Source of the DNA: Candidatus Pyrohabitans jungbluthii
GTDB lineage: Archaea > Hydrothermarchaeota > Hydrothermarchaeia > Hydrothermarchaeales > BMS3B
Assembly (NCBI GenBank): GCA_002010065.2
Contig: MTMD02000002.1
Span: forward strand, 64,001-128,000
Direction of reading: 5' to 3'
Length of the DNA stretch: 64,000 nt
Translations under genes and position numbers: made by a program
The notes under the pieces: model-generated
What the model was told of the DNA's origin: nothing
The model's input: the letters and a program-made list of their open reading frames with translations, nothing else
The model's database searches: none
Part shown: positions 1 through 64,000 of the stretch, in pieces
How the letters are laid out: every line of letters starts with the position of its first letter
Position numbering within the stretch: position 1 is the first letter of the stretch

Positions 1-579
1 TTCACCCGCACCCTGCGCAGGCTGGCGAAGCCCATAATCGTTGCTGCAAACAAGGCGGACGTTGGTATAGCCGAGGAGAACATAGCCAGACTTAAGGAGG
101 AGTTCTCTCATACGAAGGTAATCCCCACCAGCGCAATGGCGGAGCTCATGCTGAAGAATCTTGCGGAGGCTGGGGTAATAAGCTATGTGCCCGGGGAGAG
201 CAGCTTTGAAATTTTAAAGCCCGCTGAGCTCTCGCCCAAGCAGAAGAAGGCTCTGGAGATAATTAAAAAGAATGTGCTCGAGCGCTACGGGAGCACGGGC
301 GTGCAGCAGGCGATTAACGTCGCTGTGTTGGACGTGCTCAGGAAGATTGTGGTTTTCCCTGTCGAAGATGAGAATCGCTACTGTGACGGCGAGGGGAATA
401 TTTTACCGGACGCCTACCTTCTCGACGAGGGCGCCACTCCTCGCGACTTAGCGTATAAAATCCACACGGAAATAGGGGAGAATTTTATCGCCGCCATAGA
501 TGCGCGCACCAAACGAAGAATCGCCAGCGACACACCGCTAAAACACATGGATATAATTAAGATAGTGACAAGAAAATAG
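1..579 (+). CDS. ychF: YchF/Obg-family GTPase (redox-regulated ATPase), C-terminal part, 5'-truncated by the window
   Basis: Frame open from base 1 (FTRTLRRLAKPIIVAANKAD, G4 NKxD motif); C-terminal TGS-like segment (LPDAYLL..ATPRDLAYKIHTEIG..DIIKI). Confidence 0.85.
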   Translation, partial: FTRTLRRLAKPIIVAANKADVGIAEENIARLKEEFSHTKVIPTSAMAELMLKNLAEAGVISYVPGESSFEILKPAELSPKQKKALEIIKKNVLERYGSTGVQQAINVAVLDVLRKIVVFPVEDENRYCDGEGNILPDAYLLDEGATPRDLAYKIHTEIGENFIAAIDARTKRRIASDTPLKHMDIIKIVTRK

Positions 580-583
580 GAAC

Positions 584-624
584 ATAAGGGCGCCGCACCC
601 GCCCTTATCAACCCGTCTTCACCA
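584..624 (+). repeat. GC-rich hairpin repeat, copy 1 (9-bp stem, 7-nt loop, C-rich tail ending ACCA)
   Basis: ATAAGGGCG-ccgcacc-CGCCCTTAT-caacccgtcttcacca, 4 nt after the ychF stop; homologous to 54834-54874 and 61816-61860. Confidence 0.75.
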
Positions 625-654
625 AAATAAAGGCGCTATCCCTAAGGTGAAAAA

Positions 655-1074
655 ATGCGCGTGGAGAGCTATACCATAGAGGTGGAGCTTGAGGCGGAGA
701 AGGGCTTCGCAGACATCACCGCTCAGGTGCAGGAGATTGTTACAAAAAGCGGGATGAAGCGCGGCATCGCCGTGGTGTTCAACGTGGGCTCCACCGGCGC
801 AGTAACAACGATGGAGTACGAACCCGGACTAAAGAAGGACATCCCCCGCGCCTTAGAGCGCATAGCACCGCGAAGCGAGAGCTACGAGCACCACCTCACC
901 TGGGGTGACGACAATGGCAGTGCCCATGTTAAGGCGGCGCTTCTGGGCCCCAGCCTAGCAGTGCCCTTCACCGACGGCAGGCTCACCCTAGGCACGTGGC
1001 AGCAGATCGTCGTAATTAACTTTGACACCCGCGCAAGACGTCGCCGTGTTGTGGTACAGCTCTTAGGGGAGTAG
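655..1074 (+). CDS. yjbQ: YjbQ/UPF0047 family protein (secondary thiamine-phosphate synthase family)
   Basis: DITxxV, GSTGAVTTMEYEPGL, DNGSAHVKAALLG and LGTWQQI motifs. Confidence 0.9.
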   Translation: MRVESYTIEVELEAEKGFADITAQVQEIVTKSGMKRGIAVVFNVGSTGAVTTMEYEPGLKKDIPRALERIAPRSESYEHHLTWGDDNGSAHVKAALLGPSLAVPFTDGRLTLGTWQQIVVINFDTRARRRRVVVQLLGE

Positions 1075-1473
1075 CTACTGGTTGAGGTACCGCCTTACCT
1101 TCGAGAGAAGCTCGCCAAGGTCGTGCTTCGGCGTAACCGGGTCGAGGATAACGCTGTCCTCGCTCTCCAGCTCCAGCTTCTCCATACTCTCCGGCGAGAG
1201 CAGCGCGTAGCCCTGGCGCGCTAAGGCGTAGCCGTAGTGTACCCGCTTGTCCACCTCCACCACGAAGTGGCGCTGCCTCAAGAAATAGGGCTTAACCTCG
1301 CCTAAGCGATAAATAATAACCTCGTCCATAGCTGAGATCTCGCTACCCCTGAGATGCTCCCGCGCAAAGCCTATCTCATTCTCCCCAACATCGCCCTCAC
1401 GCACACGTACAAGGTACTTGTTGCCCAGCACTCTCTCAAGCATCTCAATAAGCGCAGAGAAGATTAACGTCAC
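1075..1473 (-). CDS. Hypothetical protein, possibly a double-psi beta-barrel (CDC48/VAT-N-like)
   Basis: ORF with GGTG-type leader; two segments (GDVGENEIGF..MDEVII and GYALLSPESMEKLELESEDSVIL) recall the double-psi barrel repeat. Confidence 0.5.
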   Translation of the reverse strand: MTLIFSALIEMLERVLGNKYLVRVREGDVGENEIGFAREHLRGSEISAMDEVIIYRLGEVKPYFLRQRHFVVEVDKRVHYGYALARQGYALLSPESMEKLELESEDSVILDPVTPKHDLGELLSKVRRYLNQ

Positions 1474-1610
1474 CTAAATACATCCGCACCTAAATAATGC
1501 AACCCGCTATTGCTCCTTAAGCCACTGTTTCAAAACTCTGCGTTAGATTTGTCCCGTCCCACCAACACACTCCTACATGTAATACAGTGAGGTTTATTCT
1601 TCTTCAGTTA

Positions 1611-2416
1611 TCAAAATAGTCCTGCAATTTTAACTCCAATATCCAAAAAGAATTTTTTAACTTTTGAAGCGAATGTTAGCCCTTCATATCTAATTCCACT
1701 GCCCCACGCTTGTTTAAATGCCGCAAATGGATCCTCTGCATTTATTATTTCTACTATTGCTTTTTCATCAATATAAAGGGCCATTGTCGGTTTTATTCCT
1801 TGCTTTTGCCAGATGTCGTGTATCCCATTGCTGTCTTGGTCTAACCAGGTGTTTCCTTCTACTATTACCCCATTTTCTGTGATTGAAGCATATTCTGATT
1901 TGGTTCCATCCAGATGTGTAATATAAATATGCAGCTTCTCATTCCCCAAAAGGCCCTTGACAAAACCCGGCAAGTAATTGACATTCTGGTTGTAGTTGCT
2001 GATGCTTTCAGATAATTTTTCCTTTTCAAGCTCTTCCTTTTCCATCTGTTCCAATATTTCTTCCATACTTGGTGGAAGAGGTTTATCTTTTTTCCAGTAC
2101 TCACATGCCAGAATTTCATCATATTCTACGGTGATATCTCCAGTTTCCTCATCGACTGTTGACTCCGTTTGCGATGCAATGTATACATAACCACCTGGCG
2201 AACTCGATGGAACCCATCTTCCTTCGTCATAGGCGACGGCATGATTAATAGTTATTTGCACCCAATCAAAATATAGCCTGGCTCAGGTGGCGGGCAATCT
2301 TTTGTGCATGTAAAATATTTACCTGAAAATGACGAAGTTCCAGGGGTTATTTGAGCTTGAGCTACACTAATTAAGCTCATTACAATTAATGGGATTATTA
2401 ATATAATTTTTTTCAC
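1611..2416 (-). pseudogene. Frameshifted secreted protein in an AT-rich insert (signal-peptide ORF 2252-2416 plus downstream ORF 1611-2261)
   Basis: GTG at 2416 after GGAGAG gives MKKIILIIPLIVMSLISVAQA..GYILIGCK*; one extra A in TGCAAATAA would fuse it in frame with ITINHAVAY.. of the 216-aa ORF. Confidence 0.6.
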
Positions 2417-2567
2417 TTTTCTCTCCTTACATACTCAAATTAGTTAAATACTTGTATTTCAAACTATAAAAGCTTTACGCTCTCCAATTTTTCAAAGAGT
2501 AAACTGAAATTTTTCGCCACAGCTTTATAGACTTGCCAATTCAGTGCTTACAAGGTTATTTCGAGAA

Positions 2568-3491
2568 TTAAATGGTTATCTCTATGTCCAGCTTCTCCGC
2601 CAGCTCCTTGTAGCGGTTGCGTATGGTTACCTCTGTTACGCCAGCCACTTCTGCAACCTCGCGCTGCGTCCTGCGCTCGCCAAGCAGCACACTCGCTATG
2701 TAAAGCGCAGCAGCACTTACGCCAGTGGGTCCACGCCCTGAAGTGAGCTCCTTGTCCATCGCCTTCTTGAGAATTTCCCTCGCCTTGCTCCTCACCTCAC
2801 CGCTCAACCCCAGAGCGGTGCCAAAGCGCTCGATGTAGTCCACGGGCGTGGTGGGGCGCAGACTCAGCCCCAGTTCGCGGGCAACGAAGCGGTAGGTTCT
2901 GCCTATCTCCTTGCGGTTCAGCTTGGCGGCGTCGGCAATCTCGTCAAGGGTGCGGGGAACGCCACACTGCCGGCAAGCGGCATAGATAGCGGCGGCGGTT
3001 ACACCCTCGATGCTCCGCCCGCGGATTAAGCCCTTCTCCACCGCACGGCGGTAGAGCACCGCAGCAGCCTCGCGCACATTCTTGGGCAAACCCAGGCGAG
3101 AGGATATCCGCTCCAGCTCAGTGAGCGCTATAGCAAGGTTGCGCTCCATGGCATTGCCAACGCGGATGCGCTGCTGCCATTTGCGCAGGCGGTACAGCTG
3201 GGCACGCTTGCTTGCGGAAAGCTCTTTACCATAGCTGTCCTTGTTGCGCCAGTCTATAATCGTAGAAAGCCCCTTGTCGTGGATCGTGTACGTAAGCGGA
3301 GCTCCGGTGCGGGTTCGCCTCACCGCCTGTTCATGGTCGAAGGCACGCCACTCCGGACCCTCGTCCAGCAGGTCTTGGTCTATTACGAGACCGCAGCCAT
3401 TGCACACAATCTCAGCGCGCTCATAATCGCGCATTAAACTCGTGCTCCCGCATTCGGGGCACTCATCTACGTACTCTACCTTTCTTTCCAA
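2568..3491 (-). CDS. tfb: Transcription initiation factor IIB
   Basis: Zn ribbon CPECG..CNGCG, GPEWRAF B-reader, two cyclin repeats ([28 protein letters not shown]); TTG start after GGAGGAGG. Confidence 0.97.
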
Positions 3492-3750
3492 GGGACCTCC
3501 TCCTCTCCTCTTTCTTGGATAACACAAATAACCCCCCGCTCTTTGCAGCGCTAAGCGCCCTCTCGAAAGCTCCCTCCTCCGGTTTAATCACGAAGTACGG
3601 ATTGGAGACAGGACCGATTATATCAACAACTTTTCCAACTTTTACACCATTTTTTGTGAAAACGTCCGCGTATAGCGGAGGAAAATCCCTTCCACGAAAA
3701 AGAAGTGTCCCACTCTTGCTTACATGGCTGAAAGTCCCCAGCATCCTCAA
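3463..3750 (-). CDS. gar1: H/ACA RNP component Gar1
   Basis: LG..SH.SKSG..PPL...V...[17 protein letters not shown] pattern; conserved position upstream of tfb. Confidence 0.85.
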
Positions 3751-3780
3751 AGAGCTCTCCTCCGGGCATAAAACTTAAAA

Positions 3781-4437
3781 CTATAGATGGCCTAATATTC
3801 TCTTGGGGTTAACACTGGTAATAATTTCTGAATACTTTTTGCTCATCCCTGAGCCAAGAGCGACGCTGATGAACTCTTCTGGGCTGAGTATATCCCCTGG
3901 TGAATGAGCGTCGGTGCACACCACAAGCTCCGCCTTTGCTTCCTTCGCAACGCTCGCCACGTGGCCGTTGGTCAGGCAGTGCCCCCTGCGAGAGGTCAGC
4001 TCTAAGTAAACTCCGTGCTCCCTCGCCTTCTCCGCCTCTTCCAGGGTTATGAATCCGGGATGGGCGAGGATGTCAACGTGAGTGCACTCTACGGCGGCGG
4101 CGTTTGTTCCCCTTGCGACTGGCTCAACCATGGTTTCGCCATGCACAACCACAATGCCTGCGCCAAGCTTCTTAGCCTTAGCCGCCAGCTCGGGAATCTT
4201 CGCCGGCGGGAGATGGGTAAGCTCTATCCCGGGTATAACCTCTATCCCGTGAGCCTCAAGCTCTTTTCCTATGCCCTGCAAACGGCGAAGGATGAACTCC
4301 ATATTTGAGCTGTCGGCGTGGTCAGTGATAGCTACCGCCTTAAACCCCTTCTCCGCATACCGCCGCGCTATCTCGGCGGGTATCAACTCGCCGTCGCTGA
4401 AAATTGAATGCACGTGCAGATCATAAGCCATGCTCAT
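3781..4437 (-). CDS. PHP-domain phosphoesterase (histidinol phosphate phosphatase-like)
   Basis: DLHVHSIFSDG, AITDH, HGET, LAHPG and TDAHSP metal-binding motifs. Confidence 0.88.
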   Translation of the reverse strand: MSMAYDLHVHSIFSDGELIPAEIARRYAEKGFKAVAITDHADSSNMEFILRRLQGIGKELEAHGIEVIPGIELTHLPPAKIPELAAKAKKLGAGIVVVHGETMVEPVARGTNAAAVECTHVDILAHPGFITLEEAEKAREHGVYLELTSRRGHCLTNGHVASVAKEAKAELVVCTDAHSPGDILSPEEFISVALGSGMSKKYSEIITSVNPKRILGHL

Positions 4438-4610
4438 TAAATTCCCCTTTTGATATAATTTATTTTCTGTGATCCCCGCATTTGCTCGCTCCTCGCCTGT
4501 GCATGCTGAGCAAATACATAGAGGAATTATGTAATACTAGGATAGAATAGTAGGTGTTAATAAAATAAAAGAATGAGGCGCCTCACGGCGCACTGATAAA
4601 CACAAGTTTT

Positions 4611-4775
4611 CTAGAACCTGTAGCTTCTGCTCCTTCTCTCCGCTTTCTTTTTGTCGCGACAGGCTTTGCATCGCTTGGGGTCGGCGAACCCCTTCTCAGC
4701 AAAGAATTCCTGCTCACCTACGGTGAAGACGAACTCTTCTCCGCAGTCGACACAAACCAGGGTTTTATCTTCCAT
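4611..4775 (-). CDS. 54-aa zinc-ribbon protein (zf-trcl-like), absent from the ORF track
   Basis: Manual translation MEDKTLVCVDCGEEFVFTVGEQEFFAEKGFADPKRCKACRDKKKAERRSRSYRF; AGGAG leader. Confidence 0.88.
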   Translation of the reverse strand: MEDKTLVCVDCGEEFVFTVGEQEFFAEKGFADPKRCKACRDKKKAERRSRSYRF

Positions 4776-4793
4776 TTTTACATCTCTCCTTTC

Positions 4794-4976
4794 TTACTTT
4801 TTTCTGTACCCTTTGTTCGGGGGCGGCACAGTCTCCCCTCTGAAGATTTTGCCGCAGTCGCAGCTCACCACCTGATAGAAGGTAGCCTTGCCATGTTTGT
4901 AAACCCGGGTTGTTCCCACAACCGAGTTGAGCGAACAAAGAGTACCGCAAGAGGGACACCTTATCTCCGACGACAA
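4794..4976 (-). CDS. ~60-aa zinc-finger microprotein
   Basis: TTG start after AAGGAG; CPSC..CDC pairs; co-oriented and tightly spaced with 4611-4775. Confidence 0.6.
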   Translation of the reverse strand: MSSEIRCPSCGTLCSLNSVVGTTRVYKHGKATFYQVVSCDCGKIFRGETVPPPNKGYRKK

Positions 4977-5068
4977 ATGCACATCTCCTTGAAGAAGCTC
5001 CCCCTTTCGAAGGAAACCTCTTTTCCTCCTGGGGCTAATATTCACGAAAATAAAAGTTGCTGGAAAAT

Positions 5069-6127
5069 TTACTCTTTCCTCAACTTCCTGGGTACATAGC
5101 TGCAGTATGGCTCCTCTGCAAGGTAGTCGCCTGTCACAGCATACGCACGAGCGCGGCAACCCCCGCAAACTGCGAGGTACTCGCACACTCCGCACTTACC
5201 CTTATAGCGCTTGAAGTCTCTGAGCTCTTTAAAAAGCTCACTGTTCTCCCAGATATCCTTAAAGCTCTTCTCGTATATGTTTCCAGCGCTCTTGGGGAAG
5301 TATGAGCAGGGGTAGACTTCGCCCTTGTGATTTATGAGCGCTATTAGCTGCCCGGCTATGCAGCCCTTTCCTCCGCCCGTGGAGAAGCTCAGGGAGCGCC
5401 GCTTTATGGGCTTGCCCTCCTGCTTCGCGCGCTGGGCGAATATGCGGTAGTACATGGGTGCGCAGGTTGGGCGCACGTACATCTCAGTCTCGCGCTGCTC
5501 CATGTCGTAGTGCCAGTTGAGTATCTTTTCATAGTCCTCCTTGCTTATCAGCTCCTCCATTATCTCCTTTCCTCTGCCTGTGGGCACAATCATGAACATA
5601 TACCACGCGGTGGCGCCGAGCTTCTTGGCAAGCTCGTAAACCTTAGGAATCTCGTCTTGGTTCCTCTTTGTGAAGGAGGAATTGACTATGAAGGGGATGC
5701 CGTGCTTTTTGAAGAGCTTGGCCGCGCGTATCGCGCCCTCAAAAGCTCCGCGCTGGTTGCGGAAGTTGTCATGCACCTCTGCGGTTGAGCCGTCTATGCT
5801 GATGGAGACTATCCTTATCCCGGCATCCTTGATCTTCTCACACACCTCGTCGGTAACGAGAGTTCCATTTGTCGCCATAGCCATTCGCAAGCCGCGCTCA
5901 GTACCGTAACGGGCTATCTCAAAAATATCCTTGCGCAGCAGTGGTTCGCCCCCGCTGAGCACCAGCACAGGCTTGGCATAGCTGGCGATGTCATCTATCA
6001 CCGCCTTAGCCTGCTCTGTGCTCGGGCCCTTCTCAGCCTTTATCGCTGCCTCAGCGCGACAATGCACACAGCGCAGGTTGCACCTCTGCGTAATCTCCCA
6101 GGCTATCCAGCGAGGTTCGAACTTCAT
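5069..6127 (-). CDS. ahbD: Radical SAM/SPASM heme b synthase (AhbD/NirJ2 family)
   Basis: [60 protein letters not shown]. Confidence 0.8.
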
Positions 6128-6235
6128 TGTAATAATCGCAGGAGCTATCAATAAAAATCAAAGCTGAACCAGGGAAGGAGGATACCCAACCCCCAACAGG
6201 TATATACGTAAGAAATGATACGATTTTGAGGAAAA

Positions 6236-6922
6236 ATGAGAATCCACGGAAAGCTTAAACAGGGCACCTTTATCCAGCGCTTGAACAGGTTTTCAGCGCT
6301 TGTGGAGGTGGATGGAAGCATTGCAAAAGCACACCTCCCAAACCCGGGCAGGCTTCAGGAGCTTCTCATCCCTAGCACGCCTGTGCTGCTGCGTGAGAGC
6401 AACGCTGCCCACAGAAAGACCGCCTATGACCTCATAGGGGTTAAAGCTGGCGAGGTGTGGGTGAGCATCGATTCTCGCCTGCCGAACGCGCTTTTCAGAG
6501 AGGCGATGGAGCAGGGCACATTGGAAGAATTTGCAGGCTACCGCATAGCCAAGGAAGAGGTGAGCTTCGACACGAGTAGAATAGATTTCCTGCTTGAAAA
6601 CTCTTCACCCTGCCTTGTGGAAGTCAAGTCCTGCACCCTTGTTGAGGAGGGTGTTGCCAAGTTTCCTGACGCGCCAACCGATAGAGGGAGGAGACACCTC
6701 CACCACTTAATGAAAGCAAAAGAGGCTGGCTACCGCTGCGCCGTCGTCTTTGTTATCCAACGCAGCGATGCCTTTGCTTTTGCGCCCAACGACGCCACAG
6801 ACGAAGCCTTTGGCGAAGCTTTGAGAGAGGCGCATCGCAGAGGCGTTGAGGTCTACGCCTATCGCTGTGACTTCGACGGGAGGGAGATTAGGATAAAAAG
6901 CAAGGTTGAGGTGCTGATTTAG
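6236..6922 (+). CDS. sfsA: DNA/RNA nuclease SfsA
   Basis: RLNRF, HLPNPGRLQELL, SRIDFLL, VEVKSCTL and FPDAPTDRGRRHL motifs. Confidence 0.95.
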   Translation: MRIHGKLKQGTFIQRLNRFSALVEVDGSIAKAHLPNPGRLQELLIPSTPVLLRESNAAHRKTAYDLIGVKAGEVWVSIDSRLPNALFREAMEQGTLEEFAGYRIAKEEVSFDTSRIDFLLENSSPCLVEVKSCTLVEEGVAKFPDAPTDRGRRHLHHLMKAKEAGYRCAVVFVIQRSDAFAFAPNDATDEAFGEALREAHRRGVEVYAYRCDFDGREIRIKSKVEVLI

Positions 6923-7089
6923 AGAATTGAAAAATCTTTTCTGCTTTTTCTAAGCAAAGTTAACCATAAATACAATCATGATAAAATATAGATTGATGAA
7001 CAATATTTTGTCTGACAGATATTTACAATATAGTCATAAGATGAGAATAAACACTATTAATTTAAATAAATCTCTATGATTTGGTGAAA

Positions 7090-8196
7090 ATGGCAGGAAA
7101 ATGCGCAATATGCGGAGCCGAGGGCAAAGAAATCTCAGCAGAGCTTCAGGTGTGCCTCCGCTGCATAAGGCAGAAGCCCGAGGAAGCTCTCGCGCTGGCG
7201 CAGGAGGCTCACGCAACCTCGCGAAGGCGCTTTGGCTTTCCCGCCAAGGTGCCGAGAGGTGGCAAGGTTAAGTGCACCCTGTGCGTCAACCAGTGCGAGC
7301 TCCATGAGGGCGAGCGCTCGCTCTGCGGGCTGCGCGTTAATCGCGGAGGTAAGCTGGTGCACCTCTCTGGCACCGCTCGCGAAGCGGTGGTGAGCGCCTA
7401 CCACGACGCCCTGCCGACGAACTGTGTCGCCGCCTGGGTATGCGCTGGCTGCACCGGCGCAGGCTATCCGCGCTACTCGCACGCGGAGCATGGGGTAGAG
7501 CTCGGGTACAAGAATCTGGCGGTCTTCTACGGCGCGTGCACCTTCGACTGTCTCTTCTGTCAGAACTGGGAGTACCGCGAAAATGCTCGGACGCTGAGTC
7601 CGAGGATGACGCCGGAGCAGCTTGCCTCGCTTGCAGACTCCAAGACGAGCTGCATCTGCTACTTTGGCGGCGATCCCTCACCGCAGATAGCACACTCAAT
7701 AAAGACAAGCGAGCTTGCGCTTAGCCATGGCGAAGGTGAAATTTTGAGGATATGCTACGAGACCAATGGGAGTATGCATCCTGGCGCACTCAGGAAGGCT
7801 GCGAAGCTCAGCCTTGAATCGGGAGGGTGCATAAAGTTCGACCTCAAGGCATGGGATGATAACCTTCACCTTGTGCTCACTGGGGCGAGCAACCGCTATA
7901 CCATTGAGAACTTCGCCTACCTGGCTAGCCTTGTGGAGGAGCGCCCTTCGCCACCCTTTCTGATAGCGAGCACCCTGCTGGTGCCGGGCTACATCGACGA
8001 GGCTGAGGTCGAGGCGATAGCGCGCTTTATCGCAGAGCTAAACCCGGAGATACCCTACTCCCTGCTCGCATTCTACCCCACCTATATGATGCGCGACCTT
8101 CCAACGACGAGCTGGAAGCAGGCGAGGGCATGCTTAGAAGCGGCGCGGCGTTACCTTCGCAACGTTAAGCTTGGCAATGTGCACCTGCTGCGCTAA
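7090..8196 (+). CDS. Radical SAM protein with N-terminal Cys-rich domain (AmmeMemoRadiSam/PFL-activase-like)
   Basis: CTFDCLFCQNW CxxxCxxC, YFGGDP, ETNG, KFDLKA; N-terminal CxxC pairs. Confidence 0.82.
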   Translation: MAGKCAICGAEGKEISAELQVCLRCIRQKPEEALALAQEAHATSRRRFGFPAKVPRGGKVKCTLCVNQCELHEGERSLCGLRVNRGGKLVHLSGTAREAVVSAYHDALPTNCVAAWVCAGCTGAGYPRYSHAEHGVELGYKNLAVFYGACTFDCLFCQNWEYRENARTLSPRMTPEQLASLADSKTSCICYFGGDPSPQIAHSIKTSELALSHGEGEILRICYETNGSMHPGALRKAAKLSLESGGCIKFDLKAWDDNLHLVLTGASNRYTIENFAYLASLVEERPSPPFLIASTLLVPGYIDEAEVEAIARFIAELNPEIPYSLLAFYPTYMMRDLPTTSWKQARACLEAARRYLRNVKLGNVHLLR

Positions 8197-8672
8197 ACGG
8201 CGAGAGCTCCTGGCACCTTCGACTCTTCAAGCAGCGCGGAGTTAACGTATATGGGTGCATCCTCAATCAGCGCTAATATTATAGCATCGCTGGGGCGGGC
8301 GTCCAGCTCTTCTACGCCCGGAATGTGGATAGAGGCATAGTAAACATCGCCTATCAGCGTATCAACGCTCACATAGCTCACCTTCTTTCCCATTTTGAGC
8401 AGAAGCATGGCGAAAACCTCATGCATCCATGGGCGAGGAGGCTTCTCCCCTGCGAGCACCATAAGCATGCGCTCCCCCTGCTCCCTACTCACAACAATGG
8501 TAAGCTTGCCCTTACCATCAACCTCCTTCAGCACCACCGCATAGCCAAAGGCTTCCTCGCGCACATCGGTGACCTCAACCAGCGCATAGTTCGCGGGCGG
8601 AGCTTTTTCTTTGCCAACGCAGCCTGCAGCGGTGATCAGGAGCACAAGCAGCGGAGCCATGCGAAGAAGCAT
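8193..8672 (-). CDS. Bifunctional nuclease (DUF151) family protein with lipoprotein signal
   Basis: PPRPWMHE and DARPSDAIILAL..APIYV motifs; N-terminal LLVLLITAAGC lipobox. Confidence 0.8.
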   Translation of the reverse strand: MLLRMAPLLVLLITAAGCVGKEKAPPANYALVEVTDVREEAFGYAVVLKEVDGKGKLTIVVSREQGERMLMVLAGEKPPRPWMHEVFAMLLLKMGKKVSYVSVDTLIGDVYYASIHIPGVEELDARPSDAIILALIEDAPIYVNSALLEESKVPGALAV

Positions 8673-9160
8673 TACTTCACCTTTCCCCCCTGGTAGCGCC
8701 CCTCATAGGCGATGGCGTTGCCCTCCACGCGGGCGAAAACAACCTGCGCTATGCGCGCGCCCCTTTCAAGGGTGAACTCAAAGCTGCCCTCGTTTTTTAT
8801 GCCTATCGTAAGCGCCCCCCTGTAGCCTGGGTCTATGACAGCGGTGCGCAGGCTTACGCCACAGCGGAAAAGCGTGGAGCGCTGAAACATGAAGGCTACT
8901 AAATCTTTAGGCATGTTCACTCTCTCAAGGGTAGTGCACAGGTAGTATTTCCCTGGCTTTAGCACATAGCGCTCGCCCTTTATCTCGCGAAGCTGCGGCA
9001 GGCTGCGCTCACTCTTACCCAGCGACGCAGGAGAAGTTATGTCGTAGAGCTTGTTGATGCGCAGGTCGACGCCAGCACCCTGAACATTACTCTCGTCCAC
9101 GCCTTCCAGCAGCTTTTCCTCACGTATTCTGCGCAGAAGTTCTTCATAGCCGAGGTACAT
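8672..9160 (-). CDS. dUTPase/dCTP deaminase family protein
   Basis: GVDLR, QRSTLFRCG, DPGYRG, GARIAQVVF, YEGRYQG. Confidence 0.88.
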   Translation of the reverse strand: MYLGYEELLRRIREEKLLEGVDESNVQGAGVDLRINKLYDITSPASLGKSERSLPQLREIKGERYVLKPGKYYLCTTLERVNMPKDLVAFMFQRSTLFRCGVSLRTAVIDPGYRGALTIGIKNEGSFEFTLERGARIAQVVFARVEGNAIAYEGRYQGGKVK

Positions 9161-9345
9161 GATTCTAAATTCGCTGCAGGGAAGATAACTTTTTCTATGT
9201 GTTCATAGAACAGATACGAGAAATTAAAAAGTATCTTCTATTTTTATTTCACCTCACTAAAATCAATTTCTTCTACAAAGCAGATAACCAACTGAAAAAA
9301 TATGGGTAATGAATTAATAAACTCTTCGTTCACGTTTGTGTAAGG

Positions 9346-11205
9346 TTACCCCCTGAACTTCGGCCTCTGAGAAAGCCTCTCCGGCAGAGGCAACTTAGCA
9401 AAGGGTTTGCCCTCATTCTCCTTCTCCACCCGCTCGGCGAGCTCTTCCTTGGTTAGCTGCACCTGCTCGCCGGTGCTCCTCACGCGCACCGTGAGGTAAC
9501 CTCCCTCCTGCTCTCGCGCGCCCACCACGACGATATATGGAATCCACTCCTTCTCAGCATTGCGTATCTTCTTTTGAAGCGTTGCCGCCTCATCGTCTAA
9601 GTCGGCGCGCACCCTGCGCTTTTTAAAGTACGCCAGCACCTCTTCCGCATAGCCGAGGTTCTGCTCAGACACAGGGATTATCCTCACCTGCGTCGGGCAA
9701 AGCCAGGTTGGTAGAGAAGGCTTCTCGCCGCGCTTTGATTTGAGGTAGGCCTGTTCGAGCAGCGCATAGAGGTTGCGGTCTATGCCTCCGCTGATACTGG
9801 CATGCAAAAGCAGCGGGTGGCGCCTCTCTCCGCTTTCATCCACGTAAGTTATGTCGAAGCGCTCTGTGTTCTCAACGTCGATCTGCACCGTGGAGAGCGT
9901 CGCCGCTTTGTTCTGCGCATCGTTGACGCTGAACTCGAACTTCATCACAAAGTAGAAGAAGCGCTTATCCCATAGCTCGATTAGGATAGGCTTGCCTATT
10001 AGGCGAGCGAGCTGCTTCGCAAACTCCTCGTTTTCCTCGTAGAAGTCGCGCACAAAGCGAATCGCCACCTCGTACTCTAAGCCAAGCTCCTCCATCCAGC
10101 GCATGCTCAGCTTGAACTGGCGCAGAAACTCCTCCTTCGCCTGCTCCATATCTCTGCACAGAGTGTGCATATCCGGCATGGTGAAGGTGCGCAGGCGTTT
10201 AAGCCCTGCCAGCTCACCGCTCTGTTCGCGACGGAAGGAGTAGTGGGTAAGCTCGTACAGGCGAAGTGGGAGGTGGCGGTAGCTTATGGTCATGTCGTGC
10301 ATCATTAAATACTGCCCAAAGCACGCAGCGAAGCGCAGGAAGTATTCCTTGTCGTCGCTTATCACCACGTACTGCCTCGCCGGGAAGCGGTGCAGATAGC
10401 GGCTGAGCGTGGGATGAGCAAAGTCGTACATTACCGGCGTCTCCACTTCCATGGCGCCGTAGTCGAGCACAAGCTGGGTGACGTGCTCCTCCAGAAGCTT
10501 CTTGATCAGCCTCCCCTTGGGATACCAGCGTAAATTGCCGGGGTCGCTGCCCGGCTCGTGATCCACAAGCTCATGCTCTTTCATTAAGCGAATGTGGGGC
10601 GGCTCCTCGGTTACAGCGCGAGTGCCCTTAGTCTCGTACTCATAGAATATTTTTAAGCCTTCATGCTGTGAAAAATCGAAGCTTTCTGCAGGCGTTAGCT
10701 TGCCTTCAGGGGTAAGCACATACCATTCGCTCTTTAGCTTCTTCTCCGCTTTAAGCGCGAGGCTCTCTTTTTCCTCCTTCTCCTCCACGCGGATCTCCCG
10801 CGAAAGCTCGCTCAGGGGATGCCCCTTGCAGCGCAGCTCAAACGCCTTGTACCACCCGAAGGGTGCGCGCAAAACCTCGTAGCCCCTCGCTACAAGTTCC
10901 TCCTCCAAGCTCTTAAGCACTTCTACCGCAAAGTCTGGCTTAGCCAGCGATGAGCTTAGATGGGCATAGGGGTATAGCACCACTCGCTTTGCCTTAACTT
11001 GGGAGTAAACCTTCTCTATCTCATCAGCGGCGCGCTTCACCACCTCTTCGCTGTACCCCTCGTCCGATTTTTCGACAGCAATAAACGCGGCAAGCGCCTC
11101 CTCCGCCCTGCCTGCAAGCTTCTCCTGACTAACCTCCTCAGCCACCTTCGTCTTCTGCTTTGCTTTAAACTCTATGTGGTCCACGTGAAGGAGAAGAAGC
11201 TTCAT
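9346..11205 (-). CDS. thrS: Threonine--tRNA ligase, archaeal type
   Basis: Archaeal editing domain (YPYAHLS, APFGWYK..CKGHPLSELSR); FAACFG, FRREQSGE, MPDMHT. Confidence 0.97.
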   Translation of the reverse strand: MKLLLLHVDHIEFKAKQKTKVAEEVSQEKLAGRAEEALAAFIAVEKSDEGYSEEVVKRAADEIEKVYSQVKAKRVVLYPYAHLSSSLAKPDFAVEVLKSLEEELVARGYEVLRAPFGWYKAFELRCKGHPLSELSREIRVEEKEEKESLALKAEKKLKSEWYVLTPEGKLTPAESFDFSQHEGLKIFYEYETKGTRAVTEEPPHIRLMKEHELVDHEPGSDPGNLRWYPKGRLIKKLLEEHVTQLVLDYGAMEVETPVMYDFAHPTLSRYLHRFPARQYVVISDDKEYFLRFAACFGQYLMMHDMTISYRHLPLRLYELTHYSFRREQSGELAGLKRLRTFTMPDMHTLCRDMEQAKEEFLRQFKLSMRWMEELGLEYEVAIRFVRDFYEENEEFAKQLARLIGKPILIELWDKRFFYFVMKFEFSVNDAQNKAATLSTVQIDVENTERFDITYVDESGERRHPLLLHASISGGIDRNLYALLEQAYLKSKRGEKPSLPTWLCPTQVRIIPVSEQNLGYAEEVLAYFKKRRVRADLDDEAATLQKKIRNAEKEWIPYIVVVGAREQEGGYLTVRVRSTGEQVQLTKEELAERVEKENEGKPFAKLPLPERLSQRPKFRG

Positions 11206-11292
11206 TGCAGCACCCCTGCTACCTTGGCTCTGCCTTTTTATAAGGTTTTCGAAGACCTACCTCAATCCCTATCTTACGGTTGAGAGAAGAAG

Positions 11293-11805
11293 CTACTTTT
11301 CGGCGATGATTTTCAGAATATCCTTTATGTCCCTCAGAAGACCTGTGTTCTCCTTTAAAGTGCCGTCGATAGAGCTGAGGCGGGTGCTGACGGAATCGAG
11401 GCGCACGTCCACAGACTTCATGTATCCCTCCATAGATGTGAGATGTTCATCAACAGAACCAAGTTTGCTGTCAATAGAACCAAGTCTATCTACTCCCAAG
11501 TCAAGCCTATCAAAAATGTCTTTTTCTACGCCTCCAATCACTCTGCCTACAGGCTTTGGCAGGAGTATTTTTTCTGAGAATGATATCTTTTTAACTCCGG
11601 GATATCTGCTTATTTCTTCTGAAATCCTCTCGATTTTTGAAATCTCTCCCTCACAGACAAATTTTACATTCCTCTCATTATAATCATTGTATACAAATCC
11701 TGCTAAATCGTACTTATGAGCTAGATTTTCTATGTAATTCCGGAATCCAACATACTGAACATCTCCCTCAATCACAAGGGTTAGCTGCTTTACCTTTGAG
11801 AGCAT
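11293..11805 (-). CDS. Acylphosphatase domain with C-terminal heptad coiled coil
   Basis: IEGDVQYVGFR..LAGFVYN motif, then heptads LGSIDSK/LGSVDEH/LDSVSTR/LSSIDGT. Confidence 0.75.
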   Translation of the reverse strand: MLSKVKQLTLVIEGDVQYVGFRNYIENLAHKYDLAGFVYNDYNERNVKFVCEGEISKIERISEEISRYPGVKKISFSEKILLPKPVGRVIGGVEKDIFDRLDLGVDRLGSIDSKLGSVDEHLTSMEGYMKSVDVRLDSVSTRLSSIDGTLKENTGLLRDIKDILKIIAEK

Positions 11806-11837
11806 GTCATAATGTTTATGTTTAGTCTATATAAAGG

Positions 11838-12467
11838 TTAAGTTGTAATGCAAAGTTCACTTTTTGTCTGATTTACTTCAGTCTTTGAGTTGATCTTGTG
11901 ATAGGCGAACAATGCCCTGTCAACCTTGCGAATATCCCCTCCTGCATACTTTTTAGCAATATTTAGTACTTCGCGCCGGAAGATTTTGTAACCTTCGATT
12001 TTATCACGGTAATGATAATACTTTTTTGATCCATCGAGATAGTTTGCTTTCTGCAGTACCTGAACCGTTCTTTTATCCACGATCGGGAAGTCTTTTGGAG
12101 AAATGAAATGCACAATCGTAGATGCTATTGGAATCCCGATACCATCTAACTTATCCAGATCACGAATAATGGTTTCTAAATATTTATCAGGATTTTCTTT
12201 TATCATCTTGATAACTTGTTTAAATGTATCTTCGTAGCCTTTAAAATTGTCCAATTTCACATAACCTTTTACACGAGCTGCTTTCCAGTTTAAAATGCAT
12301 CTGAATGTTGATTTAGATATATTTCCTTGTGAAACATCATAAGATACTCTCTTAATTAGTTCACTATATTCTCTTTCGTCACCTCCAATTTCTGGATCGT
12401 CATATTTGGATTCATACTCAATTATAAACTCCTCATCAATTACAATTTCATTTCCCTTCATATTCAT
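11838..12467 (-). CDS. AT-rich hypothetical protein with helix-hairpin-helix (DNA glycosylase-like) motif
   Basis: LDKLDGIGIPIASTIVH..FPIVDKR resembles HhH plus catalytic Asp; also ILNWKAAR and VDRALF. Confidence 0.55.
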   Translation of the reverse strand: MNMKGNEIVIDEEFIIEYESKYDDPEIGGDEREYSELIKRVSYDVSQGNISKSTFRCILNWKAARVKGYVKLDNFKGYEDTFKQVIKMIKENPDKYLETIIRDLDKLDGIGIPIASTIVHFISPKDFPIVDKRTVQVLQKANYLDGSKKYYHYRDKIEGYKIFRREVLNIAKKYAGGDIRKVDRALFAYHKINSKTEVNQTKSELCITT

Positions 12468-12535
12468 CCCCCTTTACTATGTTGTGTTAAGACTCCGTCC
12501 ACAACCCTTATTAACCTCCACGCCTACCTCTCAGC

Positions 12536-13573
12536 ATGGAAGAGGGAATGACCTATGCCAAAGCGGGAGTTGATATAGATAAAGAGAGCCTTGCAATTCG
12601 CGCCATTGCTGAGCATCTTAAAGGTACCCTGAGGCTCCGCCAAGGCAAAGCTGGGGAGAGCCTCCTGGGAGTGGGGCACTTCGCAGGCTTGGTTAAGCTG
12701 GACGAGAAGCGCGCGCTTGCTTTATCTGCCGATGGCGTGGGCACTAAAATTCTCGTCGCCAGGGCGATGAACAAGTACGACACCATAGGTATTGATTTAG
12801 TGGCAATGAACGCCAACGACGTAATCTGCGTGGGCGCGGAGCCGCTGGTGCTCCTGGATTACCTTGCCATCGATGAGCCTGACCCGAGCATAACCGGGGA
12901 AATCGCCAAGGGCTTGGCAAAGGGTGCTGAAATGGCGAACATAAGCATCCCCGGCGGCGAGCTTGCAACGCTGCCCGAGATGGTCAAGGGTTTTGACCTC
13001 GCGGGTTTAATCGTGGGCATGGTGGAGATGGATAAGATAATCACAGGCGAGAAGGTTGCGCCTGGCGACGTGGTTATAGGTCTGGAAAGCTCTGGCATAC
13101 ACAGCAACGGGTTAACCCTCGCCAGGAAGGTTATTCTCGAGCATTACAGCATAGATGAGGAGATATTCCCTGGCAGAACCGCTGGTGAGGAGCTTCTTGA
13201 GCCGACAAAGATATACGTGCGGGAGGTTATGCGTTGCCTTGCTGAAGCGGATGTGCACGGCTTGGCTAACATCACCGGCGGTGGCTTGGCGAATCTAACA
13301 AGGATAACGAGGCACGGCTATTATCTGGATGCCCTGCCCGAGCCGCCCAGGATATTCCAGCTTATCCAGGAGCTTGGCAAAGTGCCAGAGCATGAGATGT
13401 ACAGGACGTTCAACATGGGCGTGGGCTTCTGCATCGTAACCAGCGAAGAGGAGAGCGAGAAGATAATAGATATATGCAAACGCCACTCCACTCGCGCTCA
13501 GGTTATTGGCAGGGTGGTCGAGGGGGAGAACGTGGTTAAAATCGCCGACAAGAGCTTTACCCTGCGCTACTGA
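12536..13573 (+). CDS. purM: Phosphoribosylformylglycinamidine cyclo-ligase
   Basis: TYAKAGVDI, DGVGTK, DLVAMNAND, GGE.A, SSGIHSNG, TFNMGVG. Confidence 0.97.
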   Translation: MEEGMTYAKAGVDIDKESLAIRAIAEHLKGTLRLRQGKAGESLLGVGHFAGLVKLDEKRALALSADGVGTKILVARAMNKYDTIGIDLVAMNANDVICVGAEPLVLLDYLAIDEPDPSITGEIAKGLAKGAEMANISIPGGELATLPEMVKGFDLAGLIVGMVEMDKIITGEKVAPGDVVIGLESSGIHSNGLTLARKVILEHYSIDEEIFPGRTAGEELLEPTKIYVREVMRCLAEADVHGLANITGGGLANLTRITRHGYYLDALPEPPRIFQLIQELGKVPEHEMYRTFNMGVGFCIVTSEEESEKIIDICKRHSTRAQVIGRVVEGENVVKIADKSFTLRY

Positions 13574-13764
13574 CGCCTCGCGCGATATAGAAAGCGCCTT
13601 CCGTCCCAGCGCCGCTCCACCAGGCCGAGGTTGTAAAGCTCCTCCAGAAGCCTGCGGGTCTTTCGCCTGTTGCTAAATGTGGCGCTGGAGAGGGTGTCTA
13701 TGTCCATATATGCACTTCCCAGAAGCCTCAAAACAAAAGTGTGGTCCATACTCAACTCTCGCAT
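13567..13764 (-). CDS. Small winged-helix protein
   Basis: GAGGTG leader; helix plus LEELYNLGLVER..GRRFLY wing. Confidence 0.55.
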   Translation of the reverse strand: MRELSMDHTFVLRLLGSAYMDIDTLSSATFSNRRKTRRLLEELYNLGLVERRWDGRRFLYRARRQ

Positions 13765-13773
13765 ATCATCACC

Positions 13774-14994
13774 TCACGTGAAGAAGTAAATATGCCTTAT
13801 GCTGTTGTCGGCGGCGGCGTAGCTACCTGCGGGGGAGACTGCTATCTTGGAATAAACCCTGCCGTAGCTCCGCTTCAGCAACACCTCGCCCTCTGCGTTG
13901 AAGTAGTAGATGTTCTTGTCGTAGGAAACAGCGGCAAAGTAGGAGTCGTCAGGAGCAGCGAACACCTGTATAACCTCCGCCCCAGTCTTTATCTCAATGG
14001 GCGCCTGAGGTGAATCTGAGCTAAAGAGCAGCCCTCTATAGTAGTCTGTGCCCGCCACTACATGGCTGCCATCGCCGCTGACCGCCACATCCAGAATGTC
14101 AATATTGAAGGAGTAGCCCTCCCACTCCCACAGAAGCTCGCCCTCGCCTGTGTACAGGCTGACTGTTCCGTCTTTCCCTGCCACAGCAACGTAACTAGCA
14201 TTCTCTGAAAGCGCAAAGGCTGCGATGTCCACTTCGGTTTTTATCTCCCTGAATAGGGTGCCGTTGTTCGCATGGAGGAGGTAAATCTTCTTGTAGCTGG
14301 AGTAGCCCACCACCTCACCGTTGCCGCTGATTGCGAGATTCTCAATCACATCCTTAGCGGAGTGTTTCCACAGAAGCTCAGCGCTGCTGGAGATGGCGTA
14401 TAAACCCCTGTCCCACGCCGCTGTAGCGCCGTATACCACACTTCCCTCTGGCGAGAGCACCACATGCTTCGGCTCCGCCTGCGTGGGATAGAAGGCTATT
14501 TGATTACCGTAAATGTCGAAAAGGTAAAAGCCCTTCTCACCAGCAACGCCCACGTATTCCCGCGAAGCTGCAAGCTCGCTTACCTGCTCCCTGAGGTTGA
14601 CGTCTGCCACCTGCGTGGGAGAAGCTTCCAGCACAAGCTCAAGGTAGTTCTTTCCAGCGGCTGGCAGCGTAGCAGGAGGCGGCGTAGTGAGCGGAGCCTC
14701 CGTTTTAGGCGGGAGCGTTGTGGGAGGTGGAGTTACCTCTGGTTGAGGCGCAGCTTCAGGTGCTTCCTCTGGCTTCACCTCTTCTTCCTTCTTTCCGGGT
14801 ATTGTGGGGTCAAGGGGGTTAGGGTCAAGAGGGTCCCAGAGTCCGTCACCATCTGTATCCACCCTCGTCGGGTCAGTTCCTGCTCTAGCCTCTTGCGCAT
14901 CGTCCCAGCCGTCACCATCGGTGTCTGGAATCTTCTCCTTGATGCAGCCTGAAAAGAGGGATAGGAGTATAAGGAGAAGTAGGAGCTTTCTCAT
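13774..14994 (-). CDS. Surface lipoprotein with Ca-binding DxDGDG repeats, Pro/Thr linker and PQQ/WD40-like beta-propeller
   Basis: LLLLILLSLFSGC lipobox; DTDGDG twice; repeated (A/V)xS.DG/EG..LLW blades. Confidence 0.8.
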   Translation of the reverse strand: MRKLLLLLILLSLFSGCIKEKIPDTDGDGWDDAQEARAGTDPTRVDTDGDGLWDPLDPNPLDPTIPGKKEEEVKPEEAPEAAPQPEVTPPPTTLPPKTEAPLTTPPPATLPAAGKNYLELVLEASPTQVADVNLREQVSELAASREYVGVAGEKGFYLFDIYGNQIAFYPTQAEPKHVVLSPEGSVVYGATAAWDRGLYAISSSAELLWKHSAKDVIENLAISGNGEVVGYSSYKKIYLLHANNGTLFREIKTEVDIAAFALSENASYVAVAGKDGTVSLYTGEGELLWEWEGYSFNIDILDVAVSGDGSHVVAGTDYYRGLLFSSDSPQAPIEIKTGAEVIQVFAAPDDSYFAAVSYDKNIYYFNAEGEVLLKRSYGRVYSKIAVSPAGSYAAADNSIRHIYFFT

Positions 14995-15110
14995 GTGTAT
15001 ACACAATCATCGGGAGGATATATAACTCTTCCGCCCCAGAGAGTAACACGCCCTTATAGGCAAAGGTATTTATTGCCCGGGCGTAAAGATTGTGATAGAG
15101 GGATGTAACT

Positions 15111-15401
15111 TTGAAGATAGCAGATTTACGCCCGGGTCAGGGCAGGGTTAATATTGTGGTTGAGGTTGTGAGCGTTGGCGATGTCAGGACTTTCCAGAAG
15201 TACGGTCGCAGCGGGAGGGTTGCGACTGCCACCGTTAAGGACGATTCTGGTGAGATAAACCTGAGCCTGTGGAATGAGGACATAGACAGGGTCAGCCCCG
15301 GTACAAAGCTAAAGATAGAAAACGGTTACGTTGGCGAGTTTAAAGGCGAAATGCAGCTTACCACCGGAAAGTACGGCAAACTTGTTGTGCTCGCCGACTA
15401 A
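15111..15401 (+). CDS. ssb: Single OB-fold ssDNA-binding protein
   Basis: KIADLRPG..VNI, D.SGEI.LSLW, IENGYV.EFKGEMQL..GKYG. Confidence 0.85.
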   Translation: MKIADLRPGQGRVNIVVEVVSVGDVRTFQKYGRSGRVATATVKDDSGEINLSLWNEDIDRVSPGTKLKIENGYVGEFKGEMQLTTGKYGKLVVLAD

Positions 15402-15560
15402 TCCTCTCTCAATATGGACTCCAGCCGGAAGTCAGCGAAGTAGCACTTATTTTTATATTTTACTTACTTTTATTGAAATTGTCTTCAAATAAAATTTATA
15501 ACCCCCCCCTCGTGATATTACTCTCAAATTTGGTAGCTGTACCCCTGCAGGTGGGGAGTC

Positions 15561-15929
15561 TTGGCCAGAATACTCGTGGTGGACGACGACGCTGACATAT
15601 GCAGTCTTGTAAAGGTTATACTGGAAAGGGAGGGTTATGAGGTAGAGGTGGCAAGGTCAGGGGAAGAGTGCCTTGTGCGGCTTTCTATGGGCCCCAACCC
15701 CGATTTAATTCTCATGGATTTTTTAATGCCCGGCAAGGATGGCCTCAGGATAACCCAGGAGATTAAGAGCAACCCGAGGACAAAGAAAATACCCGTCTAC
15801 CTCTTTACGGTTGCAGCAAATGAGGAATGGAAGAGAGAGGCAAAGAAATCGAGGGCCGACGGGTACATCTTGAAGCCTTTCAGTGTGGAGGAGTTTGTTA
15901 ACACGATTGAGGGCGCCTTTAAGCGATAG
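15561..15929 (+). CDS. Stand-alone response regulator receiver (CheY-like)
   Basis: ILVVDDD, DLILMDFLMPGKDG (phosphoacceptor Asp), YILKPF. Confidence 0.92.
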   Translation: MARILVVDDDADICSLVKVILEREGYEVEVARSGEECLVRLSMGPNPDLILMDFLMPGKDGLRITQEIKSNPRTKKIPVYLFTVAANEEWKREAKKSRADGYILKPFSVEEFVNTIEGAFKR

Positions 15930-15967
15930 TGGATTTGCTTGGAAATGTTAAGGCTCGAGCTTAGGGT

Positions 15968-16339
15968 GTGGAAGACGAGGATATTGCGATTGCCCTGGAG
16001 TTTAGGAATCTGATAGTGGAGCTTGAAAACGTTGCCGAGGAGATATTCAGGCACGATTTTACAGATGCGATGAAGGAGAAGCTTCTGAGGATTCACGAGA
16101 GGCTGCACAGCGACCTTGAAAGTCTGATAAAACATGGCCACGCCGACGCAGCAAGGGTGGAGAAGGCGATCGCAGGCTTGCCAGCTGAACATGAGGCGAA
16201 AAAGCTTTTCAGGGAGCTTAAGGAGAGCCTCAACAGGGCGGAACAGGAGCTTGAGCGGGAAAATTACAGGGAGTGCATGTCTGAGATTCTGGTTTTCCTC
16301 GACTCTCTGAGGGCGCTGGAGATGGTTTTTGAGGTGTAG
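15968..16339 (+). CDS. Hypothetical alpha-helical protein
   Basis: ORF with genome-typical codon usage downstream of the receiver gene. Confidence 0.6.
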   Translation: MEDEDIAIALEFRNLIVELENVAEEIFRHDFTDAMKEKLLRIHERLHSDLESLIKHGHADAARVEKAIAGLPAEHEAKKLFRELKESLNRAEQELERENYRECMSEILVFLDSLRALEMVFEV

Positions 16340-16497
16340 GATGGAAAAGTTGTTTTTGGCTGTTGATAGCAATCGCAGTGGCAGGGGGATGCGTGCTCCA
16401 GCTACAAAAAAGCTCACATCAGCGATGAAAACTCTGAGCACAGCTTTTACTTTAAAATGAGATTAATGTTTTTATAGTTAATATAAAAAATAGTGCC

Positions 16498-17175
16498 ATG
16501 CTTGGAACCATTGTCAATAGCTTGAGCATTGTCATTGCCTCCCTGGTAGGTGTCCTGATAGGTCACCGATTTCCGGCAAAGGTCAGGGCAACTGTAATGC
16601 AGGCATTGGGGCTTGCTGTATTGCTTGTTGGCTTCCAGATGGCTTTTAAGACTCATAATCCCCTTATTGTAATCACAAGCCTCGTGCTTGGAAGCATTAT
16701 AGGAGAAGCCACAGATATTGAGGGCTTTCTTGAAAGGATTGGCAGGAAACTGGAAGCTGGCTCTGAAAATCCTGTTGCCAAAGCCTTTGTGAGTTCAACG
16801 CTGATATTCTGCGTTGGCTCAATGGCGATAGTGGGCTCCATCCAGGATGGCCTTCTTAAAGACCCAACCCTACTTTACACCAAGTCGATGCTTGACGGGG
16901 TTGTGGCGCTCGCCTTTGCCTCGGTAATGGGCATAGGGGTGATGTTTTCGGCAATCTCAGTGTTTGTTTACCAGGGGTTGATTACGCTACTGGCAGGTTC
17001 TTTGAGTCAGTTTCTGGTGGAGGAAGCCGTGAGAGAGCTGGAAGCAACCGGGGGCTTGTTAATTGCAGGGATAGGTATAAACATACTGGAAATAAAGGAG
17101 ATAAAAGTGGGAAACATGCTCCCCGCCATTTTTATAGCCCCGATATTGGTAAATCTCTTAATAGCAATAGGTTAG
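16498..17175 (+). CDS. DUF554 family membrane protein
   Basis: MLGTIVN, FCVGSMAIVGSIQDGL, LYTKSMLDG, VGNMLPA. Confidence 0.92.
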   Translation: MLGTIVNSLSIVIASLVGVLIGHRFPAKVRATVMQALGLAVLLVGFQMAFKTHNPLIVITSLVLGSIIGEATDIEGFLERIGRKLEAGSENPVAKAFVSSTLIFCVGSMAIVGSIQDGLLKDPTLLYTKSMLDGVVALAFASVMGIGVMFSAISVFVYQGLITLLAGSLSQFLVEEAVRELEATGGLLIAGIGINILEIKEIKVGNMLPAIFIAPILVNLLIAIG

Positions 17176-17176
17176 A

Positions 17177-17248
17177 AGCCGAGGGAGGGAATTGAACCCC
17201 CGAAAAGCGGATCTGCAGTCCGCCACGTTACCACTCCGTCACCTCGGC
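17177..17248 (-). tRNA. tRNA-Cys (GCA), intronless, CCA not encoded
   Basis: GCCGAGG/CCTCGGC acceptor stem, GCGGA-ctGCAga-TCCGC anticodon arm, GGTTCAATTCC T-loop, U discriminator. Confidence 0.95.
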
Positions 17249-17294
17249 GCTAAGAATAATGCCAAAAAATAACAACCTCAATCTATAGAAGCAG

Positions 17295-17945
17295 CTAAAG
17301 CTCACAACTCTCTTTTGTGCAGGTGCCTGTAGCTTTGCCTGTTTCAGCTGGGGAATCGCCAAGAGCCTTTACCAGATCCTCATAGGTCTGGAGCCCGCTG
17401 AGCAGTTTACCATTGATAATAAAAGTGGGAACGGCATAAACTCCATAAGACTCTGCCAGTTTTAGATTCTCTTCGAATCTCTCTCTGGCAGTGTTTTTGA
17501 GGAAAGCATCTATCTCACTCTTGGATATTCCAAGCTCCCTCAGGTAGCCGTAAAGTCTTGCCCTATCGCTTATATCGATCCCCCTAACCCAGTAGTCCCG
17601 GTATACTCTGTCGTTAAACTCTTTGAATACTCCCCTATCCTTTGCAAGCTCCGTAAGAAGAAGGGCAAGATGTGAGTTGCTGAACCTCTCGGGGATGTTT
17701 ATTTCCACACCGAGCTGAAGTGCACGTTTTTTTATCTCACCCACAATAACATCTATATAATCCTCATCAAAACCCATCTCCAGAAGCGTCATGCCTCCTT
17801 CTGGTATTTCCGGATGAATCTCGTATCCTATCCACTCTAGCTGAACGTCATGATTCTCCACCAGCTTGTCCAGCGCCTTTTTGCTCAGATAGCAGAATGG
17901 GCAGGAGTAATCTGAAAAAACGATGACTTTGTTCATGTATTTCAC
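17295..17945 (-). CDS. DsbA/FrnE family dithiol oxidoreductase
   Basis: SDYSCPFCY, GVYAVPTFIIN..GLQ, C-terminal CxxxxC. Confidence 0.88.
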   Translation of the reverse strand: MKYMNKVIVFSDYSCPFCYLSKKALDKLVENHDVQLEWIGYEIHPEIPEGGMTLLEMGFDEDYIDVIVGEIKKRALQLGVEINIPERFSNSHLALLLTELAKDRGVFKEFNDRVYRDYWVRGIDISDRARLYGYLRELGISKSEIDAFLKNTARERFEENLKLAESYGVYAVPTFIINGKLLSGLQTYEDLVKALGDSPAETGKATGTCTKESCEL

Positions 17946-17970
17946 CCGCGGTATGGCATCACCTAACGAG

Positions 17971-18219
17971 CTAACTTTTCTCTCTGATCTTAATTAGATA
18001 GATAAATTTCCCGTCCTCTTCACTCATATCTAAGAGCTCATTTCCAGTATGCTTAACCCACGCTGGAATGTCTTTTCTGGTGCCCAAATCAGTGGCTATG
18101 ACCTTTAGAACCTTCCCTGCTTCCATTTTGGATAATGCCTGTTTGACTCTAAAAATTGGCATGGGGCAAGCCATGCCAGAAACATCCAGCACCTCATCAG
18201 CTTCTATCAAGCCTCTCAC
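17971..18219 (-). CDS. tusA: TusA family sulfur carrier
   Basis: LDVSGMACPMP, VIATD.G...DIPAW..TGNELL. Confidence 0.92.
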   Translation of the reverse strand: MRGLIEADEVLDVSGMACPMPIFRVKQALSKMEAGKVLKVIATDLGTRKDIPAWVKHTGNELLDMSEEDGKFIYLIKIREKS

Positions 18220-18221
18220 CC

Positions 18222-18638
18222 TCAGAACGTAAGGACGACGTCTGCCTTCTGAGCCTTTTCCAGGAGGAACCAGGTTGCTCCGACGATGTCCTCAGCCTCA
18301 GGCACAAGGTTCTCCTTGGTAACGTCAAAAATCTGCGCAGCAAGGCTGCACACGTACATCCTTACCTTCCCTGTAGCCTTCAGCGCCTTGATAATCTCGT
18401 ACACGTCTGTGGGAAGCCCAGCCTCAGCCACCTTAGCCTTTATCATCTCATCGCTGCCTTCATGCTCCTTTGAGACCTTCAGATTCTCTGCACCACCTTT
18501 TGTCAGTACTCTGGCAGCCCAGTTTACGAACAGTATGTCAACCTCCATGTCAGAGGCGGCCCCGAGGTAGGCGAAAGCCAGAGGGGTCAAAATTCTATCG
18601 TATGCATCTTCCCTTACAATTATTGCCAGTCTCTTCAT
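18222..18638 (-). CDS. DsrE/DsrE2-like (peroxiredoxin-family) sulfur relay protein
   Basis: KRLAII, MEVDILF..W, VRMYVCS, IVGATWFLL..ADVVLTF. Confidence 0.8.
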   Translation of the reverse strand: MKRLAIIVREDAYDRILTPLAFAYLGAASDMEVDILFVNWAARVLTKGGAENLKVSKEHEGSDEMIKAKVAEAGLPTDVYEIIKALKATGKVRMYVCSLAAQIFDVTKENLVPEAEDIVGATWFLLEKAQKADVVLTF

Positions 18639-18654
18639 ATCTTTTCCTCCTATC

Positions 18655-18670
18655 GAACGAACGTTCGTTC
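18655..18670. promoter_or_regulatory. Perfect 16-bp palindrome, probable TetR operator
   Basis: GAACGAACGTTCGTTC immediately upstream of the dsrE-like RBS and downstream of the TetR gene. Confidence 0.75.
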
Positions 18671-18707
18671 TATTGTAGAATAATAACCTGTGAAAAACAA
18701 CTTGAAA

Positions 18708-19286
18708 CTACCTTCTCAGCGCCCTCCAGCAGGAATCAAGAGTCTCATCCACATAATTTAAAAGGCTGTCCCGAATAACACCGTCCAGCTTTAGGGTTAT
18801 CAGCCTGATTGGAAGCCCCATTAAAGTTGCAGTTGCCAGCAGGGGGTCCATTTCCCTGATTTCCCCCTTTACAATGGCATCCGATACTATTTCCATGATA
18901 TAGTCAAATGGTTTAGAGGAACAGATAGTGCGGTTGTCCCTCAGGATTTCTCTGTGCTTTACATACAGGGCATACTCCATAATATCTGGGTACTCATCGG
19001 TAAGCCTGTAGAATACTTCAATAATCCTCCTGAATTTCTCTTTAACATCTTTTTCATCGCCGAGTGCCTCTTTCAGGTTTTTCATGAGAAACTGTACTGT
19101 ATCGTTGTAGAGGTACTCCGCAATATCTTCTTTTCCGTCAAAGTAGTGATATATCGCCCCTATGCTTAGCCCAGCCTCCCGCGAGATGTCCCGAATGGAG
19201 GTGTTAAAATACCCCTTTCTTGTGAAAAGTCTCCGGGCAGTTTTAATGATTTTACCTTTTGTTTCTGTGTCCATCTGAGACCTCAT
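18708..19286 (-). CDS. TetR/AcrR family transcriptional regulator
   Basis: IIKTARRLF..KGY.NTSIRDI...AGLSIGAIYHYF.GKE HTH. Confidence 0.93.
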   Translation of the reverse strand: MRSQMDTETKGKIIKTARRLFTRKGYFNTSIRDISREAGLSIGAIYHYFDGKEDIAEYLYNDTVQFLMKNLKEALGDEKDVKEKFRRIIEVFYRLTDEYPDIMEYALYVKHREILRDNRTICSSKPFDYIMEIVSDAIVKGEIREMDPLLATATLMGLPIRLITLKLDGVIRDSLLNYVDETLDSCWRALRR

Positions 19287-19364
19287 TTGTCTTACACCAG
19301 GTGGAGGTGCGAAATAATAACTTCTTCTAAAGGTTTGAGCAATTAAGAATAAAAATATTATGCG

Positions 19365-20264
19365 CTAGTCAATCATCCCGCCGGCACGCATCGCTCGCCG
19401 TGCTTTCTCAGCTATCTCCTCAGGCACGCGAACCTCTGGTGCGAGGTCTTCAAGGCACCACAACACCTTGGCGGCGTCGGTCAGCTTGTGGTTGCTGCAG
19501 CTTGCGCGCTCACTGGGGAAGTAGAATCGCTTTTCAGGAAACTCCCTCTCAAGGCGGTGCTTCATTCCTATCTCAGTGGCGACGATGAACTCCTCGCTGG
19601 GCGAGGCTCTGATGTGCTCCACCATTTGCTGTGTGTCAAGCACGTGGTCCGCGAGCGCAATCACGTCGCCCCTGCACTGAGGATGGACGAGCACCTCTGC
19701 ATTAGCGTGAGCCTCCTTAAGCCTTGAGACCTCACTGGCGAGAATACGCACATGGGGCGGACAGTACCCTTCAGCGATGATTAAATCTTTGCCGCTGGTG
19801 TTGCGGAGATAGCTCCCCACGTACTGGTCGGGCAGGAATATCGCCTTTTCGTTGAGTTCTGAGAGCACGCGAAGCGCTTTGCTGTGGTTGCATATGTAGT
19901 CGCACGCAGCATACTGCTCTGCCCTGGCTTTAATGTAGCCAACAACCTTCGCCTCGGGTGAGCGTTCTTTAATGCCCGCGATCTGCTCCACGCTCACCAT
20001 AGCCACCATGGGGCAGCGCGCCTCAGCGCTGGGAATGAGCACCTTCTTGTCAGGATTTAAAATCGCAATAAGCTCCGCCATGAAATCAATGCCGCACGCC
20101 ACAACCACGCTTGCATTGCTCTTCTGGGCAAAAAGGGCACATTCGAATTTATTCCCCACGAAGTCCGCTAAGTCCTGCACATCACCGGGTTGAAAATTGT
20201 GCGCCACTATTATGGCGTTGTGCTCCTCCTTGAGCTTCTCAATCCTGCGCTCAAGCTTAGCTAT
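19365..20264 (-). CDS. Divergent quinolinate synthase (NadA)-fold Fe-S protein, probable ATA start
   Basis: NAIIVAHNFQ, CGIDFMAE, three cluster Cys (ARCPM, YCPPH, SCSNH), HPQC, ATE.GM; frame extends upstream of the tracked GTG to an ATA overlapping the preceding stop. Confidence 0.8.
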   Translation of the reverse strand: MAKLERRIEKLKEEHNAIIVAHNFQPGDVQDLADFVGNKFECALFAQKSNASVVVACGIDFMAELIAILNPDKKVLIPSAEARCPMVAMVSVEQIAGIKERSPEAKVVGYIKARAEQYAACDYICNHSKALRVLSELNEKAIFLPDQYVGSYLRNTSGKDLIIAEGYCPPHVRILASEVSRLKEAHANAEVLVHPQCRGDVIALADHVLDTQQMVEHIRASPSEEFIVATEIGMKHRLEREFPEKRFYFPSERASCSNHKLTDAAKVLWCLEDLAPEVRVPEEIAEKARRAMRAGGMID

Positions 20265-20634
20265 ACTCCTGCCCCCTGTAGTTGGCGATCGCCTTCTTCA
20301 GAGCGCGCACGCCAACTTCCTTGCAGCACCTGTTTATCTCAGGTAAGCCCCCCGCGGCGCGCTCTATATCGGCTAAGCCAAGCTCAGCCGCCTCCTTCAC
20401 GCTCTTACCCTCTGCCAGGCTTGCCAGTATTTCGCTGCTTGCTATGGCGGCGGCGCAGTTGTACGCCTGGAAGCGCGCCTCCTTTATCACGTCACCCTCA
20501 ACTTTGATGTAAAACTCCACCTCGTCGTCGCAGAGGGGGTGTACTTCTTTGCCCACGCCGCTGGCATCGCTCAGCATGCCCTCATGCCTAGCCTCGCGAA
20601 GTATTCGAGCGACCTCTTCACCCCTCAGAGGCAT
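20257..20634 (-). CDS. Divergent IscU/NifU-like scaffold paralog
   Basis: PLCDD, FQAYNCAAAIASSE, GGLPEINRCC. Confidence 0.85.
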   Translation of the reverse strand: MPLRGEEVARILREARHEGMLSDASGVGKEVHPLCDDEVEFYIKVEGDVIKEARFQAYNCAAAIASSEILASLAEGKSVKEAAELGLADIERAAGGLPEINRCCKEVGVRALKKAIANYRGQEYS

Positions 20635-21025
20635 CTCCCTTCCCCGCTTTTTTCTTCTTGTAGTCCTCGATTGCTGCCTTCAAGCCATCGCTGGCGAGAA
20701 GCGAGCAGTGCATCTTTATCGGCGGGAGCCCGCCAACCGCGTCGGCGACATCCTCTTTGCTTATCTTCGCCGCCTCCTCCAGGGTTTTGCCCTTGGCAAG
20801 CTCCGTCACCATGCTACTCGTGCCTATTGCTGCGGCACAGCCAAAGGTCTCAAACTTTATGTCCTCGATTATCTCCTCGCCCTTTTCGTTCTTCCCGACT
20901 TTAATGTAGATGTACATCACGTCCCCGCACGCGGGGTTTCCCACCTTGCCCACGCCGTCGGGGTTCTCCATCCTCCCCATATTCCTGGGGTTTCTAAAGT
21001 GGTCTATCAAGGTTTTGCTATACAT
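20618..21025 (-). CDS. iscU: Fe-S cluster scaffold IscU/NifU
   Basis: YS...DHFRNPRNMG, GNPACGD, FETFGCAAAI, LPPIKMHC. Confidence 0.95.
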   Translation of the reverse strand: MYSKTLIDHFRNPRNMGRMENPDGVGKVGNPACGDVMYIYIKVGKNEKGEEIIEDIKFETFGCAAAIGTSSMVTELAKGKTLEEAAKISKEDVADAVGGLPPIKMHCSLLASDGLKAAIEDYKKKKAGKGDASEG

Positions 21026-22229
21026 GGCAGTGCTCGCCTCCTTTCCATTCTGTTCCCTCTACGTAATCCTCAAAGCTGTCCTTAAATGGCGATATATCGC
21101 GCAGGCGCTTAACCACGCGGGGCAGGACTTCAAGCAGGCGCTGCACATCTTCGCGGGTGGAAAACCTGCCAAGCGTGACGCGAAGCGAACCATGCGCCTC
21201 GGCGTGGCTCAGCCCTATCGCCGTTAAAACATGGCTCGGCTCAAGCGTTGGCGAGGAGCACGCGCTGCCTGTGCTCGCGCTTATGCCCTCGAAGTCCAGC
21301 TCCAGTATCAACCCCTCGCCCTCTATGAATGCAAAGGCGAAGTTCGCGTTGCCGGGGAGGCGCTGCTTGGGATGCCCGTTTAAGCGGGTGCGCGGTATCT
21401 TCAGCACCTCCTTAATAAGCTCGTCTCGAAGTTTTGTCAGGCGCTCCGTTTCGTCCTTCATCTCTTTCTTCGCTATCTCCGCTGCCTTGCCAAAGCCAAC
21501 TATGCCGGGGACGTTCTCAGTGCCGGAGCGCAGCTTTCTCTCCTGCCCGCCTCCATGAAACAGGGGCTCAAGTCTTGTGCCCCTAGCTACGAAGAGGGCG
21601 CCTATGCCCTTGGGACCATACATCTTGTGTGCACTCATGGCGAGCATGTCCACGCCAAGCTCTTCAACGTCTATCGCCACCTGACCGTTGCTTATGCACG
21701 CGTCGCTGAAGAAGGCAACGCCCTTATCCTGCGCCACCTCCGCAAGCTCCTTTATGGGCTCTATTGTACCTATCTCGTTGTTTGCGTGGTTGATTATGGC
21801 TAAGATGGTATCGCTGTTAATTGCATCCTCCAGCGTCTCGGGCTTAACGAGACCATATTCGTCCACATCTAGGTAAGAAACCTCAAACCCCTGCTTCTCG
21901 AGCCAACGGCACGCCTCAAGCACAGCAAAGTGCTCTATCTTGGAAACAACTATATGCTTTCCCTTGTTCTTATTCTTCAGCGCAAACCCCTTTATGGCAA
22001 GGTTGCACGCCTCTGTGCCGCCAGAGGTGAAGATTATCTCCTCGGGCGAGGCGTTTATCAGCTCAGCAACCTTAGCTCGAGCCTCCTCTACGGCTGCCTT
22101 TGCCTCCTGCCCAAATGAGTAAAAGCTGGTTGGGTTGCCGTACTTCTCAGTGAAGTAGGGCAGCATCGCCTCAACCACGCGTTCGTCCACCGGCGTAGTC
22201 GAGGCGTAGTCGAGGTACACTCTCCTCAT
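21018..22229 (-). CDS. iscS: Cysteine desulfurase IscS/NifS
   Basis: YLDYASTTP, FTSGGTE, SAHKMYGPKG (PLP Lys), STGSACSS (catalytic Cys). Confidence 0.95.
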   Translation of the reverse strand: MRRVYLDYASTTPVDERVVEAMLPYFTEKYGNPTSFYSFGQEAKAAVEEARAKVAELINASPEEIIFTSGGTEACNLAIKGFALKNKNKGKHIVVSKIEHFAVLEACRWLEKQGFEVSYLDVDEYGLVKPETLEDAINSDTILAIINHANNEIGTIEPIKELAEVAQDKGVAFFSDACISNGQVAIDVEELGVDMLAMSAHKMYGPKGIGALFVARGTRLEPLFHGGGQERKLRSGTENVPGIVGFGKAAEIAKKEMKDETERLTKLRDELIKEVLKIPRTRLNGHPKQRLPGNANFAFAFIEGEGLILELDFEGISASTGSACSSPTLEPSHVLTAIGLSHAEAHGSLRVTLGRFSTREDVQRLLEVLPRVVKRLRDISPFKDSFEDYVEGTEWKGGEHCHV

Positions 22230-22230
22230 C

Positions 22231-22461
22231 TTAAACTTTCCTCCTTATGTACGCTTTTATTATCCCGCCTTCTCGCGCATAGCCAAGATACTCGTTCCCG
22301 GTTACACGGCACCAGGCAGGGAGGTCTTCAATTATATCTTCGTCGTCTGCAACTATCTCCAGAACTTCCCCGACGGCAAGCTTTTGCAAAGCTTCGCCAG
22401 CCTTTGCGAGAGGCACAGGGCAGTGCATACCCACGCAGTCCACGCTGAGCTTTGCCTTCAT
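22231..22461 (-). CDS. tusA: TusA family sulfur carrier (second copy)
   Basis: DCVGMHCPVP, IVADD...DLPAWC..TGNE. Confidence 0.9.
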   Translation of the reverse strand: MKAKLSVDCVGMHCPVPLAKAGEALQKLAVGEVLEIVADDEDIIEDLPAWCRVTGNEYLGYAREGGIIKAYIRRKV

Positions 22462-23594
22462 CTCTCCCGCAACCTGTTTATAACCTCCCCCGCCTCCTGC
22501 GCAACCCGCGCTACGTCTGCCTCGCTCGTGGGGATGCCGAAGGAGAAGAGCATGGCACCGCGGATTAGCTCCTGGGATAAGCCCATCGCCGCAAGCACGT
22601 GGCTCGCCTTCGCTGCTCGAGCCATGCAGGGCGAACCCGAGGTTATGTATATTCCTCGTGAGCTGAGCTCAGCCACGACAGCCTCGCCCTCTACCCCAGG
22701 GACGCTAATGTGCACATACATGGGGTTAACTTCGCTCGGGTGCCCGTTTATCTTGGCTTCGGGCACCTCACGGCGCAGCGCCTCTATAAACTTGCTCCTC
22801 AGCGTGCGCAGCTTCTCTAGGCGCTGCGACATCTCCCTCTCAGCCAGCTCTGCTGCCTTTCCCATGCCCACTATTCCTGCGACGTTTTCGGTGCCCGCTC
22901 TGTAACCGCGCTCTTGTATGCCGCCCTCTATCTGGGGCAGAAGCCTTACTCCACGAGCTAAATAAAGCGCTCCCACACCCTTAGGGCCATAGAAGCGGTG
23001 CGCCGAAAGGGTGTAGATATCTACGCCCAGCTCTTCCACCTTAGCGGGCACTATGCCAGCGGCGCTGACGCCGTCGCAGTGAAATGTTATCCCCCGCTCC
23101 TCGGCGATTTCGGCAATCTCCTTAATCGGCTGGAGGGTGCCCACCTCGTGGTTGGCGTGCTGCACAGAGATTAAAATCGTGTCGTCGCGAATCGCCTTCT
23201 CAAGCTCCTCCACGTTAACGCGGCCGTGCTCGTCAACGCCCACGCGGGTAACCTGCACCCCCTCGCGGGCTAAGCTCTGGAGCGGATGCATTATGGAGTA
23301 GTGCTCCACCGCAGAGATAACCACATGCCTCCCCCTCGCCTTATTAGCCTGAATCACGCCTTTAATCGCTAAGTTGTTTGCCTCCGCCCCGCCGGAGGTG
23401 AAGACTATCTCCTCGCTCCTCGCCCCCAAAAGCTGGGCTACCTTCTCCCTTGCCCCCTCCACAGCGCGCCTCGCTTTGAGCGCAAAGTCGTGCAGATTGG
23501 AGGGGTTCGCGTAGAGCTCGTCGAAGTACGGAAGCATCTCCTGCTTTACCTCTTGCAGCACAGGAGTAGAAGAGGCGTAGTCTGCGTAAATCAT
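22458..23594 (-). CDS. IscS/NifS-like paralog with PLP-binding Lys replaced by Arg
   Basis: YADYASSTP, FTSGGAE, SAHRFYGPKG (CGC codon), TSGSPC; ATG at 23594 after GAGGAG. Confidence 0.88.
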   Translation of the reverse strand: MIYADYASSTPVLQEVKQEMLPYFDELYANPSNLHDFALKARRAVEGAREKVAQLLGARSEEIVFTSGGAEANNLAIKGVIQANKARGRHVVISAVEHYSIMHPLQSLAREGVQVTRVGVDEHGRVNVEELEKAIRDDTILISVQHANHEVGTLQPIKEIAEIAEERGITFHCDGVSAAGIVPAKVEELGVDIYTLSAHRFYGPKGVGALYLARGVRLLPQIEGGIQERGYRAGTENVAGIVGMGKAAELAEREMSQRLEKLRTLRSKFIEALRREVPEAKINGHPSEVNPMYVHISVPGVEGEAVVAELSSRGIYITSGSPCMARAAKASHVLAAMGLSQELIRGAMLFSFGIPTSEADVARVAQEAGEVINRLRER

Positions 23595-23677
23595 TCTCCT
23601 CGCCTGAATAACGCTGCTCCTTCCCATCGCAAAATTGTTTGGAAAGGTTTAAGCAGCTTTAGTCAACATTCTGGTGC

Positions 23678-24493
23678 ATGCTCTACCTTATCCTCGCCTC
23701 ATTGATATGGGGAACCACGCCCATAGTGGCGAAGCTTGCGTATGCTCAGGGCATCTCACCCTTGGCGCTGGTCGAGGTGAGGCTTGTCGTGGGCGCGCTC
23801 CTCTTCGCCTTTTATCTCCGCAGCTTTCGCATGGAGCACCTCCTCAGTAAAGAGCTCCTCGCCCTCGCGCTTTTAGGCTTAGCCGCCAACTTCCTCTTCT
23901 ACCACTTGGCTGTGAAGCACACCTCTGCGGCGGCGGCGCAGGTGCTGGAAAGCACCTCCGTAGCCTTCGCTGCTCTCTTCGCCTACCTTCTGCGGGAGGA
24001 GAGGCTGAGCCAGCGCAAGCTCCTCGCCATAACCGCGAGCTTAGCAGGCTCAGCGCTTATATTCTACTCCCACGCCTCTGGTAGTAACCTGTTTGGCGAC
24101 ACCCTTGCAATTCTGGCGGCGCTAACCTGGGCGCTCTTCACTGTGCTTGCCTCACGTTTGCTTGCCTCGCTTCGCGAGGAGGAAGTGCTCCTGCTTGTCT
24201 TTACTATAGCTGCGCTCGCGTTGCTACCCTTCGCCGCAGCTTCGCCAGTGATAACCCTGAACGGCGCTTTGATTGCGTTTGCCATGGGGGCTGTGCACAC
24301 CTTCCTTGCCTACCTTCTCTACTTTCGGGGCATCGCGAGGGCGAAGGCTATTGCAGCTAGCATAGCTTTTGCTCTTTCGCCTGTGGTTGCGATAGCACTT
24401 TCTGCGCTACTCCTGCATGAGATGCTCACTCCAGCGTTTTACGCGGGCGCTGCTCTGATCATAGGCGGCATCCTCGTGGCAAGGGCGAGATAG
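23678..24493 (+). CDS. EamA/DMT family transporter
   Basis: About 10 hydrophobic helices in two repeats, IWG motif, E.L motifs. Confidence 0.9.
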   Translation: MLYLILASLIWGTTPIVAKLAYAQGISPLALVEVRLVVGALLFAFYLRSFRMEHLLSKELLALALLGLAANFLFYHLAVKHTSAAAAQVLESTSVAFAALFAYLLREERLSQRKLLAITASLAGSALIFYSHASGSNLFGDTLAILAALTWALFTVLASRLLASLREEEVLLLVFTIAALALLPFAAASPVITLNGALIAFAMGAVHTFLAYLLYFRGIARAKAIAASIAFALSPVVAIALSALLLHEMLTPAFYAGAALIIGGILVARAR

Positions 24494-24526
24494 CACTTTT
24501 CCAATGTTAGCCTCCTGCGCGGGGGC

Positions 24527-25672
24527 ATGGAGATAATCACCACCTTCCCCCGCGGTCTGCGCTACGCGTGCACACTCGAGAGCTGCTTCACCTGCTGCTC
24601 CCTCTTCGAGGACATCCCGGTTACCATCGAGGAGATAAAGCGGGTGAAGGCGCTGGGGTATAAGGATTTTTACGAGGCACGGAGCGGGCGATACTTCATA
24701 AAGAAGCCCTGCACCTTCCTTGAAGACAAGCTGTGCTCTCTTCACAGGGAGCACGGCAAAGCCAAGAAGTTCATGACCTGCCGCAAGTATCCTTTCTCGG
24801 CGAGCGTGCTTGACAACGGGAGCGTAATCGTCGACGTGAAGTGGACATGCCCTGGCGTGGGGTTTGAGGGTGGAGAGGAGATAACCGAGGCGCTGCTTAG
24901 AGAAGAGTTTCTGGAAGACCTTCTCAAAGGCGGAGCAGAGGAGATAAAGCGAGGCGAGGTGGTTTACCTGCACAGCCCGAGCGGGCAGCGCATCCCGTGG
25001 GGAGCGCTTGTGAAGCTTCACTCAGGCATAGCCGAAGCCCTTGCTGGGGAGGGATTCTACGATACCCTGCTTTTGCTCACCGCTGCGGTGCGCCACCTGG
25101 GCAGCAACCTGGGTGGGAAGAGCTTTGTCTCCGAAAGCGACGCTGCCTCAGCCCTGGAAAGCTTCGAGGCGCGGTATCGCCAGGAGAGGGAGGCGTTGCT
25201 CCGCGAAGTAAAGGCGCAGGCACAGGTGGCGGTGGATATCCTTACAATATACGACTATTTTGATGAACTCTTTGAGTACGAGATTAACCCTGGCTACGCG
25301 GCGAAGAAACTGGGTATAGCAGAGGAGCTGGAGTTCGACGAGGACTTCGCCCGGCTCTTCTCCAAGCCTATATCCGCTGAAGCTCAGCGCTTGCTTGCCA
25401 TGCACACCAGGCAGAGCTTCATGGAGACTTTAGCAAGACCTTGGGATTTGCCCTCAGCCTACTTCTGGACCCTGGGCGTGGCCTGCGTCGCCGACTACTT
25501 AGCAAGGCTGCTTTCAAGCGATGAGGTTACCCGCGACGACGCGCGAAAGGCGCTCAGCATAGTGGACTTCCTCAACAAGCACTTCCGCTCCTTCCGCGAT
25601 TACTACTTCCCCCGCTACCCGGAGCTGGGAATGCAGTACCTGCAATTCCTGCTGGGTGGGGTGCTTGAATAG
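24527..25672 (+). CDS. YkgJ/CxxCC cysteine-cluster protein with helical C-terminal domain (FliB-like)
   Basis: C..SCFTCC, PCTFL..LCSLH...G..KFMTCRKYPF, WTCPG. Confidence 0.75.
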   Translation: MEIITTFPRGLRYACTLESCFTCCSLFEDIPVTIEEIKRVKALGYKDFYEARSGRYFIKKPCTFLEDKLCSLHREHGKAKKFMTCRKYPFSASVLDNGSVIVDVKWTCPGVGFEGGEEITEALLREEFLEDLLKGGAEEIKRGEVVYLHSPSGQRIPWGALVKLHSGIAEALAGEGFYDTLLLLTAAVRHLGSNLGGKSFVSESDAASALESFEARYRQEREALLREVKAQAQVAVDILTIYDYFDELFEYEINPGYAAKKLGIAEELEFDEDFARLFSKPISAEAQRLLAMHTRQSFMETLARPWDLPSAYFWTLGVACVADYLARLLSSDEVTRDDARKALSIVDFLNKHFRSFRDYYFPRYPELGMQYLQFLLGGVLE

Positions 25673-25706
25673 AAAATATTAAAAGTCACAGCGCAAAACT
25701 CTCCCC

Positions 25707-26690
25707 ATGCCAGTCGCTTGTTTCGATCTTGAGGGGCCACTCTCGCCGCAGGACAACGCGTACGAAGTTATGGGTCTCGTGGATAGGGGGAAGGAGATTT
25801 TTGAAGTTATAAGCAGGTACGACGATCTACTCACGCTGGCGAAGAGGCAGGGGTATGAGCCTGGCGATACGCTCAAGCTGATCGTACCCTTTTTGATATA
25901 TCACGGCATCACCGAGGAAGACATAGAGCGCGTTTCTAAGCGCGCAAAGGTGGTGAATGGAGCAAAGGAAACAATAGCGCATCTGCGCGAAGCCGGCTGG
26001 AAGGTGCACATAATTTCGACAAGCTATCAGCAGCACGCGTATAACATAGCGGAGCAGCTTGGCGTCGCCAGAGAAGACGTTGCGTGCACAAAGCTTGAGC
26101 TGAGCAAATATCGCAACGCCGCTGGTGTGGAGCTGGTTGCAGAGGTGGAGAAGACTATCCTTGAAAAGCTTTACCCGCGCATGCGCGACGATGAGATCGT
26201 CGCAACTCTGGACGACTTCTTCTTTAACAAGCTTCAGCGCACACAGCTTGGCAAAGTTTTCAACGAGGTTCGCGTGGTCGGAGGCAGGCGCAAGGTTGAG
26301 GCTATGCTCGGCTTTCTTAAAAGGCATAACGCAAAGCTCAGCGACTGCGCAGCCATAGGCGACAGCATCACCGACTTTAAGATGCTCCGCGAGGTAAGCA
26401 GCGGCGGGGGCATTGCCATAGCGTTTAATGGAAATGAATACTCCCTGCCATACTGCGACGTCGCTATTGCTGCTCGCGATTTGCGTGCCCTTCTCCCTGT
26501 TATGGACGCCTTCGCCTCTGGTGGCAGAAGCGAGGCGCTTGAGGCGGCGCGCAAGCTTCAAAGCAGTGGAGATGATGAGGTGGAATATACGCTGTTCCCC
26601 GCTGCCAGCGACGAGAAGCTAAAGCTCACTCTTGAAGTGCACAAACGCTTTAGGGCGCTGGTTAGAGGCGATGCCGCAAAGCTGGGGTGA
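25707..26690 (+). CDS. HAD-family phosphohydrolase (EhaR/COG4030-like)
   Basis: FDLEGPLSPQDNAYE, ISTSY, GG.RK, IGDSITD, AFNGNEY. Confidence 0.85.
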   Translation: MPVACFDLEGPLSPQDNAYEVMGLVDRGKEIFEVISRYDDLLTLAKRQGYEPGDTLKLIVPFLIYHGITEEDIERVSKRAKVVNGAKETIAHLREAGWKVHIISTSYQQHAYNIAEQLGVAREDVACTKLELSKYRNAAGVELVAEVEKTILEKLYPRMRDDEIVATLDDFFFNKLQRTQLGKVFNEVRVVGGRRKVEAMLGFLKRHNAKLSDCAAIGDSITDFKMLREVSSGGGIAIAFNGNEYSLPYCDVAIAARDLRALLPVMDAFASGGRSEALEAARKLQSSGDDEVEYTLFPAASDEKLKLTLEVHKRFRALVRGDAAKLG

Positions 26691-26691
26691 G

Positions 26692-26799
26692 TCAACACTC
26701 CTCCGACACCCTCACCACGGTCATGCCCGGCAGCAGCCCAACTGTTAGAGCAACCTCTCTGAACTTGTCCATAAACTCCTCTACAATTTTTCTGCTCAC
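26692..26799 (-). CDS. 35-aa micro-ORF, absent from the ORF track
   Basis: GTG after strong AGGAGGGGGT leader: MSRKIVEEFMDKFREVALTVGLLPGMTVVRVSEEC*. Confidence 0.5.
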   Translation of the reverse strand: MSRKIVEEFMDKFREVALTVGLLPGMTVVRVSEEC

Positions 26800-26872
26800 A
26801 CTACCCCCTCCTATGGACGTGCACGCACTCATAGTAATAATATTCAATATACTTTCACATATTTAAAACTTT

Positions 26873-26890
26873 TGTGAATGTATATTCACA
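26873..26890. promoter_or_regulatory. Operator-like inverted repeat in divergent promoter
   Basis: TGTGAAT-gtat-ATTCACA in the AT-rich gap between the micro-ORF and the rSAM gene. Confidence 0.5.
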
Positions 26891-26932
26891 TAATAAAAAT
26901 CTCTGCCCAGGTGTGGGTTGATTTAAAAAGTC

Positions 26933-28003
26933 ATGCACTACCACCTGCTGCTCACCCAGCGGTGCAATCTTAGGTGCAGCTACTGCGGTGGCACTCGCGA
27001 TGACGCCGAGCACATGGAGATGGAGTATCCCCTGGAGGTGCTGCGCAGCTTTATCGCTCAGGACCCTGACCCTGTGATCGCTTTTTACGGCGGCGAGCCC
27101 CTTCTTCGCGTTGATTTGGTGGAGGAAGTTATGGATACCATACCAGCGAAGTACATCCTGCACACCAATGGGATCCTTCTCCACAGGATTAAACCACACT
27201 ACCTGCGCAGGTTCCACACCATCTTAATCTCAATAGACGGTCGCCGCGAGGTTACTGATGCGTACCGCGGTGAGGGAGTTTATGACAGGATAATAAGAAA
27301 CGCCCGCAGGATAAGGAGGCACTTCAGCGGAGACCTTATTGCAAGAATGGTGGCTTCGCTTAGAAGCGACATCTATGAGGATGCGCTTCACCTGGCGAAG
27401 CTGGGCGTCTTTGACCACGTGCACTGGCAGCTTGACTTTGAGCTTTTCTGGGACGGTGGAAGCGAGACTACGCGGGAGTGGCTGCGCAGCTATAACTCCG
27501 GCATAACAAGGCTGGTTCATGCATGGGTTGAGGAGATGCGCCGCGGCGAGGTGCTCGGCTTCGTGCCATTCATAGGGATTACAAAGACTCTGCTCTCCCG
27601 GAAGCCAACGAAGCTGCGCTGCGGCGCCGGCGTGGACTTCTTTGCAATTTCGCCAAGCGGTGAGATAACCCTGTGCCCAGTAACGCCGGAGTACGAGTTC
27701 ATGCGCGTGGGCAGCATCTTCACCACTGCGCCAGAGGAGCTGCACAACTGCGCTTCGCCGGGCGAGCCATGCGCTAGCTGCGATTTGCTCTGGGTGTGCG
27801 GCGGACGCTGCCTCTTCATAAACCTGGCGAAAGAGTGGGTGGGCGAGGAGGGCTACGCCTTAATATGCTCCACTGTGCGCCACCTTGTTAATGAGCTTGA
27901 GGCAGCGCTGCCCGAGATTAAGAAGCTGATAGGCGATGGTGTGATTTCAGCCAGAGTCTTCGACTACCCGGAGATAAACAACGACTGCGAGGTTATCCCT
28001 TGA
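26933..28003 (+). CDS. Radical SAM/SPASM protein, AF0577 (TIGR04084) family, putative peptide-modifying
   Basis: CNLRCSYCGG, FYGGEP, LRCGAG, C..C....CGGRC, terminal NNDCEVIP. Confidence 0.82.
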   Translation: MHYHLLLTQRCNLRCSYCGGTRDDAEHMEMEYPLEVLRSFIAQDPDPVIAFYGGEPLLRVDLVEEVMDTIPAKYILHTNGILLHRIKPHYLRRFHTILISIDGRREVTDAYRGEGVYDRIIRNARRIRRHFSGDLIARMVASLRSDIYEDALHLAKLGVFDHVHWQLDFELFWDGGSETTREWLRSYNSGITRLVHAWVEEMRRGEVLGFVPFIGITKTLLSRKPTKLRCGAGVDFFAISPSGEITLCPVTPEYEFMRVGSIFTTAPEELHNCASPGEPCASCDLLWVCGGRCLFINLAKEWVGEEGYALICSTVRHLVNELEAALPEIKKLIGDGVISARVFDYPEINNDCEVIP

Positions 28004-28029
28004 TAAAAACATCAGCGGTTGTTCGGCTC

Positions 28030-28569
28030 TTATCTTAGCAGCCCATCCCCCTGCTCAAACCCCATATGAAGCGCCTTTTTGTTTAGCTCTTCGGTACCCT
28101 TGGGCACGCTCTCCAGCACCGCCTTCTCTATCGCCTCCCTGCTGACTATCCCCGTAATAGAGGTTAGCGCCCCAAGCATTATTATGTTGGCGACGATGGT
28201 TTTGCCCAGCTCGCGCTTAGCGAGCAACGTTGCAGGTACCGCAAACGCCTTGCCCCTTTCGGGTGGGGTTTTGATTAGCGAGGAGTCGTAGATAACTGTG
28301 CCATCCTTCTTAAGGTCCCGTATGTACTTCTGCATCGCCTGCCCCGACATAACCACAAAGATATCCGGGTTCAGAACCTTGGGGTAGAGTATCTCCTCGT
28401 CGCTTATTATCACCTCGCTCCTGGAAGCGCCTCCTCTCGCTTCAGGACCATAGCTCTGAGTCTGAACAGCATTCTTGCCGTCGTGGATGCTCGCCGCCCT
28501 GGCAAGGATTATACCCGCTGTGACGATGCCCTGCCCACCGAAGCCTGAGAAGCGAACCTCAACCCTCAT
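28030..28569 (-). CDS. korC: 2-oxoacid:ferredoxin oxidoreductase gamma subunit
   Basis: SGFGGQG, QTQSYGPEARGG, ANIIMLGA. Confidence 0.92.
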   Translation of the reverse strand: MRVEVRFSGFGGQGIVTAGIILARAASIHDGKNAVQTQSYGPEARGGASRSEVIISDEEILYPKVLNPDIFVVMSGQAMQKYIRDLKKDGTVIYDSSLIKTPPERGKAFAVPATLLAKRELGKTIVANIIMLGALTSITGIVSREAIEKAVLESVPKGTEELNKKALHMGFEQGDGLLR

Positions 28570-29575
28570 GCTTCACCAGCTCCTTCTCAATCTTCTCCAC
28601 ATCGCCGCCCAGCTCTATCATGCGCCTTATCTTGGGCGAGCCCAGCTTTGCTATAACCTCAAGGATGCGCTTCCTCGCCTCGCGCAGGCGCTCCTCTTCC
28701 TCCTTGCGCTTCGCTGCGCGCTGCTCAGGCGTCAGCTTCTCCTCCTTCTTTTCAATGCGCTTCTCCTCTTCCTTCACCAGCCCCAATAGGCGCACCAAGC
28801 CAGGGCGGTCGCGGTCCACGAACTCGCCCACCACAACCTTTGCGGAGAGGTCAACGCCCTGCTCCTCAAGCTCCTGGGCGTGGTGAAGCGCAACAGTATT
28901 CTCCTTGTACCAGCGCAGCATATCCACGGCGGTGCGCAGCTTGTTTCTCCTGCCAAGTGCGGTAGGACACTGGGTGAGCACCTCTACTAAGGTGAACCCC
29001 TCTTTGGTCAGAGCCTTCTTTATCGACTCCTTAATCTGCAGCGGCGACGCGGTGCTCCACCTCGCCACGTAGTTCGCCCCGGCAGCAACGGCGACTCTTG
29101 CTATATCCATCGGAGGCTCGGCGTTGCCATACGGCGAGGTTGTGGTGCGCCAGCCGCGCGGCGTAGTAGGCGAGACCTGCCCGCCTGTCATGCCGTAGGT
29201 GTAGTTGTTGGAGCAGATTACAGTCATGTCTATGTTGCGCCTAGCAGCGTGGAGAAAATGGTTGCCACCTATGCTCGCCATATCGCCGTCGCCTGTTATA
29301 ACTATAACCTTGAGCTCAGGGTTGGCGAGCTTTATACCCGTGGCAAAGGCGATGGGTCTACCGTGGGTGGTGTGCAGAGAGTCGAAGAGCAGGTAGCCAG
29401 GTATTCGTGAAGAGCAGCCGATACCAGAGACGAATACAATTTTTTCCCTAGGCAAGTTCAGCTCCACTATCGCCTCGAGCAACGCGTTGACTATTATGCC
29501 ATCGCCGCAGCCCTCGCAGAGTATATGTGGCAAGCGGTCGCGACGAAGCAGTGGCTCTGAAGGATGCATGCTCAT
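28559..29575 (-). CDS. korB: 2-oxoacid:ferredoxin oxidoreductase beta subunit with charged C-terminal extension
   Basis: CEGCG, SGIGCS, HGR, GDGD..SIGGNH, YGMTGGQ.SPT, QCPT. Confidence 0.93.
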   Translation of the reverse strand: MSMHPSEPLLRRDRLPHILCEGCGDGIIVNALLEAIVELNLPREKIVFVSGIGCSSRIPGYLLFDSLHTTHGRPIAFATGIKLANPELKVIVITGDGDMASIGGNHFLHAARRNIDMTVICSNNYTYGMTGGQVSPTTPRGWRTTTSPYGNAEPPMDIARVAVAAGANYVARWSTASPLQIKESIKKALTKEGFTLVEVLTQCPTALGRRNKLRTAVDMLRWYKENTVALHHAQELEEQGVDLSAKVVVGEFVDRDRPGLVRLLGLVKEEEKRIEKKEEKLTPEQRAAKRKEEEERLREARKRILEVIAKLGSPKIRRMIELGGDVEKIEKELVKHEG

Positions 29576-30693
29576 TTCAGCGCCTCCACAAACTTAACAA
29601 TCTCTCGCGGAGTGTGAAGCTCCCCGCCTATCTTGGGCAGGAAGTGCACATCTCGCTTAGCGCAGCGCTGCACTTCTCTGAGAATCTGCCCGAGGTTCAT
29701 CTCCAGCACCACAAGCTTTGCGCGGCGCGCAAGCTTCGCCAACAGCTTTTCCGGGAACGGGAAGAGGGTTACCAAGCGTAGGAGTCCTGCCTTAATCCCG
29801 CGCTTTCTCAACTCTCTCACCGCAGCTAGGGCTGAGCGAGACACAGCGCCGTAAGCGATGAGCACCACCTCTGCGTCGTCCAGGTGGTGCTCCTCCACCT
29901 TGATAATTTTATCAGCGTTCTTCTCAATCTTCTCCACCAGCCTGCGCACAAGCCTCGCATGCACTTTCGCATCGTTCGTCGCAGGATAGCCACGCTCATC
30001 GTGGGTTAAGCCAGTGACATGCACATTATAGCCCCTGCCAAACACCTGCATCTTGGGCACCAGCGTTTTGGGGTCTGGTTTGAAGTAGTATCTCGCGCCC
30101 TTTTTACTCAGAGGCGCAGTGAAGGTTTCCACCTCCTCGGGAAGCACCACCTTCTCCCGCATGTGACCGACGATCTCGTCTGCCATTAAGAAGGTGGGAA
30201 CGCGGTAGCGCTCGCTCAGGTTGAAGGCCTCAACGGTCAGGTCGAACATCTCCTGCACGCTGTTGGGCGAGAGCGCTATTATTGCGTAGTCGCCGTGAGA
30301 GCCAAAGCGCGCCTGCATTATGTCGCCACTCGCGGGCATCGTGGGCTGCCCTGTGCTAGGCCCGCCGCGCTGCACATTTACTATAACGATAGGCGTCTCA
30401 GTCATGGCGGCGAAGCCGATGTTCTCCATCATCAGCGAGAACCCAGGACCGGAGGTGGCAGTCATCGCCTTGACGCCTGCCCATCGCGCTCCAATTATCG
30501 CGGAGATTGAACCAATCTCGTCCTCCATCTGGATGAAAACTCCGCCCACCTTGGGTAAGCGCTGCGCCAGCCACTCTGCCACTTCAGTGCTCGGGGTTAT
30601 TGGGTAGCCGGCGAAGAACCTGCACCCAGCGGCGATAGCGCCTTCAGCACAGGCGATGTTACCCTGAAGGAAGCGCACTCCAGCCATGTGCAT
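29572..30693 (-). CDS. korA: 2-oxoacid:ferredoxin oxidoreductase alpha subunit
   Basis: GYPITPSTE, QMEDE, TSGPG, QRGGPSTG, EMNLGQ. Confidence 0.94.
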   Translation of the reverse strand: MHMAGVRFLQGNIACAEGAIAAGCRFFAGYPITPSTEVAEWLAQRLPKVGGVFIQMEDEIGSISAIIGARWAGVKAMTATSGPGFSLMMENIGFAAMTETPIVIVNVQRGGPSTGQPTMPASGDIMQARFGSHGDYAIIALSPNSVQEMFDLTVEAFNLSERYRVPTFLMADEIVGHMREKVVLPEEVETFTAPLSKKGARYYFKPDPKTLVPKMQVFGRGYNVHVTGLTHDERGYPATNDAKVHARLVRRLVEKIEKNADKIIKVEEHHLDDAEVVLIAYGAVSRSALAAVRELRKRGIKAGLLRLVTLFPFPEKLLAKLARRAKLVVLEMNLGQILREVQRCAKRDVHFLPKIGGELHTPREIVKFVEALK

Positions 30694-30956
30694 TATTCAT
30701 CTTCCTCCTCTGCGTAAATATCTATGTCGATTGCAAAGTCTGGGCACATGTCCTGGCATAGCGAGCAAACCTTGCGCTTCAGATGCTTACTCACCTTGAG
30801 CTTTGTGCACCTCTCTGGATGGGCTACAATGGGCACAAAGTACCCCTTCTCGTTAGGCTCCTCTGCCGGCTCGAAAACCTTCATGGGGCAGAATTCTATA
30901 CAGATATTGCATCCCTTGCAGTACTTCTCATTTATGGTTATTTTGCCCATGCTCAC
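30693..30956 (-). CDS. korD: 2-oxoacid:ferredoxin oxidoreductase delta (ferredoxin) subunit
   Basis: CKGCNICIEFCP and C...(insert)CSLCQDMCP. Confidence 0.88.
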   Translation of the reverse strand: MSMGKITINEKYCKGCNICIEFCPMKVFEPAEEPNEKGYFVPIVAHPERCTKLKVSKHLKRKVCSLCQDMCPDFAIDIDIYAEEEDE

Positions 30957-31408
30957 ACCTGATACATCTCTATTACCACGTGGGAAGAGGTCTCTTCTAC
31001 ACCTTTGAGCCTGGAAGCGCCGTCAAGGAATTCGCGAAGCTTCGCCGCAGCTACGACAGCGATGACGTCGTACTCGCCAGCCACGCGGTATACGCGCTCC
31101 GCAGGCAGAGAGCGAAGCTTGCGGTACGCCTCGTCTCGGTAGCGGGGCTTTACCCTGAGGAGCACAAAGGCTTCCTCGCCAAACTTGCCGATTTCAGCCA
31201 AGGCTTTGTCGGTGAGGTCTATGAAACCTCTGCCCGTGCGTATTAAACCTCGCTCGCGAAGCTCGCGAAGGTGGGCGCTTAACGCCTGCCTACTTATGCC
31301 AAGCTCTGCCGCAAGCTCCGCCTGGGTTTTATGCGTTGAATGAACTTTGAGGCTGCGCGCACTCTCATAAAGTTTACGCAGCACCTGAAGCTGCTTCTCA
31401 CTTGTCAT
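30953..31408 (-). CDS. Lrp/AsnC family regulator heading the kor operon
   Basis: TQAELAAELGISRQALS HTH; VYRVAGEYD RAM domain. Confidence 0.85.
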   Translation of the reverse strand: MTSEKQLQVLRKLYESARSLKVHSTHKTQAELAAELGISRQALSAHLRELRERGLIRTGRGFIDLTDKALAEIGKFGEEAFVLLRVKPRYRDEAYRKLRSLPAERVYRVAGEYDVIAVVAAAKLREFLDGASRLKGVEETSSHVVIEMYQV

Positions 31409-31555
31409 GGCTTCACAACTTTACTTTTGTAAACGTTTGCTTGCTAATTGTAAAGCTTCGCAAGTGTAAATATTTTGGCAGTGTTCGGCTGGCGGTGAAC
31501 AATTTCGCGGGGTTTATATAACCATAGGCACAAGGTAACATCGAGGTGTGGAGAT

Positions 31556-32398
31556 ATGAGAGTGAGGGTTGTCGTGCTCATCCTGCTGATACTTGCCGCA
31601 GGCTGCGCAGCAAAAGCACCAAAGCAGGATATGGCGGTTATGCCGGAGCCGGCGGTAGGCGGGGAGGTGGTGAGGGAAGAAGCGATGAAAAGCCGGGGGA
31701 TAGGTTTCCCCGAATTTCAGACCACAGAGGCGGAGCCTACAGCCGAGCCTCAGATCGATAGGAAGGTTATAAAGACCGCGTATATTAAACTCGAGGTGAG
31801 CGATTTCGACGCTGCGGCCAGCGAAGTTGAAAGGCTCGCCTATGAAGCAGGGGGCTACATCTCTGAGTCCAATTCCTACGTCACGCCGAGCAACCACAGA
31901 CGAGGCACTATAACAATTCGCGTTCCTGAGAGTAGCTTTGGAAGTATTATCCAGGAGATAAGAAAGCTGGGCAAAGTTGTGTCTTACTCTTCGTCGGGCA
32001 GAGACGTTACAGAGGAGTATATTGATTTAGAGGCGAGGCTGCGCAATCTTCGCAGGCAAGAAGAGCGCTTGCTTGAGATTCTGGACAGGGCGGAGAGCGT
32101 TGAGGATGTGCTTGAGGTGGAACGTGAGCTTGGGCGCGTGAGAGGCGAGATTGAGCGCCTCGAGGGAAGGCTACGCTACCTGAACAACCGCGTAGAATTC
32201 GCCACAATAACTGTGGAGCTTCTCGAGCCGGAGCCAATAGCTCAAAGTCTTGGCTTGAGAAGTGTGATAAGCGATGCTGTGAAGGGCCTTGTGACTGTTA
32301 CCCGCGCGCTAATCGTGGCAATAGGTTATCTACTCCCCATCGCAGCAGTGGCAGCTGTGCTATTTGCTTTGCTCCGCCGGGTGAGGAAGAAAAGGTAG
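31556..32398 (+). CDS. DUF4349 family lipoprotein
   Basis: LAAGC lipobox; RKVIKTA, GGYI, IRVP, DVTEEYIDL.ARL, C-terminal TM. Confidence 0.88.
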   Translation: MRVRVVVLILLILAAGCAAKAPKQDMAVMPEPAVGGEVVREEAMKSRGIGFPEFQTTEAEPTAEPQIDRKVIKTAYIKLEVSDFDAAASEVERLAYEAGGYISESNSYVTPSNHRRGTITIRVPESSFGSIIQEIRKLGKVVSYSSSGRDVTEEYIDLEARLRNLRRQEERLLEILDRAESVEDVLEVERELGRVRGEIERLEGRLRYLNNRVEFATITVELLEPEPIAQSLGLRSVISDAVKGLVTVTRALIVAIGYLLPIAAVAAVLFALLRRVRKKR

Positions 32399-32410
32399 CG
32401 GTGATGCTCC

Positions 32411-32959
32411 TTGGATAAAGAGATACGTATGACCAGGCAGGTGTTCGAGGCGCTTGTGTCAGAGACGCGCATCGCCATATTAAAAAAGCTGGACCGCCGC
32501 GCCATGACGCTCAGCGAACTTGCGAGGGAGCTTGGCTTAGCCAAGTCGGCGGTACATGAGCACCTGGCGAAGCTTGCCGACGCTGGCTTAGTGGAAAAGC
32601 GCGACGCTGGAAGAAAGTGGGTGTACTACCACCTCACACCCAAAGCGAGGGGGATACTCCATCCGGAGGAGAGGCACCGTATTCTCGTGCTTCTCAGCTC
32701 CGCGCTGCTCGCGCTGCTCGGCGGGGTTTTCACGGGTTTAAAATACCTTCGCGTAGCGGGAGAGGTTGCAGAAAGCAGAGTGACGTTTGAAGCCGCGCCA
32801 AAAGCGATGGAAACACCAGTCGCTGAGGCAGTGAGGACGACCAAGCCCTACCTAGCTCTGAGCATAGCGCTTCTCGCAGCTTCTCTGCTTTTATTCTTCC
32901 TTGCCTACCGCGCGTGGAAGCGGGGCAAAAACTATTATAACCTTTCAGGAGAATCCTGA
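32411..32959 (+). CDS. Membrane-anchored ArsR-type winged-helix regulator
   Basis: FEALVSETRIAILKKL..TLSELA..HL.KL..AGLV plus two TM helices. Confidence 0.82.
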   Translation: MDKEIRMTRQVFEALVSETRIAILKKLDRRAMTLSELARELGLAKSAVHEHLAKLADAGLVEKRDAGRKWVYYHLTPKARGILHPEERHRILVLLSSALLALLGGVFTGLKYLRVAGEVAESRVTFEAAPKAMETPVAEAVRTTKPYLALSIALLAASLLLFFLAYRAWKRGKNYYNLSGES

Positions 32960-32963
32960 ATGC

Positions 32964-33680
32964 ATGCATGCGATTGAGCTCCGCGACGTGAAGAAGCGCT
33001 TCGGCGCACTGCAGGTGCTTCGTGGTGTCACTCTCAGCATAGAGAAGGGCGAAGCCTTCGCCTTGCTTGGTCCCAACGGTGCTGGAAAGACCACGCTTAT
33101 AAGAATAGTGGCAACTTTGCTGAGGCAGGATGAGGGTGAGGTGCGCGTCGCTGGCTACGACATTCGTGAGGAAGCGCGGGAGGTGAGGCGTAGAATAGGT
33201 GTGGTTTCCCACAACCCTTTTCTCTATGAGGAGCTAACAGCTAGGGAGAATCTGGAGTTCTATGCCCGCGCCTACGGGGTAGCACAGAGCCGTGTGGATG
33301 AAATGCTGGAGAGGGTTAACCTGGCTGAGCGCGAAGACGACCTGGTGGCGACGTTCTCGCGGGGAATGAAGCAGCGCCTGAGCATAGCCCGTGCCTTACT
33401 TCACTCGCCTGAGGTGCTCCTTTTAGACGAGCCCACCACAGGCTTGGACTTAAAAGGCAGACAGGACTTCTATACCCTGCTTGAAGAGCTTCTTGGCGAG
33501 GGAGCTACTCTGCTCATGACCACCCACCACATGGACGAGGCTGAGAGGCTCTGCTCCCGCGGAGCGGTGCTTCACTCTGGCAGGGTAGTGGCACAGGGTG
33601 CGCTGGATGAACTCAAGGAAAGTGTGGAAAGCCTGGAGGAGGCGTACCTGCGCATCACGGGTGAGGGAAATGGGGCTTAA
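32964..33680 (+). CDS. ccmA: Heme ABC exporter ATPase CcmA
   Basis: GPNGAGKT, FSRGMKQRL, LLLDEP; heads ccmB/C. Confidence 0.85.
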   Translation: MHAIELRDVKKRFGALQVLRGVTLSIEKGEAFALLGPNGAGKTTLIRIVATLLRQDEGEVRVAGYDIREEAREVRRRIGVVSHNPFLYEELTARENLEFYARAYGVAQSRVDEMLERVNLAEREDDLVATFSRGMKQRLSIARALLHSPEVLLLDEPTTGLDLKGRQDFYTLLEELLGEGATLLMTTHHMDEAERLCSRGAVLHSGRVVAQGALDELKESVESLEEAYLRITGEGNGA

Positions 33681-34347
33681 AGCTGTGTTCAACCTGGCGA
33701 GCAAGGATATACGGGCAGAGCTCAGGACAAAGCACACCATAAACTTCATGCTCCTCTTTTCAGGCTTGGCGGTAATCTTCTTCTCCCGCATAGCTGGCAA
33801 CTACGTGGCTGCGGCACCTGAGATGGGCGCAGGCTTGCTATGGCTGGTTTTCCTCTTCACCGGCATGCTGGGCCTGGGCAGGGCTTTCGTCAAGGAGAAG
33901 GAGCTGGGCACTTTCGACGGGCTGAAGCTCACGCCCATGAGCAGCGAGGAGATTCTCGCGGGCAAGGCGATATACAACCTCGCGCTGATGCTGGGGATAC
34001 AGAGCATAATCTTCCCCCTATTTATCATCTTCTTCGACTTTCCCATCCAGGGAAGCGTTGCCTTGGCGTTTGGTGTGCTCACCCTGGGCAACCTGAGCTT
34101 CGTCATCGTTAGCTCGGCGCTCTCAACGCTGGTGCTCAACGCCAGAGCGCGAGAGCTTCTCCTTCCGGTGATTCTCCTACCTGTACTGTTCCCGGTGATC
34201 GTAACCTCGGTCTCTGCACTGAACCGCGTGCTCGTCGGTGGTGAAGGATTTTTAAATATTCTTGGAGAGATTAAAATTATTTTAGCTTATGCTGTGGTGA
34301 TGAGTGTAATAGCTGCGCTAACCTTCGATTTCGCCTTAGAGGAATAG
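33670..34347 (+). CDS. ccmB: Heme exporter permease CcmB
   Basis: KDIRAELR, F.KEKE.GT.DGL, RELLLPVILLP. Confidence 0.9.
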   Translation: MGLKAVFNLASKDIRAELRTKHTINFMLLFSGLAVIFFSRIAGNYVAAAPEMGAGLLWLVFLFTGMLGLGRAFVKEKELGTFDGLKLTPMSSEEILAGKAIYNLALMLGIQSIIFPLFIIFFDFPIQGSVALAFGVLTLGNLSFVIVSSALSTLVLNARARELLLPVILLPVLFPVIVTSVSALNRVLVGGEGFLNILGEIKIILAYAVVMSVIAALTFDFALEE

Positions 34348-34349
34348 AT

Positions 34350-35006
34350 ATGAGGAAGATTTATTTCAGCTTGGCAATCGCCTGGGTGCTGTTCATCTAC
34401 GGCTCCTACAATGCACTGCTGGTTTTCCCGCCTATATCCTCGCCTGCCAACCCGCCCATGGAGGAGCTCTATCGCAATGTTTTCTTCCACGTACCAATAA
34501 ACGCCAGCGCCTTTCTTGGCTTCACCATAACCCTTGGGGCGAGTATCCTCTATCTGCGAACGCGCAAGCTCAGCTACGACTTGGTTGCCAGCAAAGCTGC
34601 GAAGATTGCGGTGCTCTTCACCACCTTCACCCTGCTTACCGGCATGGTGTGGGCAAAGCCAGCGTGGGGGACCTACTGGAACTGGGACCCCCGGGAGACG
34701 ACGGCTCTAATAATGTGGTTCGTGTACCTGGGCTACTTTGCACTCCGCGAGGCTATGCCAGCTGGAGAGCCAAGAGCAAGGGCAAGCGCAGTGCTGGGCA
34801 TCTTCGGCTACGCCTCGGGTATATTCACCCTGCTATCAACGCGGATATTCCCCTCGCTTCACCCCCCAACGCTGGGGCTGGAGCTGGAGCCAAAGATGGG
34901 CATGACGCTTGGCTTAATGATAACAGCCGCTATAATAATATTCCTCAACCTCGTTTATCTGGAAATAAGGCTGGAAAGGCTAAAAGAAAAAGTTACTAGG
35001 GGGTAG
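34350..35006 (+). CDS. ccmC: Cytochrome c biogenesis protein CcmC
   Basis: FFHVP, WAKPAWGTYWNWDPRET (WWD domain), SLHP. Confidence 0.93.
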   Translation: MRKIYFSLAIAWVLFIYGSYNALLVFPPISSPANPPMEELYRNVFFHVPINASAFLGFTITLGASILYLRTRKLSYDLVASKAAKIAVLFTTFTLLTGMVWAKPAWGTYWNWDPRETTALIMWFVYLGYFALREAMPAGEPRARASAVLGIFGYASGIFTLLSTRIFPSLHPPTLGLELEPKMGMTLGLMITAAIIIFLNLVYLEIRLERLKEKVTRG

Positions 35007-35009
35007 ATT

Positions 35010-35138
35010 ATGGAGAACTATCAGAGCATATTCTTCGTTGCAACCTCGCTGTGGGCGGCGCTGGTGGTTTACCTCGCGTACCTTCACAGGCGAATTGGAG
35101 ATTTGGAAAAAAGAATAAATAGGTTAAAATCGAGGTAA
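35010..35138 (+). CDS. ccmD: CcmD-like 42-aa membrane protein, absent from the ORF track
   Basis: MENYQSIFFVATSLWAALVVYLAYLHRRIGDLEKRINRLKSR: single TM plus basic tail, located between ccmC and ccmE. Confidence 0.75.
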   Translation: MENYQSIFFVATSLWAALVVYLAYLHRRIGDLEKRINRLKSR

Positions 35139-35144
35139 GAAGGT

Positions 35145-35573
35145 ATGGATAAGAAGACCGCAAAGAATCTCAAGTACCTTGTGGGTGTTGCGGTAGTTCT
35201 GGTTTTTGTTGGAATAGCCTTCAGCACGACTTCGAGCGAGAGCTTTGTCAACCCCTACAAGAGTGTGAGCGAGGTTGTTAATAACGCCCAGAGCTACCAG
35301 GGCAAGCAGGTCCAGGTTCAGGGTTATGTGGTTGAAGGCACAGTAAGCTGGGTGCCCAAGAATCTGAACTTCACCCTCACCGACGGCAAGGCGAGCATAA
35401 AGGTGGCCTACTATGGTGTTATACCCGCAACCTTCCCGCTGGATAAGGAGTTTGATCCCAACTCGCAGATAGACGTCGTTGCCATAGGCACACTCCGCGG
35501 GGATACACTCATAGCAAATAAGCTGCTTGTAAAGTGTCCCTCAAAGTATGAGGCAAAGGTAAGTGCAGAGTGA
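35145..35573 (+). CDS. ccmE: Heme chaperone CcmE (CxxxY variant)
   Basis: N-terminal TM, V.G.V..G, F.LTD, KCPSKY. Confidence 0.92.
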   Translation: MDKKTAKNLKYLVGVAVVLVFVGIAFSTTSSESFVNPYKSVSEVVNNAQSYQGKQVQVQGYVVEGTVSWVPKNLNFTLTDGKASIKVAYYGVIPATFPLDKEFDPNSQIDVVAIGTLRGDTLIANKLLVKCPSKYEAKVSAE

Positions 35574-36520
35574 AGCTCATGAGGTGGCTTCTTGTATTTT
35601 TGGTTGTTGCATTAGCGCTGAGCGCAGGCTGCGTAGGCGAGAAGCAGCCGCAGAGCACAGCGCCAAGCCCCTTCCAGCCAGAGGTTGCACCTCAGCAGTT
35701 CAGCTACATCCCTCTAAGCCAGGTTCCTCGAGCCTCGCCGCCACCGGAGTTTGAACCTGTGTTTGTGGAAAACCTCTCTGGCCTAATCGCCCTGCCTCAG
35801 GCGGCGATAACCATGCCCAACGACGTATCTAACTTCGCCCCAGACGTTGCGAACCGCATCCTTGACAAGATTCAGAATAAATTCGGAGCGGTGTATATAG
35901 AGGGGGAGGAGACCAGCGTGGTGGTGAGTTTTGAGGCTTACCTGTTCCCAGACCCTAGCTATGCGAGGCAGGCGCTTGAGGTTTACAAAACGAACTGGAA
36001 CAAGCTCAGGTTCAACGCCTCTGGTAAGGAGATGTGGATATGGGAAGGTTATCTCGAACAGGTAACCCCGCCTGGCTGGGCGGTGAAGGGTTCGCACATC
36101 TTCTGGGACACCACCTTTAACGAGGCGTCACTTAGCGGAGGCGACGCAATAGTCGCGAATATTGCAGACGACCTGTACTGCTACCACGGCGAAGCTGCGC
36201 TTGGCAACTACTTTGTTATGGTGGATGTGCACCTGCCTAAAGATCGAGTGGTGGAGGAGGGACAGGAGATATTCAGGGAGTACCTTGAGAAGGTGGCGGT
36301 TAATATATCCGCCGCTGAGGAACCTGTGGTTGAGGAGCCTCCGGCTACGGTTAATGCATCCCCCGGCGTAGAGGACAGGATAGCGCAGCTGGAAGCCAAA
36401 AAAGCTGAGATAACCCAAGCATATCTGGAAAATAAAATAAGCCTGGAGCTTTATAACTACACACTTCAAAAGATAGAAGAAGAGCTTAGGAGAATAAGAA
36501 ACAGGAGTGCGTCGCCATGA
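35570..36520 (+). CDS. Uncharacterized lipoprotein inside the ccm operon
   Basis: LALSAGC lipobox; overlaps ccmE stop and ccmF start; C-terminal coiled/SHOCT-like helix. Confidence 0.75.
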   Translation: MKLMRWLLVFLVVALALSAGCVGEKQPQSTAPSPFQPEVAPQQFSYIPLSQVPRASPPPEFEPVFVENLSGLIALPQAAITMPNDVSNFAPDVANRILDKIQNKFGAVYIEGEETSVVVSFEAYLFPDPSYARQALEVYKTNWNKLRFNASGKEMWIWEGYLEQVTPPGWAVKGSHIFWDTTFNEASLSGGDAIVANIADDLYCYHGEAALGNYFVMVDVHLPKDRVVEEGQEIFREYLEKVAVNISAAEEPVVEEPPATVNASPGVEDRIAQLEAKKAEITQAYLENKISLELYNYTLQKIEEELRRIRNRSASP

Positions 36521-38823
36521 GCTTTTCCTGGAATGTTGGCAATTTCATGCTTCTCATAGCTTTCGTTGCAAGCGCGGTAGTGCTGATAGCGGTAACCCTT
36601 CAGGAGCGCGGTTATCGCGTCCCCTTCGCCTCGAGGCTTAAAATTTTTCCCTGGATAACCATGGGGATGCTCGCAGCAGCTACGCTTTACCTCACCTACC
36701 TCTTTTTGAAGTCTGACTTCACGTACATGTACGTGTGGAGCTATAGCTCTAGAGCATTGCCATGGTACTACAAGGCTTCTGCGGTGTGGGCAGGGCAGGA
36801 GGGCACCTTCCTGCTGTGGGCGCTTATTATCTATGCCTCGGCGCTCTGGGCGAGTGAGAGGCTGGGCTTCGAGGACTACCTTTCAAGGAGGGTCCACCTA
36901 GTAACTCACCTGATTGGGCTATTCTTCCTGACAATGACTCTGCTTGTCTCGCCCTTCCGCAAGATATACGACCTCTATCCTGACCTGCCTAAAGATTTTA
37001 TTCCTCCTGATGGTAATGGATTGAACCCACTGCTCCAGGACCCGTGGATGGCTGCCCACCCCCCGGTTATCTTCATCGCCTACGGCGCTGTTACCATACC
37101 CTTTGCCGCTGCCCTTGCCCATCTCTGGCGCAGGGATGAGCGCTGGCTCAGCATCTCCAAACCCTGGGCTAGGCTCTCTTGGCTCTTCCTTACCCTCGGC
37201 ATAGCACTGGGCGGCTTCTGGAGCTACAAGGTTCTGGGCTGGGGTGGCTTTTGGGCCTGGGACCCTGTAGAGACTTCCTCCCTTATACCCTGGTTTACGG
37301 TCACCGCTCTGCTTCATGCAACTGTGCAGAACTTGAGGAAGCGCGAATTTCCGCTCCTCACCCCGCTGCTGGCGGTTTTGTCCTTCTTCCTCGTGGCCTA
37401 TGCTACCTTCATAACGCGCTCAGGCTTGTGGGAATCTGTGCATGCCTTTGGGGAAACCACAACGGGACCCTACCTGGCTCTTCTTCTCGTGAACATCCCG
37501 ATAATTCCCGCGATACTCGTGGCTGACTACCTGATAAGGAAGAAGCGGGAGGTCAGCGCTGAGGCAAAGGCGCTCTCTGTAGCCTTTCTCCTCGCTCAGG
37601 GCATAATGGTGGTTTATAAAGCTGTGACCCAAGGCAGCCAGCTCCCGAGTTTTGAGGAGGTACTTGTAATTTTTGGTTTGACCGGTGCTCTCTTCCCCCT
37701 CCTTAGGAGGCGCTTCTCAGAAGATGGAGAAAAGATTGAGGAGACCCCTACCTCGGAGAGTGTGCAGCTCTTCACTCGCACAAACCTCTTTTACCTCGCT
37801 ATTATCTCACTGCTCATTCTTGGCTTTGTATCCTTCTGGGGACTGAGCTACCCCTTTTTGATGCAGGCGCTCAAGGATGTGAAGATTAAGGTAGAGATAG
37901 ATTTCTTTAACACCTGGAGCTATCCCTTTACCATCCTCCTTCTCGTCACCATTGCGCTGTGCATGGGCTATGGCTTAATGCGTAAGCGCAGCCTTCTCCT
38001 CGGCACAGTTGCGATTCTCGCAATGGGTGCGATCTCTGCCTTAAAGGGCGTGACTGGTAAGCCCATGGTGGACTTCATTCTTCCTGTGCTGGGCTATGCC
38101 TTTGCAATATCTGTGTGGCGCACCACACAGCTCGCCACAAGCAGAGCTAAGCCCATGCCAAAAGCCAAGCTGGTGGGCTTCTATCTCATTCATGCAGGCG
38201 TTGCCATGATAATCTTTGGGGCGATTTTCAGCACAAGCTTCAGCTCACAGCGCGATGTGGTGTTCCAATTCATACCCAACCAGGGTATAGTGAGCGAGCG
38301 CAAGGATGTGGGCGCAGGCTACGCGGTTGAGGTTGCAGGGATAAACGTGTATGAGAACTACGAAGGATACTTAACCAGCGAGGTCTTGGTAAAGGTTTAC
38401 AAGAACGGGCGTTACATCGGCGAAGGTGCGGCGAGTACAATAAACAACCTGAAATTCGGAAGGGTTACGAAGGTGTACATCAACCGCAATCTAGATGCTG
38501 ACGTCTACGTCATATTTCAGGGCATAGGCGGACATTCAGAGGGGAAAATAGAAATCCCGCTTACGGTGAAGATTGAGCCCCTTGTGAACATCCTCTGGCT
38601 GGGGATAGCGCTTATTTCAATAGGCATACTCCCAGGCATGATTATCGACGGCTTCTCAGTACCCTGGGCAAGGCGGGAGGAAGAGGAGGAAGAAGAGGAA
38701 GATGAAGAGGAGGAGAGGAAGCGCCTTATAGCGGAGATAAAGAAGATAAAACCAGACTGGCAGGATAAGGGCTACACCGTGGAGCAGCTCCGAGATATTC
38801 TGGCGCTGCTCAGGGAGGAGTAG
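36517..38823 (+). CDS. ccmF: Cytochrome c synthase CcmF
   Basis: WAGQEG, GLNPLLQ..HPP, WGGFWAWDPVETSSL, TRSG..SVHAF. Confidence 0.95.
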   Translation: MSFSWNVGNFMLLIAFVASAVVLIAVTLQERGYRVPFASRLKIFPWITMGMLAAATLYLTYLFLKSDFTYMYVWSYSSRALPWYYKASAVWAGQEGTFLLWALIIYASALWASERLGFEDYLSRRVHLVTHLIGLFFLTMTLLVSPFRKIYDLYPDLPKDFIPPDGNGLNPLLQDPWMAAHPPVIFIAYGAVTIPFAAALAHLWRRDERWLSISKPWARLSWLFLTLGIALGGFWSYKVLGWGGFWAWDPVETSSLIPWFTVTALLHATVQNLRKREFPLLTPLLAVLSFFLVAYATFITRSGLWESVHAFGETTTGPYLALLLVNIPIIPAILVADYLIRKKREVSAEAKALSVAFLLAQGIMVVYKAVTQGSQLPSFEEVLVIFGLTGALFPLLRRRFSEDGEKIEETPTSESVQLFTRTNLFYLAIISLLILGFVSFWGLSYPFLMQALKDVKIKVEIDFFNTWSYPFTILLLVTIALCMGYGLMRKRSLLLGTVAILAMGAISALKGVTGKPMVDFILPVLGYAFAISVWRTTQLATSRAKPMPKAKLVGFYLIHAGVAMIIFGAIFSTSFSSQRDVVFQFIPNQGIVSERKDVGAGYAVEVAGINVYENYEGYLTSEVLVKVYKNGRYIGEGAASTINNLKFGRVTKVYINRNLDADVYVIFQGIGGHSEGKIEIPLTVKIEPLVNILWLGIALISIGILPGMIIDGFSVPWARREEEEEEEEDEEEERKRLIAEIKKIKPDWQDKGYTVEQLRDILALLREE

Positions 38824-38891
38824 GGGGTTTTAATATCCTTTATGGAGGGCACAAATACTTTTCTAACTAAAAGTTAGGAAAGTGTACAAGA

Positions 38892-39371
38892 ATGAAGTTT
38901 GCGGAAAGGCTTGAGAAGTGCGAGAACATCGCGGACATATTCGAGCTGGTGAAAGAAGCTGTTCTGAAGCACCTGGGCACAAGCAGAGCAGGCTTAACCT
39001 TGGTGCTTGCAGAGCTTGGAAGCAGCGACTATGGCTTTGTGGGTGCCTACTACCCGGTTGGCTCCAATACGATTGTGATGAACAGGAGCGTGCTGCGCAG
39101 GCTTCGCAGAGAGGCACCTGAACTTTTCAAGGCTTACGTTTTCAATGTGCTGCTCCACGAGTATCTGCACGCTCTTGGCGTGCTGGACGAGGCTCAGACG
39201 CGGCTTCACACCTACAATATAACCCGCTCAGTTTTTGGCGAAGAGCACGCGGCAACGAAGCTTGCGCTAAAGATGGAAGAGTTAATCCCTCTCCTTAAAA
39301 ATTTGGAGAGGCTTGGAAAAGTAGAGTACGTACCCGACTTCGACAGGTCGAGCACAGAATATATAATGTAG
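38892..39371 (+). CDS. Conserved archaeal HExxH (zincin-like) protein
   Basis: GAYYPVGSN.IVMN and VLLHEYLHALG..DE. Confidence 0.7.
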   Translation: MKFAERLEKCENIADIFELVKEAVLKHLGTSRAGLTLVLAELGSSDYGFVGAYYPVGSNTIVMNRSVLRRLRREAPELFKAYVFNVLLHEYLHALGVLDEAQTRLHTYNITRSVFGEEHAATKLALKMEELIPLLKNLERLGKVEYVPDFDRSSTEYIM

Positions 39372-39899
39372 CTACCTGACCAGCTCCTGCCCCTTCTCAA
39401 CGACAATGCCGCAGGGCATGGGGAGCTTCATTGCAGCGCGACGAAGCGCCTCCTTGGCGTCGTTGAAGTAGTTTGCATTGGTGCGCAGCGTTATTATGCG
39501 CTGCCCTTCCTTTACCACGGCAGCTAACCCTACTGGCTTGCCAAAGGCACGGCGCATGCCATCGCTCACTCTGTCGGCACCAGCACCGGTTGCCATCTTG
39601 TTCTCCCTGAGCACCACGTGGGGGTAAATCCTGAACTTCATGTAGAAGCCGCTCTTACCGGCGCGCTTTGTTATGTACCTGTTGGCTGCGATGCGGCTCG
39701 CCTCCAGCGCGTTGTGGGTGATCTGCGCAGCCTCCTTGGCAACCAGTGAAAGCTGAACCTCGAAGCGGTCAGGGTTGCTCACATCCCCCATGTCGAAGAT
39801 GGTAATCTTGGGGTTGGGTATGCTATCTATGTACTCCTTTCGTGTATAAAGCCTCTTCTTGGGTATGCGGTATATCTTGCCTGGCTTTAGCTTTGCCAT
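39372..39899 (-). CDS. rpl10e: 50S ribosomal protein uL16 (L10e)
   Basis: [40 protein letters not shown]. Confidence 0.97.
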
Positions 39900-39971
39900 C
39901 GCTGTGCCTCCAGATAAAAAGACACTCCCTACATGCACCTTCCCATAGTAAAAGAATTATAAAACCAGGCC

Positions 39972-39997
39972 AGGGGAGGGGGGTGTCCCCCTCCCCT
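39972..39997. repeat. 11-bp GC hairpin
   Basis: AGGGGAGGGGG-gtgt-CCCCCTCCCCT; a similar C-rich arm recurs at 40006-40016. Confidence 0.65.
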
Positions 39998-40045
39998 TAG
40001 GTTAACCCCTCCCCCTAGGGATATGCGGGAGAAAACACTAAGGAA

Positions 40046-40290
40046 ACATGGCGGTATTGAAGCGAAGCGAGTTGCCCGAACGAAGTGAGGGTGACGAGGG
40101 AAAAACCCGAAGGGTTTTGACCGAAATACCGCAATCTGATGATCAAACTTTCTGAAGCTTCCGCAGCCACAGTTGGTTGCATCCACATAATGTGGTATCC
40201 TTCGATACCACATTTTAGACTGTGAGACATAGCGGTATTGAGCATTAGCGAAATACCGCAATCTGATGATGCAACTGTCTGCAGTTGCCG
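40046..40290. repeat. Duplicated multi-hairpin non-coding element
   Basis: Exact 22-bp direct repeat (40122-40143 and 40249-40270); each copy closed by GCGGTATT/AATACCGC; several internal hairpins. Confidence 0.75.
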
Positions 40291-40346
40291 AAGTTAAGTA
40301 TTTATAGCGCCTGTGGGAGATTAATTTTTTGCAGGAGGTGAATGCT

Positions 40347-41018
40347 TTGCCCGAGAGCTTTGTGGATAGAGAGCTTGAGATGATTGCCGAGAACCTGAAG
40401 GTTTTTGTTGGCAAGGACAAGGAAACCAAAGAGATGCTTAAAACGATGGGCTTAACCATCGAGGATGTGCCCGAAGTAGCGAGAGAGAAGGTTGCGCAGA
40501 TAGAGAGTGTGCTTAAAGATAGTAGCAAGAAGCCTGAGGAGAGGATAAACCAGGCTGAAGCCCTGCTCGCTGAGCTTCAGGTGCTTGAGGAGCTGCCTGC
40601 GGTGATAAAGAAGCTTATTGTTGAAGAGGCGATGCGCAGGCTGAGCGTGGTTAGGTACAACCTGGACTGGGTGGAGAGGCAGGCGAAGAGTATCGAAGCT
40701 GCGAAGCGGATCTCTTACTCCCTTGACCTCTTCCTTAACCCGGATGACAAGGAGGTAAAGAAGAAGCTTCGCCAAATAGGCATCCAAGAAGTGCCAGAGT
40801 TTATCCGCGACGTAGCTAAGCGCGCAAAGGAGGTGCTGGAGGATAGAAAGCTCGACGCGCGAGAGCGTGCCCTGCGTGCGGCGGATATACTGATGGAGCC
40901 GCTGCAACCCGCGCTTTACGGCAAGCGCGATGATATGGAAAAGCTTCAGCACGAGATAAAGTGCGTGCTGTGGGAAATCGCCAACGACTTCGTGATGGAG
41001 GCGCAGCTGGCGAAGTGA
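40347..41018 (+). CDS. Hypothetical helical protein with two internal repeats
   Basis: TTG after GGAGGTG; DKE.K..L...G...VPE.......VL.D.....ER...A..L occurs twice. Confidence 0.7.
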   Translation: MPESFVDRELEMIAENLKVFVGKDKETKEMLKTMGLTIEDVPEVAREKVAQIESVLKDSSKKPEERINQAEALLAELQVLEELPAVIKKLIVEEAMRRLSVVRYNLDWVERQAKSIEAAKRISYSLDLFLNPDDKEVKKKLRQIGIQEVPEFIRDVAKRAKEVLEDRKLDARERALRAADILMEPLQPALYGKRDDMEKLQHEIKCVLWEIANDFVMEAQLAK

Positions 41019-41261
41019 TTACTTCAGCACCGCATCACCGCGAAATCCGCGCTCCCTCAACTCTTTTATATATTTTAATTCTTCGTAAAACTCCAGGGTT
41101 TTCCTGGCTAAGGCTATCTTCTCCTGCGCTGCCTTCAGCGCACTTGAAACACGGGGCTGGGATATTCCGAGAGCCTTGGCGATTTCCTCCTGGGTGTAGC
41201 CCATGGCAGCGTAGCGCAGCACCTGCGCCTGCCTTTCGGTGAGTATGCCTACTCCTTCCAT
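41019..41261 (-). CDS. Tfx-like/sigma-70 region 4 HTH protein
   Basis: LTERQAQVL....GYTQEEIAKALGISQ..VS.....A.EKI..ARKTL. Confidence 0.8.
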   Translation of the reverse strand: MEGVGILTERQAQVLRYAAMGYTQEEIAKALGISQPRVSSALKAAQEKIALARKTLEFYEELKYIKELRERGFRGDAVLK

Positions 41262-41421
41262 GCTATCACCATAATAGATAATTATTATATCCGGGGCGAG
41301 TATATATTCTTTTCTCATCCCGACGAAGGCAAATATTTATATATCAGGAGGTGCATATAATGGTCAGCGGCATTCTTGCTGCAATACATATAATAAAAAA
41401 CTGTTATGTGAGGTGAAGTGA

Positions 41422-41787
41422 ATGGGAATGAATCCGCTTGAGGCTCCGTGGTTAAGCTCTAGGAAGTTCCCCGGAAAGTTTGAGGAGGAGCTTACCGACG
41501 ACGATATCCGCGAGTGGGAGGAGAAGGAGAGGCAGGGTCTGATCGTTGATGACGTGCCTGGCGGCACAGACGTGAGCATACCAATACGCGTTGACTACAT
41601 GAACGGCGACTATCACCGCGCCTATGAGATTCTCCAGAAGAACAAGATACCCATAAAGTACAAGACGGTGATGACCGTCCCGCCCTTCCACGCCACCATC
41701 CACGTGTTCCCGCCAGATGGCGTTAAGGCGATGAAGCTCCTGCGCAAAGCAGGAATAACAATGTACAAGGTGAAGCCCGTCTTCTAA
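41422..41787 (+). CDS. Hypothetical protein
   Basis: GAGGTG leader, typical codon usage, T-rich tract downstream. Confidence 0.65.
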   Translation: MGMNPLEAPWLSSRKFPGKFEEELTDDDIREWEEKERQGLIVDDVPGGTDVSIPIRVDYMNGDYHRAYEILQKNKIPIKYKTVMTVPPFHATIHVFPPDGVKAMKLLRKAGITMYKVKPVF

Positions 41788-41874
41788 GGGCTCAACTCTT
41801 TTCCTTTTTCGATTTTTTATTGTGCTGATTTTGTGGTTGTAACTTTTTTATTCTACCTCTGTGAACATAACCAC

Positions 41875-42756
41875 ATGGACATTGATCTCCCCCAAGGGTG
41901 GGAGGAAGCGGCGAGGTGCATAGCTGAGGAGAAGCCGCGCAGGATTCTTGTTCTCGGCGATGTAGACGTGGGCAAGAGCACCTTCATCAATTACCTGCTC
42001 AGGACGTTGCTTGGGGAAGGGTTAACCTGCTCACTAATCGATGCGGATATTGGGCAGAAGGATTTAGGTCCGCCGGCGACGGTTACACTAGGCGAATTTC
42101 AGTACCTTTACGAGCTTCGCTTGGGGAAGGTTAGGGCGATGTACTTCGTGGGCTCAACCTCGCCGCGAGGGCATCTCCTGCCCCTTCTGGTGGGCACAAA
42201 GCTTCTTGCCGACAAAGCCCAGGGCACAGTTGCTGTGGTAAACACCACGGGCTTTGTGAAGAACGCGGGCTTCGCTTTGAAGGGCTTCAAGATAGAGCTG
42301 CTCAAGCCTGAGCTTCTAATCGCACTGCAGCGCGATGCGGAGCTTGAGCCACTGCTGCGGAGCTATGCACATGTGCACTGCCTTAGGCTTCCGGTCTCTG
42401 CTATGGCTAAGTCCAAGAGCTTTGAGGAGCGCCGTGCGCTTCGCAGAGAGGCGTTTCGCAGGTACTTCAGCTCCGCGGTGGAGCGAAGGCTTGAGGTTGA
42501 GGCTGTGAGATTCCAGAGGGTGAGCGCACACAACGAGGAGGGTGAGGTGGAGGATGCTATTGGAAGGCTAAAGCATAACCTGCTCATAGGGCTTGCGAAT
42601 GAGGAGGGCGAGGTTCTTGGCTTGGGGATAGTGAAGGGGTTCGACGGCAGAACGCTGAGCATAATAACACCGGTGAAGGATGAGATTGCGGTAGTGCAAC
42701 TTGGCAGCATGCTGGTGCGCGAAAATGGCGAGGAGCTTGGTTTTGTGAGGAGGTGA
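41875..42756 (+). CDS. Clp1/Nol9-family polynucleotide kinase
   Basis: GDVDVGKST Walker A, DADIGQ..LGPP, VNTTG, R...R lid. Confidence 0.88.
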   Translation: MDIDLPQGWEEAARCIAEEKPRRILVLGDVDVGKSTFINYLLRTLLGEGLTCSLIDADIGQKDLGPPATVTLGEFQYLYELRLGKVRAMYFVGSTSPRGHLLPLLVGTKLLADKAQGTVAVVNTTGFVKNAGFALKGFKIELLKPELLIALQRDAELEPLLRSYAHVHCLRLPVSAMAKSKSFEERRALRREAFRRYFSSAVERRLEVEAVRFQRVSAHNEEGEVEDAIGRLKHNLLIGLANEEGEVLGLGIVKGFDGRTLSIITPVKDEIAVVQLGSMLVRENGEELGFVRR

Positions 42757-43961
42757 GGTTACTGGATAATAGGAGCTCTGCCAGGCGGGTGCCATACTAC
42801 CGCTGCGGAATTAAGCAGGCTAAAGCGTACATGGCGCGAAGGGTTGTGCTGGGATTCAACGTCAACGTCGATGCCGTAAAGCTTGCAAAGCCGGGTGAAC
42901 TAGACGCCCTTGAGCTACCAGACGAGCTTAGCTCGCTAAGAGAGTGCGCTGCCACGGGAGAGCAGCGCGAGGTTGTGGTGGGCAGAAGCACATTGGATTT
43001 CCTTCTTGAGAATCTGGGCTACGACTACCTCGCCATAGGCGGGCAGGGCGGACAGGCTGCGTTAGCTGCCTCTCGCCTGGGCGTGGAGAGCTACCTGCAC
43101 TTAGCCAAGAGGTGCAGGCTGATAGGTGAGCTTCTGGATGAGCGTGTTTTTGTACCAGGCGAAGATGGCTTCGTTCCTGCGAAGGAGCTTACCGAAGAGT
43201 GTACGCCAGCGATGCACTATGTGATTGAGTTCAAAAAGGGCGATGTGCACTTTGGCAGCGCTGTGCCGGAGGCAACGCGCTTTATTGCCTCCTACGACCC
43301 ACCCGTGGCTGAGCTGAGCATAGACGATGCCTTTGTAGAGCTTATCAGAGAGGAGATTAGAGGCATACCCAAGGGCGTGATTTCAGGCTTCCATTTAACC
43401 AGCCCAGAGAACGCCGGGAGAATAAGAGAGGTGGAGAAGATTATAGAGGAGTGGAAGGAGCTCAACCCTGAACTCTTCCTTCACCTTGAGATGGCGCAGT
43501 ACCACAGCGAACGCGTTCTGCTAGAGGTGAGGCGGCGCCTTTTCCCGATAGTGGACAGCGTGGGCTTCGACGAGGCAGAGCTATGCCAGCTCACCGGTGA
43601 GGACGAGCTCATCCCGGCGCTTGAGGAGGTTTCCAGCTATGCTGAGCGGGCGGTGCTTCACACCTCCCACTACTCCCTTTGTCTGAGCGACGACTACCCC
43701 AAGCAGGTTAAAGCAGCACTGCAGTTTGGCTCTCTGCTCGCTGCCTTCAGAGCAAAGCACGGCAGAGTGCCGAGCATGGCAGAGCTTGAGCGTTTTTCTC
43801 CGCCAAAGCCGTGCCGCGCTGGAATAGTGGCAAGGAGAGAGCTTCTCAAGCACAGCTTTGAGAAAGGCTTAGTGGTGGTGCCAGCGTTGTACGTGGAGAA
43901 GCCAAAAGCAACAGTAGGGCTGGGAGACACCTTTGCCCTGGGATTTACGCTGATTGTTTGA
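42753..43961 (+). CDS. ADP-dependent glucokinase/phosphofructokinase family
   Basis: GFNVNVDA, IGGQGG, HYVIEF..G, RFIAS.D, TVGLGDT. Confidence 0.88.
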   Translation: MRLLDNRSSARRVPYYRCGIKQAKAYMARRVVLGFNVNVDAVKLAKPGELDALELPDELSSLRECAATGEQREVVVGRSTLDFLLENLGYDYLAIGGQGGQAALAASRLGVESYLHLAKRCRLIGELLDERVFVPGEDGFVPAKELTEECTPAMHYVIEFKKGDVHFGSAVPEATRFIASYDPPVAELSIDDAFVELIREEIRGIPKGVISGFHLTSPENAGRIREVEKIIEEWKELNPELFLHLEMAQYHSERVLLEVRRRLFPIVDSVGFDEAELCQLTGEDELIPALEEVSSYAERAVLHTSHYSLCLSDDYPKQVKAALQFGSLLAAFRAKHGRVPSMAELERFSPPKPCRAGIVARRELLKHSFEKGLVVVPALYVEKPKATVGLGDTFALGFTLIV

Positions 43962-43967
43962 GCCTTG

Positions 43968-43987
43968 AAAAATAAAAAAGAAAAAGA
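43968..43987 (-). terminator. U-tract terminator candidate
   Basis: Long T-rich tract on the minus strand just after the DsrM-like stop, between convergent genes. Confidence 0.45.
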
Positions 43988-43992
43988 GGAAC

Positions 43993-44817
43993 TCACGCAA
44001 TTGTCCTGTTCTTTCTCCTCTGCACAGCGAAGTACACCGCTATGAAGGCGTAGACCATGTGGAACAGGTATGTGAATGGGAACACTGCAAAGATTGTCAA
44101 ACCAAGCGCTGCGTGGTAGTACACTATTCCCGGCACCAGCTCCAGTCTCGCAAGGATCTCTGTCCAAATAATGGAGAAGACCAGCAGGGTAACGAAGAGA
44201 TGCTCCCAGGAGAAGTGTCCGGGCGTGCGTATGCCTCGTGCTGCTGGGTCAAGGTCGTCCATCACCGCGCCGCTCTTCTTGCGAAGGATGGTGATGAGCA
44301 GGTTGGTGTTGCCATAGAGACCGAAGAGTACTGCTACCCAGGTAACGGCGATGAAGATGCCCGCGAGCCTTCCGAAGAGGTAGGGCGCCTGCAGGTGCTC
44401 TGCGTTGCCGAAGACTATCGCAAGTAAATTAGCAGGCGAGTAGTTGTAAGACTCTGGTATGCCAAGAGCCACGTCAGGCACTGGAGAGCCGCTGAGTATC
44501 CTCACCGCTAAGATGAGCGCAGACAGAGCGTAGCCCGAGAGGATGGTGATTATCGCCACGTGGTAGAACATGTAGCCCCTTGCCCACGTGCGGTTCGCTT
44601 TGAGGTAGAAGTGGGTTATTGGTCCAAAGAGTACCTTCTTTATCGCCTCAAAGGTAGGCATGGGCTCTGGTGCATCTAAGGCTGTGGGTGTTCTCCCACG
44701 GGGCTTGCGGTTGGTTATCGCCACCCTCACGAAGCGCCCAAGCTTGAGCGCCGTGCCCAGGAAAAACAGGGTAAAGGCGATGTAGGCGTAGACGTTGAGA
44801 AATCCTTCGATGCTCAT
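43993..44817 (-). CDS. NarI/DsrM/HmeC-like b-type cytochrome membrane subunit
   Basis: About 5 TM helices, FYH in helix II, YYH..FPFTYLFH in helix V; coupled to a CCG Fe-S gene. Confidence 0.78.
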   Translation of the reverse strand: MSIEGFLNVYAYIAFTLFFLGTALKLGRFVRVAITNRKPRGRTPTALDAPEPMPTFEAIKKVLFGPITHFYLKANRTWARGYMFYHVAIITILSGYALSALILAVRILSGSPVPDVALGIPESYNYSPANLLAIVFGNAEHLQAPYLFGRLAGIFIAVTWVAVLFGLYGNTNLLITILRKKSGAVMDDLDPAARGIRTPGHFSWEHLFVTLLVFSIIWTEILARLELVPGIVYYHAALGLTIFAVFPFTYLFHMVYAFIAVYFAVQRRKNRTIA

Positions 44818-46349
44818 CTCGCCTTAACCTCCTGCTTGAACTTCTTCTCAATCATCTGCTTGAGCTCCTGCATCTTCTCAAACGCATGCGGGTTATCGCG
44901 GAAGTAGCGCTGCACAATTTCATCGCCTTCCAGCCACTCCATGAGCTTCGGGAAGTCTGGGTTCTGCATCATCTGCGCCATTATGCCAGAGATGCTGTGC
45001 TTCATGAAGAACTCCTCGTCTCTGCCTTTGAGCTCAGCTGGCATTCGCATTCGATCTAGCTCGCCGCGCTTCTCAAGTGCCTTAACCATAGCCTCGTACA
45101 CCACCTCGAACATCATCAGCGACATGCGCTTGTTCTCTGGCGCCAAGCCATAGACCTTGCAGGTGTCCTCGATGCTGAGCATGCACACAGCGCAGGGCGT
45201 GGTCACAAGTTCAGCGCCTGTGTTCTTTATCTGCTCCGCCTTTATCTTCGAAACCTTCCTGCGAAGCTCAGTGTTCTCGGGCAGGCGCATCGGTCCAGAG
45301 CCAGCGTTGCAGCAGTAGTTGTACTCTCTGTTGGGCGTCATCTCCACGAAATTCTCTGCGACGCTGCGCAGAAGCTCGCGCTCCATCTCGCCCATGCCAG
45401 CTAGGCGAGTGACGTAGCACGGGTCGTGCATTGTTATCTTCTGTTTAATCTTCTCAACCGGAAGCTTGCCAGACTTTATAAGCTCAAGCATCAGCGAGTC
45501 CACGCTTACAATCGGGAACTTGAAGGGTCTGCCCAGTGTTTCAGTCGCCTCGACGTAAAGCGTGCGCACGTCGCAGCCGCACTCCACGACGAGCACCTTC
45601 TGCACCCCGAGGCGCTCCGCCTCAGCCTCCCACTCAAGGAGCATCTGCTTGCTCAGCTCGTGGTGCACCACGATGTGGTCTATCTCTGTACCCGTGTCAA
45701 TAACTCTTGGCGATACTGTGTAGCTCACTCCGGCGGCGTTCAGAATCTTGGGCAGCTTTATGCCGTAGTCAGGTATCTTTGTGTTGCCTGCAGCTGGGCA
45801 CACGAAGAGGTACTCCGCGCCCTTAACTTCGACAGGAAGCTCTGTGCCGTCGGTGTACAGGAATAGGCCCACTCGCCCGAAGACCTGCTCTCTTGTTAAG
45901 CCAAAGGAGTGACGCAGGTTGCGGGTGTTCTCCACTATGGACTTAATCGTGGGGTTCTCCTCGCTCAAGCCAGCGTCGCTGTAGGCTGCTCTGGCTAAGC
46001 GAACTATTCGCCTAGTGCTCAGCCCCTGAGGACACGCGAGGGTGCAGCGCCCGCAGGCAGTGCACTTCCAGAAGTACTCCATGTTCTCTCTCAGGTCCTT
46101 CACTGTAGGCGTTTCCATTAAACCGAGGGCACCCTTTATCTTGCCCTCCAGCGTCATGTAGCGCTTGTAGATCTTTCGTATAAAGTCGGTCTTGTAGGTG
46201 GGATGCAGCTTTTCATCGCCAGTGGTGAGGTACCAGGCGCAGGCTTCGCCGCAGTTCTTGCAGCCTATGCATGCTTCTAGGTTCACTATATCCTCTGCTG
46301 TGAGGTTCCTCTTTAGTGAGTCCACAAAGAGCTGCATTTCGCGCTCCAT
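44814..46349 (-). CDS. DsrK/HmeD/HdrD-like CCG-domain Fe-S oxidoreductase
   Basis: CIGCKNCGEAC, CTACGRCTLACP, ECG, HDPC..YCCNAG..PCAVC; GGAGGTG leader. Confidence 0.85.
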   Translation of the reverse strand: MEREMQLFVDSLKRNLTAEDIVNLEACIGCKNCGEACAWYLTTGDEKLHPTYKTDFIRKIYKRYMTLEGKIKGALGLMETPTVKDLRENMEYFWKCTACGRCTLACPQGLSTRRIVRLARAAYSDAGLSEENPTIKSIVENTRNLRHSFGLTREQVFGRVGLFLYTDGTELPVEVKGAEYLFVCPAAGNTKIPDYGIKLPKILNAAGVSYTVSPRVIDTGTEIDHIVVHHELSKQMLLEWEAEAERLGVQKVLVVECGCDVRTLYVEATETLGRPFKFPIVSVDSLMLELIKSGKLPVEKIKQKITMHDPCYVTRLAGMGEMERELLRSVAENFVEMTPNREYNYCCNAGSGPMRLPENTELRRKVSKIKAEQIKNTGAELVTTPCAVCMLSIEDTCKVYGLAPENKRMSLMMFEVVYEAMVKALEKRGELDRMRMPAELKGRDEEFFMKHSISGIMAQMMQNPDFPKLMEWLEGDEIVQRYFRDNPHAFEKMQELKQMIEKKFKQEVKAR

Positions 46350-46510
46350 ATAGCACCTCCATCTTTTAATTTTTTTGTACATTACTTAAGGTAGTATTTA
46401 ACATTTATAAACATTTATATGTGTTTTATATATATAGCGACTATGTTTCAAAAATTGATACATTCATCGAAACTCACATATCATGGACATTCATTTTAAA
46501 AACATGGTCA

Positions 46511-47329
46511 ATGTTAGGTGCGCTGGATTTAAGCATGGAGACTCTTGAAAAGCTTGTAAAGCAGCTTGCGAGCCTATCCCCGGGCACCGAGGAGAAGCTA
46601 AGGATTATAGAGATGCTCGCAAGGCAGGGGGAGATGCCCTTCAGCAAGCTGAGAGAAGCCATGCCTGAGCTCAACAGGTCCACACTGTACAACTACCTAG
46701 ACGACCTAGTTAAGGGAGGGCTTCTCAAGAAGCGTATTGTTCATGAGCCCGGAAAGAGGCCAGTGTCCTACTACTCCGTAGCGGACTTCTTCATTTACCT
46801 TTCGCCCCAGTGCCTTCTCCGCATAGCCTCCGGCGCTGATACAGGCTTTGTGAACGACAAGTTTTACCCCACAGTGAAGGTTAAGGTGGTGGACAGCGCG
46901 GGCAATGAAAGCGAGTACCATCCAAGCATCCTGGTGCGTGATCTGCTGGACGCTGGCATACGCGTGGAAGACGCCCTTGATGCGGCGCTCTACGTGGCTG
47001 AGAACCTGTACGAGGGCATAACCACCGACGAAATCGCTGAACTCGCTGCAAAGCGCCTCGCCGAGAAGGACAAATCGTTAGCGGAGCGTTTTCTCTGGTT
47101 CCTTCACGGGCCAATAAGCGTTCGCCGCTCCAACGGGAGCTATGAGAACTGGGATAGAGCAAAACTTGAGAAGGAGATTGCCAAGGAGTGGAAGGGCATA
47201 GAGAAGACTCCACGTGAGCTGGCGCTGCTCTCAAGGCAGGCGGAGAGGTGCATAAAGAGGCAGGGTTTGCAGGGCGCGGTGGACGAGAATTACGTTAAGG
47301 ATGTTATTAAGATGGTGCTGCGGGGGTGA
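46511..47329 (+). CDS. ArsR-type wHTH fused to two ATP-cone-like domains (start uncertain)
   Basis: KL.I...L..FSKL...LNRSTLYNYL..L..GGLL HTH; VKVVDSAG..SEY..SIL..L..AG and ISVRRSNG..ENWDR.KL. Confidence 0.7.
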   Translation: MLGALDLSMETLEKLVKQLASLSPGTEEKLRIIEMLARQGEMPFSKLREAMPELNRSTLYNYLDDLVKGGLLKKRIVHEPGKRPVSYYSVADFFIYLSPQCLLRIASGADTGFVNDKFYPTVKVKVVDSAGNESEYHPSILVRDLLDAGIRVEDALDAALYVAENLYEGITTDEIAELAAKRLAEKDKSLAERFLWFLHGPISVRRSNGSYENWDRAKLEKEIAKEWKGIEKTPRELALLSRQAERCIKRQGLQGAVDENYVKDVIKMVLRG

Positions 47330-47332
47330 GGG

Positions 47333-49003
47333 CTACATCCTCTCAAGCACTGGCATGCCTAAGAGTTTCATAGCATTGCCCAGCACTGTTCTCGTGGCAT
47401 TAACAAGATTGAGTCTGAAATCCTTAAACTCGCTTTTCAGCACGGGGTCAAACATGTAGAAGCGGTGGAAGGCAGTGGCAAGCTCGAGAAGGTAGGAGGC
47501 GAGCATACTCGGCTTGCGCTGCTTTGCCGAACTCTCCACCACCTCGGGAAAGGCGGCGAGAAGCTTCACAAGTGCGCGCTCGTTGTCAGTAAGCTCGTGA
47601 ACTTCGAAGCTCGCCGGTGGGGACTCCTTCTCAAGAATCCTTGTAGCCCTGGCGTAGGCGTACTGCAGGAAGGGTCCACCCTGACGCTCGAAATCCAAGG
47701 CTTCCTCCCAGCGAAAAACCATCGCCTTCTCGGGTGAGACCTTAACTATGTTGAACCTAACGGCGGCGATTCCAACCTTCTCAGCCACGCTGCGTTTGAA
47801 CTCCTCGCTGGCATCGCCTCGACGCTTCGCCACCTCTTCATAAGCCCTGAAGACCGCTTCGGTAATAAGCTCATCCAGGGATATGAAGACACCCTTCCGG
47901 GTGGACATTCGCCCAGAGGGCAGGGAGATGAACTCGTAGATTATAAACTCCGGCTCCTCCTCGCCCAGGATGCGGAGGGCTGCGCTAAGCTGCGCCGCAA
48001 GCAACTTGTGGTCCGCGCCCCACACGTTTATAAGCTTGCCCAGCTTCGCCTTCCAGAGGTGATGCGCTATATCGCGGGTGGCGTAGAGGTAGGTGCCATC
48101 GCTCCTGCGCAGCACCAGCTCCTTCTCTATCCCGAACTCCTCCAGGTCAAGGTAGAGCACATCGTCCTCCCGAGCGTACTTTGTGGAGCGCAGCCTTTCT
48201 ACGACCTCATCCACATCACCACGACGCACAAACTCGCTCTCCCAGGTGATCATGTCATGCGAAATGCCCAGCCTTTCCAGCGTCGCAGTGATTCCCTGCA
48301 GGCAGTACTCCGCCGCAGATTTGAACTCCTCCACAACGCGCTCATCGCCTGCTTCGTAGGCGCGCATCAGCGAAGAAAGCTCCTGCTGGAGCTCCTCCCT
48401 CTCCTCCACCATTTTATTAGCCTTAACGTACACCTCCGCTATGGCATGGTCTGGCTTTTTAGCCCTGTCCAGCTCAAGCGTGCGAAGCCCCAGCACCACG
48501 ACGGCGAGCTGCTTCCCCATGTCGTTCAGGTAGTACTGGGTTGTAACCTCGTAACCAGCGAAGCGCAGTATTCTCGCAAGAGCATCGCCCAGTATGGCGT
48601 TTCTCCCATGCCCTATGTGGAGGGGACCGTCCGGGTTAGCTGAGGTGTGCTCCAGTATAATTTTCTCCCCCTTCGCCTCCCCTTTTCCATAATCCTCGCC
48701 CTTTTCCAGAATCTCCTCTACAAGCGCTTCAGCGAGGGCTTCGTAGTTAAAGTAGAAGTTGATGAACCCGTTGAGCGCCTTAACCTCTTTTATAAATCTC
48801 GCCCCAGCCACATCGATACGCGAAGCAAGCTCCTCCGCAATCTTGGCAGGAGGCTTTTTTAACTGCCTTGCAAGGGTAAAGCACACCGGCGAGGCTAGGT
48901 CGCCATACCCCTGCCTTGGCTCCTCAAGGGTAACCTCAGCCTCAACATCGCCAAGAGCTTTGAGCAGTAGCTCCTTCGCCTCCCTCTTCACCTTGCTCAG
49001 CAT
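47333..49003 (-). CDS. argS: Arginine--tRNA ligase
   Basis: EHTSANPDGPLHIGHGRNA, RSDGT.LY..RD.A.H, RMSTRKG, QYAYARA. Confidence 0.97.
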   Translation of the reverse strand: MLSKVKREAKELLLKALGDVEAEVTLEEPRQGYGDLASPVCFTLARQLKKPPAKIAEELASRIDVAGARFIKEVKALNGFINFYFNYEALAEALVEEILEKGEDYGKGEAKGEKIILEHTSANPDGPLHIGHGRNAILGDALARILRFAGYEVTTQYYLNDMGKQLAVVVLGLRTLELDRAKKPDHAIAEVYVKANKMVEEREELQQELSSLMRAYEAGDERVVEEFKSAAEYCLQGITATLERLGISHDMITWESEFVRRGDVDEVVERLRSTKYAREDDVLYLDLEEFGIEKELVLRRSDGTYLYATRDIAHHLWKAKLGKLINVWGADHKLLAAQLSAALRILGEEEPEFIIYEFISLPSGRMSTRKGVFISLDELITEAVFRAYEEVAKRRGDASEEFKRSVAEKVGIAAVRFNIVKVSPEKAMVFRWEEALDFERQGGPFLQYAYARATRILEKESPPASFEVHELTDNERALVKLLAAFPEVVESSAKQRKPSMLASYLLELATAFHRFYMFDPVLKSEFKDFRLNLVNATRTVLGNAMKLLGMPVLERM

Positions 49004-49007
49004 AGCC

Positions 49008-50246
49008 CTACCTCGGTCTGTAGCGGAGGATCGCGGCAATGCCTCCGAAGCTGCGTAGCTGCTGACCCTCCTCTGTTTCTGTGGATATCACTTCAACCTT
49101 GGCGTTCGTCGCGTCTGCCAGCTCTTTAAGCTCATCCAGAGTGCTCTTAAAGCTCTCAATAGATAGGGAGCGCTCTCCGCACTTGGGGCACTGCTCCTTA
49201 TTTAGCTGCTGCTCCAGCGTCTTTAAATCCTTGACCGTCTTCTCAGTCTTGTAATCGCAACTTGAGCAGGCGATGGTAACGCGGTAGCTCTCCACATCCT
49301 CGGAAAAGAGCAGCGTATCCACGGCGCCCATCTGAAGGTATTCTCTGACTTCATTCAAACCGTATGCCGCTAAGCCGTGATCCTTGACCACCTCTCTGAG
49401 AAACTTCTGCACCAGCTTCTTCTCCTTGACTATCTCCAGCTCTTCGAAGACGCCAGAAGCCTTGTCCACCAGCTCCGTTAAGCCAAACTCGTCGGTATAG
49501 GAGGTGTCTATTATGTCTATAACCTTCTTCTTAACTTCGTGGTGCAGGTAGTCGGCGTTCACAAAAAACTCTTTCGTCGGTCCAGGTCCGCCCACAAGCA
49601 CACCCAACAGGTCTGGCACGTTCATGAAAATCTCGCTCGCCTGCTCACCCACGCGTTTGAAGTATTCATGGGCGGCGATCTCTATAAGCCTCTCAAAGCG
49701 GCGCTGACTTTGACCGCCGCGACCATGCTTTCTGGGCACGTTGGAGATTATCCTGCGCACTGTCTCTATTCGCTTGCCCTTGAGCAGGCCTATTGTAGCT
49801 TCATTCCTATCCACTAGAAGCAAGCCGTAGGTGCCCTTCTCCTCAAGCATCTCCTTTATGGGGTCTAGGAGAAACTGGGAGTCGCAGCGGTAGATGTAGG
49901 TGGTTATGGGCTCCGGGGGCTCTATTATGTAAACTTCCATCTTATCCTTGGTGCCGTGGGGGATAGTGCCCACGAGCAACACCATACCCTTCTCAGGCGG
50001 GCGCTTGAACAGCTTGAGGCGCTGCATTATAACCTCTAAAGCAGACTGCACATTCTTCCTCGTCCTCGCACTCTTTATGTTCATCGCCTGGGAGTACTCC
50101 TCCCGCATCTGAGCCATGACGTCGGCTAAGTTCTTATCCGGCGGGATGTAAAGGCTAATCAGCTCTGTGCCTTTGCCCTTCTTGCTCTCCAGAAACTCTA
50201 TTTCCTTTTTCAGCCTGTGCAGCTCAACCGAGGATGCCTTTGCCAT
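49008..50246 (-). CDS. prf1: Peptide chain release factor aRF1
   Basis: GTELISLYIPP, NIKS, YRCDSQF, GRGGQSQRRF, FGGIAAILRY. Confidence 0.97.
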   Translation of the reverse strand: MAKASSVELHRLKKEIEFLESKKGKGTELISLYIPPDKNLADVMAQMREEYSQAMNIKSARTRKNVQSALEVIMQRLKLFKRPPEKGMVLLVGTIPHGTKDKMEVYIIEPPEPITTYIYRCDSQFLLDPIKEMLEEKGTYGLLLVDRNEATIGLLKGKRIETVRRIISNVPRKHGRGGQSQRRFERLIEIAAHEYFKRVGEQASEIFMNVPDLLGVLVGGPGPTKEFFVNADYLHHEVKKKVIDIIDTSYTDEFGLTELVDKASGVFEELEIVKEKKLVQKFLREVVKDHGLAAYGLNEVREYLQMGAVDTLLFSEDVESYRVTIACSSCDYKTEKTVKDLKTLEQQLNKEQCPKCGERSLSIESFKSTLDELKELADATNAKVEVISTETEEGQQLRSFGGIAAILRYRPR

Positions 50247-50369
50247 TATATCACCAAATATCCCGAAAAGAAGGGAAGTCTTTCCTTTTGTTTTTTTCCT
50301 GTTTATTTTTAAACTTTGCGCCTAAAAGTTTAAATATGTACCTGATGAATCACAGGTAGCAAAGTTAAC

Positions 50370-51050
50370 ATGGTGAGATATTTGAAGGCTGTGCTCAGCT
50401 TGGGTGGCTCCATAGTTGCGTCGCCTGGCATAAATCTGGATTTTATTAGAGAGTTTGCTTCGCTCGTGACTAAGCTTCGACGCGAGGGGTATCACCTAGC
50501 GATAGTGGTAGGTGGCGGAAGGGTGGCGAGGGAGTACATCGAAGCTGCTCGCGGCCTTGGAGCGAGTGAGAGTTTCTGCGATGAACTGGGTATATTGGCC
50601 ACGAGGATGAACGCACGCTTGGTTATAGCTGCGCTTGGGAATGAAGCGTATGAGCATGTGCCCGAGAGCATTGAGGAGATAGAGGAGTGGGATAAGGTTA
50701 TAGTTATGGGGGGTACTACCCCAGGACACACCACCGATGCCGTAGCTGCGATGCTTGCAGCGAGGCTGGGCGCAGAGCTGCTGGTAAACGCTACAAACGT
50801 AGACGGCGTTTACAGCGACGATCCGAAGAAGAATCCTGAGGCAAAGAAGTACGAAAGGATAAGCGTGGAGGAGTTAATTAAGCTTGTGGGCAACGAGCAC
50901 AGGGCAGGCGTCTCAGCAATCCTCGACCCCAAGGCAGTGAGGATAATAAAAGAGCACAGAATTAAAACTGTGGTAGTTAAGGGCGAACTCCAGCGCATTG
51001 AGGCAGCGCTGCGCGGAGGCGAGCATCGAGGCACTGAGATAGAGGTGTAG
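50370..51050 (+). CDS. pyrH: UMP kinase
   Basis: SLGGS, VVGGG..AR.YI, PGHTTDAVA, NVDGVY..DP. Confidence 0.95.
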   Translation: MVRYLKAVLSLGGSIVASPGINLDFIREFASLVTKLRREGYHLAIVVGGGRVAREYIEAARGLGASESFCDELGILATRMNARLVIAALGNEAYEHVPESIEEIEEWDKVIVMGGTTPGHTTDAVAAMLAARLGAELLVNATNVDGVYSDDPKKNPEAKKYERISVEELIKLVGNEHRAGVSAILDPKAVRIIKEHRIKTVVVKGELQRIEAALRGGEHRGTEIEV

Positions 51051-51053
51051 AAA

Positions 51054-52268
51054 TTGGTAGAGCTTAAGGTTACAAATCGCGGCGTTTGCGTTCCAGGGTT
51101 TATGGCAGCTGGGGTTAAGCGCGGAAAGTACGGCGTCGCCCTTATCAGAAGCGAAGCCCCTGCGAAGGCCTCGGTTATGCTCACCTCAAATAAGGTTAAG
51201 GCGGCGCCTCTGTTGGTCTCCAAGGAGCATGTGAACAACGATATTTTCGGGATAATCGCAAACTCTGGCAACGCGAATGCGTTTACCGGCGACGCTGGCA
51301 TGGAGGATGCCCGCGAGATGTGCTCGCTCGCGGCAAAGTTGCTTGGGGGCAAAGCGGAGAACTACCTCGTGGCAAGTACCGGCGTTATAGGCAGGAGGCT
51401 TGACCTGGCTACGGTTGAGAGGCTCGCTAACGAAGCCGCTCGCTCGCTGGAAACCTCGCCAAAGGCAAGCGAGGCTGCGGCTCGAGCTATAATGACCACC
51501 GACACCTTTCCAAAGATCTGCTCAGTCGAAGTTGAGCTCAGCGACGGCTCCCGCTACGAGGTAGGGGGCATAGCCAAAGGCGCGGGGATGATCGCGCCAA
51601 AGCTCAGCCATGCGACGATGCTTTGTTTCCTCACCACCAACGCGCGCCTGGAAAAGGAGGAGATGGACGAAGCGCTAGCTAAGGCGGTGGAGCAGAGCTT
51701 CAACCGCGTGGTTGTGGACGGCGACACAAGCACCAACGACTTTGTTGTTCTGCTCGCAAATGGAAGTGCAGCTAACGATAGCATCGAGGGCTTCCAGGAG
51801 GCACTGAATTTTGTTACGCAGACGCTCGCAAAGAGCATCGCTCGAGACGGAGAAGGGGCGACGAAGTACATAGAGGTGCGCGTTTTGGGTGCTGTGAGCG
51901 ATAGCGACGCAAATTTAGCCGCTAGAGCAGTGGTTGGCTCAAATTTAGTGAAAAGCGCTGTCTTTGGGGGCGACCCAAACTGGGGGCGAATAATCGCCGC
52001 CTTAGGCTACTCGGGCGCTGAGGTCGTGCCTGAAAAGATAACCCTGTACGTGGGTACAAAAGGCGACGAGAGAAGGGTGTGCCTGGTTGAAAAGGGGAAA
52101 CCCCTCGCTCTTGAGGGCACCGCAGAGCTTAAAGCAGCGGAGGAGGTGCTTAGACAAAAGGAGATTTACATCACCGCAGAGCTTAACCTTGGCAGAGGCA
52201 GGGGCGAAGCATACGGCTGCGATCTAACTTATGAGTACATCAGGATAAACGCCGAGTACACCACATGA
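51054..52268 (+). CDS. argJ: Ornithine acetyltransferase
   Basis: NSGNANA.TG, STGVIG, IMTTDT, KGAGMI.P..ATML, DGDTSTND, DGEGATK, DPNWGR. Confidence 0.96.
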   Translation: MVELKVTNRGVCVPGFMAAGVKRGKYGVALIRSEAPAKASVMLTSNKVKAAPLLVSKEHVNNDIFGIIANSGNANAFTGDAGMEDAREMCSLAAKLLGGKAENYLVASTGVIGRRLDLATVERLANEAARSLETSPKASEAAARAIMTTDTFPKICSVEVELSDGSRYEVGGIAKGAGMIAPKLSHATMLCFLTTNARLEKEEMDEALAKAVEQSFNRVVVDGDTSTNDFVVLLANGSAANDSIEGFQEALNFVTQTLAKSIARDGEGATKYIEVRVLGAVSDSDANLAARAVVGSNLVKSAVFGGDPNWGRIIAALGYSGAEVVPEKITLYVGTKGDERRVCLVEKGKPLALEGTAELKAAEEVLRQKEIYITAELNLGRGRGEAYGCDLTYEYIRINAEYTT

Positions 52269-52336
52269 CTTAAAACTTCTTTTCGGAAATGTTAAATATT
52301 CTTAAGGAGAAATTAAGAGCGAAGCTAGGGGTAGCC

Positions 52337-52624
52337 ATGGAGATAGAAAAAATCAACCTTGAAAAAGGCTCAGCAACTGGATTGAGAATCCTCCTCGGGA
52401 AAGCACCGCTTATAGTAATTAAGGCAGAAAAAGGCTACCTTATGTGCGGCTACCTCAATATAGAGGTGGCTGAGAAGCTTGGCGATGCTGCGGCGGTTGT
52501 GAGAGGGGTTAACACTTTCGAGGACATGCTCGAAAAAGAGGTTGCAGAGGTCACTAGTGCAGCGGAAGCACTTGGCATAAGGAGAGGGATGAAAGGTAGG
52601 GAAGCGCTGGAGAGGATGCTGTGA
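52337..52624 (+). CDS. YunC/DUF1805 family protein
   Basis: APL.VI..KGYLMCGYLN, A.V.GV, A..LGI..GM.G.EAL. Confidence 0.88.
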   Translation: MEIEKINLEKGSATGLRILLGKAPLIVIKAEKGYLMCGYLNIEVAEKLGDAAAVVRGVNTFEDMLEKEVAEVTSAAEALGIRRGMKGREALERML

Positions 52625-53544
52625 TGAGACCCTCGCTAGTATTGGTGCTTTTCCTGATACTGCTCACCCCCGTGCATGGAATTGAAATCACAAACTATGT
52701 GGCAAGCTTGGAAATATCCAACGATTATGGAATAGAGGAAGTGACGATCACAATATTCAATAACCAGAACATCACCATTACCGAGTTTCGATACCCCTTC
52801 TCCGGAAAGCTTAGAAATGTGATGGTCAGGAGCGGAGAGGAAGAGCTTAACTTCCGGGTAGAGAAGAGAGGTGAGCGCTCCTACATCGTGACAACCCTGC
52901 CAAAGCCTCTGCGCTTCGGCGACACCTACGAAATTACCTACCGCTACACCCTAGAACACATCGTGGAGAGGCACGAGAATATCTACATCCTGAGCGTAAC
53001 CCACTCCCTCTTCGCAAATGTAAAGAACTTCAAGTTCACCATAGCCTTACCACCTGGCTACGGTGTGGTGGAGAACGGAGTCAGCCCGGAGAGTGAGCCC
53101 ACCTCTGATGGGAGGAGAGTTATACTAAAATGGGAGCTCCACGAACCTATACCGCCAGAGTTTAAGGATTTCAGAGTTATTGTGATTTATGAGAACCTTT
53201 TCGAGGCGAGAGATTATATTTACATAGCTTTGCTCTTAATCGCCGCTGTAATCATACTCTTCCTTACATACAAGTATCTAAAGGCGAAGGGGATATCTAT
53301 TAGGTTGTTGCTCGACAGAAAGAAGAGGCTTGAAGAGAAGATAGAAATCCTCAAAGAGGATGAACAGAAGATAATGAAGCTGATAATAGAGAATGAAGGC
53401 ATAGACCAGCGAGACATTGTTAGAATTACAGGTTTTTCTAAAACAAAGGTAAGTAAGATATTATCTGAGCTTGAAAAGAGAGGAGCCATAAGGAAGGAGC
53501 AGGTAGGTAGAAGAAACAAGATATATCTTGCAAAGAAGCCATGA
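52621..53544 (+). CDS. Membrane-anchored regulator (extracellular domain, TM, C-terminal MarR-like wHTH; COG2512-like)
   Basis: Signal peptide, TM, then L.EDE..I..GI.Q.DI...TGFSK.KVS.IL..LE.RG..GR.N. Confidence 0.82.
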   Translation: MMRPSLVLVLFLILLTPVHGIEITNYVASLEISNDYGIEEVTITIFNNQNITITEFRYPFSGKLRNVMVRSGEEELNFRVEKRGERSYIVTTLPKPLRFGDTYEITYRYTLEHIVERHENIYILSVTHSLFANVKNFKFTIALPPGYGVVENGVSPESEPTSDGRRVILKWELHEPIPPEFKDFRVIVIYENLFEARDYIYIALLLIAAVIILFLTYKYLKAKGISIRLLLDRKKRLEEKIEILKEDEQKIMKLIIENEGIDQRDIVRITGFSKTKVSKILSELEKRGAIRKEQVGRRNKIYLAKKP

Positions 53545-53551
53545 TTTTCCA

Positions 53552-53571
53552 TATGAAAACGTATGAAAACG
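53552..53571. promoter_or_regulatory. Tandem 10-bp direct repeat, putative operator
   Basis: TATGAAAACG twice right after the HTH regulator, with a degenerate third copy near 53582. Confidence 0.45.
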
Positions 53572-53765
53572 TTACATCCAATATGGAAATTTCCGTAACG
53601 ACAAGGAGTAAATTTTAGCTGCTATTCGGTGAAAGGAACATTGTAAAACAAAAGGAAACAAAAAGGTTTTTAAAACACTTTTATTTTATGAGCATGTCTA
53701 AATGGTTATCAGAAAAATTTTATATCACTCATCCGGGACTATTATTAGAACGTGGTGAGGTGAAC

Positions 53766-53987
53766 ATGAAGAGGTTTGCAAATACCGCTCAGAAGGTTAA
53801 GGCAATCCTCGAGGTATTTGAGGGGAGGGAGAAGCTAGCCGGGGATGAGATAGTAACAAGACTCCGTGAGCGTGGCTACGATGTCAACCCTGGAAATATA
53901 AAGATGTTCATACGCTACCACATGCTTTACAAGTACCTGCGCAAGGAGTCGAGAAGCGGAAAGAACCTGTACTTCCTTATAAGTTAG
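53766..53987 (+). CDS. Small winged-helix-like hypothetical protein
   Basis: GAGGTG leader; AILEV....L...EI...L.ERGY.V helix pattern and terminal beta-wing. Confidence 0.6.
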   Translation: MKRFANTAQKVKAILEVFEGREKLAGDEIVTRLRERGYDVNPGNIKMFIRYHMLYKYLRKESRSGKNLYFLIS

Positions 53988-54023
53988 GATAAATTTTTAA
54001 GTTATCTCCTATCTTCTCTATTC

Positions 54024-54818
54024 ATGCATCTCAGGAAAGTGCTTGAGGAGCTTTTAGCTGGGAAGCTCAGCGTGGAGGAAGCGGAAAGGAAGATCAAGCT
54101 TTTCAGCTTGGAGGAAATCTCCGGTTTATCCAAGCTGGATATAAACAGAGAAGCGAGAGCGGGTGCCCCCGAGGCGGTGTTCGGCGAGGGTAAGAGCGCT
54201 GAGCAGATAATTAAAATTGCTGAGAAGTTTATTGAGCGAAAGGGGAGGTGCATAGTCACCCGCCTAAATGAGGAGAAGATAAGGGCGCTTAAAGAGAAGT
54301 TTGAGGGCAGAGCCAAGGTGGAGATTTATCCCAATGCCAGGCTGGTGGTGCTCAAGGCGAAAGACTTTAAGCTGGAGAAGACAGGCGGCAGGGTAGCGGT
54401 GCTCTGCGCAGGAAGCTCAGACATACCCGCCGCTGAGGAGGCGGAGGTGATCGCGAGGGAGATGGGATGCGAGGTGTTCTCCTTCCGCGATATTGGTATA
54501 GCAGGCATACACCGCCTTCTACCCGCGCTGGAAAAGATTGTGAGCGCCGACGTTGACGTGGCAATAGTGGCGGCTGGCATGGAAGGTGCTCTGCCAAGCG
54601 TAGTCGCAGGTCTTGTGGACATACCAATTATAGGCCTGCCCGTCTCCACAGGCTATGGCATCCACGGCAAGGGCGAGACGGCACTCTTTGCCATGCTCCA
54701 GAGCTGTTCCCCCGGCATAGCGGTGGTGAATATAGACAACGGTTTCGGCGCAGGTGTAGTGGCGGCGCTCATAGCGAACCGTGCTGCGAAGTTTAGACAG
54801 AGAGTATCTCATAAATGA
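54024..54818 (+). CDS. larB: Nickel-pincer cofactor biosynthesis protein LarB
   Basis: R.G.PEAVFGEGK, AGSSD.P.AEEA, D.GIAG.HRL, AGMEGALPSVV, SC.PG..VVNIDNGFGA. Confidence 0.93.
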   Translation: MHLRKVLEELLAGKLSVEEAERKIKLFSLEEISGLSKLDINREARAGAPEAVFGEGKSAEQIIKIAEKFIERKGRCIVTRLNEEKIRALKEKFEGRAKVEIYPNARLVVLKAKDFKLEKTGGRVAVLCAGSSDIPAAEEAEVIAREMGCEVFSFRDIGIAGIHRLLPALEKIVSADVDVAIVAAGMEGALPSVVAGLVDIPIIGLPVSTGYGIHGKGETALFAMLQSCSPGIAVVNIDNGFGAGVVAALIANRAAKFRQRVSHK

Positions 54819-54833
54819 GCAGGAAGGCGCCAA

Positions 54834-54874
54834 TGGTACGGAAGGGGTGATAGGGGCGGGGAAGGCGCCCCTAT
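54834..54874 (-). repeat. GC-rich hairpin repeat, copy 2
   Basis: Minus strand ATAGGGGCG-ccttccc-CGCCCCTAT-caccccttccgtacca directly after the larC stop. Confidence 0.75.
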
Positions 54875-56095
54875 TTAGAAAAACTTAGCCCTCGCCTCGC
54901 AGGCGATCCTGCTCAGCACCTCGCGAATGGGTAGCGAGGTTTTCTCGGCGATGCGCCTTGCATCCTCGTACTCTGGCTTCAGGGTCACAACTTTGCCTTT
55001 TTCGTCCAAGCCCAGTTTCACCCTCGCATAGCCCTCGTAGTTTGAGATTCTCACCCTGATTTTCCTGACCTCTCTCCTGAGGGCAAAGCGCATGCTGACC
55101 CTGGAGTACCTCACCCCCAGGGTGCCCAGTTCGCGCATCATCAGCTGAGCGAGCACTTCCTCCTCGCCGAGAGGCGAAATCACCTGGACCACGTAGCCGG
55201 GGCGGTTTTTCTTTGCTACTGTGGGTATAATCTGCACATCCAGCGCTCCCGCCTTGAAGAGCTCTCCCACCGCATTCCCCAGAACCTCGCCAGAGACGTC
55301 GTCAACGCTTGTTTCGAGCAGCGATATCTGCTCCTTCTCCAGCAAGGGCGCTTCGCAGAGGTAAAGCTGGAGCACATTCGGTGCGCTGCTGAGCTGAGCT
55401 GTACCCGCGCCTCTGCCTATGCTCAAAATCTTGGCTACAGGAAGCTCCTCTGAAAACTCCTCCACAAGGCAAGCGAGAATCGCTAGTCCTGTTGGCGTGG
55501 TAAGCTCGCCTTTGTGTCTCTTAAAAAAGGGCACAGCTTTAGCTCTCAGAATCTCCGCAGCCAGGGGCAGGGGCACAGAAAGCTCACCATGCGAGGTTCT
55601 AACCACACCAGAGCCAACATTTACAGGCGTGGAGATTACATTAAAATCTTTAAAAACGCCCAGAGCGTCGAGCAGCGAAGCAGCACCAAGGATGTCGAAT
55701 AGGGTGTCCACACTCCCAAGCTCGTGGAGGTGGGCATGCTGGTCGCAATGAATGCGTGCCTCGCCCTCTATGAGGGTCTCAAGGCATCGCCTGGCAAAGT
55801 CCTTTGCCTCCCTGCTAATCTGACATTTTTCAAGGATTTTTTCCATATAGTATCTGATGTCATCGTAAGATAACCCTTCAAAATCTTCTTCTATATTCAG
55901 CACCACCTGCTTGCACCTGATATTCTTCCTGTTCACATCTCTAAGCTCGAATCTAACTTTTTTCCCTGTCTCGCCCTCAATGAGCTTAACAACCTCTTCC
56001 AGGGCTTCAGAGGGGGCACCTAAGTCCAAAAGTGCGGCGATGAACATATCGCCGCTTATTCCGGCGACGCTCGGGTCTATAAGCAAGAGTTTCAT
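54875..56095 (-). CDS. larC: Nickel insertion protein LarC
   Basis: GISGDM..AL.DLG, HLHELG.VD, EL.TPTG, LETSVDD, KK.RPG, TLGVR, KPEYED. Confidence 0.93.
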   Translation of the reverse strand: MKLLLIDPSVAGISGDMFIAALLDLGAPSEALEEVVKLIEGETGKKVRFELRDVNRKNIRCKQVVLNIEEDFEGLSYDDIRYYMEKILEKCQISREAKDFARRCLETLIEGEARIHCDQHAHLHELGSVDTLFDILGAASLLDALGVFKDFNVISTPVNVGSGVVRTSHGELSVPLPLAAEILRAKAVPFFKRHKGELTTPTGLAILACLVEEFSEELPVAKILSIGRGAGTAQLSSAPNVLQLYLCEAPLLEKEQISLLETSVDDVSGEVLGNAVGELFKAGALDVQIIPTVAKKNRPGYVVQVISPLGEEEVLAQLMMRELGTLGVRYSRVSMRFALRREVRKIRVRISNYEGYARVKLGLDEKGKVVTLKPEYEDARRIAEKTSLPIREVLSRIACEARAKFF

Positions 56096-56604
56096 GGCTG
56101 CTCACGCATGTACTCTTTCGCCAAAGCGTGATAAACCTCGGCGTTTTTCTTTATCGCCTTCACCTCCTCCCTGCTGAGCTCCCTCACAACCTTCGCCGGC
56201 ACACCAAGGATAAGCGAGTTTGGCGGAAAGCTTTTGCCCTCTGTGAGCACAGCGCCAGCGCCCACAAGGCAGTTCTCACCAACATCCACGCCATTCAGCA
56301 CCACAGCGCCCATTCCTATAAGCGAATTGCTCCCAATCCTGCACCCGTGGATGACGCACCCGTGGGCTATGCTCACAAAGTCGCCTATCTCTACTGGAAA
56401 GCCCTTGGAGACATGGATAACTGCGCCGTCCTGCACATTGGAGTACCTGCCTATTTTAATCCTATCCCTATCCCCCCGCAAAACTGCGTTGTACCATACG
56501 CTAGAAAAATCGCCTATCTCCACGTCGCCAATTAGTTGCGCAGATGGAGCTACGAACACATCCTTTCCCAACCTCGGTGAAATCCCTCTGAAGCTCATGA
56601 GCAT
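56092..56604 (-). CDS. Gamma carbonic anhydrase family (YrdA/PaaY-like)
   Basis: Hexapeptide repeats, LRGD, NVQDG.VIH, H...HG. Confidence 0.92.
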   Translation of the reverse strand: MLMSFRGISPRLGKDVFVAPSAQLIGDVEIGDFSSVWYNAVLRGDRDRIKIGRYSNVQDGAVIHVSKGFPVEIGDFVSIAHGCVIHGCRIGSNSLIGMGAVVLNGVDVGENCLVGAGAVLTEGKSFPPNSLILGVPAKVVRELSREEVKAIKKNAEVYHALAKEYMREQP

Positions 56605-56608
56605 GCAA

Positions 56609-57604
56609 TCACTTCCTGAAGCTGGTAATCAGCTTTGGCTTTTTTCCTATTAAAACCATGTCCTCAATCCTTACACCTATCTCCCTATAAACCCCAGGTT
56701 CTACTGTCACCACCATTCCCTCGCGAAGCTCCTCCTTCCCGTGCATGCTTAAGGTAGGAGCCTCGTGCACCTCCAATCCAAGCCCATGTCCCGTGGAATG
56801 CAGAAAGTACTTCTCTAAGCGATACTCCCGCAGCACCTCGCGGGCAGCATTGTCAACCTCACGCACAAGGCTGCCGGCAACGCAATGTTCAATCGCCGCC
56901 CTCTGAGCTTCGAGCACCGCCTCATAAATCTCCTGGAAGGCTTTGCTTTCGGCGAGGGAAAAGCTGCGCGTTATATCGCTTGCGTAGTGCTCAAACCTCG
57001 CCCCCAGGTCGACAATAATCGAAGAAGGCTCAAGGGGAACCGCTTTTGGCGTGTGGTGAGGGATAGCGGAGTTCTCACCTGAGGCGATGATCACATCGAA
57101 GGCAGCATCGGCTTCCCTCTCCAACAGGTACCCAGCGTAGGCGGCAAGTTCCTTCTCACTCTCGGCTTGGGTAAGCCTCTCGGCGACTTTCCCCATTACT
57201 TGCTCTGCTATCCGCGCCGCCTTTTTTATCCTCTTCAGCTCCTCCTTCTCCTTCACCTTCCGCATATCCTCCAAGAACCCTAGGTTAGCCACCTGCCTCC
57301 CTTTAAGATACCTCTCATAGAACTCATAATTGGCGTACCCCTTCTCTATGCCAACTCGCTTACCCTTTATCTGCTTTAACCTTCGTCTGAAGTTCTTGAC
57401 CACCTCCACCTCTACGTTTGAGCCTTCGCTTCGCTTCCCATCCATTGGCGAGACGAGAAGTCTTGGGTTGTCCTCAAGAAGCAGGGCCGCAAAAGCTGAG
57501 GGATAAAAACCGGTGAGGTAGTATATGTTCTGGGGCTTCAGCACTATACCTGTGCTCACCTTTCTCTTCCTAAGCTCCTCAAGGGCTCTCTCAAGGCGGT
57601 TCAT
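56609..57604 (-). CDS. Xaa-Pro aminopeptidase (M24)
   Basis: NSAIPH, DLGA..YASDITR, HSTGHGLGLEVHE, TVEPG.Y, GVRIED. Confidence 0.93.
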   Translation of the reverse strand: MNRLERALEELRKRKVSTGIVLKPQNIYYLTGFYPSAFAALLLEDNPRLLVSPMDGKRSEGSNVEVEVVKNFRRRLKQIKGKRVGIEKGYANYEFYERYLKGRQVANLGFLEDMRKVKEKEELKRIKKAARIAEQVMGKVAERLTQAESEKELAAYAGYLLEREADAAFDVIIASGENSAIPHHTPKAVPLEPSSIIVDLGARFEHYASDITRSFSLAESKAFQEIYEAVLEAQRAAIEHCVAGSLVREVDNAAREVLREYRLEKYFLHSTGHGLGLEVHEAPTLSMHGKEELREGMVVTVEPGVYREIGVRIEDMVLIGKKPKLITSFRK

Positions 57605-57675
57605 GTGAGTTAATTATCTGCGCAGGTTTTTATATATAATCTGAATTGAAAAATTATGCGTTTGACTAAGAGGAC

Positions 57676-58680
57676 TCACCTGAATATCAGCATCGCATCC
57701 CCAAAGCTGTAAAAGCGGTACCTGTGCTTAATCGCCTCCTGGTAAGCCCTGAGAATCCGCTCCCTCCCTGCGAAGGCGCTCACGAGCATTAGAAGCGTAG
57801 AGCGGGGGAGGTGGAAATTGGTTATTAGCCCGGCATAGGGCAGCCTGAACTCGTAGCCAGGGTAGATGAAGAGCGTAGTCGTAGAAACGCCCGGAACAAC
57901 TCCTCCGTCCTGAAAGGCGCTCTCCAGGGCGCGAACAGTCGTCGTACCCACGGCGAAAACCCTGCACCCCTCTTCCAGCGCACGGTTTATCTTCTCTGCC
58001 TCATTGCGGGGTATCTCAAAATGCTCCTCGTGCATTCGATGCTTTTCCACCTCCTCCACCTTCACAGGCAGAAACGTGCCAAGACCAACGTGCAGTGTTA
58101 TGAAAGCAAACTCCACGCCGCGGCTGCGGAGCTCAGCTAAAAGCTCCTGTGTAAAGTGAAACCCTGCGGTGGGTGCGGCGATGCTCCCGTCCTTGCTTGC
58201 ATAAACCGTCTGGTACTCCTCCGGGTTATCTACCCTCCTCTTTATGTACGGCGGGGTTGGCATCTCACCTATCTTCCACATCGCCTGTCTAATATCTCCA
58301 CCACTGAAGCGGACCACAAGTTTACCTTCGCTTTTATTCTCAACCCGAGCATGTATTCCAGAAGGAAATATTATCTCCATGCTCTCCCTCAGCTTGCCCT
58401 TGAAGAGGCACTCCCACAGGTTCTCCTCAAGCTCCTTCACCAGAAGAAGCTCCACCCTGCCGCCAGTGCTCTTCTTCCCCTTAAGGCGCGCAGGAATTAC
58501 GCGAGAATTGTTGAAAACAAGCAGGTCGCCCCTCTCAAGGTAGCGTACTATTTCCCTGAAGATGCGGTGCTCTATATTGTCGCCTCGCAGCACCATTAAC
58601 TTTGAGGCATCCCTCCTTCTAAGGGGCTCCTGGGCGATAAGCTCCTTTGGCAGGGCGTAGTCGAAGTCGCTCAATTTCAT
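57676..58680 (-). CDS. queA: S-adenosylmethionine:tRNA ribosyltransferase-isomerase
   Basis: DFDY.LP.ELIAQ.P, YQTVYA, AAPTAG.HF, LHVG.GTF, VGTT..RALES, TNFHLP.STL, YRFYSFGDAM. Confidence 0.95.
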   Translation of the reverse strand: MKLSDFDYALPKELIAQEPLRRRDASKLMVLRGDNIEHRIFREIVRYLERGDLLVFNNSRVIPARLKGKKSTGGRVELLLVKELEENLWECLFKGKLRESMEIIFPSGIHARVENKSEGKLVVRFSGGDIRQAMWKIGEMPTPPYIKRRVDNPEEYQTVYASKDGSIAAPTAGFHFTQELLAELRSRGVEFAFITLHVGLGTFLPVKVEEVEKHRMHEEHFEIPRNEAEKINRALEEGCRVFAVGTTTVRALESAFQDGGVVPGVSTTTLFIYPGYEFRLPYAGLITNFHLPRSTLLMLVSAFAGRERILRAYQEAIKHRYRFYSFGDAMLIFR

Positions 58681-58861
58681 AGTCAACAAAGGAGAGGTTC
58701 ACGTGGAAAATATATAGTTTAACCTTAATTTTAACAAAACCTCCACCGCAGGATACCGAACAAAACTTTTAAATATTTATTAAATTAATTACACAGGTGG
58801 CTTAGTGGAAGCCCGCTCCGATAATCTGATATTACAAAAAGCTCTGCAGGAGATTGAGAGG

Positions 58862-59554
58862 ATGAAGGAAGTAAGCATTGCCAAGGGTCTGGTAATTCTT
58901 GTTATCCTTTTGAGCATGCTCTCCGTGGCTCATGCCAAGCCAGAGTATGCGGAAAAGACTGGCGAAAGCTGCGTTGTCTGCCATCCCAATGGTCCGCCTG
59001 AACTGGGACCTGCGGGAGAGTACTACAAGGAGCACGGCACCCTCGAAGGCTACGGCGAGCTTCCAGCAGGAGAGCCTGAGCCAGGGGGGAGGTGCAACGT
59101 CTGCCATGCCCAGTTCAAGCCCAACCCCACGCCCCGGGACTTGAGCGCTGCTCCGCGAGAGCCCAACCACAGGTTTGAGTTCAACCACGGCGGCGGCAAG
59201 TTCTGGTGCCTCACCTGCCACAACCCTGTGAACCGCGACACCCTTCGCCTTTTCAACGGGAGCGAAATCCCCTTTGAGGATGCTCCTGAACTATGCGCCC
59301 AGTGCCATGGCGTGATTTACCAAGAGTGGAAGGACCACATCCACGGCAGGTGGGTTGGCAGTATCGAAAGCCCAGAGCCGGATGTTATATGTACAGATTG
59401 CCACAACCCGCATGATCCAGAGTTCAAACCGATTAAGCCAGAGAAGCCGCCGGAGAAGCCTCCAGCTTCAAAGGAGATTCCCAACTATCCGGTATACTCT
59501 TTCATAGTGCTAGCACTAAGCCTTTTGCTTGCTGTGTACGCCGCGTGGAGGTAG
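58862..59554 (+). CDS. Membrane-anchored pentaheme cytochrome c
   Basis: Signal peptide; CxxCH five times (CVVCH, CNVCH, CLTCH, CAQCH, CTDCH); C-terminal TM. Confidence 0.9.
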   Translation: MKEVSIAKGLVILVILLSMLSVAHAKPEYAEKTGESCVVCHPNGPPELGPAGEYYKEHGTLEGYGELPAGEPEPGGRCNVCHAQFKPNPTPRDLSAAPREPNHRFEFNHGGGKFWCLTCHNPVNRDTLRLFNGSEIPFEDAPELCAQCHGVIYQEWKDHIHGRWVGSIESPEPDVICTDCHNPHDPEFKPIKPEKPPEKPPASKEIPNYPVYSFIVLALSLLLAVYAAWR

Positions 59555-59558
59555 AGAG

Positions 59559-60536
59559 ATGGTTGACGAGAGCAGGAGAGACTTCCTCAAAAAAGCGGCT
59601 GCTGGTGCAACCGCAGCTGTTATTCCTTTCGCAAACGTGCGTATCCCAGTAATTGACGTAACCCTCGAGGAGTTCTTCCAGAAACACTACAAAGAGATGA
59701 GTGACGATGACAAGAAGCGCGTTATAGAGCGTCTTAAGAAAGAGTACAAGGAGAAGTACGGTATAGACGCTGAGATAAAGACGACGCCACCAAAGGAAGG
59801 CGTTGTTTGGGGCTACGCGCTCAATATACAGAAGTGCATCGGCTGCAGGCGCTGCGTCTATGCCTGCATGCGGGAGAACAACCAGTCTCGAGCCTCACCT
59901 AAGGATCCGACTAAAAGCGAGATACAGTGGATCCGCGTGCTTGAGATAGAGAAGTTCAAGATTCACCCTGGCGAGGAAGGCAAAGACTTCCGTACTCGCT
60001 TTGGCGAGATTATTGCGGGCGTCAACTTAGAGGAGAATGAGCACTACTACAACCCGGAGCATGTGCCAGAGGAGGATAAATTCTACGTGCCTATCCAGTG
60101 CCAGCAGTGCGAGCGCCCACCCTGTGTGAAGGTGTGCCCAACAAAAGCTACATGGAAGGAGCCTGACGGAATAATCGTGGTGGACTACAACTGGTGCATT
60201 GGCTGCAGATTCTGCCTCGCCGCGTGCCCCTACTGGGCTCGCAGGTTTAACTGGAGCGATCCATATTTACCCAAGGAGGAGATCAACCCCAAGATGCACT
60301 ACCTGGGCAATCGTATCCGCATGCGTGGCGTTGTGGAAAAGTGCACCTTCTGCATACAGCGCACCAGAGAGGGGCGCTACCCCGCGTGCGTGGAAGCTTG
60401 TCCAGTGGGTGCAAGGAAGTTCGGCAACCTGCTTGATCCAGAGAGCGATGTGAGGAAGGTGCTGGAGAAAAAGCGCGTCTTCCGGCTGAAAGAGGAACTC
60501 GGAACGCAGCCGAAATTCTTCTACTTCATGGACTGA
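59559..60536 (+). CDS. Tat-exported 4x[4Fe-4S] protein (NrfC/DsrO/HmeA-like)
   Basis: SRRDFLK Tat motif; CIGCRRCVYAC, CQQC..PPCVKVCP, CIGCRFCLAACPY, KCTFC..PACVEACP. Confidence 0.9.
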   Translation: MVDESRRDFLKKAAAGATAAVIPFANVRIPVIDVTLEEFFQKHYKEMSDDDKKRVIERLKKEYKEKYGIDAEIKTTPPKEGVVWGYALNIQKCIGCRRCVYACMRENNQSRASPKDPTKSEIQWIRVLEIEKFKIHPGEEGKDFRTRFGEIIAGVNLEENEHYYNPEHVPEEDKFYVPIQCQQCERPPCVKVCPTKATWKEPDGIIVVDYNWCIGCRFCLAACPYWARRFNWSDPYLPKEEINPKMHYLGNRIRMRGVVEKCTFCIQRTREGRYPACVEACPVGARKFGNLLDPESDVRKVLEKKRVFRLKEELGTQPKFFYFMD

Positions 60537-60537
60537 G

Positions 60538-61815
60538 GTGATGGAGATGAGCAAGCTAATCGACTTCGTGATAACCTCAATAAAGGTTTCCCTGACAGGA
60601 AGCAAGAAGTACTACGCATGGCTGGCGAGTCTGCTCATAATGGTGCTCTTCGGAGCGTTTTCATATTACTACCAGCTCAAATACGGATTGATAATCACCG
60701 ACATCCGCGACCAAGTGAGCTGGGGTAGCTACATCGCCAACTTCACATTCCTCGTTGGCGTAGCAGCGGCGGCAGTGATGATCGTCTTGCCTGCGTACAT
60801 CTACAACTACAAGGAATTCAAACATATCACCATATTCGGCGAACTCCTCGCTGTTGGAGCTTTGACAATGTGTCTGAGCTTCGTGCTTATTGACCTCGGT
60901 AGGATTGACAGGATGCTCCACATCCTGCCCTTCACAGGTACGCCAAACTGGCCTCAGTCCATGCTCACCTGGGACGTGATTGTGCTCAATGGCTACCTGT
61001 TCCTGAACCTGCTAATCCCGGGCTACCTGCTGTACAAAGCCTACGTTCGCGAGCCTCCACGAAAGTGGATTAAGATATTCATCCTCATCTCCATACCCTG
61101 GGCGATAAGCATCCACACAGTTACGGCGTTTCTCTACGGTGGCTTAGCCGCGAGACCCTTCTGGAACACCGCCGTGATGGCTCCGCGATTCCTTGCAAGC
61201 GCGTTTACAGCAGGACCCGCACTGATGATAATTATCCTCCAGATAGTCAGGCGCTACACATGCATTGGCAAGCCCGGGTGTAAGCTCGTTGTGACGGACA
61301 GAGCGCTCTTCACCCTGGCGCACATCGCTTTAATATCCATGCTGGTCAACCTGTTCTTCCTTGGCTCTGAGATTTACACCGTGGGCTACGCCGCAACCTC
61401 ACACCTTGCGCCGCTGAAGTACCTCTTCTTCGGCCTGGAGCACAACGGCGTACACTATGGCAAACTTCAGCCATACATGTGGGCAGCGATTACAATGGAG
61501 ATAATCGCCGCGATCTTGCTGCTCTTCCCGAAGACCCGCAAGAACTTCACAACGCTCAACATAGCCTGCATCTTCGCCTTCCTCGGCATATGGACAGAGA
61601 AGGGTATGGGCCTCATAATACCAGGCTTTATACCCACGCCCATCGGCGAGATATGGGAGTACTATCCCACACTTATGGAGATAATGATAACCCTCGCCGT
61701 GTGGGCTCTTGGTTTTCTGGTGTACACCCTTCTCCTCAAGGTTGCTATAGCGATAGAAGCCGAGGAAGTGGTGCACCCCAGCGCTAAAGACAAAGAGATG
61801 CCTGAGGCGCACTGA
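60538..61815 (+). CDS. NrfD/DsrP/HmeB-like integral membrane subunit
   Basis: VSWG.YIANFTFLVGVAA, DLGR.DR, S...WD, IHTVTAFL, RPFWN. Confidence 0.9.
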   Translation: MMEMSKLIDFVITSIKVSLTGSKKYYAWLASLLIMVLFGAFSYYYQLKYGLIITDIRDQVSWGSYIANFTFLVGVAAAAVMIVLPAYIYNYKEFKHITIFGELLAVGALTMCLSFVLIDLGRIDRMLHILPFTGTPNWPQSMLTWDVIVLNGYLFLNLLIPGYLLYKAYVREPPRKWIKIFILISIPWAISIHTVTAFLYGGLAARPFWNTAVMAPRFLASAFTAGPALMIIILQIVRRYTCIGKPGCKLVVTDRALFTLAHIALISMLVNLFFLGSEIYTVGYAATSHLAPLKYLFFGLEHNGVHYGKLQPYMWAAITMEIIAAILLLFPKTRKNFTTLNIACIFAFLGIWTEKGMGLIIPGFIPTPIGEIWEYYPTLMEIMITLAVWALGFLVYTLLLKVAIAIEAEEVVHPSAKDKEMPEAH

Positions 61816-61860
61816 GTAGGGGCGCCGCACCCGCCCCTATTACCCCATCCTCACTCACCA
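61816..61860 (+). repeat. GC-rich hairpin repeat, copy 3
   Basis: GTAGGGGCG-ccgcacc-CGCCCCTAT-taccccatcctcactcacca directly after the NrfD-like stop. Confidence 0.75.
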
Positions 61861-61861
61861 A

Positions 61862-62209
61862 CTACCATTTAGAGATTGCTTCTTCCACAGCGTTGACCCA
61901 CTGTTTAACGGCGTTGCGCAAAATCTTCTTTGCCTCTTCCTTGGGCACTGCCTCGTAAAGGTATGCTCTTCCCCTCTCCCGTGTAACCACGCGGCGATAG
62001 GCTAAGCCATAGCCAACCAGATTCTGAAGGGCACGCTGCACTAAGCTGCGGCTTTTGCCTATACGCTCGCTGAGTTCAACTGGCGTACCGGGAGCCTTAA
62101 GCAGCTCAAAGTAAAGCTCAGCCTCCAGGGGGCGAAGCCCGAGCAGACACTGCATTACAAAGTCAACACTGGGCTCGCCCGAGCATATCAAGCTTCTCGC
62201 CTCAAACAT
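61862..62209 (-). CDS. TrmB-like HTH regulator (COG3355-like)
   Basis: CLLGL...E.E.Y..LL, ELSE..GKSRS.VQRALQNL...GL..R, GR.Y.Y. Confidence 0.8.
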   Translation of the reverse strand: MFEARSLICSGEPSVDFVMQCLLGLRPLEAELYFELLKAPGTPVELSERIGKSRSLVQRALQNLVGYGLAYRRVVTRERGRAYLYEAVPKEEAKKILRNAVKQWVNAVEEAISKW

Positions 62210-62233
62210 CGCCAGACCTCTGTTCCCTATATT

Positions 62234-62254
62234 ATGTTCAAATTTGTTGAACAT
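62234..62254. promoter_or_regulatory. 8-bp inverted repeat, probable operator
   Basis: ATGTTCAA-atttg-TTGAACAT in the divergent regulator/thioredoxin promoter. Confidence 0.6.
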
Positions 62255-62324
62255 GTTACAATATATTTAAACTCTTGAAAATAATTCCGTGATGAAAGGA
62301 TATATAACTATCGCAGGTGATTGA

Positions 62325-62708
62325 ATGAAGAAGCTTCTAGCGATAAGCCTTGTGCTGCTCATCCTCGCAAGCGGATGCACCAGCAAAGGCGGAGGAGGCA
62401 ATGCCGAGGAGGAGCTTGCAGCGGCGCTGCACTCGGGCAAGCCCACGCTGGTGATGTTTTATGCCACCTGGTGCAATCCGTGCAAGCTGGAAAAGCCGAT
62501 CATAGGCGAGATTCAGCTGGAGTATGGTAGCAGGGTGAACGTTGTTTACGTGGATGTGGACAGGTATCCTAGGCTTGTTTCCCACTACGGCATTCGCGGT
62601 ACGCCCACAATGATGTTCTTCGACTCTAAGGGTAGGCCCGTAAAAACCTTTGTGGGCTACACCCCAAAACCCCAGCTGGTAGCAACCTTAGAAGCGCTGA
62701 TGAGGTGA
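62325..62708 (+). CDS. Lipoprotein thioredoxin
   Basis: LILASGC lipobox; FYATWCNPCK; GTPT. Confidence 0.88.
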   Translation: MKKLLAISLVLLILASGCTSKGGGGNAEEELAAALHSGKPTLVMFYATWCNPCKLEKPIIGEIQLEYGSRVNVVYVDVDRYPRLVSHYGIRGTPTMMFFDSKGRPVKTFVGYTPKPQLVATLEALMR

Positions 62709-63115
62709 TGGCAATGGATGAGATAGAGGCGATAAAGAGGAAGAAGCTTGAGAAAATGCTCCTCCGCGCATCTCAGCCTAAGGTGGAGTACCCCTCCTCC
62801 CCAGTGTATGTGAACGAGGCAACCCTCGCTGAGACTGTGCAGAAGTATCCCTTAGTGCTCGTGGACTTTTACGCCGACTGGTGCCAGCCGTGCAAAATGC
62901 TCGCGCCCATAATCGACGAACTCGCCGCTGAGCTTAAAGGCAAGGTGGTGTTTGCAAAGATAAACGTGGACCAGAATCCCAGGGCGGCGATGCAGTACCA
63001 GGCGATGAGCATACCAACGCTTGTGCTCTTCAAGAACGGCAAACCCGTGGATCGTATGGTCGGAGCCATGCCAAAGCAGATGCTCCTAGCAAGACTAAAG
63101 CGCTTCCTGGGGTAA
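62705..63115 (+). CDS. trxA: Thioredoxin
   Basis: DFYADWCQPCK, SIPTL, VGA. Confidence 0.92.
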   Translation: MMAMDEIEAIKRKKLEKMLLRASQPKVEYPSSPVYVNEATLAETVQKYPLVLVDFYADWCQPCKMLAPIIDELAAELKGKVVFAKINVDQNPRAAMQYQAMSIPTLVLFKNGKPVDRMVGAMPKQMLLARLKRFLG

Positions 63116-63547
63116 CCTCCTCTTTAGCATGTAAATCCCACCGGCAAGAGGAAAAGCCAGAGTGCACAGCAGGTAAACCTGCCCCGGGGTAAGGATATAG
63201 AGGAGGGGATTGCTCTCAAAGGGGAACAATGGCGTCATATCTTCATAGAGTAGGGAATCCAGAAGCACGTGAGACCAGGTTCCCAAGAGGGCGCCTAGGT
63301 AAAGGCTTGGGAGGTGCTCCCTTCTAAGCAGGTGCATTGTCAGTGCTAAGGCAGCGGCGATCAGCGCAGCTACCGCATACGTGTGGCTCAGCCCGTGAAG
63401 CGCAAAGGGCATGCCCAGAAAGAGCACCACAAAGGGTTGCACATCCAGCACGACGCTTCCTATAAGCAGAGACCCTGCGCTCACCCTCCCCCTGAAAAGC
63501 ACTGCCATGAGTAGCGCAGGCCCAAGGTGGAAGGGTGTAATGGGCAT
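63095..63547 (-). CDS. Membrane metal-dependent hydrolase (DUF4184/YdjM-like)
   Basis: MPITPFHLGP, HG.SHT, SHVLLD, P.FPF. Confidence 0.8.
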   Translation of the reverse strand: MPITPFHLGPALLMAVLFRGRVSAGSLLIGSVVLDVQPFVVLFLGMPFALHGLSHTYAVAALIAAALALTMHLLRREHLPSLYLGALLGTWSHVLLDSLLYEDMTPLFPFESNPLLYILTPGQVYLLCTLAFPLAGGIYMLKRRLPQEAL

Positions 63548-63578
63548 GATTAATATACCACCCAGCCCAACTTAAACC

Positions 63579-64000
63579 ATGCGCTTTTTGCCTTTCTACA
63601 AGGTGAGTGCCTTCTCCAAGAAGCCCTACGCCGGTAACCCCGCGGCAGTGGTGCTGAACGCTGAAGCGCTTGGCGATGATACCATGCTCACTATAGCGCG
63701 CGATGCGAATGTGACAGAGACCTGCTTCCTCTCTACCTCGGAGAAGGCTGACTTTAAGGCGAGGTACTTCACGCCAACGCAGGAGGTTGACCTCTGCGGG
63801 CACGCCACAATCGCAAGCATTCACGTGCTGGTAGAGCAGGGGATAATTAAACCCGAAGATAAGGTGCAGTTAACCCTTGAAACCCTTGCGGGCGTGCTTG
63901 AGGTGGAGGTGGAGAGACGCAGTGATGGCTTTCTGGTATGGCTCACCCAAGCAGAGCCAAGGTTTACTCCTGCGTCCATAGAAAAAAGTGAGGCTGCGTC
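63579..64000 (+). CDS. PhzF family epimerase, 3'-truncated by the window
   Basis: V.AF..PYAGNPAAVV, ETCF, RYFTPTQEVDLCGHATIA. Confidence 0.9.
   Translation, partial: MRFLPFYKVSAFSKKPYAGNPAAVVLNAEALGDDTMLTIARDANVTETCFLSTSEKADFKARYFTPTQEVDLCGHATIASIHVLVEQGIIKPEDKVQLTLETLAGVLEVEVERRSDGFLVWLTQAEPRFTPASIEKSEAA

Follow-up and report, generated by a model that had tools for sequence, protein, structure and literature searches.

Does a locus that pairs a canonical IscS and a canonical IscU with an altered copy of each, and adds an altered NadA-fold protein, encode a dedicated sulfur pathway, a heteromeric assembly machine or ordinary iron-sulfur (Fe-S) cluster supply? We addressed this question for a set of genes in the window, i.e. 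the whole stretch of 64,000 nucleotides of DNA that was analysed, for which an earlier note had proposed an undescribed sulfur/Fe-S system. The altered paralogues are referred to as IscS*, IscU* and NadA*.

Gene order and junctions of the locus

The minus strand carries all ten open reading frames and also the tRNA-Cys, at coordinates close to those noted earlier. Family assignments comprised two proteins each of Aminotran_5/NifS, TusA and NifU_N, together with single NadA, TetR, DsrE and DSBA members. From high to low coordinates, the features are:

22458..23594, minus strand: IscS*, a 378-aa cysteine desulfurase homologue without the PLP lysine; an ATG at 23627 is an alternative start
22231..22461, minus strand: TusA1, a 76-aa sulfur carrier with a CP motif; shares 4 nt with the end of IscS*
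21018..22229, minus strand: IscS/MisS, 403 aa; K202, C324 and R350 intact
20618..21025, minus strand: IscU/MisU scaffold, 135 aa; N-terminal Tyr, three Cys, Asp, His, LPPIK motif
20257..20634, minus strand: IscU*, second scaffold-like protein, 125 aa; C35, D37, C60 and C104 kept
19365..20264, minus strand: NadA*, NadA-fold protein, 299 aa; probable ATA start
18708..19286, minus strand: TetR-family regulator, opening the swapped cassette
18655..18670, no strand: perfect 16-bp palindrome preceding dsrE; probable TetR operator
18222..18638, minus strand: DsrE/DsrE2-like sulfur carrier, 138 aa
17971..18219, minus strand: TusA2 sulfur carrier, 82 aa
17295..17945, minus strand: DsbA/FrnE-like thioredoxin-fold protein; CPFC
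17177..17248, minus strand: second tRNA-Cys(GCA)

The first six genes indeed overlap or abut, with junctions ranging from a 1-nt gap (TusA1/IscS) to a 17-nt overlap (IscU/IscU*). IscS* and TusA1 overlap by 4 nt, IscS and IscU by 8 nt, and IscU* and NadA* by 8 nt, provided that NadA* starts at the ATA at 20264. After NadA*, successive genes are spaced by 78, 69, 2 and 25 nt, followed by 46 nt to the tRNA. A neighbourhood check recovered the complete six-gene order in 6 of 11 family genomes; two more showed a consistent order cut by a contig end, and three lacked the first TusA. Matches contained no internal stops. Purifying selection acts on the starred genes, which are conserved, with dN/dS of 0.08-0.28 between members of the genus. 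The grouping of all eleven elements as one system stood only as far as their common orientation: they do not form a single conserved unit, and the tail is exchangeable.

IscS-IscU is probably the housekeeping scaffold system

The lysine-bearing IscS scored above the TIGR03402 cut-off (539 versus 531). It is a class I desulfurase with PLP lysine and loop cysteine, adjoining a single-domain IscU with three Cys, Asp and His, as in a MisS-MisU (MIS) pair; its putative placement is based on a local tree. Despite an Ile at the position of the usual PLP Gln, this IscS is predicted to be an active desulfurase. Among the ten genes of the cluster, we found no HscAB, IscA, Fdx or IscR. SufB gave no match in the host's Hydrothermarchaeota genome (99.95% complete) and was present in 1 of 38 genomes of the class, with a search control that was positive in 14 of 14 cases. 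The host genome contains only two IscU homologues, both at this locus, and IscS-IscU is the sole Fe-S scaffold system found in it. Because SufB had no match and both IscU homologues are located here, the operon is housekeeping MIS, contrary to the suggestion that it was something other than ordinary housekeeping ISC. The first six genes are thus probably a housekeeping MIS operon enlarged by accessory parts of differing origin.

IscS* is a lysine-less homologue linked to TusA

IscS* carries R200 at the PLP-lysine position, confirming the K-to-R exchange seen earlier, as well as L349 at the substrate Arg, H149 at the Asn and S177 at the Gln position, and retains the loop C323, H98 and D174. Both the Schiff-base Lys and the substrate-binding Arg of an active desulfurase are missing, and this copy is probably inactive as a desulfurase. 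A lost Lys, a lost Arg and a retained loop Cys are the residue pattern of the Archaeoglobus fulgidus (AfIscS) type. Since A. fulgidus IscS is described in the accessible text of PMC7585200 as inactive and as giving a Cys ligand, lysine-less IscS is already a known type.

Lys is missing in 119 of the best 120 IscS* matches, and P0133, a close relative of IscS*, has regained it. Chloroflexota rows with Lys kept the Arg in 30 of 30 cases, and lysine-less rows covering the Arg site have lost the Arg and retained the Cys. In a separate tree, IscS* grouped with K-to-Q and K-to-T proteins (SH-aLRT 99) and not with its canonical neighbour IscS, and its clade, which is widespread, was set apart from the K-to-D (Archaeoglobus-type) rows as a separate lineage; this tree and that of NadA are quick IQ-TREE runs with SH-aLRT as the only support. 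By its residues, IscS* would work like the AfIscS type, yet it belongs to a distinct lineage.

In counts that were drawn from related genomes, some with short flanks, and that overstate independence because of this relatedness, TusA was encoded within 1.5 kb of 23 of 27 lysine-less loci of the class versus 8 of 25 lysine-containing loci, all eight being this operon; near 25 of 30 lysine-less and 0 of 30 lysine-containing IscS genes in the Chloroflexota class of G043; and at 6 of 6 loci of the second lysine-less clade (K-to-D, Archaeoglobus type). The sister genus has an IscS* (K-to-H) without adjacent TusA in 3 of 3 genomes. Adjacency of TusA to lysine-less IscS suggests a cysteine-independent entry of sulfur.

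IscU* and the pairing of paralogues

The ending of IscU* in RCC was confirmed (C103-C104), with C103 standing in for His. Three Cys and the Asp of a scaffold are present (C35, D37, C60, C104), and the N-terminal Tyr, the Lys of LPPVK and the His before the last Cys are all missing. A homologue search returned 20 matches, seven of which are IscU*.

The paired paralogues and their tight coupling would suit an obligate heteromer, in which an IscS:IscS* heterodimer, with IscU on one face and IscU* on the other, would combine two [2Fe-2S] clusters into [4Fe-4S]. IscS*:IscS also reached an ESMFold2 score of 0.95 versus 0.01 for the best control (a mark that 51 of 78 solved pairs attain, against 2 of 108 mismatched ones; runs shared at least 95% of contacts, with a partner pLDDT of at least 92), but as the two proteins are 46% identical and IscS homodimers have been solved, a passing model shows likeness only and cannot tell which family member binds. 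Moreover, lysine-less IscS occurs without a lysine-containing neighbour in families f8, f9 and f11 and in the G043 class, the N-terminal Tyr through which a scaffold contacts IscS is missing from IscU*, and in G009 IscS* lies outside the operon, unlinked. We consider an obligate heteromer unlikely.

NadA* has the NadA fold and a rebuilt pocket

Translation of NadA* probably starts at the conserved ATA at 20264; GTG 20207, the start chosen by the ORF caller, would remove the N-terminal strand. The predicted structure has the NadA fold (pLDDT 95; TM 0.91-0.95), and the cluster cysteines C84, C168 and C256 are retained. Compared with Pyrococcus horikoshii NadA, NadA* carries Y23F, D37N, S38K, N111K, T125N, S126H, E198Q, S212D and M259H. 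Seven of these positions (Y23, D37, S38, N111, S126, E198 and M259) are each conserved in 110 of 110 ordinary NadA matches, and all seven are changed in NadA*. The protein thus has the fold and the three cluster cysteines of a quinolinate synthase without its invariant pocket. Its description as a NadA-fold protein with a changed active site held up: the pocket is rebuilt, and NadA* belongs to a distinct clade of 16 sequences, separate from the intact canonical NadA that is encoded elsewhere in the host genome with NadC and an aspartate-dehydrogenase-like gene (the latter two named by eye).

Could NadA* nevertheless be a divergent second quinolinate synthase, or a slowly decaying xenolog that travels with iscSU, with no function shared among the starred genes? 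It passes the NF006878 NadA cut-off (322 versus 294), all 30 Atlas matches are NadA, as are all clear Foldseek matches, and H21, Y109, H173, H196 and T213 are retained. Neighbourhoods of nadA, iscS and iscU are common, and dN/dS, about 0.1 for NadA*, rises to 0.24-0.30 in genus g3. On the other hand, seven otherwise invariant residues are all changed, N111K is fixed across a clade that spans down to 37% identity (16 of 16 rows), and matches are stop-free with dN/dS well below 1. We regard this redundancy as quite unlikely. Engineered NadA variants matching changes in NadA* (E-to-Q, Y21F) are reported to be inactive. Taken by its residues, NadA* is very unlikely to act as a quinolinate synthase.

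NadA* has evolved two- to fourfold faster than canonical NadA, and invariance within its clade is limited, among the sites checked, to K111, P170, H21 and the three Cys; the fast rate and the few invariant sites also fit a relaxed, non-catalytic role. We read NadA* as a putative [4Fe-4S] protein that makes no quinolinate and takes part in supplying sulfur or clusters, its active site having probably been rebuilt for a different reaction. An enzyme that acts in sulfur supply on a small anion carrying sulfur or phosphate has not quite an even chance, a cluster carrier or store is possible with a chance of about one in four, and a client of the operon with an unrelated reaction and residual quinolinate synthase activity are equally doubtful.

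NadA* is not tied to one neighbourhood

A scan of genome contigs kept 80 loci, with the NadA* signature in two, both from the host's family. A pattern scan of metagenomes yielded 52 stretches, 30 without a NadA match and 22 NadA-like, the latter comprising 8 with the signature or in the clade, 13 ordinary NadA and one fragment too short to judge. P0026 and P0247 share N-to-K and E-to-Q with NadA* but are placed elsewhere in the tree; with P0026 as query, 401 genomes of the G043 class gave 26 matches, and the 12 loci inspected were all ordinary NadA.

These distributions bear on a dedicated pathway, in which the starred genes would supply NadA*, the endpoint, with sulfur or a special cluster. 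IscS*, IscU* and NadA* occur together throughout family f1, the IscU* and NadA* genes overlap with a probable ATA start, and NifS directly serves NadA in Bacillus subtilis according to the accessible text of PMC13066941. However, NadA* is found behind plain IscS-IscU in G011 and adjoins dsrAB in family f5 (G022, G029), genomes with a single IscS match each, and tandem altered IscU lacks NadA* in G013, G019 and G027. Ordinary NadA, too, often neighbours iscSU, as also in the available part of PMC7585200, and the operon supplies the only scaffold system found. With IscU* present without NadA*, and NadA* without IscS* or IscU*, a dedicated endpoint was not borne out, and such a pathway appears decidedly improbable. 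A fixed link between NadA* and dsrAB was rejected, as the identical dsrAB type occurs without NadA* in G013, G014 and G028.

The TetR-DsrE-TusA-DsbA cassette is exchangeable

At the end of nadA*, identity to the genome of another genus rises from 59% to 92-96%. The cassette is present in G000, G005, G007 and G009 and missing at the site in G002, G004, G006 and G008. The palindrome at 18655..18670 is the sole site in the genome at up to two mismatches, recurs identically or nearly so at five loci of the sister genus, and is probably a TetR operator; a sigma-70 promoter scan is uninformative for an archaeal host. On sequence grounds, TetR-DsrE-TusA-DsbA is a cassette under separate regulation that has been exchanged horizontally, and with its own predicted operator and its lack in four relatives, the tail does not belong to the six-gene system. 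The tRNA-Cys also trails IscS-IscU-IscU* in another family. In the G043 class, DsrE-TusA lies directly behind lysine-less IscS-IscU.

A model with two sulfur inputs

In the enlarged housekeeping operon that we favour, IscS would draw sulfur from cysteine for IscU, a step with strong support. IscS*, which very probably cannot process cysteine and has kept its loop Cys, would most likely take persulfide from TusA, or its Cys would serve as a cluster ligand, like that of the Archaeoglobus protein; by the IscS* route, sulfur would then have a second way in that needs no cysteine. Docking on IscS in the manner of IscU is improbable for IscU*, which with its four Cys may be a cluster-holding partner or a carrier downstream of IscU. 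NadA*, with its new invariant Lys, might bind a [4Fe-4S] cluster that has an open iron. The separately controlled, exchangeable TetR-DsrE-TusA-DsbA genes may feed the same relay, and the extra tRNA-Cys would be an older iscSU neighbour, possibly tied to tRNA-dependent cysteine supply.

More speculatively, and at rather long reach, NadA* could be the first of a NadA-fold [4Fe-4S] family doing sulfur chemistry and not NAD synthesis. Sulfide or persulfide would be bound or generated at its open iron and invariant Lys, or an elimination from an anionic substrate such as thiosulfate, S-sulfocysteine or phosphoserine would take place there, feeding TusA-IscS*, and the operon would give SufB-less archaea an Fe-S assembly machine with two inputs.

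Comparison with known systems

DsrE/TusA persulfide relays comprise DsrE2-like and TusA proteins with conserved Cys; here, in contrast, they lie under a putative TetR operator beside an Fe-S operon. The closest likeness of the operon is to MIS, described in the accessible parts of PMC13066941 and PMC7585200 as an IscS-IscU pair in an operon without chaperones or carriers, with iscSU2 of Methanosarcina acetivorans clustering with NAD biosynthesis genes. Our locus adds a lysine-less IscS*, TusA, a second altered IscU and a rewired NadA, and lacks SufB, whereas methanogens carry SufBC according to the same available text.

Like IscS*, A. fulgidus IscS (PDB 4EB5, 4EB7, 4HVK; K-restored 4R5F) and M. 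acetivorans IscS1 lack the PLP Lys, have Leu at the substrate-Arg site and contain the loop Cys. In IscS*, by contrast, the Lys site holds Arg where A. fulgidus IscS has Asp, the preceding His is kept and the loop reads SPC; IscS* also belongs to a different lysine-less clade and has an intact IscS in the same operon. NadA of P. horikoshii (5KTM/6ORA) and Thermotoga maritima (4P3X) shares with NadA* the fold (TM 0.91-0.95), about 40% identity and three cluster Cys, and two NadA* changes equal engineered PDB variants (Gln in 6ORA; Y21F in entry titles). In B. subtilis, a desulfurase gene is likewise tied to a NadA-fold protein, but there, as far as the accessible text of PMC13066941 goes, NifS is active and NadA genuine, while our locus joins a rewired NadA to the operon that provides the general scaffold system.

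We found nothing specific in the literature on the six-gene system or on NadA variants, and NadA* is a candidate new enzyme subfamily in an operon that represents a candidate variant of MIS. As no paper on a NadA-fold role besides quinolinate synthesis was found, in a search that subscription literature lay mostly outside, the conserved rewired clade is a compact target for new [4Fe-4S] chemistry. An intact and a lysine-less IscS side by side, in a lineage nearly without SufB, make the sulfur source of a lysine-less IscS-IscU testable with five small proteins. For annotation, the locus is a warning: databases label NadA* 'quinolinate synthase' and IscS* 'cysteine desulfurase'.

Housekeeping role and conservation of the operon

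All ten open reading frames and the tRNA-Cys that had been claimed were confirmed, co-oriented on the minus strand of the window, with adjoining or overlapping frames in the first six genes. The six-gene order held up in part within the family of G000, the genome carrying the window (15 contigs, 99.95% complete). It was full in 6 of 11 genomes (G000, G002, G004, G006, G008 and G010; spanning two contig ends in G002, and with NadA* cut by a contig end in G010), compatible in G001 and G003, where contig ends interrupt it, and without the first TusA in all three sister-genus genomes, where IscS* is still in place (G005) or on a different contig (G007, G009). An IscS* orthologue was present in 11/11 family genomes. 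A 381-aa YkgJ/FliB-like CxxCxxCC protein (24527-25672, plus strand) is encoded next to iscS* in the opposite, diverging direction in g1 and g3 genomes, and shorter CxxCxxCC genes occur near iscSU-SepCysS-MoeB in G012 and G022.

The earlier note had suggested a possible dedicated pathway or heteromeric machine in place of ordinary housekeeping ISC. This is contradicted by the SufB family profile, which had no match in G000, and by tblastn, which found only two IscU homologues in this genome, both inside the operon. SufB matched in 1/38 genomes of the Hydrothermarchaeota class, and the same profile was detected in 14/14 controls. IscS retains K202, C324 and R350 and, in a quick tree, joins the Lys-containing IscS sequences from the order to which G000 belongs (SH-aLRT 97). 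The operon is the housekeeping Fe-S system of G000. IscS has Ile where the PLP Gln is usual and carries a few His and Cys residues, EHCHV, at its C terminus (21018-21040, minus strand; HHH-type tails in relatives), possibly a metal-binding extension.

Within the genus of G000, pairwise dN/dS (Nei-Gojobori) was 0.10-0.14 for IscS*, 0.05-0.18 for TusA1, 0.10-0.28 for IscU* and 0.08-0.12 for NadA*. IscS, IscU and canonical NadA, taken for comparison, gave 0.05-0.10, 0.02-0.07 and 0.03-0.05, respectively. Genus g3 showed 0.18-0.30 for the starred genes and about 0.2 for IscS. The starred genes are under selection, a bit looser than on their canonical partners, and the relaxed selection that would have spoken against the proposal was not seen (0.08-0.28 within genus).

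The tail as an exchangeable cassette

Between G000 and G009, from another genus, nucleotide identity is 57-64% over IscU* and the greater part of NadA*, then rises to 92-96% below about position 19430. A different gene lies between nadA* and the tRNA in the same-genus genome G004, and G002, G006 and G008 have unrelated genes in place of the tail. A 16-bp perfect palindrome upstream of dsrE, occurring once in the genome, is conserved in 5 sister-genus loci. tetR, dsrE and the tRNA share an AT-rich motif about 30-50 nt upstream, picked after inspection; these sites account for 3 of its 4 window occurrences. The identity jump, the replacement in relatives and the palindrome mark the TetR-DsrE-TusA-DsbA tail as an exchangeable cassette with predicted separate regulation; the identity block and the other genes in relatives argue against uniting it with the six-gene core in one system, as had been proposed. 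The tRNA-Cys is the second copy in G000, and G019 and G027 likewise have one behind iscS-iscU-iscU*. At loci outside the family, 6/14 Lys-containing and 0/9 Lys-less IscS genes had SepCysS or tRNA-Cys nearby, in stretches of unequal length.

IscS*, TusA and IscU*

IscS* has R200, L349, H149 and S177 at what we take, from E. coli IscS, to be the PLP Lys, the substrate Arg and the conserved Asn and Gln, and retains the presumed loop Cys, C323. Among its best 120 matches, 119 are without the Lys, 101 of them having Gln in its place. A clade of 21 rows (SH-aLRT 99, quick tree) unites IscS* with proteins from Chloroflexota and Bacillota and with the third IscS of G000; IscS* is therefore no local duplicate. 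This third IscS (contig C8:42885-44253) shows K->T, lacks the Arg and retains the Cys, and its gene comes immediately after that of a TusA whose motif is of the RMCPMH type; it is conserved across the family and, together with IscU, in families f11 and f12, genomes of which carry an extra, strongly diverged long-branch IscS (K->L, H->Q; loci L182, L309).

The suggested IscS*:IscS pair scored 0.95 in complex prediction versus 0.01 for the best control (95% or more of contacts in agreement, partner pLDDT 92 or higher), at a mark reached by 51/78 solved and 2/108 mismatched pairs; because IscS homodimers have solved structures, this score reflects likeness only.

In the class, TusA lay within 1.5 kb of 23/27 Lys-less and 8/25 Lys-containing IscS loci, all eight being this operon. 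In the Chloroflexota class of G043 (301 genomes; by inference Dehalococcoidia), TusA was found at 25/30 Lys-less versus 0/30 Lys-containing loci among the best 30 of 39 and best 30 of 35 matches, respectively. Lys-less loci there are frequently arranged IscS-IscU-DsrE-TusA, with NadA and a Lys-containing IscS upstream in two genomes. A K->D IscS clade (nearest PDB entry 4EB5) had TusA at 6/6 loci. TusA linkage is thus seen in two separate Lys-less clades, though related genomes make the counts non-independent; as a counterexample, the sister genus retains IscS* without neighbouring TusA.

G000 has SepRS and SepCysS and no CysK/M over the cut-off, which makes a sulfur route sparing free cysteine plausible. 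Its Cys-related genes (C10:30664-32049, C2:401098-402303, C2:238135-239667, C10:47477-48625, C2:595134-595207) belong to a set of two CysRS matches over the cut-off, SepRS, SepCysS and two tRNA-Cys genes. TusA-IscS(K->D)-IscU occurs in families f8 and f9 (L192, L193, L198, L301, L302, L304). In G017, G018, G025, G026 and G034, the sole IscS match is of the K->D type and SufB gave no match, making these genomes natural test cases for cysteine-independent assembly.

In IscU*, the three Cys and the Asp are conserved. The N-terminal Tyr and the LPPVK Lys are absent, and the His has given way to a Cys; PMC13066941 links these three lost residues to contact with IscS, coupling of the dimer and ligation. 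IscU* may be a cluster holder or carrier. In G013, G019 and G027, all of which are without NadA*, IscU is followed by a second IscU that shows similar changes and has no extra Cys.

NadA* as a rewired NadA

G000 encodes an intact canonical NadA elsewhere (C2:486446-487372). NadA* adopts the NadA fold (pLDDT 95; TM 0.91-0.95) and, relative to P. horikoshii NadA, keeps C83, C170, C256, H21, Y109, H173, H196 and T213 and carries Y23F, D37N, S38K, N111K, T125N, S126H, E198Q, S212D and M259H. Among 120 matches listed, with 9 clade members and protein P0026 set aside, all 110 ordinary ones have Y23, D37, S38, N111, S126, E198 and M259. In the 16-row NadA* clade, K111 is found in 16, F23 in 15 and Q198 in 12 rows, and D37 and S38 in none. 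In a quick tree, this clade (SH-aLRT 99) stands apart from the canonical NadA of the class (97), amid loosely resolved bacterial NadA. The simplest reading of these sequences would be an acquired copy, rewired afterwards. P0026 and P0247, NadA homologues near Chloroflexota sequences, share N->K and E->Q outside the clade, possibly by convergence or tree error. A highly divergent NadA-like frame in G025 (L043:6429-7499; 27% identity, altered pocket), beside an aldehyde-oxidoreductase-like gene, falls outside the NadA* clade.

NadA* was found in 9/11 family genomes, the other two breaking off before its position, and beyond the family in G011, G022, G029 and a few unplaced proteins. It follows a plain IscS-IscU in G011 and lies near dsrA-dsrB, in divergent orientation, in G022, G029 and metagenome locus L177; this dsrAB type also occurs without NadA*. 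Some f4 and f5 genomes have an additional, divergent dsrAB pair (L144:4671-6883, L177, L201-L203), close to nitric-oxide-reductase-like, cytochrome c and DUF166 genes (names partly by eye). Because ordinary NadA is commonly near iscSU at the loci examined, as also in PMC7585200, position is insufficient to make NadA* the dedicated target envisaged for the operon.

No standard start codon fits NadA*. An in-frame ATA after a G-rich stretch probably serves instead, judging from its conservation, and gene callers yield a truncated product, such as P0002 with 280 aa:

20262-20264, minus strand: putative ATA start of NadA*, conserved in 6/6 loci of genera g1 and g3 and aligned with ATG in 3/3 loci of genus g2

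Comparison with known systems

The literature searched contained neither the gene combination nor the NadA* clade; the parts of the operon are mostly of known types. Lys-less IscS is one of these: according to PMC7585200, the IscS of A. fulgidus is inactive as a desulfurase and supplies a Cys for the cluster on IscU, and the Lys is likewise missing from M. acetivorans IscS1. The IscS-IscU of the operon fits the minimal Fe-S assembly system (MIS) as described in PMC13066941. The operon is an expanded MIS, in which a vertically inherited IscS-IscU is joined by TusA and an IscS that lacks the Lys, by an altered IscU and by a rewired NadA.

Follow-up and report, generated by a model that had tools for sequence, protein, structure and literature searches.

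A NadA-fold protein with a conserved, non-canonical active site is encoded at the end of the isc operon of Candidatus Pyrohabitans jungbluthii and may be a component or client of its iron-sulfur machinery

In the 64,000-nucleotide stretch of DNA analysed here (the window, positions 64001-128000 of contig C2 in a 1.99-Mb genome that is 99.95 % complete), the last gene of a six-gene isc operon, nadA* (19365..20264, minus strand), encodes a protein that has kept the fold and the cluster cysteines of the quinolinate synthase NadA and has exchanged its catalytic residues. As its catalytic set is swapped and it takes the last place in an isc operon, NadA* probably does a different job. We consider the chances about evenly balanced that it is a component or a dedicated client of the IscS-IscU iron-sulfur or sulfur-transfer machinery. 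NadA is generally taken to be a family with a single function, and every member is called quinolinate synthase by annotation pipelines; here, a conserved subfamily has swapped the whole catalytic set, kept the cluster site and been wired into the only IscU-type operon found in the genome. The closest relative of NadA* is named quinolinate synthase or NadA at NCBI, and the label carried by NadA* in databases is probably a misannotation.

Counted from an ATA codon at 20264, NadA* has 299 residues (P0001). Residues 7-293 match the Pfam NadA family (PF02445) with an E value of 1.4e-91 and 307 bits. The score against the NCBIfam equivalog NF006878 is above the cut-off (321.8 against 294 bits), and that against TIGR00550 falls less than 1 bit short (262.1 against 262.9). 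An AlphaFold2 model computed from a 101-row alignment (A2) has a mean pLDDT of 97.9 and is predicted to adopt the three-domain, pseudo-threefold NadA fold. In Foldseek searches, the model matched solved NadA structures (5ktp, 4p3x, 6f48 and others) with TM scores of 0.92-0.95, rmsd of 1.3-1.7 A and 36-41 % identity, and the Pyrococcus horikoshii and Thermotoga maritima enzymes were superposed on it. The assignment of this gene to the NadA fold, made in an earlier note on this DNA, is borne out by these data. IspH chains gave TM scores of only 0.30-0.32 (E 2e-3 to 8e-3), and a close match to IspH/Dph2 was thus not found.

The three cluster cysteines and three tunnel histidines that the note had described as kept were recovered in the alignment to solved Pyrococcus NadA. 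C84, C168 and C256 align with the cluster cysteines of the solved enzymes and are invariant in 101 of 101 rows of alignment A2, suggesting that they are the ligands of a putative [4Fe-4S] cluster with one open iron; the histidines are H22, H171 and H194. All of the listed motif changes were also found, both in this residue alignment and in an alignment of 246 NadA-family sequences: HNY to HNF, GDS to GNK, YVN to YIK, CTS to CNH, HPEC to HPQC, xST to LDT and CxxMK to CSNHK. The pocket residues of NadA* are accordingly F24, N38-K39, K112, N126-H127, Q196, D210 and H259. In Thermotoga numbering, taken from the offsets of the alignment to the solved Pyrococcus enzymes, the changes are Tyr21 to Phe, Asp35-Ser36 to Asn-Lys, Asn109 to Lys, Thr-Ser124 to Asn-His, Glu195 (Glu198 in P. 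horikoshii) to Gln and Ser209 to Asp, together with a Met to His change three residues past the third cysteine. Further canonical invariants lost in NadA* are Thr65, Lys118 and Asn129 (query numbering). The loss of acidic residues and the gain of lysine and histidine that the note had pointed out are real: Asp and Glu are gone from the pocket, two Lys and one His have been gained, and these exchanges are conserved in the NadA* clade.

The canonical residues Tyr21, Asp35-Ser36, Asn109, Ser124, Glu195 and Ser209 presumably serve in substrate binding and proton relay. Tyr to Phe and Glu to Gln variants of solved NadA enzymes have lost activity. According to PDB titles, Y21F, S124A and E198Q forms were made for the study of the mechanism, and Tyr to Phe and Glu to Gln variants served to trap complexes or intermediates. 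All the data combined show NadA* to be a functional, conserved protein that is very unlikely to produce quinolinate.

We collected homologs sharing the altered motifs by aligning 246 NadA-family sequences of 240-345 residues, retained from 269 that were fetched. The canonical Tyr, Asp-Ser, Asn and Glu occur together in 203 of them; this canonical set is defined by four of the test positions, whose 100 % conservation in it is by construction. The alternative set GxK/YIK/CPPH/HPQC/CxxH[KR] occurs in 12 of the 246 sequences, all of which form the clade of the query (the query and P0002-P0012). K39, K112, P170, Q196 and H259 are invariant in 12 of 12 clade members, and the same residues are absent or below 2 % at those positions among the 203 canonical sequences. 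Other canonical invariants (Asp38, Lys118, Ser127, Asn129 and Ser210) have been lost in the clade without a fixed replacement.

Comparison of nadA* with its sister-species ortholog gave a dN/dS of 0.10-0.16, indicating clear purifying selection, though with faster evolution than that of a housekeeping enzyme; the canonical nadA genes of the same genome pairs gave 0.03-0.04. Likewise, the amino-acid identity between genomes G000 and G010 is 80 % for NadA* and 96 % for canonical NadA, and for more distant pairs the values are 53-58 % and 78-83 %, respectively. The note's proposal that the pocket has been changed systematically and not at random therefore stands, since the changes are fixed across the clade and the gene is under purifying selection. 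Together with the canonical nadA set that lies elsewhere in the genome, these two results rule out scattered decay in a single strain. From the alignments, we take the pocket changes to define a conserved subfamily.

This subfamily is rare, as only two other clusters with more than 50 % identity to NadA* were detected among 1.84 billion cluster representatives; the ESM Atlas returned generic NadA clusters only. In a maximum-likelihood tree, NadA* falls in a non-canonical clade with P0007, P0009, P0019, P0122, P0130, P0132 and P0169 (SH-aLRT 99). Bacterial-type NadA sequences surround this clade, which lies far from the canonical NadA of the host genome; nadA* therefore did not arise by recent duplication of the host nadA. 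The NadA* clade was found only in one Hydrothermarchaeota family and in metagenome contigs. Within a phylum sample of 38 genomes, this one included, the NadA* type is present in 9 of the 11 genomes of that family (f1); in the tenth the contig stops inside iscU*, the divergent scaffold gene described below, and the eleventh has neither iscU* nor nadA*. A weak search for NadA*-type fusions longer than 524 residues scored none, and no IscU*-NadA* fusion was present among the 120 matches listed (164-524 residues).

A canonical nadA gene was found at C2:486458-487324, with a family score (380 bits) higher than that of nadA* and all of the canonical motifs (HNY, GDS, YIN, CTS, HPEC, CST and CRTMK). 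nadC and the aspartate dehydrogenase gene nadX lie less than 3 kb from it, so that the whole set occupies C2 486-491 kb, about 400 kb from nadA*. As the note had remarked, no nad genes adjoin nadA*; neither nadB, nadX nor nadC was found in the 64-kb window. Canonical nadA was likewise found in seven of the nine f1 genomes that carry nadA*. The two in which it is missing are G001, 98 % complete and with NadA* split over two contigs, and G004, which is 62 % complete. It was also not found in G034, a genome of another family (88 % complete) that carries a NadA*-like gene. nadX or nadC is present in both G001 and G034 despite this.

The genomic context of nadA*, which the note had not mentioned, was in our judgement decisive. 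Six minus-strand genes lie in the order iscS*-tusA-iscS-iscU-iscU*-nadA*, separated by overlaps of 4, 8, 17 and 8 nt and one 1-nt gap. The first, iscS* (22458..23627), encodes a NifS paralog in which the PLP-binding Lys is replaced by Arg (SAHR) and the loop Cys is kept. It is followed by a gene for a TusA-family sulfur carrier (22231..22461) that has the CPxP Cys, and by iscS/nifS (21018..22229), whose product is a cysteine desulfurase with both the PLP Lys (SAHK) and the catalytic Cys (GSAC) and scores above the cut-off of TIGR03402 (539 bits). iscU (20618..21025) encodes a canonical-looking IscU/NifU_N scaffold (155 bits), and iscU* (20257..20634) a divergent NifU_N/IscU paralog (90 bits) with a His ligand replaced by Cys (N[RK]CCK). 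The operon thus combines a normal IscS-IscU pair with three altered paralogs, IscS*, IscU* and NadA*.

The alterations of the two other paralogs are as consistent as those of NadA*. In 14 of 14 rows, IscU* has a Cys where the His ligand is expected; its other three Cys and the Asp are kept. No PLP Lys is present in any of eight IscS* copies (Arg in seven, His in one), all with the loop Cys, whereas the second IscS has the PLP Lys in 15 of 15. The arrangement is conserved as well: iscS and iscU lie directly upstream of nadA* in 13 of the 13 related loci with upstream DNA (L008, L047, L058, L010, L011, L012, L013, L032, L059, L060, L061, L066 and L067, of which L066 and L067 repeat L013 and L012), and iscU* is present in 12 of these, one locus being without it. 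IscU* and NadA* have an identical phyletic set of nine genomes, and their identities to the window copies fall together (80/80, 63/54, 52/51 and 50/51 %), while IscU stays at 84-95 % over the same comparisons. A complex prediction for NadA* (alignment A1) and IscU* (alignment A3) gave a score of 0.01 (mark 0.32), which counts neither for nor against an association of the two. No RNA run carrying the locus was listed among 23 public runs.

Downstream of nadA*, a module on the minus strand (17295..19286) comprises tetR (18708-19286), a dsrE-like gene (18222-18638), a second tusA (17971-18219) and a dsbA-like gene (17295-17945). It is variable: the tetR-dsrE-tusA-dsbA series follows nadA* in the window, L010, L011, L060 and L061 and is absent there in L008, L058, L012 and L013. 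Its absence from four loci means that it is not a constant part of the arrangement.

The start of nadA* required separate consideration. The open minus-strand frame begins at 20297 and runs to the stop codon at 19365-19367, and the codon at 20264, where the note had placed the start, is ATA. There is no ATG, GTG or TTG in this frame between the upstream TGA (20300-20298) and the GTG at 20207, which is the start chosen in the automatic list of open reading frames. Gene callers have also shortened NadA* to this GTG in P0003 and P0005 and lengthened it upstream in P0002 and P0004. The ATA (20262..20264, minus strand) is shared by the window with L008, L058, L012, L013 and L059, five related loci, and gives way to ATG at the same position in L010, L011 and L060; its region is identical in the independent assemblies X5 and X7. 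The 5' end of nadA* overlaps the 3' end of iscU* by 8 nt, and the ATA lies two bases ahead of the iscU* stop codon in the window, L008, L012, L013 and L059; in L058, iscU* extends two codons further. The 19 codons between the ATA and the first GTG differ among loci synonymously, with a dN/dS of 0.2-0.3 over few sites, and they encode an N-terminal helix that is conserved in the AlphaFold2 model, indicating that this stretch is translated. The simplest reading of the sequence is that the ATA is the probable start, used as a non-canonical or reinitiation codon.

We also considered whether a +1 frameshift at the conserved ACTACAGGGGG might fuse the iscU* and nadA* frames. The 'TTGG' reading recurs ahead of iscU*, at the point where the iscU product terminates in DYR, so that its presence at the iscU*/nadA* junction follows from the C-terminal motif of IscU. 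The frameshift was rejected as a special signal, and it may still occur.

Only two IscU-type genes were found in this genome, both in the nadA* operon, and the SufB/D core was found neither in the host genome nor in 37 of the 38 genomes of the phylum, all control genomes being positive. The nadA* operon thus holds the only scaffold genes of known Fe-S systems that were found. The loss of SufB/D does not account for nadA* as a complement to missing SUF/SMS systems, an idea that we rejected: an absence shared by 37 of 38 genomes leaves the restricted distribution of nadA* unexplained. Among the 38 genomes, nadA* is confined to one family, with a NadA*-like gene in G034, and the other members have IscS-IscU alone.

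Two more distant relatives bear on the link with IscS-IscU in opposite directions. In G034, a divergent NadA*-like gene directly follows iscS-iscU. Its motifs are HYF, GSK, YIK, YCPPR, SPQC and CHNHK, so that two of the three tunnel His have been lost (CPPR, SPQC) and the iscS-iscU link has been kept; genes for a ferredoxin, a CobW-type GTPase, two DtxR-type repressors, FeoA and FeoB are its neighbours. In G024, by contrast, a copy of the P0019 type is adjoined by cupredoxin genes, and its 4.8-kb contig holds no Fe-S genes.

NadA-fold proteins tied to sulfur mobilisation have precedents. Published work describes Bacillus NifS as a dedicated sulfur donor that builds the cluster directly on NadA (PMC13066941), and plant SufE3 as a SufE-NadA fusion whose synthase activity requires the SufE domain (PMC5890173). 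The NadA of the Bacillus subtilis NifS-NadA pair and of SufE3 is a working synthase, whereas NadA* lacks the synthase residues; moreover, the partner genes of NadA* are the only IscS-IscU set found in the genome, unlike these dedicated pairs. Compared with quinolinate synthase itself (EC 2.5.1.72; P. horikoshii, P. furiosus and T. maritima), NadA* is alike in fold, in length, in having one cluster Cys per domain and in His22/171/194, and unlike in its pocket residues, its lack of a nadB/nadX/nadC link, its isc operon and the canonical copy in the same genome.

A parallel to the altered pocket comes from Armatimonadota, in which two proteins of 717-719 residues (P0237 and P0274, 84 % identical to each other) are fusions of an intact cysteine desulfurase (NifS) with a NadA-like domain. 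The latter reads HNA, GGI, CAK, HCPPH, HPHC, GGG and CATMK and is without the Tyr, Asp-Ser, Asn and Glu. It resembles NadA* in its non-canonical pocket, where Lys takes the place of Asn109 and the CPPH motif is present, and differs in being fused and not operonic, in having His and not Gln at the Glu position, and in having Met and not His after the third Cys. In the free tree, the very long fusion branch lies apart from the NadA* clade. Uniting the fusions with NadA* and the odd clade raises the log-likelihood by 26.5, and such a tree is retained by the AU test (p-AU 0.898); a common origin of the fusion domain and NadA* is therefore possible, though long-branch effects may be at work.

The minimal ISC (MIS) systems of archaea can include a catalytically inactive IscS, such as that of Archaeoglobus fulgidus. 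The nadA* operon resembles them in its IscS-IscU core without HscAB, Fdx or IscA and in having one IscS without the PLP lysine. Within the titles and abstracts searched, we found no description of a NadA-fold member of MIS systems, nor of any isc operon containing a NadA paralog whose residues are altered.

Taken together, these data lead us to favour a reading that we hold with middling confidence, namely, that NadA* is a neofunctionalised [4Fe-4S] protein that acts with IscS-IscU in Fe-S or sulfur trafficking, binds an anion in a cationic pocket and makes no quinolinate. It is favoured because of the retained fold and cysteines, the invariant replacements, the purifying selection, the canonical nadA set elsewhere in the genome, the synteny, the co-occurrence with IscU*, the G034 locus, the Armatimonadota fusions, the published NifS-NadA and SufE-NadA pairs, and a genome in which no SufB/D was found and the only IscU-type genes found lie in this operon. 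The gene overlap and the ATA inside the end of iscU* suggest that NadA* would be made together with IscU* by coupled reinitiation. By homology, IscS, with its PLP Lys and Cys intact, would mobilise sulfur and IscU would build clusters. A [4Fe-4S] cluster may then be placed on C84, C168 and C256, a step that would parallel the reported action of NifS on NadA in Bacillus; the Armatimonadota fusion of NifS with a NadA-like domain points the same way. With the dehydration Tyr and Glu gone, and with Lys, Lys and His standing in for Asp-Ser, Asn and Met, the open iron would look into a pocket of strong positive charge. Instead of DHAP and iminoaspartate, this pocket could bind a small anion; candidates are sulfur species such as hydrosulfide, persulfide or thiosulfate, and metabolites with a phosphate or carboxylate group. 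In a last step, the cluster or the ligand held by NadA* would be handed on or transformed.

Several observations count against a role in Fe-S trafficking. In NadA the cluster lies buried where a tunnel ends, an arrangement more in keeping with an enzyme than with a carrier, and the strictly conserved pocket of NadA* also fits an enzyme specific for a small molecule. The operon position alone fits a labile client enzyme in need of private maturation equally well. The G024 copy without Fe-S neighbours and the rarity of NadA* in the phylum also weigh against this role, as do the two genomes, G001 and G034, without a detected canonical nadA.

The alternative that survives best, though we regard it as somewhat unlikely, is that NadA* is a metabolic enzyme with a new substrate, such as a C3/C4 acid with more negative charge or a phosphorylated compound, and is unrelated to Fe-S biogenesis, its isc neighbours serving the dedicated maturation of a labile cluster. 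The invariance and specificity of K39, K112, Q196 and H259, the retention of H22, H171 and H194 in an essentially unchanged fold, and the dedicated desulfurase-NadA pairs described in the studies cited above (PMC13066941, PMC5890173) all speak for such an enzyme. However, no other metabolic gene is conserved with nadA* in any of the loci examined, and the G034 homolog is still linked to iscS-iscU after the loss of two tunnel His. Furthermore, the operon has the genome's only IscU-type scaffold genes found and is therefore no private extra copy.

It is improbable in our view that NadA* is a pseudo-enzyme that senses a ligand or cluster occupancy and tunes Isc, alone or with the downstream TetR. 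Such a regulator would be in keeping with the loss of the catalytic Tyr and Glu, with the similar lack of key catalytic or ligand residues in IscS* and IscU*, and with the position of tetR after nadA* in the window and four related loci, but tetR does not follow nadA* in L008, L058, L012 and L013, and NadA* has no DNA-binding or signalling domain. That NadA* is a second quinolinate synthase isozyme with unusual residues is very improbable: its score above the NF006878 cut-off, its name in public records and the presence of nadX or nadC in G001 and G034, where canonical nadA was not found, speak for it, but NadA* has replaced every one of the Tyr, Asp-Ser, Asn, Ser and Glu that all 203 canonical sequences share (four of these by definition), Tyr to Phe and Glu to Gln variants of solved NadA were made to trap complexes or intermediates according to PDB titles, canonical nadA co-occurs in seven of nine genomes, the dN/dS of nadA* is about four times that of canonical nadA, and nadA* is not associated with nadB, nadX or nadC.

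Returning to Fe-S and sulfur trafficking, a more specific proposal can be made only tentatively, and we consider it unlikely as a whole. NadA* would be a new part of the minimal archaeal Isc system, a client enzyme recruited for [4Fe-4S] assembly or hand-over or for feeding in an inorganic sulfur anion, working with the four-Cys IscU* and with IscS* where SUF/SMS is absent, and the Armatimonadota fusion would represent the same invention in bacteria. If a role in Fe-S or sulfur trafficking is true, the minimal Isc of anaerobic archaea, itself little understood, gains a further component, and NadA* is an example of a client enzyme turned biogenesis factor. If NadA* instead catalyses a new reaction, the known chemistry of [4Fe-4S] clusters with an open iron becomes wider. 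On either reading, nadA* is a clear case of probable mis-annotation.

One further candidate role was suggested by larB and larC, which lie within the window. The nickel-pincer cofactor is formed from a pyridine dicarboxylate by insertion of sulfur, and we considered a part for nadA* in its synthesis. Two LarE genes score above the cut-off in the genome, leaving no gap to fill, and the idea was rejected.

The operon iscS*-tusA-iscS-iscU-iscU*-nadA* contains altered paralogs of both core components of the IscS-IscU pair. In the first NifS/IscS paralog, iscS* (window 22458-23627), the PLP-binding Lys is replaced by Arg (SAHR). This position was occupied by Arg or His in 8 of the 8 copies seen, and the loop Cys was retained, so that, judging from these residues, the protein is probably not a desulfurase. 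In iscU* (window 20257-20634), the His ligand of the cluster is replaced by Cys (N[RK]CCK), as it was in all 14 rows compared, and this paralog therefore presents four Cys and the Asp. IscU pairs in tandem, without NadA*, were also present in three other genomes (G013, G017 and G018). We searched the source genome and 37 other Hydrothermarchaeota genomes for the SufB/SufD core (PF01458), which was not found in 37 of the 38; the same search gave a match in 14/14 control genomes. Hydrothermarchaeota seem to rely on IscS-IscU alone.

The 5′ end of nadA* overlaps the 3′ end of iscU* (window 20257-20264), and ATA is found there at the position where other relatives carry ATG. This ATA is conserved, being also present at the related loci L008, L058, L012, L013 and L059. 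No canonical start lies 5′ of the conserved N-terminal helix, and in public gene calls the protein is either too short or extended too far.

Downstream of nadA* lies a tetR-dsrE-tusA-dsbA module (window 17295-19286), which shows 83-91 % identity to its counterparts in L060 and L061, two loci of another genus, compared with 72-73 % for the adjoining iscS and 51 % for nadA*. As the module is also absent after nadA* in the closest relatives, these values suggest that it was exchanged recently.

Other non-canonical NadA types occur in the phylum. At L099 (G034:C47), a NadA*-like gene lies downstream of iscS-iscU, and two of the three tunnel His of its product are also gone (CPPR, SPQC). Its neighbours code for a ferredoxin, CobW, two DtxR-type repressors, FeoA and FeoB. 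In this genome, which is 88 % complete, nadC is present, and neither canonical nadA nor nadX was found. A second type, P0019-like (HSF / GGT / YIK / WTS / YCPPH / HPEC / CQNMK), adjoins cupredoxin/COX2-like genes at L100 (G024:C70), in another family of the phylum; that short contig holds no Fe-S genes. In the wider NadA family, fusions were seen: a non-canonical NadA-like domain is joined to NifS in P0237 and P0274 (Armatimonadota), a canonical NadA domain to FdhD in P0123, and an Rrf2 regulator to a NadA domain in P0144, canonical except that the Cys after HPE is Thr.

Elsewhere in the window (32901-38820, 44817-46382, 59529-61812 and 5072-6151), genes for cytochrome c maturation (CcmA, CcmC-like and CcmF/NrfE-like), for a DsrK-like protein, DsrO and DsrP, and for a radical-SAM enzyme whose best match is heme b synthase AhbD, below that model's cut-off, hint at sulfur respiration and a siroheme-dependent heme route. 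The window also carries larB and larC (54024-56095), for nickel-pincer cofactor synthesis, and two larE genes lie outside it in the same genome (C2:52082-52852 and C15:27623-28360).

Follow-up and report, generated by a model that had tools for sequence, protein, structure and literature searches.

The window, a stretch of 64,000 nt from Candidatus Pyrohabitans jungbluthii, contains an iscS paralog without the Schiff-base Lys, here designated iscS*. It heads a tight run of co-oriented genes: tusA, a Lys-bearing iscS, iscU, a second iscU (iscU2), a nadA paralog and then tetR, dsrE, a second tusA and a gene for a DsbA-like protein (Table 1). An upstream ATG at 23627 is a second possible start of iscS*, and a single nucleotide separates tusA from the Lys-bearing iscS. 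The product of the latter scores 539 with TIGR03402, over the cut-off of 530.75, and carries DACIS instead of DAVQ, with Ile at the position of Gln183; judging from its sequence, it is plausibly enzymatically active. No genes for HscA, HscB or IscA were seen within the operon.

Table 1. Coordinates of iscS*, its diagnostic residues and the co-oriented genes in the window
Feature	Position	Strand	Basis and remarks
iscS* (IscS paralog lacking Lys, Arg and Gln; 378 aa; C-terminally shortened)	22458..23594	-	intact ORF, profile matches, predicted model
Arg200 (CGC), Schiff-base Lys position (E. coli K206)	22995..22997	-	alignment, second assembly
Ser177 in DGVSA, position of Gln183	23064..23066	-	alignment
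Leu349, position of substrate-carboxylate Arg354	22548..22550	-	alignment
Cys323, mobile-loop cysteine (= E. coli C328)	22626..22628	-	86/86 aligned clade members
tusA (76 aa, Cys14 in CP motif)	22231..22461	-	4-nt overlap with iscS* stop; complex model
Lys-bearing iscS/nifS (403 aa; Lys, Arg, Cys and SPF tail kept)	21018..22229	-	46% identical to iscS*
iscU/nifU scaffold, canonical	20618..21025	-	profile matches
iscU2, divergent second iscU (HPLCDD...NCAAA...RCC)	20257..20634	-	sequence, family comparison
nadA paralog, start probably ATA 20264	19365..20264	-	profile match; another nadA elsewhere in the genome
TetR-family regulator	18708..19286	-	co-oriented, operon membership uncertain; order same in G007 and G009
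DsrE-family sulfur carrier	18222..18638	-	downstream in G000, G007 and G009; absent there in G004
Second tusA	17971..18219	-	profile matches
DsbA/FrnE-like thioredoxin-fold protein (CPFC)	17295..17945	-	profile match; membership uncertain

The host genome is 99.95% complete, contains dsrA, a gene of dissimilatory sulfite reductase, and its only iscU genes are the two of the iscS* operon. Searches for SufBD, SufB and SmsB gave no match in this genome, and the SufBD search was positive in 14/14 control genomes; SufBD was found in three of the 41 genomes searched and in none of the 11 from the host family. The iscS-iscU core appears to be the sole Fe-S scaffold system of the host cell. This recalls MIS (MisS/MisU), called the least studied Fe-S system and described as having two components (PMC13066941), whereas the iscS* operon adds an inactive paralog, TusA, a second IscU and a NadA paralog. 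The host genome also contains a second gene for a Lys-less IscS (C8:42885-44039, hereafter the C8 copy), which immediately follows a tusA of its own, an arrangement shared by all nine family genomes retrieved. A type II-like desulfurase is encoded on C13.

iscS* precedes the Lys-bearing iscS in nine of the 11 family genomes, and in a tenth, G007, this order is inferred across an insertion sequence; the ortholog in G009 lies apart from the operon and from the Lys-bearing iscS. The tusA gene sits between the two iscS genes in 8/11 family genomes, and adjoins the iscS* ortholog in none of the three from genus g2. A specific co-occurrence of iscS* with IscU2 was rejected: an iscS followed by two iscU genes was also present in G013 and G019, both without an iscS* ortholog.

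Residues lost and kept by iscS*

The iscS* product matches PF00266 (E 3e-78; class V aminotransferase fold, with a long type I Cys loop), and its predicted structure (pLDDT 93 on average, but low over the Cys loop) has TM values of 0.92-0.96 with the top-ranked IscS/NFS1 structures. Its TIGR03402 score of 440 lies below the cut-off of 531, it also scores below the TIGR02006 equivalog cut-off, and it slightly exceeds that of subfamily NF002806 (310 vs 304).

Re-reading of the sequence bore out the first-pass annotation in reporting an intact ORF, the motif SAHRFYGPKG (beginning at residue 197) with an Arg200 codon, CGC, that is three base changes away from AAA or AAG, DGVSA (residues 174-178) and a retained SGSPC (residues 319-323). 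Mapping onto E. coli IscS, made via a close homolog, placed changes at K206 (Arg200), Q183 (Ser177), N155 (His149) and R354 (Leu349), and identities at H104 (His98), D180 (Asp174), T243 (Thr235) and C328 (Cys323). The replacements of Arg354 and Asn155, as well as the C-terminus at the equivalent of E. coli residue 383, go beyond that annotation. Strictly conserved in the active site are Lys, Arg, His and Cys (PMC8918507), and E. coli IscS is impaired by changes at Asp180, Gln183 or Lys206 (PMC9978102).

The loss of these residues from iscS* is genuine and maintained. The first-pass annotation had left room for a Lys in the raw data; the Arg200 codon is covered with 0 differences by contigs (not raw reads) of two runs, X2, a possible source, and X5, which carries no such flag. 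Orthologs without stop codons occur in 10/10 same-family genomes (57-97% identity). Across the 11 family genomes, including that of the window, the Lys position is occupied by Arg in eight, by His in three and by Lys in none, the Arg codons being CGC (5), AGG (2) and CGG (1). The dN/dS of iscS* was 0.089-0.135 (four pairs), as compared with 0.048-0.077 (three pairs) for the Lys-bearing neighbour and 0.033-0.049 (three pairs) for a third paralog. Four altered catalytic positions and a dN/dS above both paralogs could point to a sequencing error or a decaying pseudogene, but this is effectively ruled out by the identical second assembly, the stop-free orthologs, the dN/dS of about 0.1 and the use of three different Arg codons. 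The replacement of Lys by Arg, which had been singled out for a survey, proved to be nothing special: Lys is absent from 119 of the 120 best iscS* homologs, and among those that lack it the position is unconstrained (Q, R, T, P, S or H).

Because four catalytic or substrate-binding residues disappeared jointly, a pattern shared with A. fulgidus IscS, and the gene is under purifying selection, the view that iscS* is a pseudo-desulfurase, without the residues for taking sulfur from cysteine, is well supported, in agreement with the first-pass annotation. The name 'cysteine desulfurase', under which iscS*-like proteins are annotated, should probably not apply to them. The cofactor pocket appears to be under selection, because Asp174 (86/86 aligned clade members), His98 (84/86) and Thr235 (80/86) are nearly invariant, the position of Asn155 being variable; iscS* would still hold a B6 cofactor, PMP or PLP, non-covalently.

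Lys-less IscS proteins and their gene neighbourhoods

We scored alike three sets of loci, comprising the best 80 of 597 GTDB matches, the best 30 of 48 matching Dehalococcoidia genomes (the class of G041) and the best 80 of 578 metagenome matches. Genes cut before a given column were omitted there, and those cut before the Lys column were left unscored. In these best-match sets, a tusA on the same strand within 2.5 kb accompanied 19/34, 11/15 and 35/61 Lys-less genes (65/110) vs 0/47, 0/15 and 0/19 Lys-bearing genes (0/81), counts that include kin that are not independent, many loci ending at contig edges and one locus present in two sets (L004 = L158), and to which no p-value is attached. Likewise, among these best matches, DsrE was encoded nearby in 41/110 Lys-less vs 0/81 Lys-bearing cases, either TusA or DsrE in 70/110 vs 0/81, and iscU in 82/110 vs 32/81. 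Within the same sets, Arg354 was retained by 2/104 Lys-less vs 80/80 Lys-bearing genes and Gln183 by 3/110 vs 81/81, the loop Cys (106/106) and Asp180 (110/110) being present in all Lys-less genes scored. A Lys-bearing iscS occurred in the same locus, over these short stretches, for one of the 110 wider-clade Lys-less genes, with G058 as another case in a longer stretch.

In phylogenetic trees (FastTree, plus reduced sets of 36 and 52 rows), iscS*, the C8 copy and bacterial Lys-less proteins formed one clade (support 99/98), into which most Lys-less genes of the locus sets fall. The SSND proteins (those most similar to A. fulgidus IscS; support 100/99) and a small Arg-keeping group lie elsewhere in the best tree. 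The best trees suggest convergent Lys loss with repeated recruitment of TusA, although the AU test, run on 36 rows with the trait columns retained, did not reject a single origin of the large Lys-less and SSND clades (p = 0.165).

G036 (100% complete, 4% contaminated) has only two IscS proteins, both Lys-less and encoded in an operon with dsrE-like, iscU and tusA genes. Searches of this genome found no SufBD and no other desulfurase-like class V protein, and the remaining class V protein resembles an ordinary aminotransferase. Because G036 has neither SufB nor another desulfurase-like protein, Lys-less IscS together with TusA seems, from gene content, able to serve as the sole Fe-S system. Replacement of the active enzyme by a Lys-less IscS, which holds for G036, was rejected as a general rule, since the second IscS copies fetched from Dehalococcoidia contained the Lys in 12/12 cases; G018, G026 and G034 bear on this question at a completeness of only 80-81%. 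G017, which encodes a type II-like protein, also speaks against such a rule.

IscU and TusA as possible partners

E. coli IscU contacts helix 8 (309-316), Glu347 and the C-terminal helix (379-391) of IscS, and deletion of IscS residues 376-404 abolishes IscU binding (PMC2854127); we compared this interface, taken from the IscS-IscU complex 3LVL (PMC2854127), with iscS*. The SP tail is absent from 13/13 proteins of the iscS* sub-lineage and present in 49/49 other full-length clade proteins; it is also retained by 101/104 Lys-less genes of the best-match locus sets, by the C8 copy and by the Lys-bearing neighbour. In the sub-lineage, the equivalent of Met315 is Ala, Ser or Gln. Having lost both the Met315 equivalent and the C-terminal segment on which IscU docks, iscS* is unlikely to be an Archaeoglobus-type cluster ligand on IscU, a role that the first-pass annotation had considered. 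Rather, iscS* looks specialised away from IscU, toward TusA and the active paralog, because the sub-lineage lacks the IscU dock and a Lys-bearing iscS and tusA adjoin it.

A. fulgidus IscS lacks the Lys, binds PMP, is inactive and has been proposed to donate a Cys ligand, its sulfur source being open (PMC8918507). The structures of A. fulgidus IscS2 (PDB 4EB5, 4EB7 and 4HVK; D199K variant 4R5F) have the same fold as iscS* (TM 0.92-0.94); both proteins are without the Lys, Gln183 and Arg354 and keep the loop Cys, and A. fulgidus produces sulfide while the iscS* host possesses dsrA. They differ in that the Lys site holds Asp in A. fulgidus IscS2 vs Arg in iscS*, and in that 4EB5 scores 455 bits with L100 vs 332 with iscS*, the A. 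fulgidus-like SSND proteins standing apart in the best tree with one origin not rejected. Moreover, A. fulgidus IscS2 keeps an SPL tail and binds IscU, whereas iscS* is tail-less and lies beside a Lys-bearing IscS. Like the A. fulgidus type, iscS* is dead with a live loop Cys, yet it is not a full member, with its IscU dock lost.

IscS1 of Methanosarcina acetivorans (MA0808) also misses the catalytic Lys, and its isc1 cluster resembles the iscS* locus in containing a SirA-like protein of the TusA family (MA0810) and a DsrE-superfamily protein (MA0809) (PMC7585200). Unlike the iscS* locus, isc1 has a direct iscS1-iscU1 pair and no Lys-bearing iscS, and the accessible text of the report calls the neighbours genes of unknown function and proposes no relay (PMC7585200).

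Cys14 of TusA is invariant (20/20), and a predicted complex of two iscS* subunits with TusA reached an ipSAE of 0.69, as compared with 0.00 for the best of three controls; the ipSAE mark, passed by 116/157 solved and 2/215 mismatched pairs, is rough here, with alignments outside the calibration. TusA is predicted to dock across the iscS* dimer with Cys14 at the Cys loop. In the model, residues 8-20 of TusA bridge the two iscS* subunits in trans, meeting loop 323-329 and helix 99-107 on one and positions 83 and 215-230 on the second. The runs share 95% or more of their contacts, and the partner has a pLDDT of at least 87. In the E. coli IscS-TusA complex (3LVJ), TusA likewise reaches the loop Cys in trans, with overlap between complex and model at F89 and the R220-R237 region (PMC2854127), whereas the helix-2 contacts of E. 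coli IscS (W45, E49, D52 and R55; residues 39, 43, 46 and 49 of iscS*) do not recur with confidence in the model, where TusA sits further from helix 2. Unlike the actively donating E. coli IscS, iscS* is without the catalytic residues for making persulfide from cysteine. The pass of the model may echo this complex and, because so similar a complex has already been solved, would reflect likeness more than binding.

Possible routes of sulfur through iscS*

The explanation that we favour, with a probability of about 0.45, is that iscS* is a pseudo-enzyme and that persulfide exchange between Cys14 of TusA and Cys323 supplies the neighbouring IscS-IscU with sulfur from a source other than free cysteine. 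TusA would be loaded by DsrE, as DsrE proteins pass sulfur to TusA in other organisms (PMC11094781), or by other sulfane-sulfur donors. Its Cys14 would then exchange sulfane sulfur with the loop Cys323, across the iscS* dimer, and the flow would be inward, from TusA through iscS* to IscS-IscU. The weakest step is the final hand-off, which must use a partner because iscS* lacks the IscU dock; a mixed dimer of iscS* with the Lys-bearing IscS is our preferred guess, IscU2 or the NadA paralog being other possible partners. In favour of this explanation we count the tusA linkage, the loss of Arg354 with the loop Cys kept, the complex model, G036, a host without SufBD and with dsrA, and dN/dS; gene context and the complex model also lend support to the persulfide acceptor, paired with TusA, of the first-pass annotation. 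Against it, the textbook direction is from IscS to TusA, the iscS*/TusA linkage comes from sequence and a model, the host has a type II-like desulfurase, tusA adjacency is 0/3 in genus g2, and the G009 ortholog lies outside the operon. The sulfur on TusA could still derive from cysteine, because a Lys-bearing IscS accompanies the Lys-less copy in many genomes.

Sulfur might instead move outward, with iscS* as the non-catalytic subunit of a mixed dimer with the Lys-bearing IscS, in which persulfide drawn from cysteine would be diverted to TusA and used for thio-cofactors, thiolation of tRNA or the NadA paralog. The known direction in E. coli, from IscS to TusA in trans (PMC2854127), agrees with this, as do the adjacency of iscS* and the Lys-bearing iscS in the family genomes (9/11, and G007 across its insertion sequence) and the disappearance of the IscU dock with TusA binding predicted to be kept. 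Orthologs of the NadA paralog, at 54% identity or more, occur in 9/11 family genomes and in none outside the family at that level, and B. subtilis has a dedicated NifS-NadA pair (PMC13066941). This outward route is nevertheless doubtful: the Lys-bearing iscS is a neighbour of only one of the 110 wider-clade genes in short loci (G058 being extra), G036 is without any Lys-bearing IscS, and an invariant Cys323 would be needless in a pure docking subunit. In the role proposed for the Archaeoglobus protein, a [2Fe-2S] cluster would be assembled on IscU directly from sulfide, with Cys323 as its fourth ligand and TusA as incidental or a helper. The losses of Lys, Gln and Arg are the same as in 4EB5, this role was proposed for the IscS of a sulfide producer (PMC8918507), the host has dsrA, and iscU lies near 82/110 Lys-less genes of the best-match locus sets. 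However, the sub-lineage has dispensed with the SP tail (13/13, vs 49/49 others keeping it) and with the Met315 equivalent, E. coli IscS no longer binds IscU once the corresponding contact region is deleted (PMC2854127), and the C8 copy, with its tail intact, is a better candidate, making the role an unlikely one for iscS*.

Slightly less likely still is a regulatory function, with iscS* as an inactive partner or a sensor of sulfur that adjusts the Lys-bearing IscS, either through heterodimers or by sequestering TusA. Its place in the operon of the Lys-bearing copy, the loss of the IscU dock and its faster evolution (dN/dS about 0.10 vs 0.05-0.08) fit such a function, but the clade is also found without a Lys-bearing neighbour, and Cys323 and the cofactor pocket are conserved. 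We regard as the least probable of these alternatives that iscS* is a Lys-independent B6 enzyme, in which PMP and a keto substrate, e.g. 3-mercaptopyruvate, would form the same ketimine and Cys323 would take the sulfur. PMP enzymes with His in place of the Lys exist, such as E1 dehydrase and ColD. The near-invariance of Asp174, His98 and Thr235 and the PMP bound by A. fulgidus IscS (PMC8918507) are consistent with this chemistry, but an alpha-keto acid would be without an anchor, because the carboxylate-binding Arg is lost along with the Lys in 102/104 genes of the best-match locus sets and Asn155 is variable.

An extension of the inward persulfide exchange, which we put forward only as a speculation, is a dual-input Fe-S machine, in which a mixed dimer would join an active IscS subunit that binds IscU with a dead iscS* subunit that lacks the IscU dock and takes inorganic sulfane sulfur from TusA/DsrE. 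If so, cysteine and the cellular sulfide pool would be alternative sources for one scaffold, and the machine would represent a specialised branch of a widespread route, independent of cysteine, from TusA through Lys-less IscS to IscU, the sole Fe-S system in, e.g., G036. Mixed dimers, should they exist, would be unlike the homodimers that have been described among such enzymes (PMC8918507). The sulfur source of Lys-less IscS-IscU pairs is a stated open question (PMC8918507); given the link to TusA/DsrE, it can be addressed with proteins that are small and soluble. The iscS* locus is a natural experiment in this respect: a single operon encodes a dead IscS together with a Lys-bearing one, TusA and two IscU, and the experiment extends to the C8 copy, a second dead IscS with its IscU dock intact, in a cell without SUF or SMS as backup.

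The coupling of a tail-less, Lys-less copy to TusA and a Lys-bearing IscS is new, whereas dead IscS proteins without the Lys were already known and structures of one clade member have been deposited. In a literature search that reached few subscription journals, no paper presented TusA/DsrE as a sulfur route for Lys-less IscS and none dealt with the PDB 9WFY series, and the accessible text of PMC8351635 held nothing on IscS, TusA or DsrE. The best PDB sequence matches of iscS* are 9WFY ('cysteine desulfurase', 406 aa), likewise without the Lys, Gln and Arg, and six variants (9WFE, 9WFB, 9WF8, 9WEW, 9WER and 9WEP) in which these residues are restored stepwise. L223, a close homolog of 9WFY, falls inside the large Lys-less clade with iscS* (SH-aLRT 99); because 9WFY and its back-variants have been deposited and L223 belongs to the clade, others are evidently at work on these proteins. 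No tusA or iscU was found near L223, L225 or L264 in their loci. Unlike iscS*, 9WFY keeps an SPF tail.

The iscS* neighbourhood

In the Lys-bearing IscS encoded next to iscS*, the Lys-less paralog, Ile occupies the position of E. coli Gln183 (DACIS/DACIA) in every family member seen, and also in genome G019; Gln183 is kept in 81 of 81 other Lys-bearing genes among the best-scoring loci compared. One member of the sub-lineage formed by iscS* and its closest kin without the IscU-docking tail, P0013, has Lys at position 200, the Schiff-base site, and still lacks Arg354 and Gln183. This Lys is possibly the product of drift, because AGG to AAG is a single step.

In the second IscU, the YS..DHF motif normally found at the N-terminus is missing and Cys-Cys occupies the His/Cys ligand positions; this protein is present in 9 of 10 family relatives. 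For the nadA paralog, the probable start is ATA 20264, and its orthologs in the same-family genomes G007 and G009 have Met at the matching position; another nadA lies at C2:486476-487303 of the window's genome. Upstream of iscS*, a divergent gene for a CxxCxxCC (PF03692) protein, a possible Fe-S client, was found in all loci seen from genera g1 and g3. In G007, the ends flanking the contig break between iscS* and iscS resemble an IS200/IS605 element.

Coordinates of features at iscS* and at other Lys-less loci
Feature	Location	Strand	Remark
nadA paralog	window 19365-20264	-
Second IscU	window 20257-20634	-	divergent motif and ligand positions
Lys-bearing IscS	window 21018-22229	-
CxxCxxCC protein	window 24527-25672	+
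IS-like ends	L090 1-165; L121 1-190 (G007)		contig break
tusA + Lys-less iscS	G000:C8:42885-44334 (L111)		second pair in genome
G036:C21 operon	L127 5381-9370		dsrE-like, small thioredoxin-like, long iscU, tusA, two different Lys-less iscS

Other Lys-less copies

The Lys-less iscS on contig C8 encodes SAHTM at the Lys site and an intact IscU tail. No iscU accompanies this tusA/iscS pair at its locus, and pairs of this type are conserved in all nine family genomes fetched; acting from elsewhere in the genome, the pair may serve the IscU encoded in the window.

One of the two Lys-less iscS of the G036:C21 operon retains Arg354, and neither SufBD nor a Lys-bearing desulfurase was found in the complete G036 genome. 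Thioredoxin-reductase-like genes recur near Lys-less iscS of both lineages (8 loci vs 1; L001, L003, L004, L029, L030, L096, L100 and L104), and their products may serve to reduce persulfide. At L223, L225 and L264, an uncharacterised co-oriented gene precedes the gene for a close homolog of PDB 9WFY, a deposited Lys-less 'cysteine desulfurase', and tusA and iscU are absent nearby. At L220, L229, L245 and L271, the Lys-less IscS carries an acidic 7-residue insertion in its Cys loop and is adjoined by iscU.
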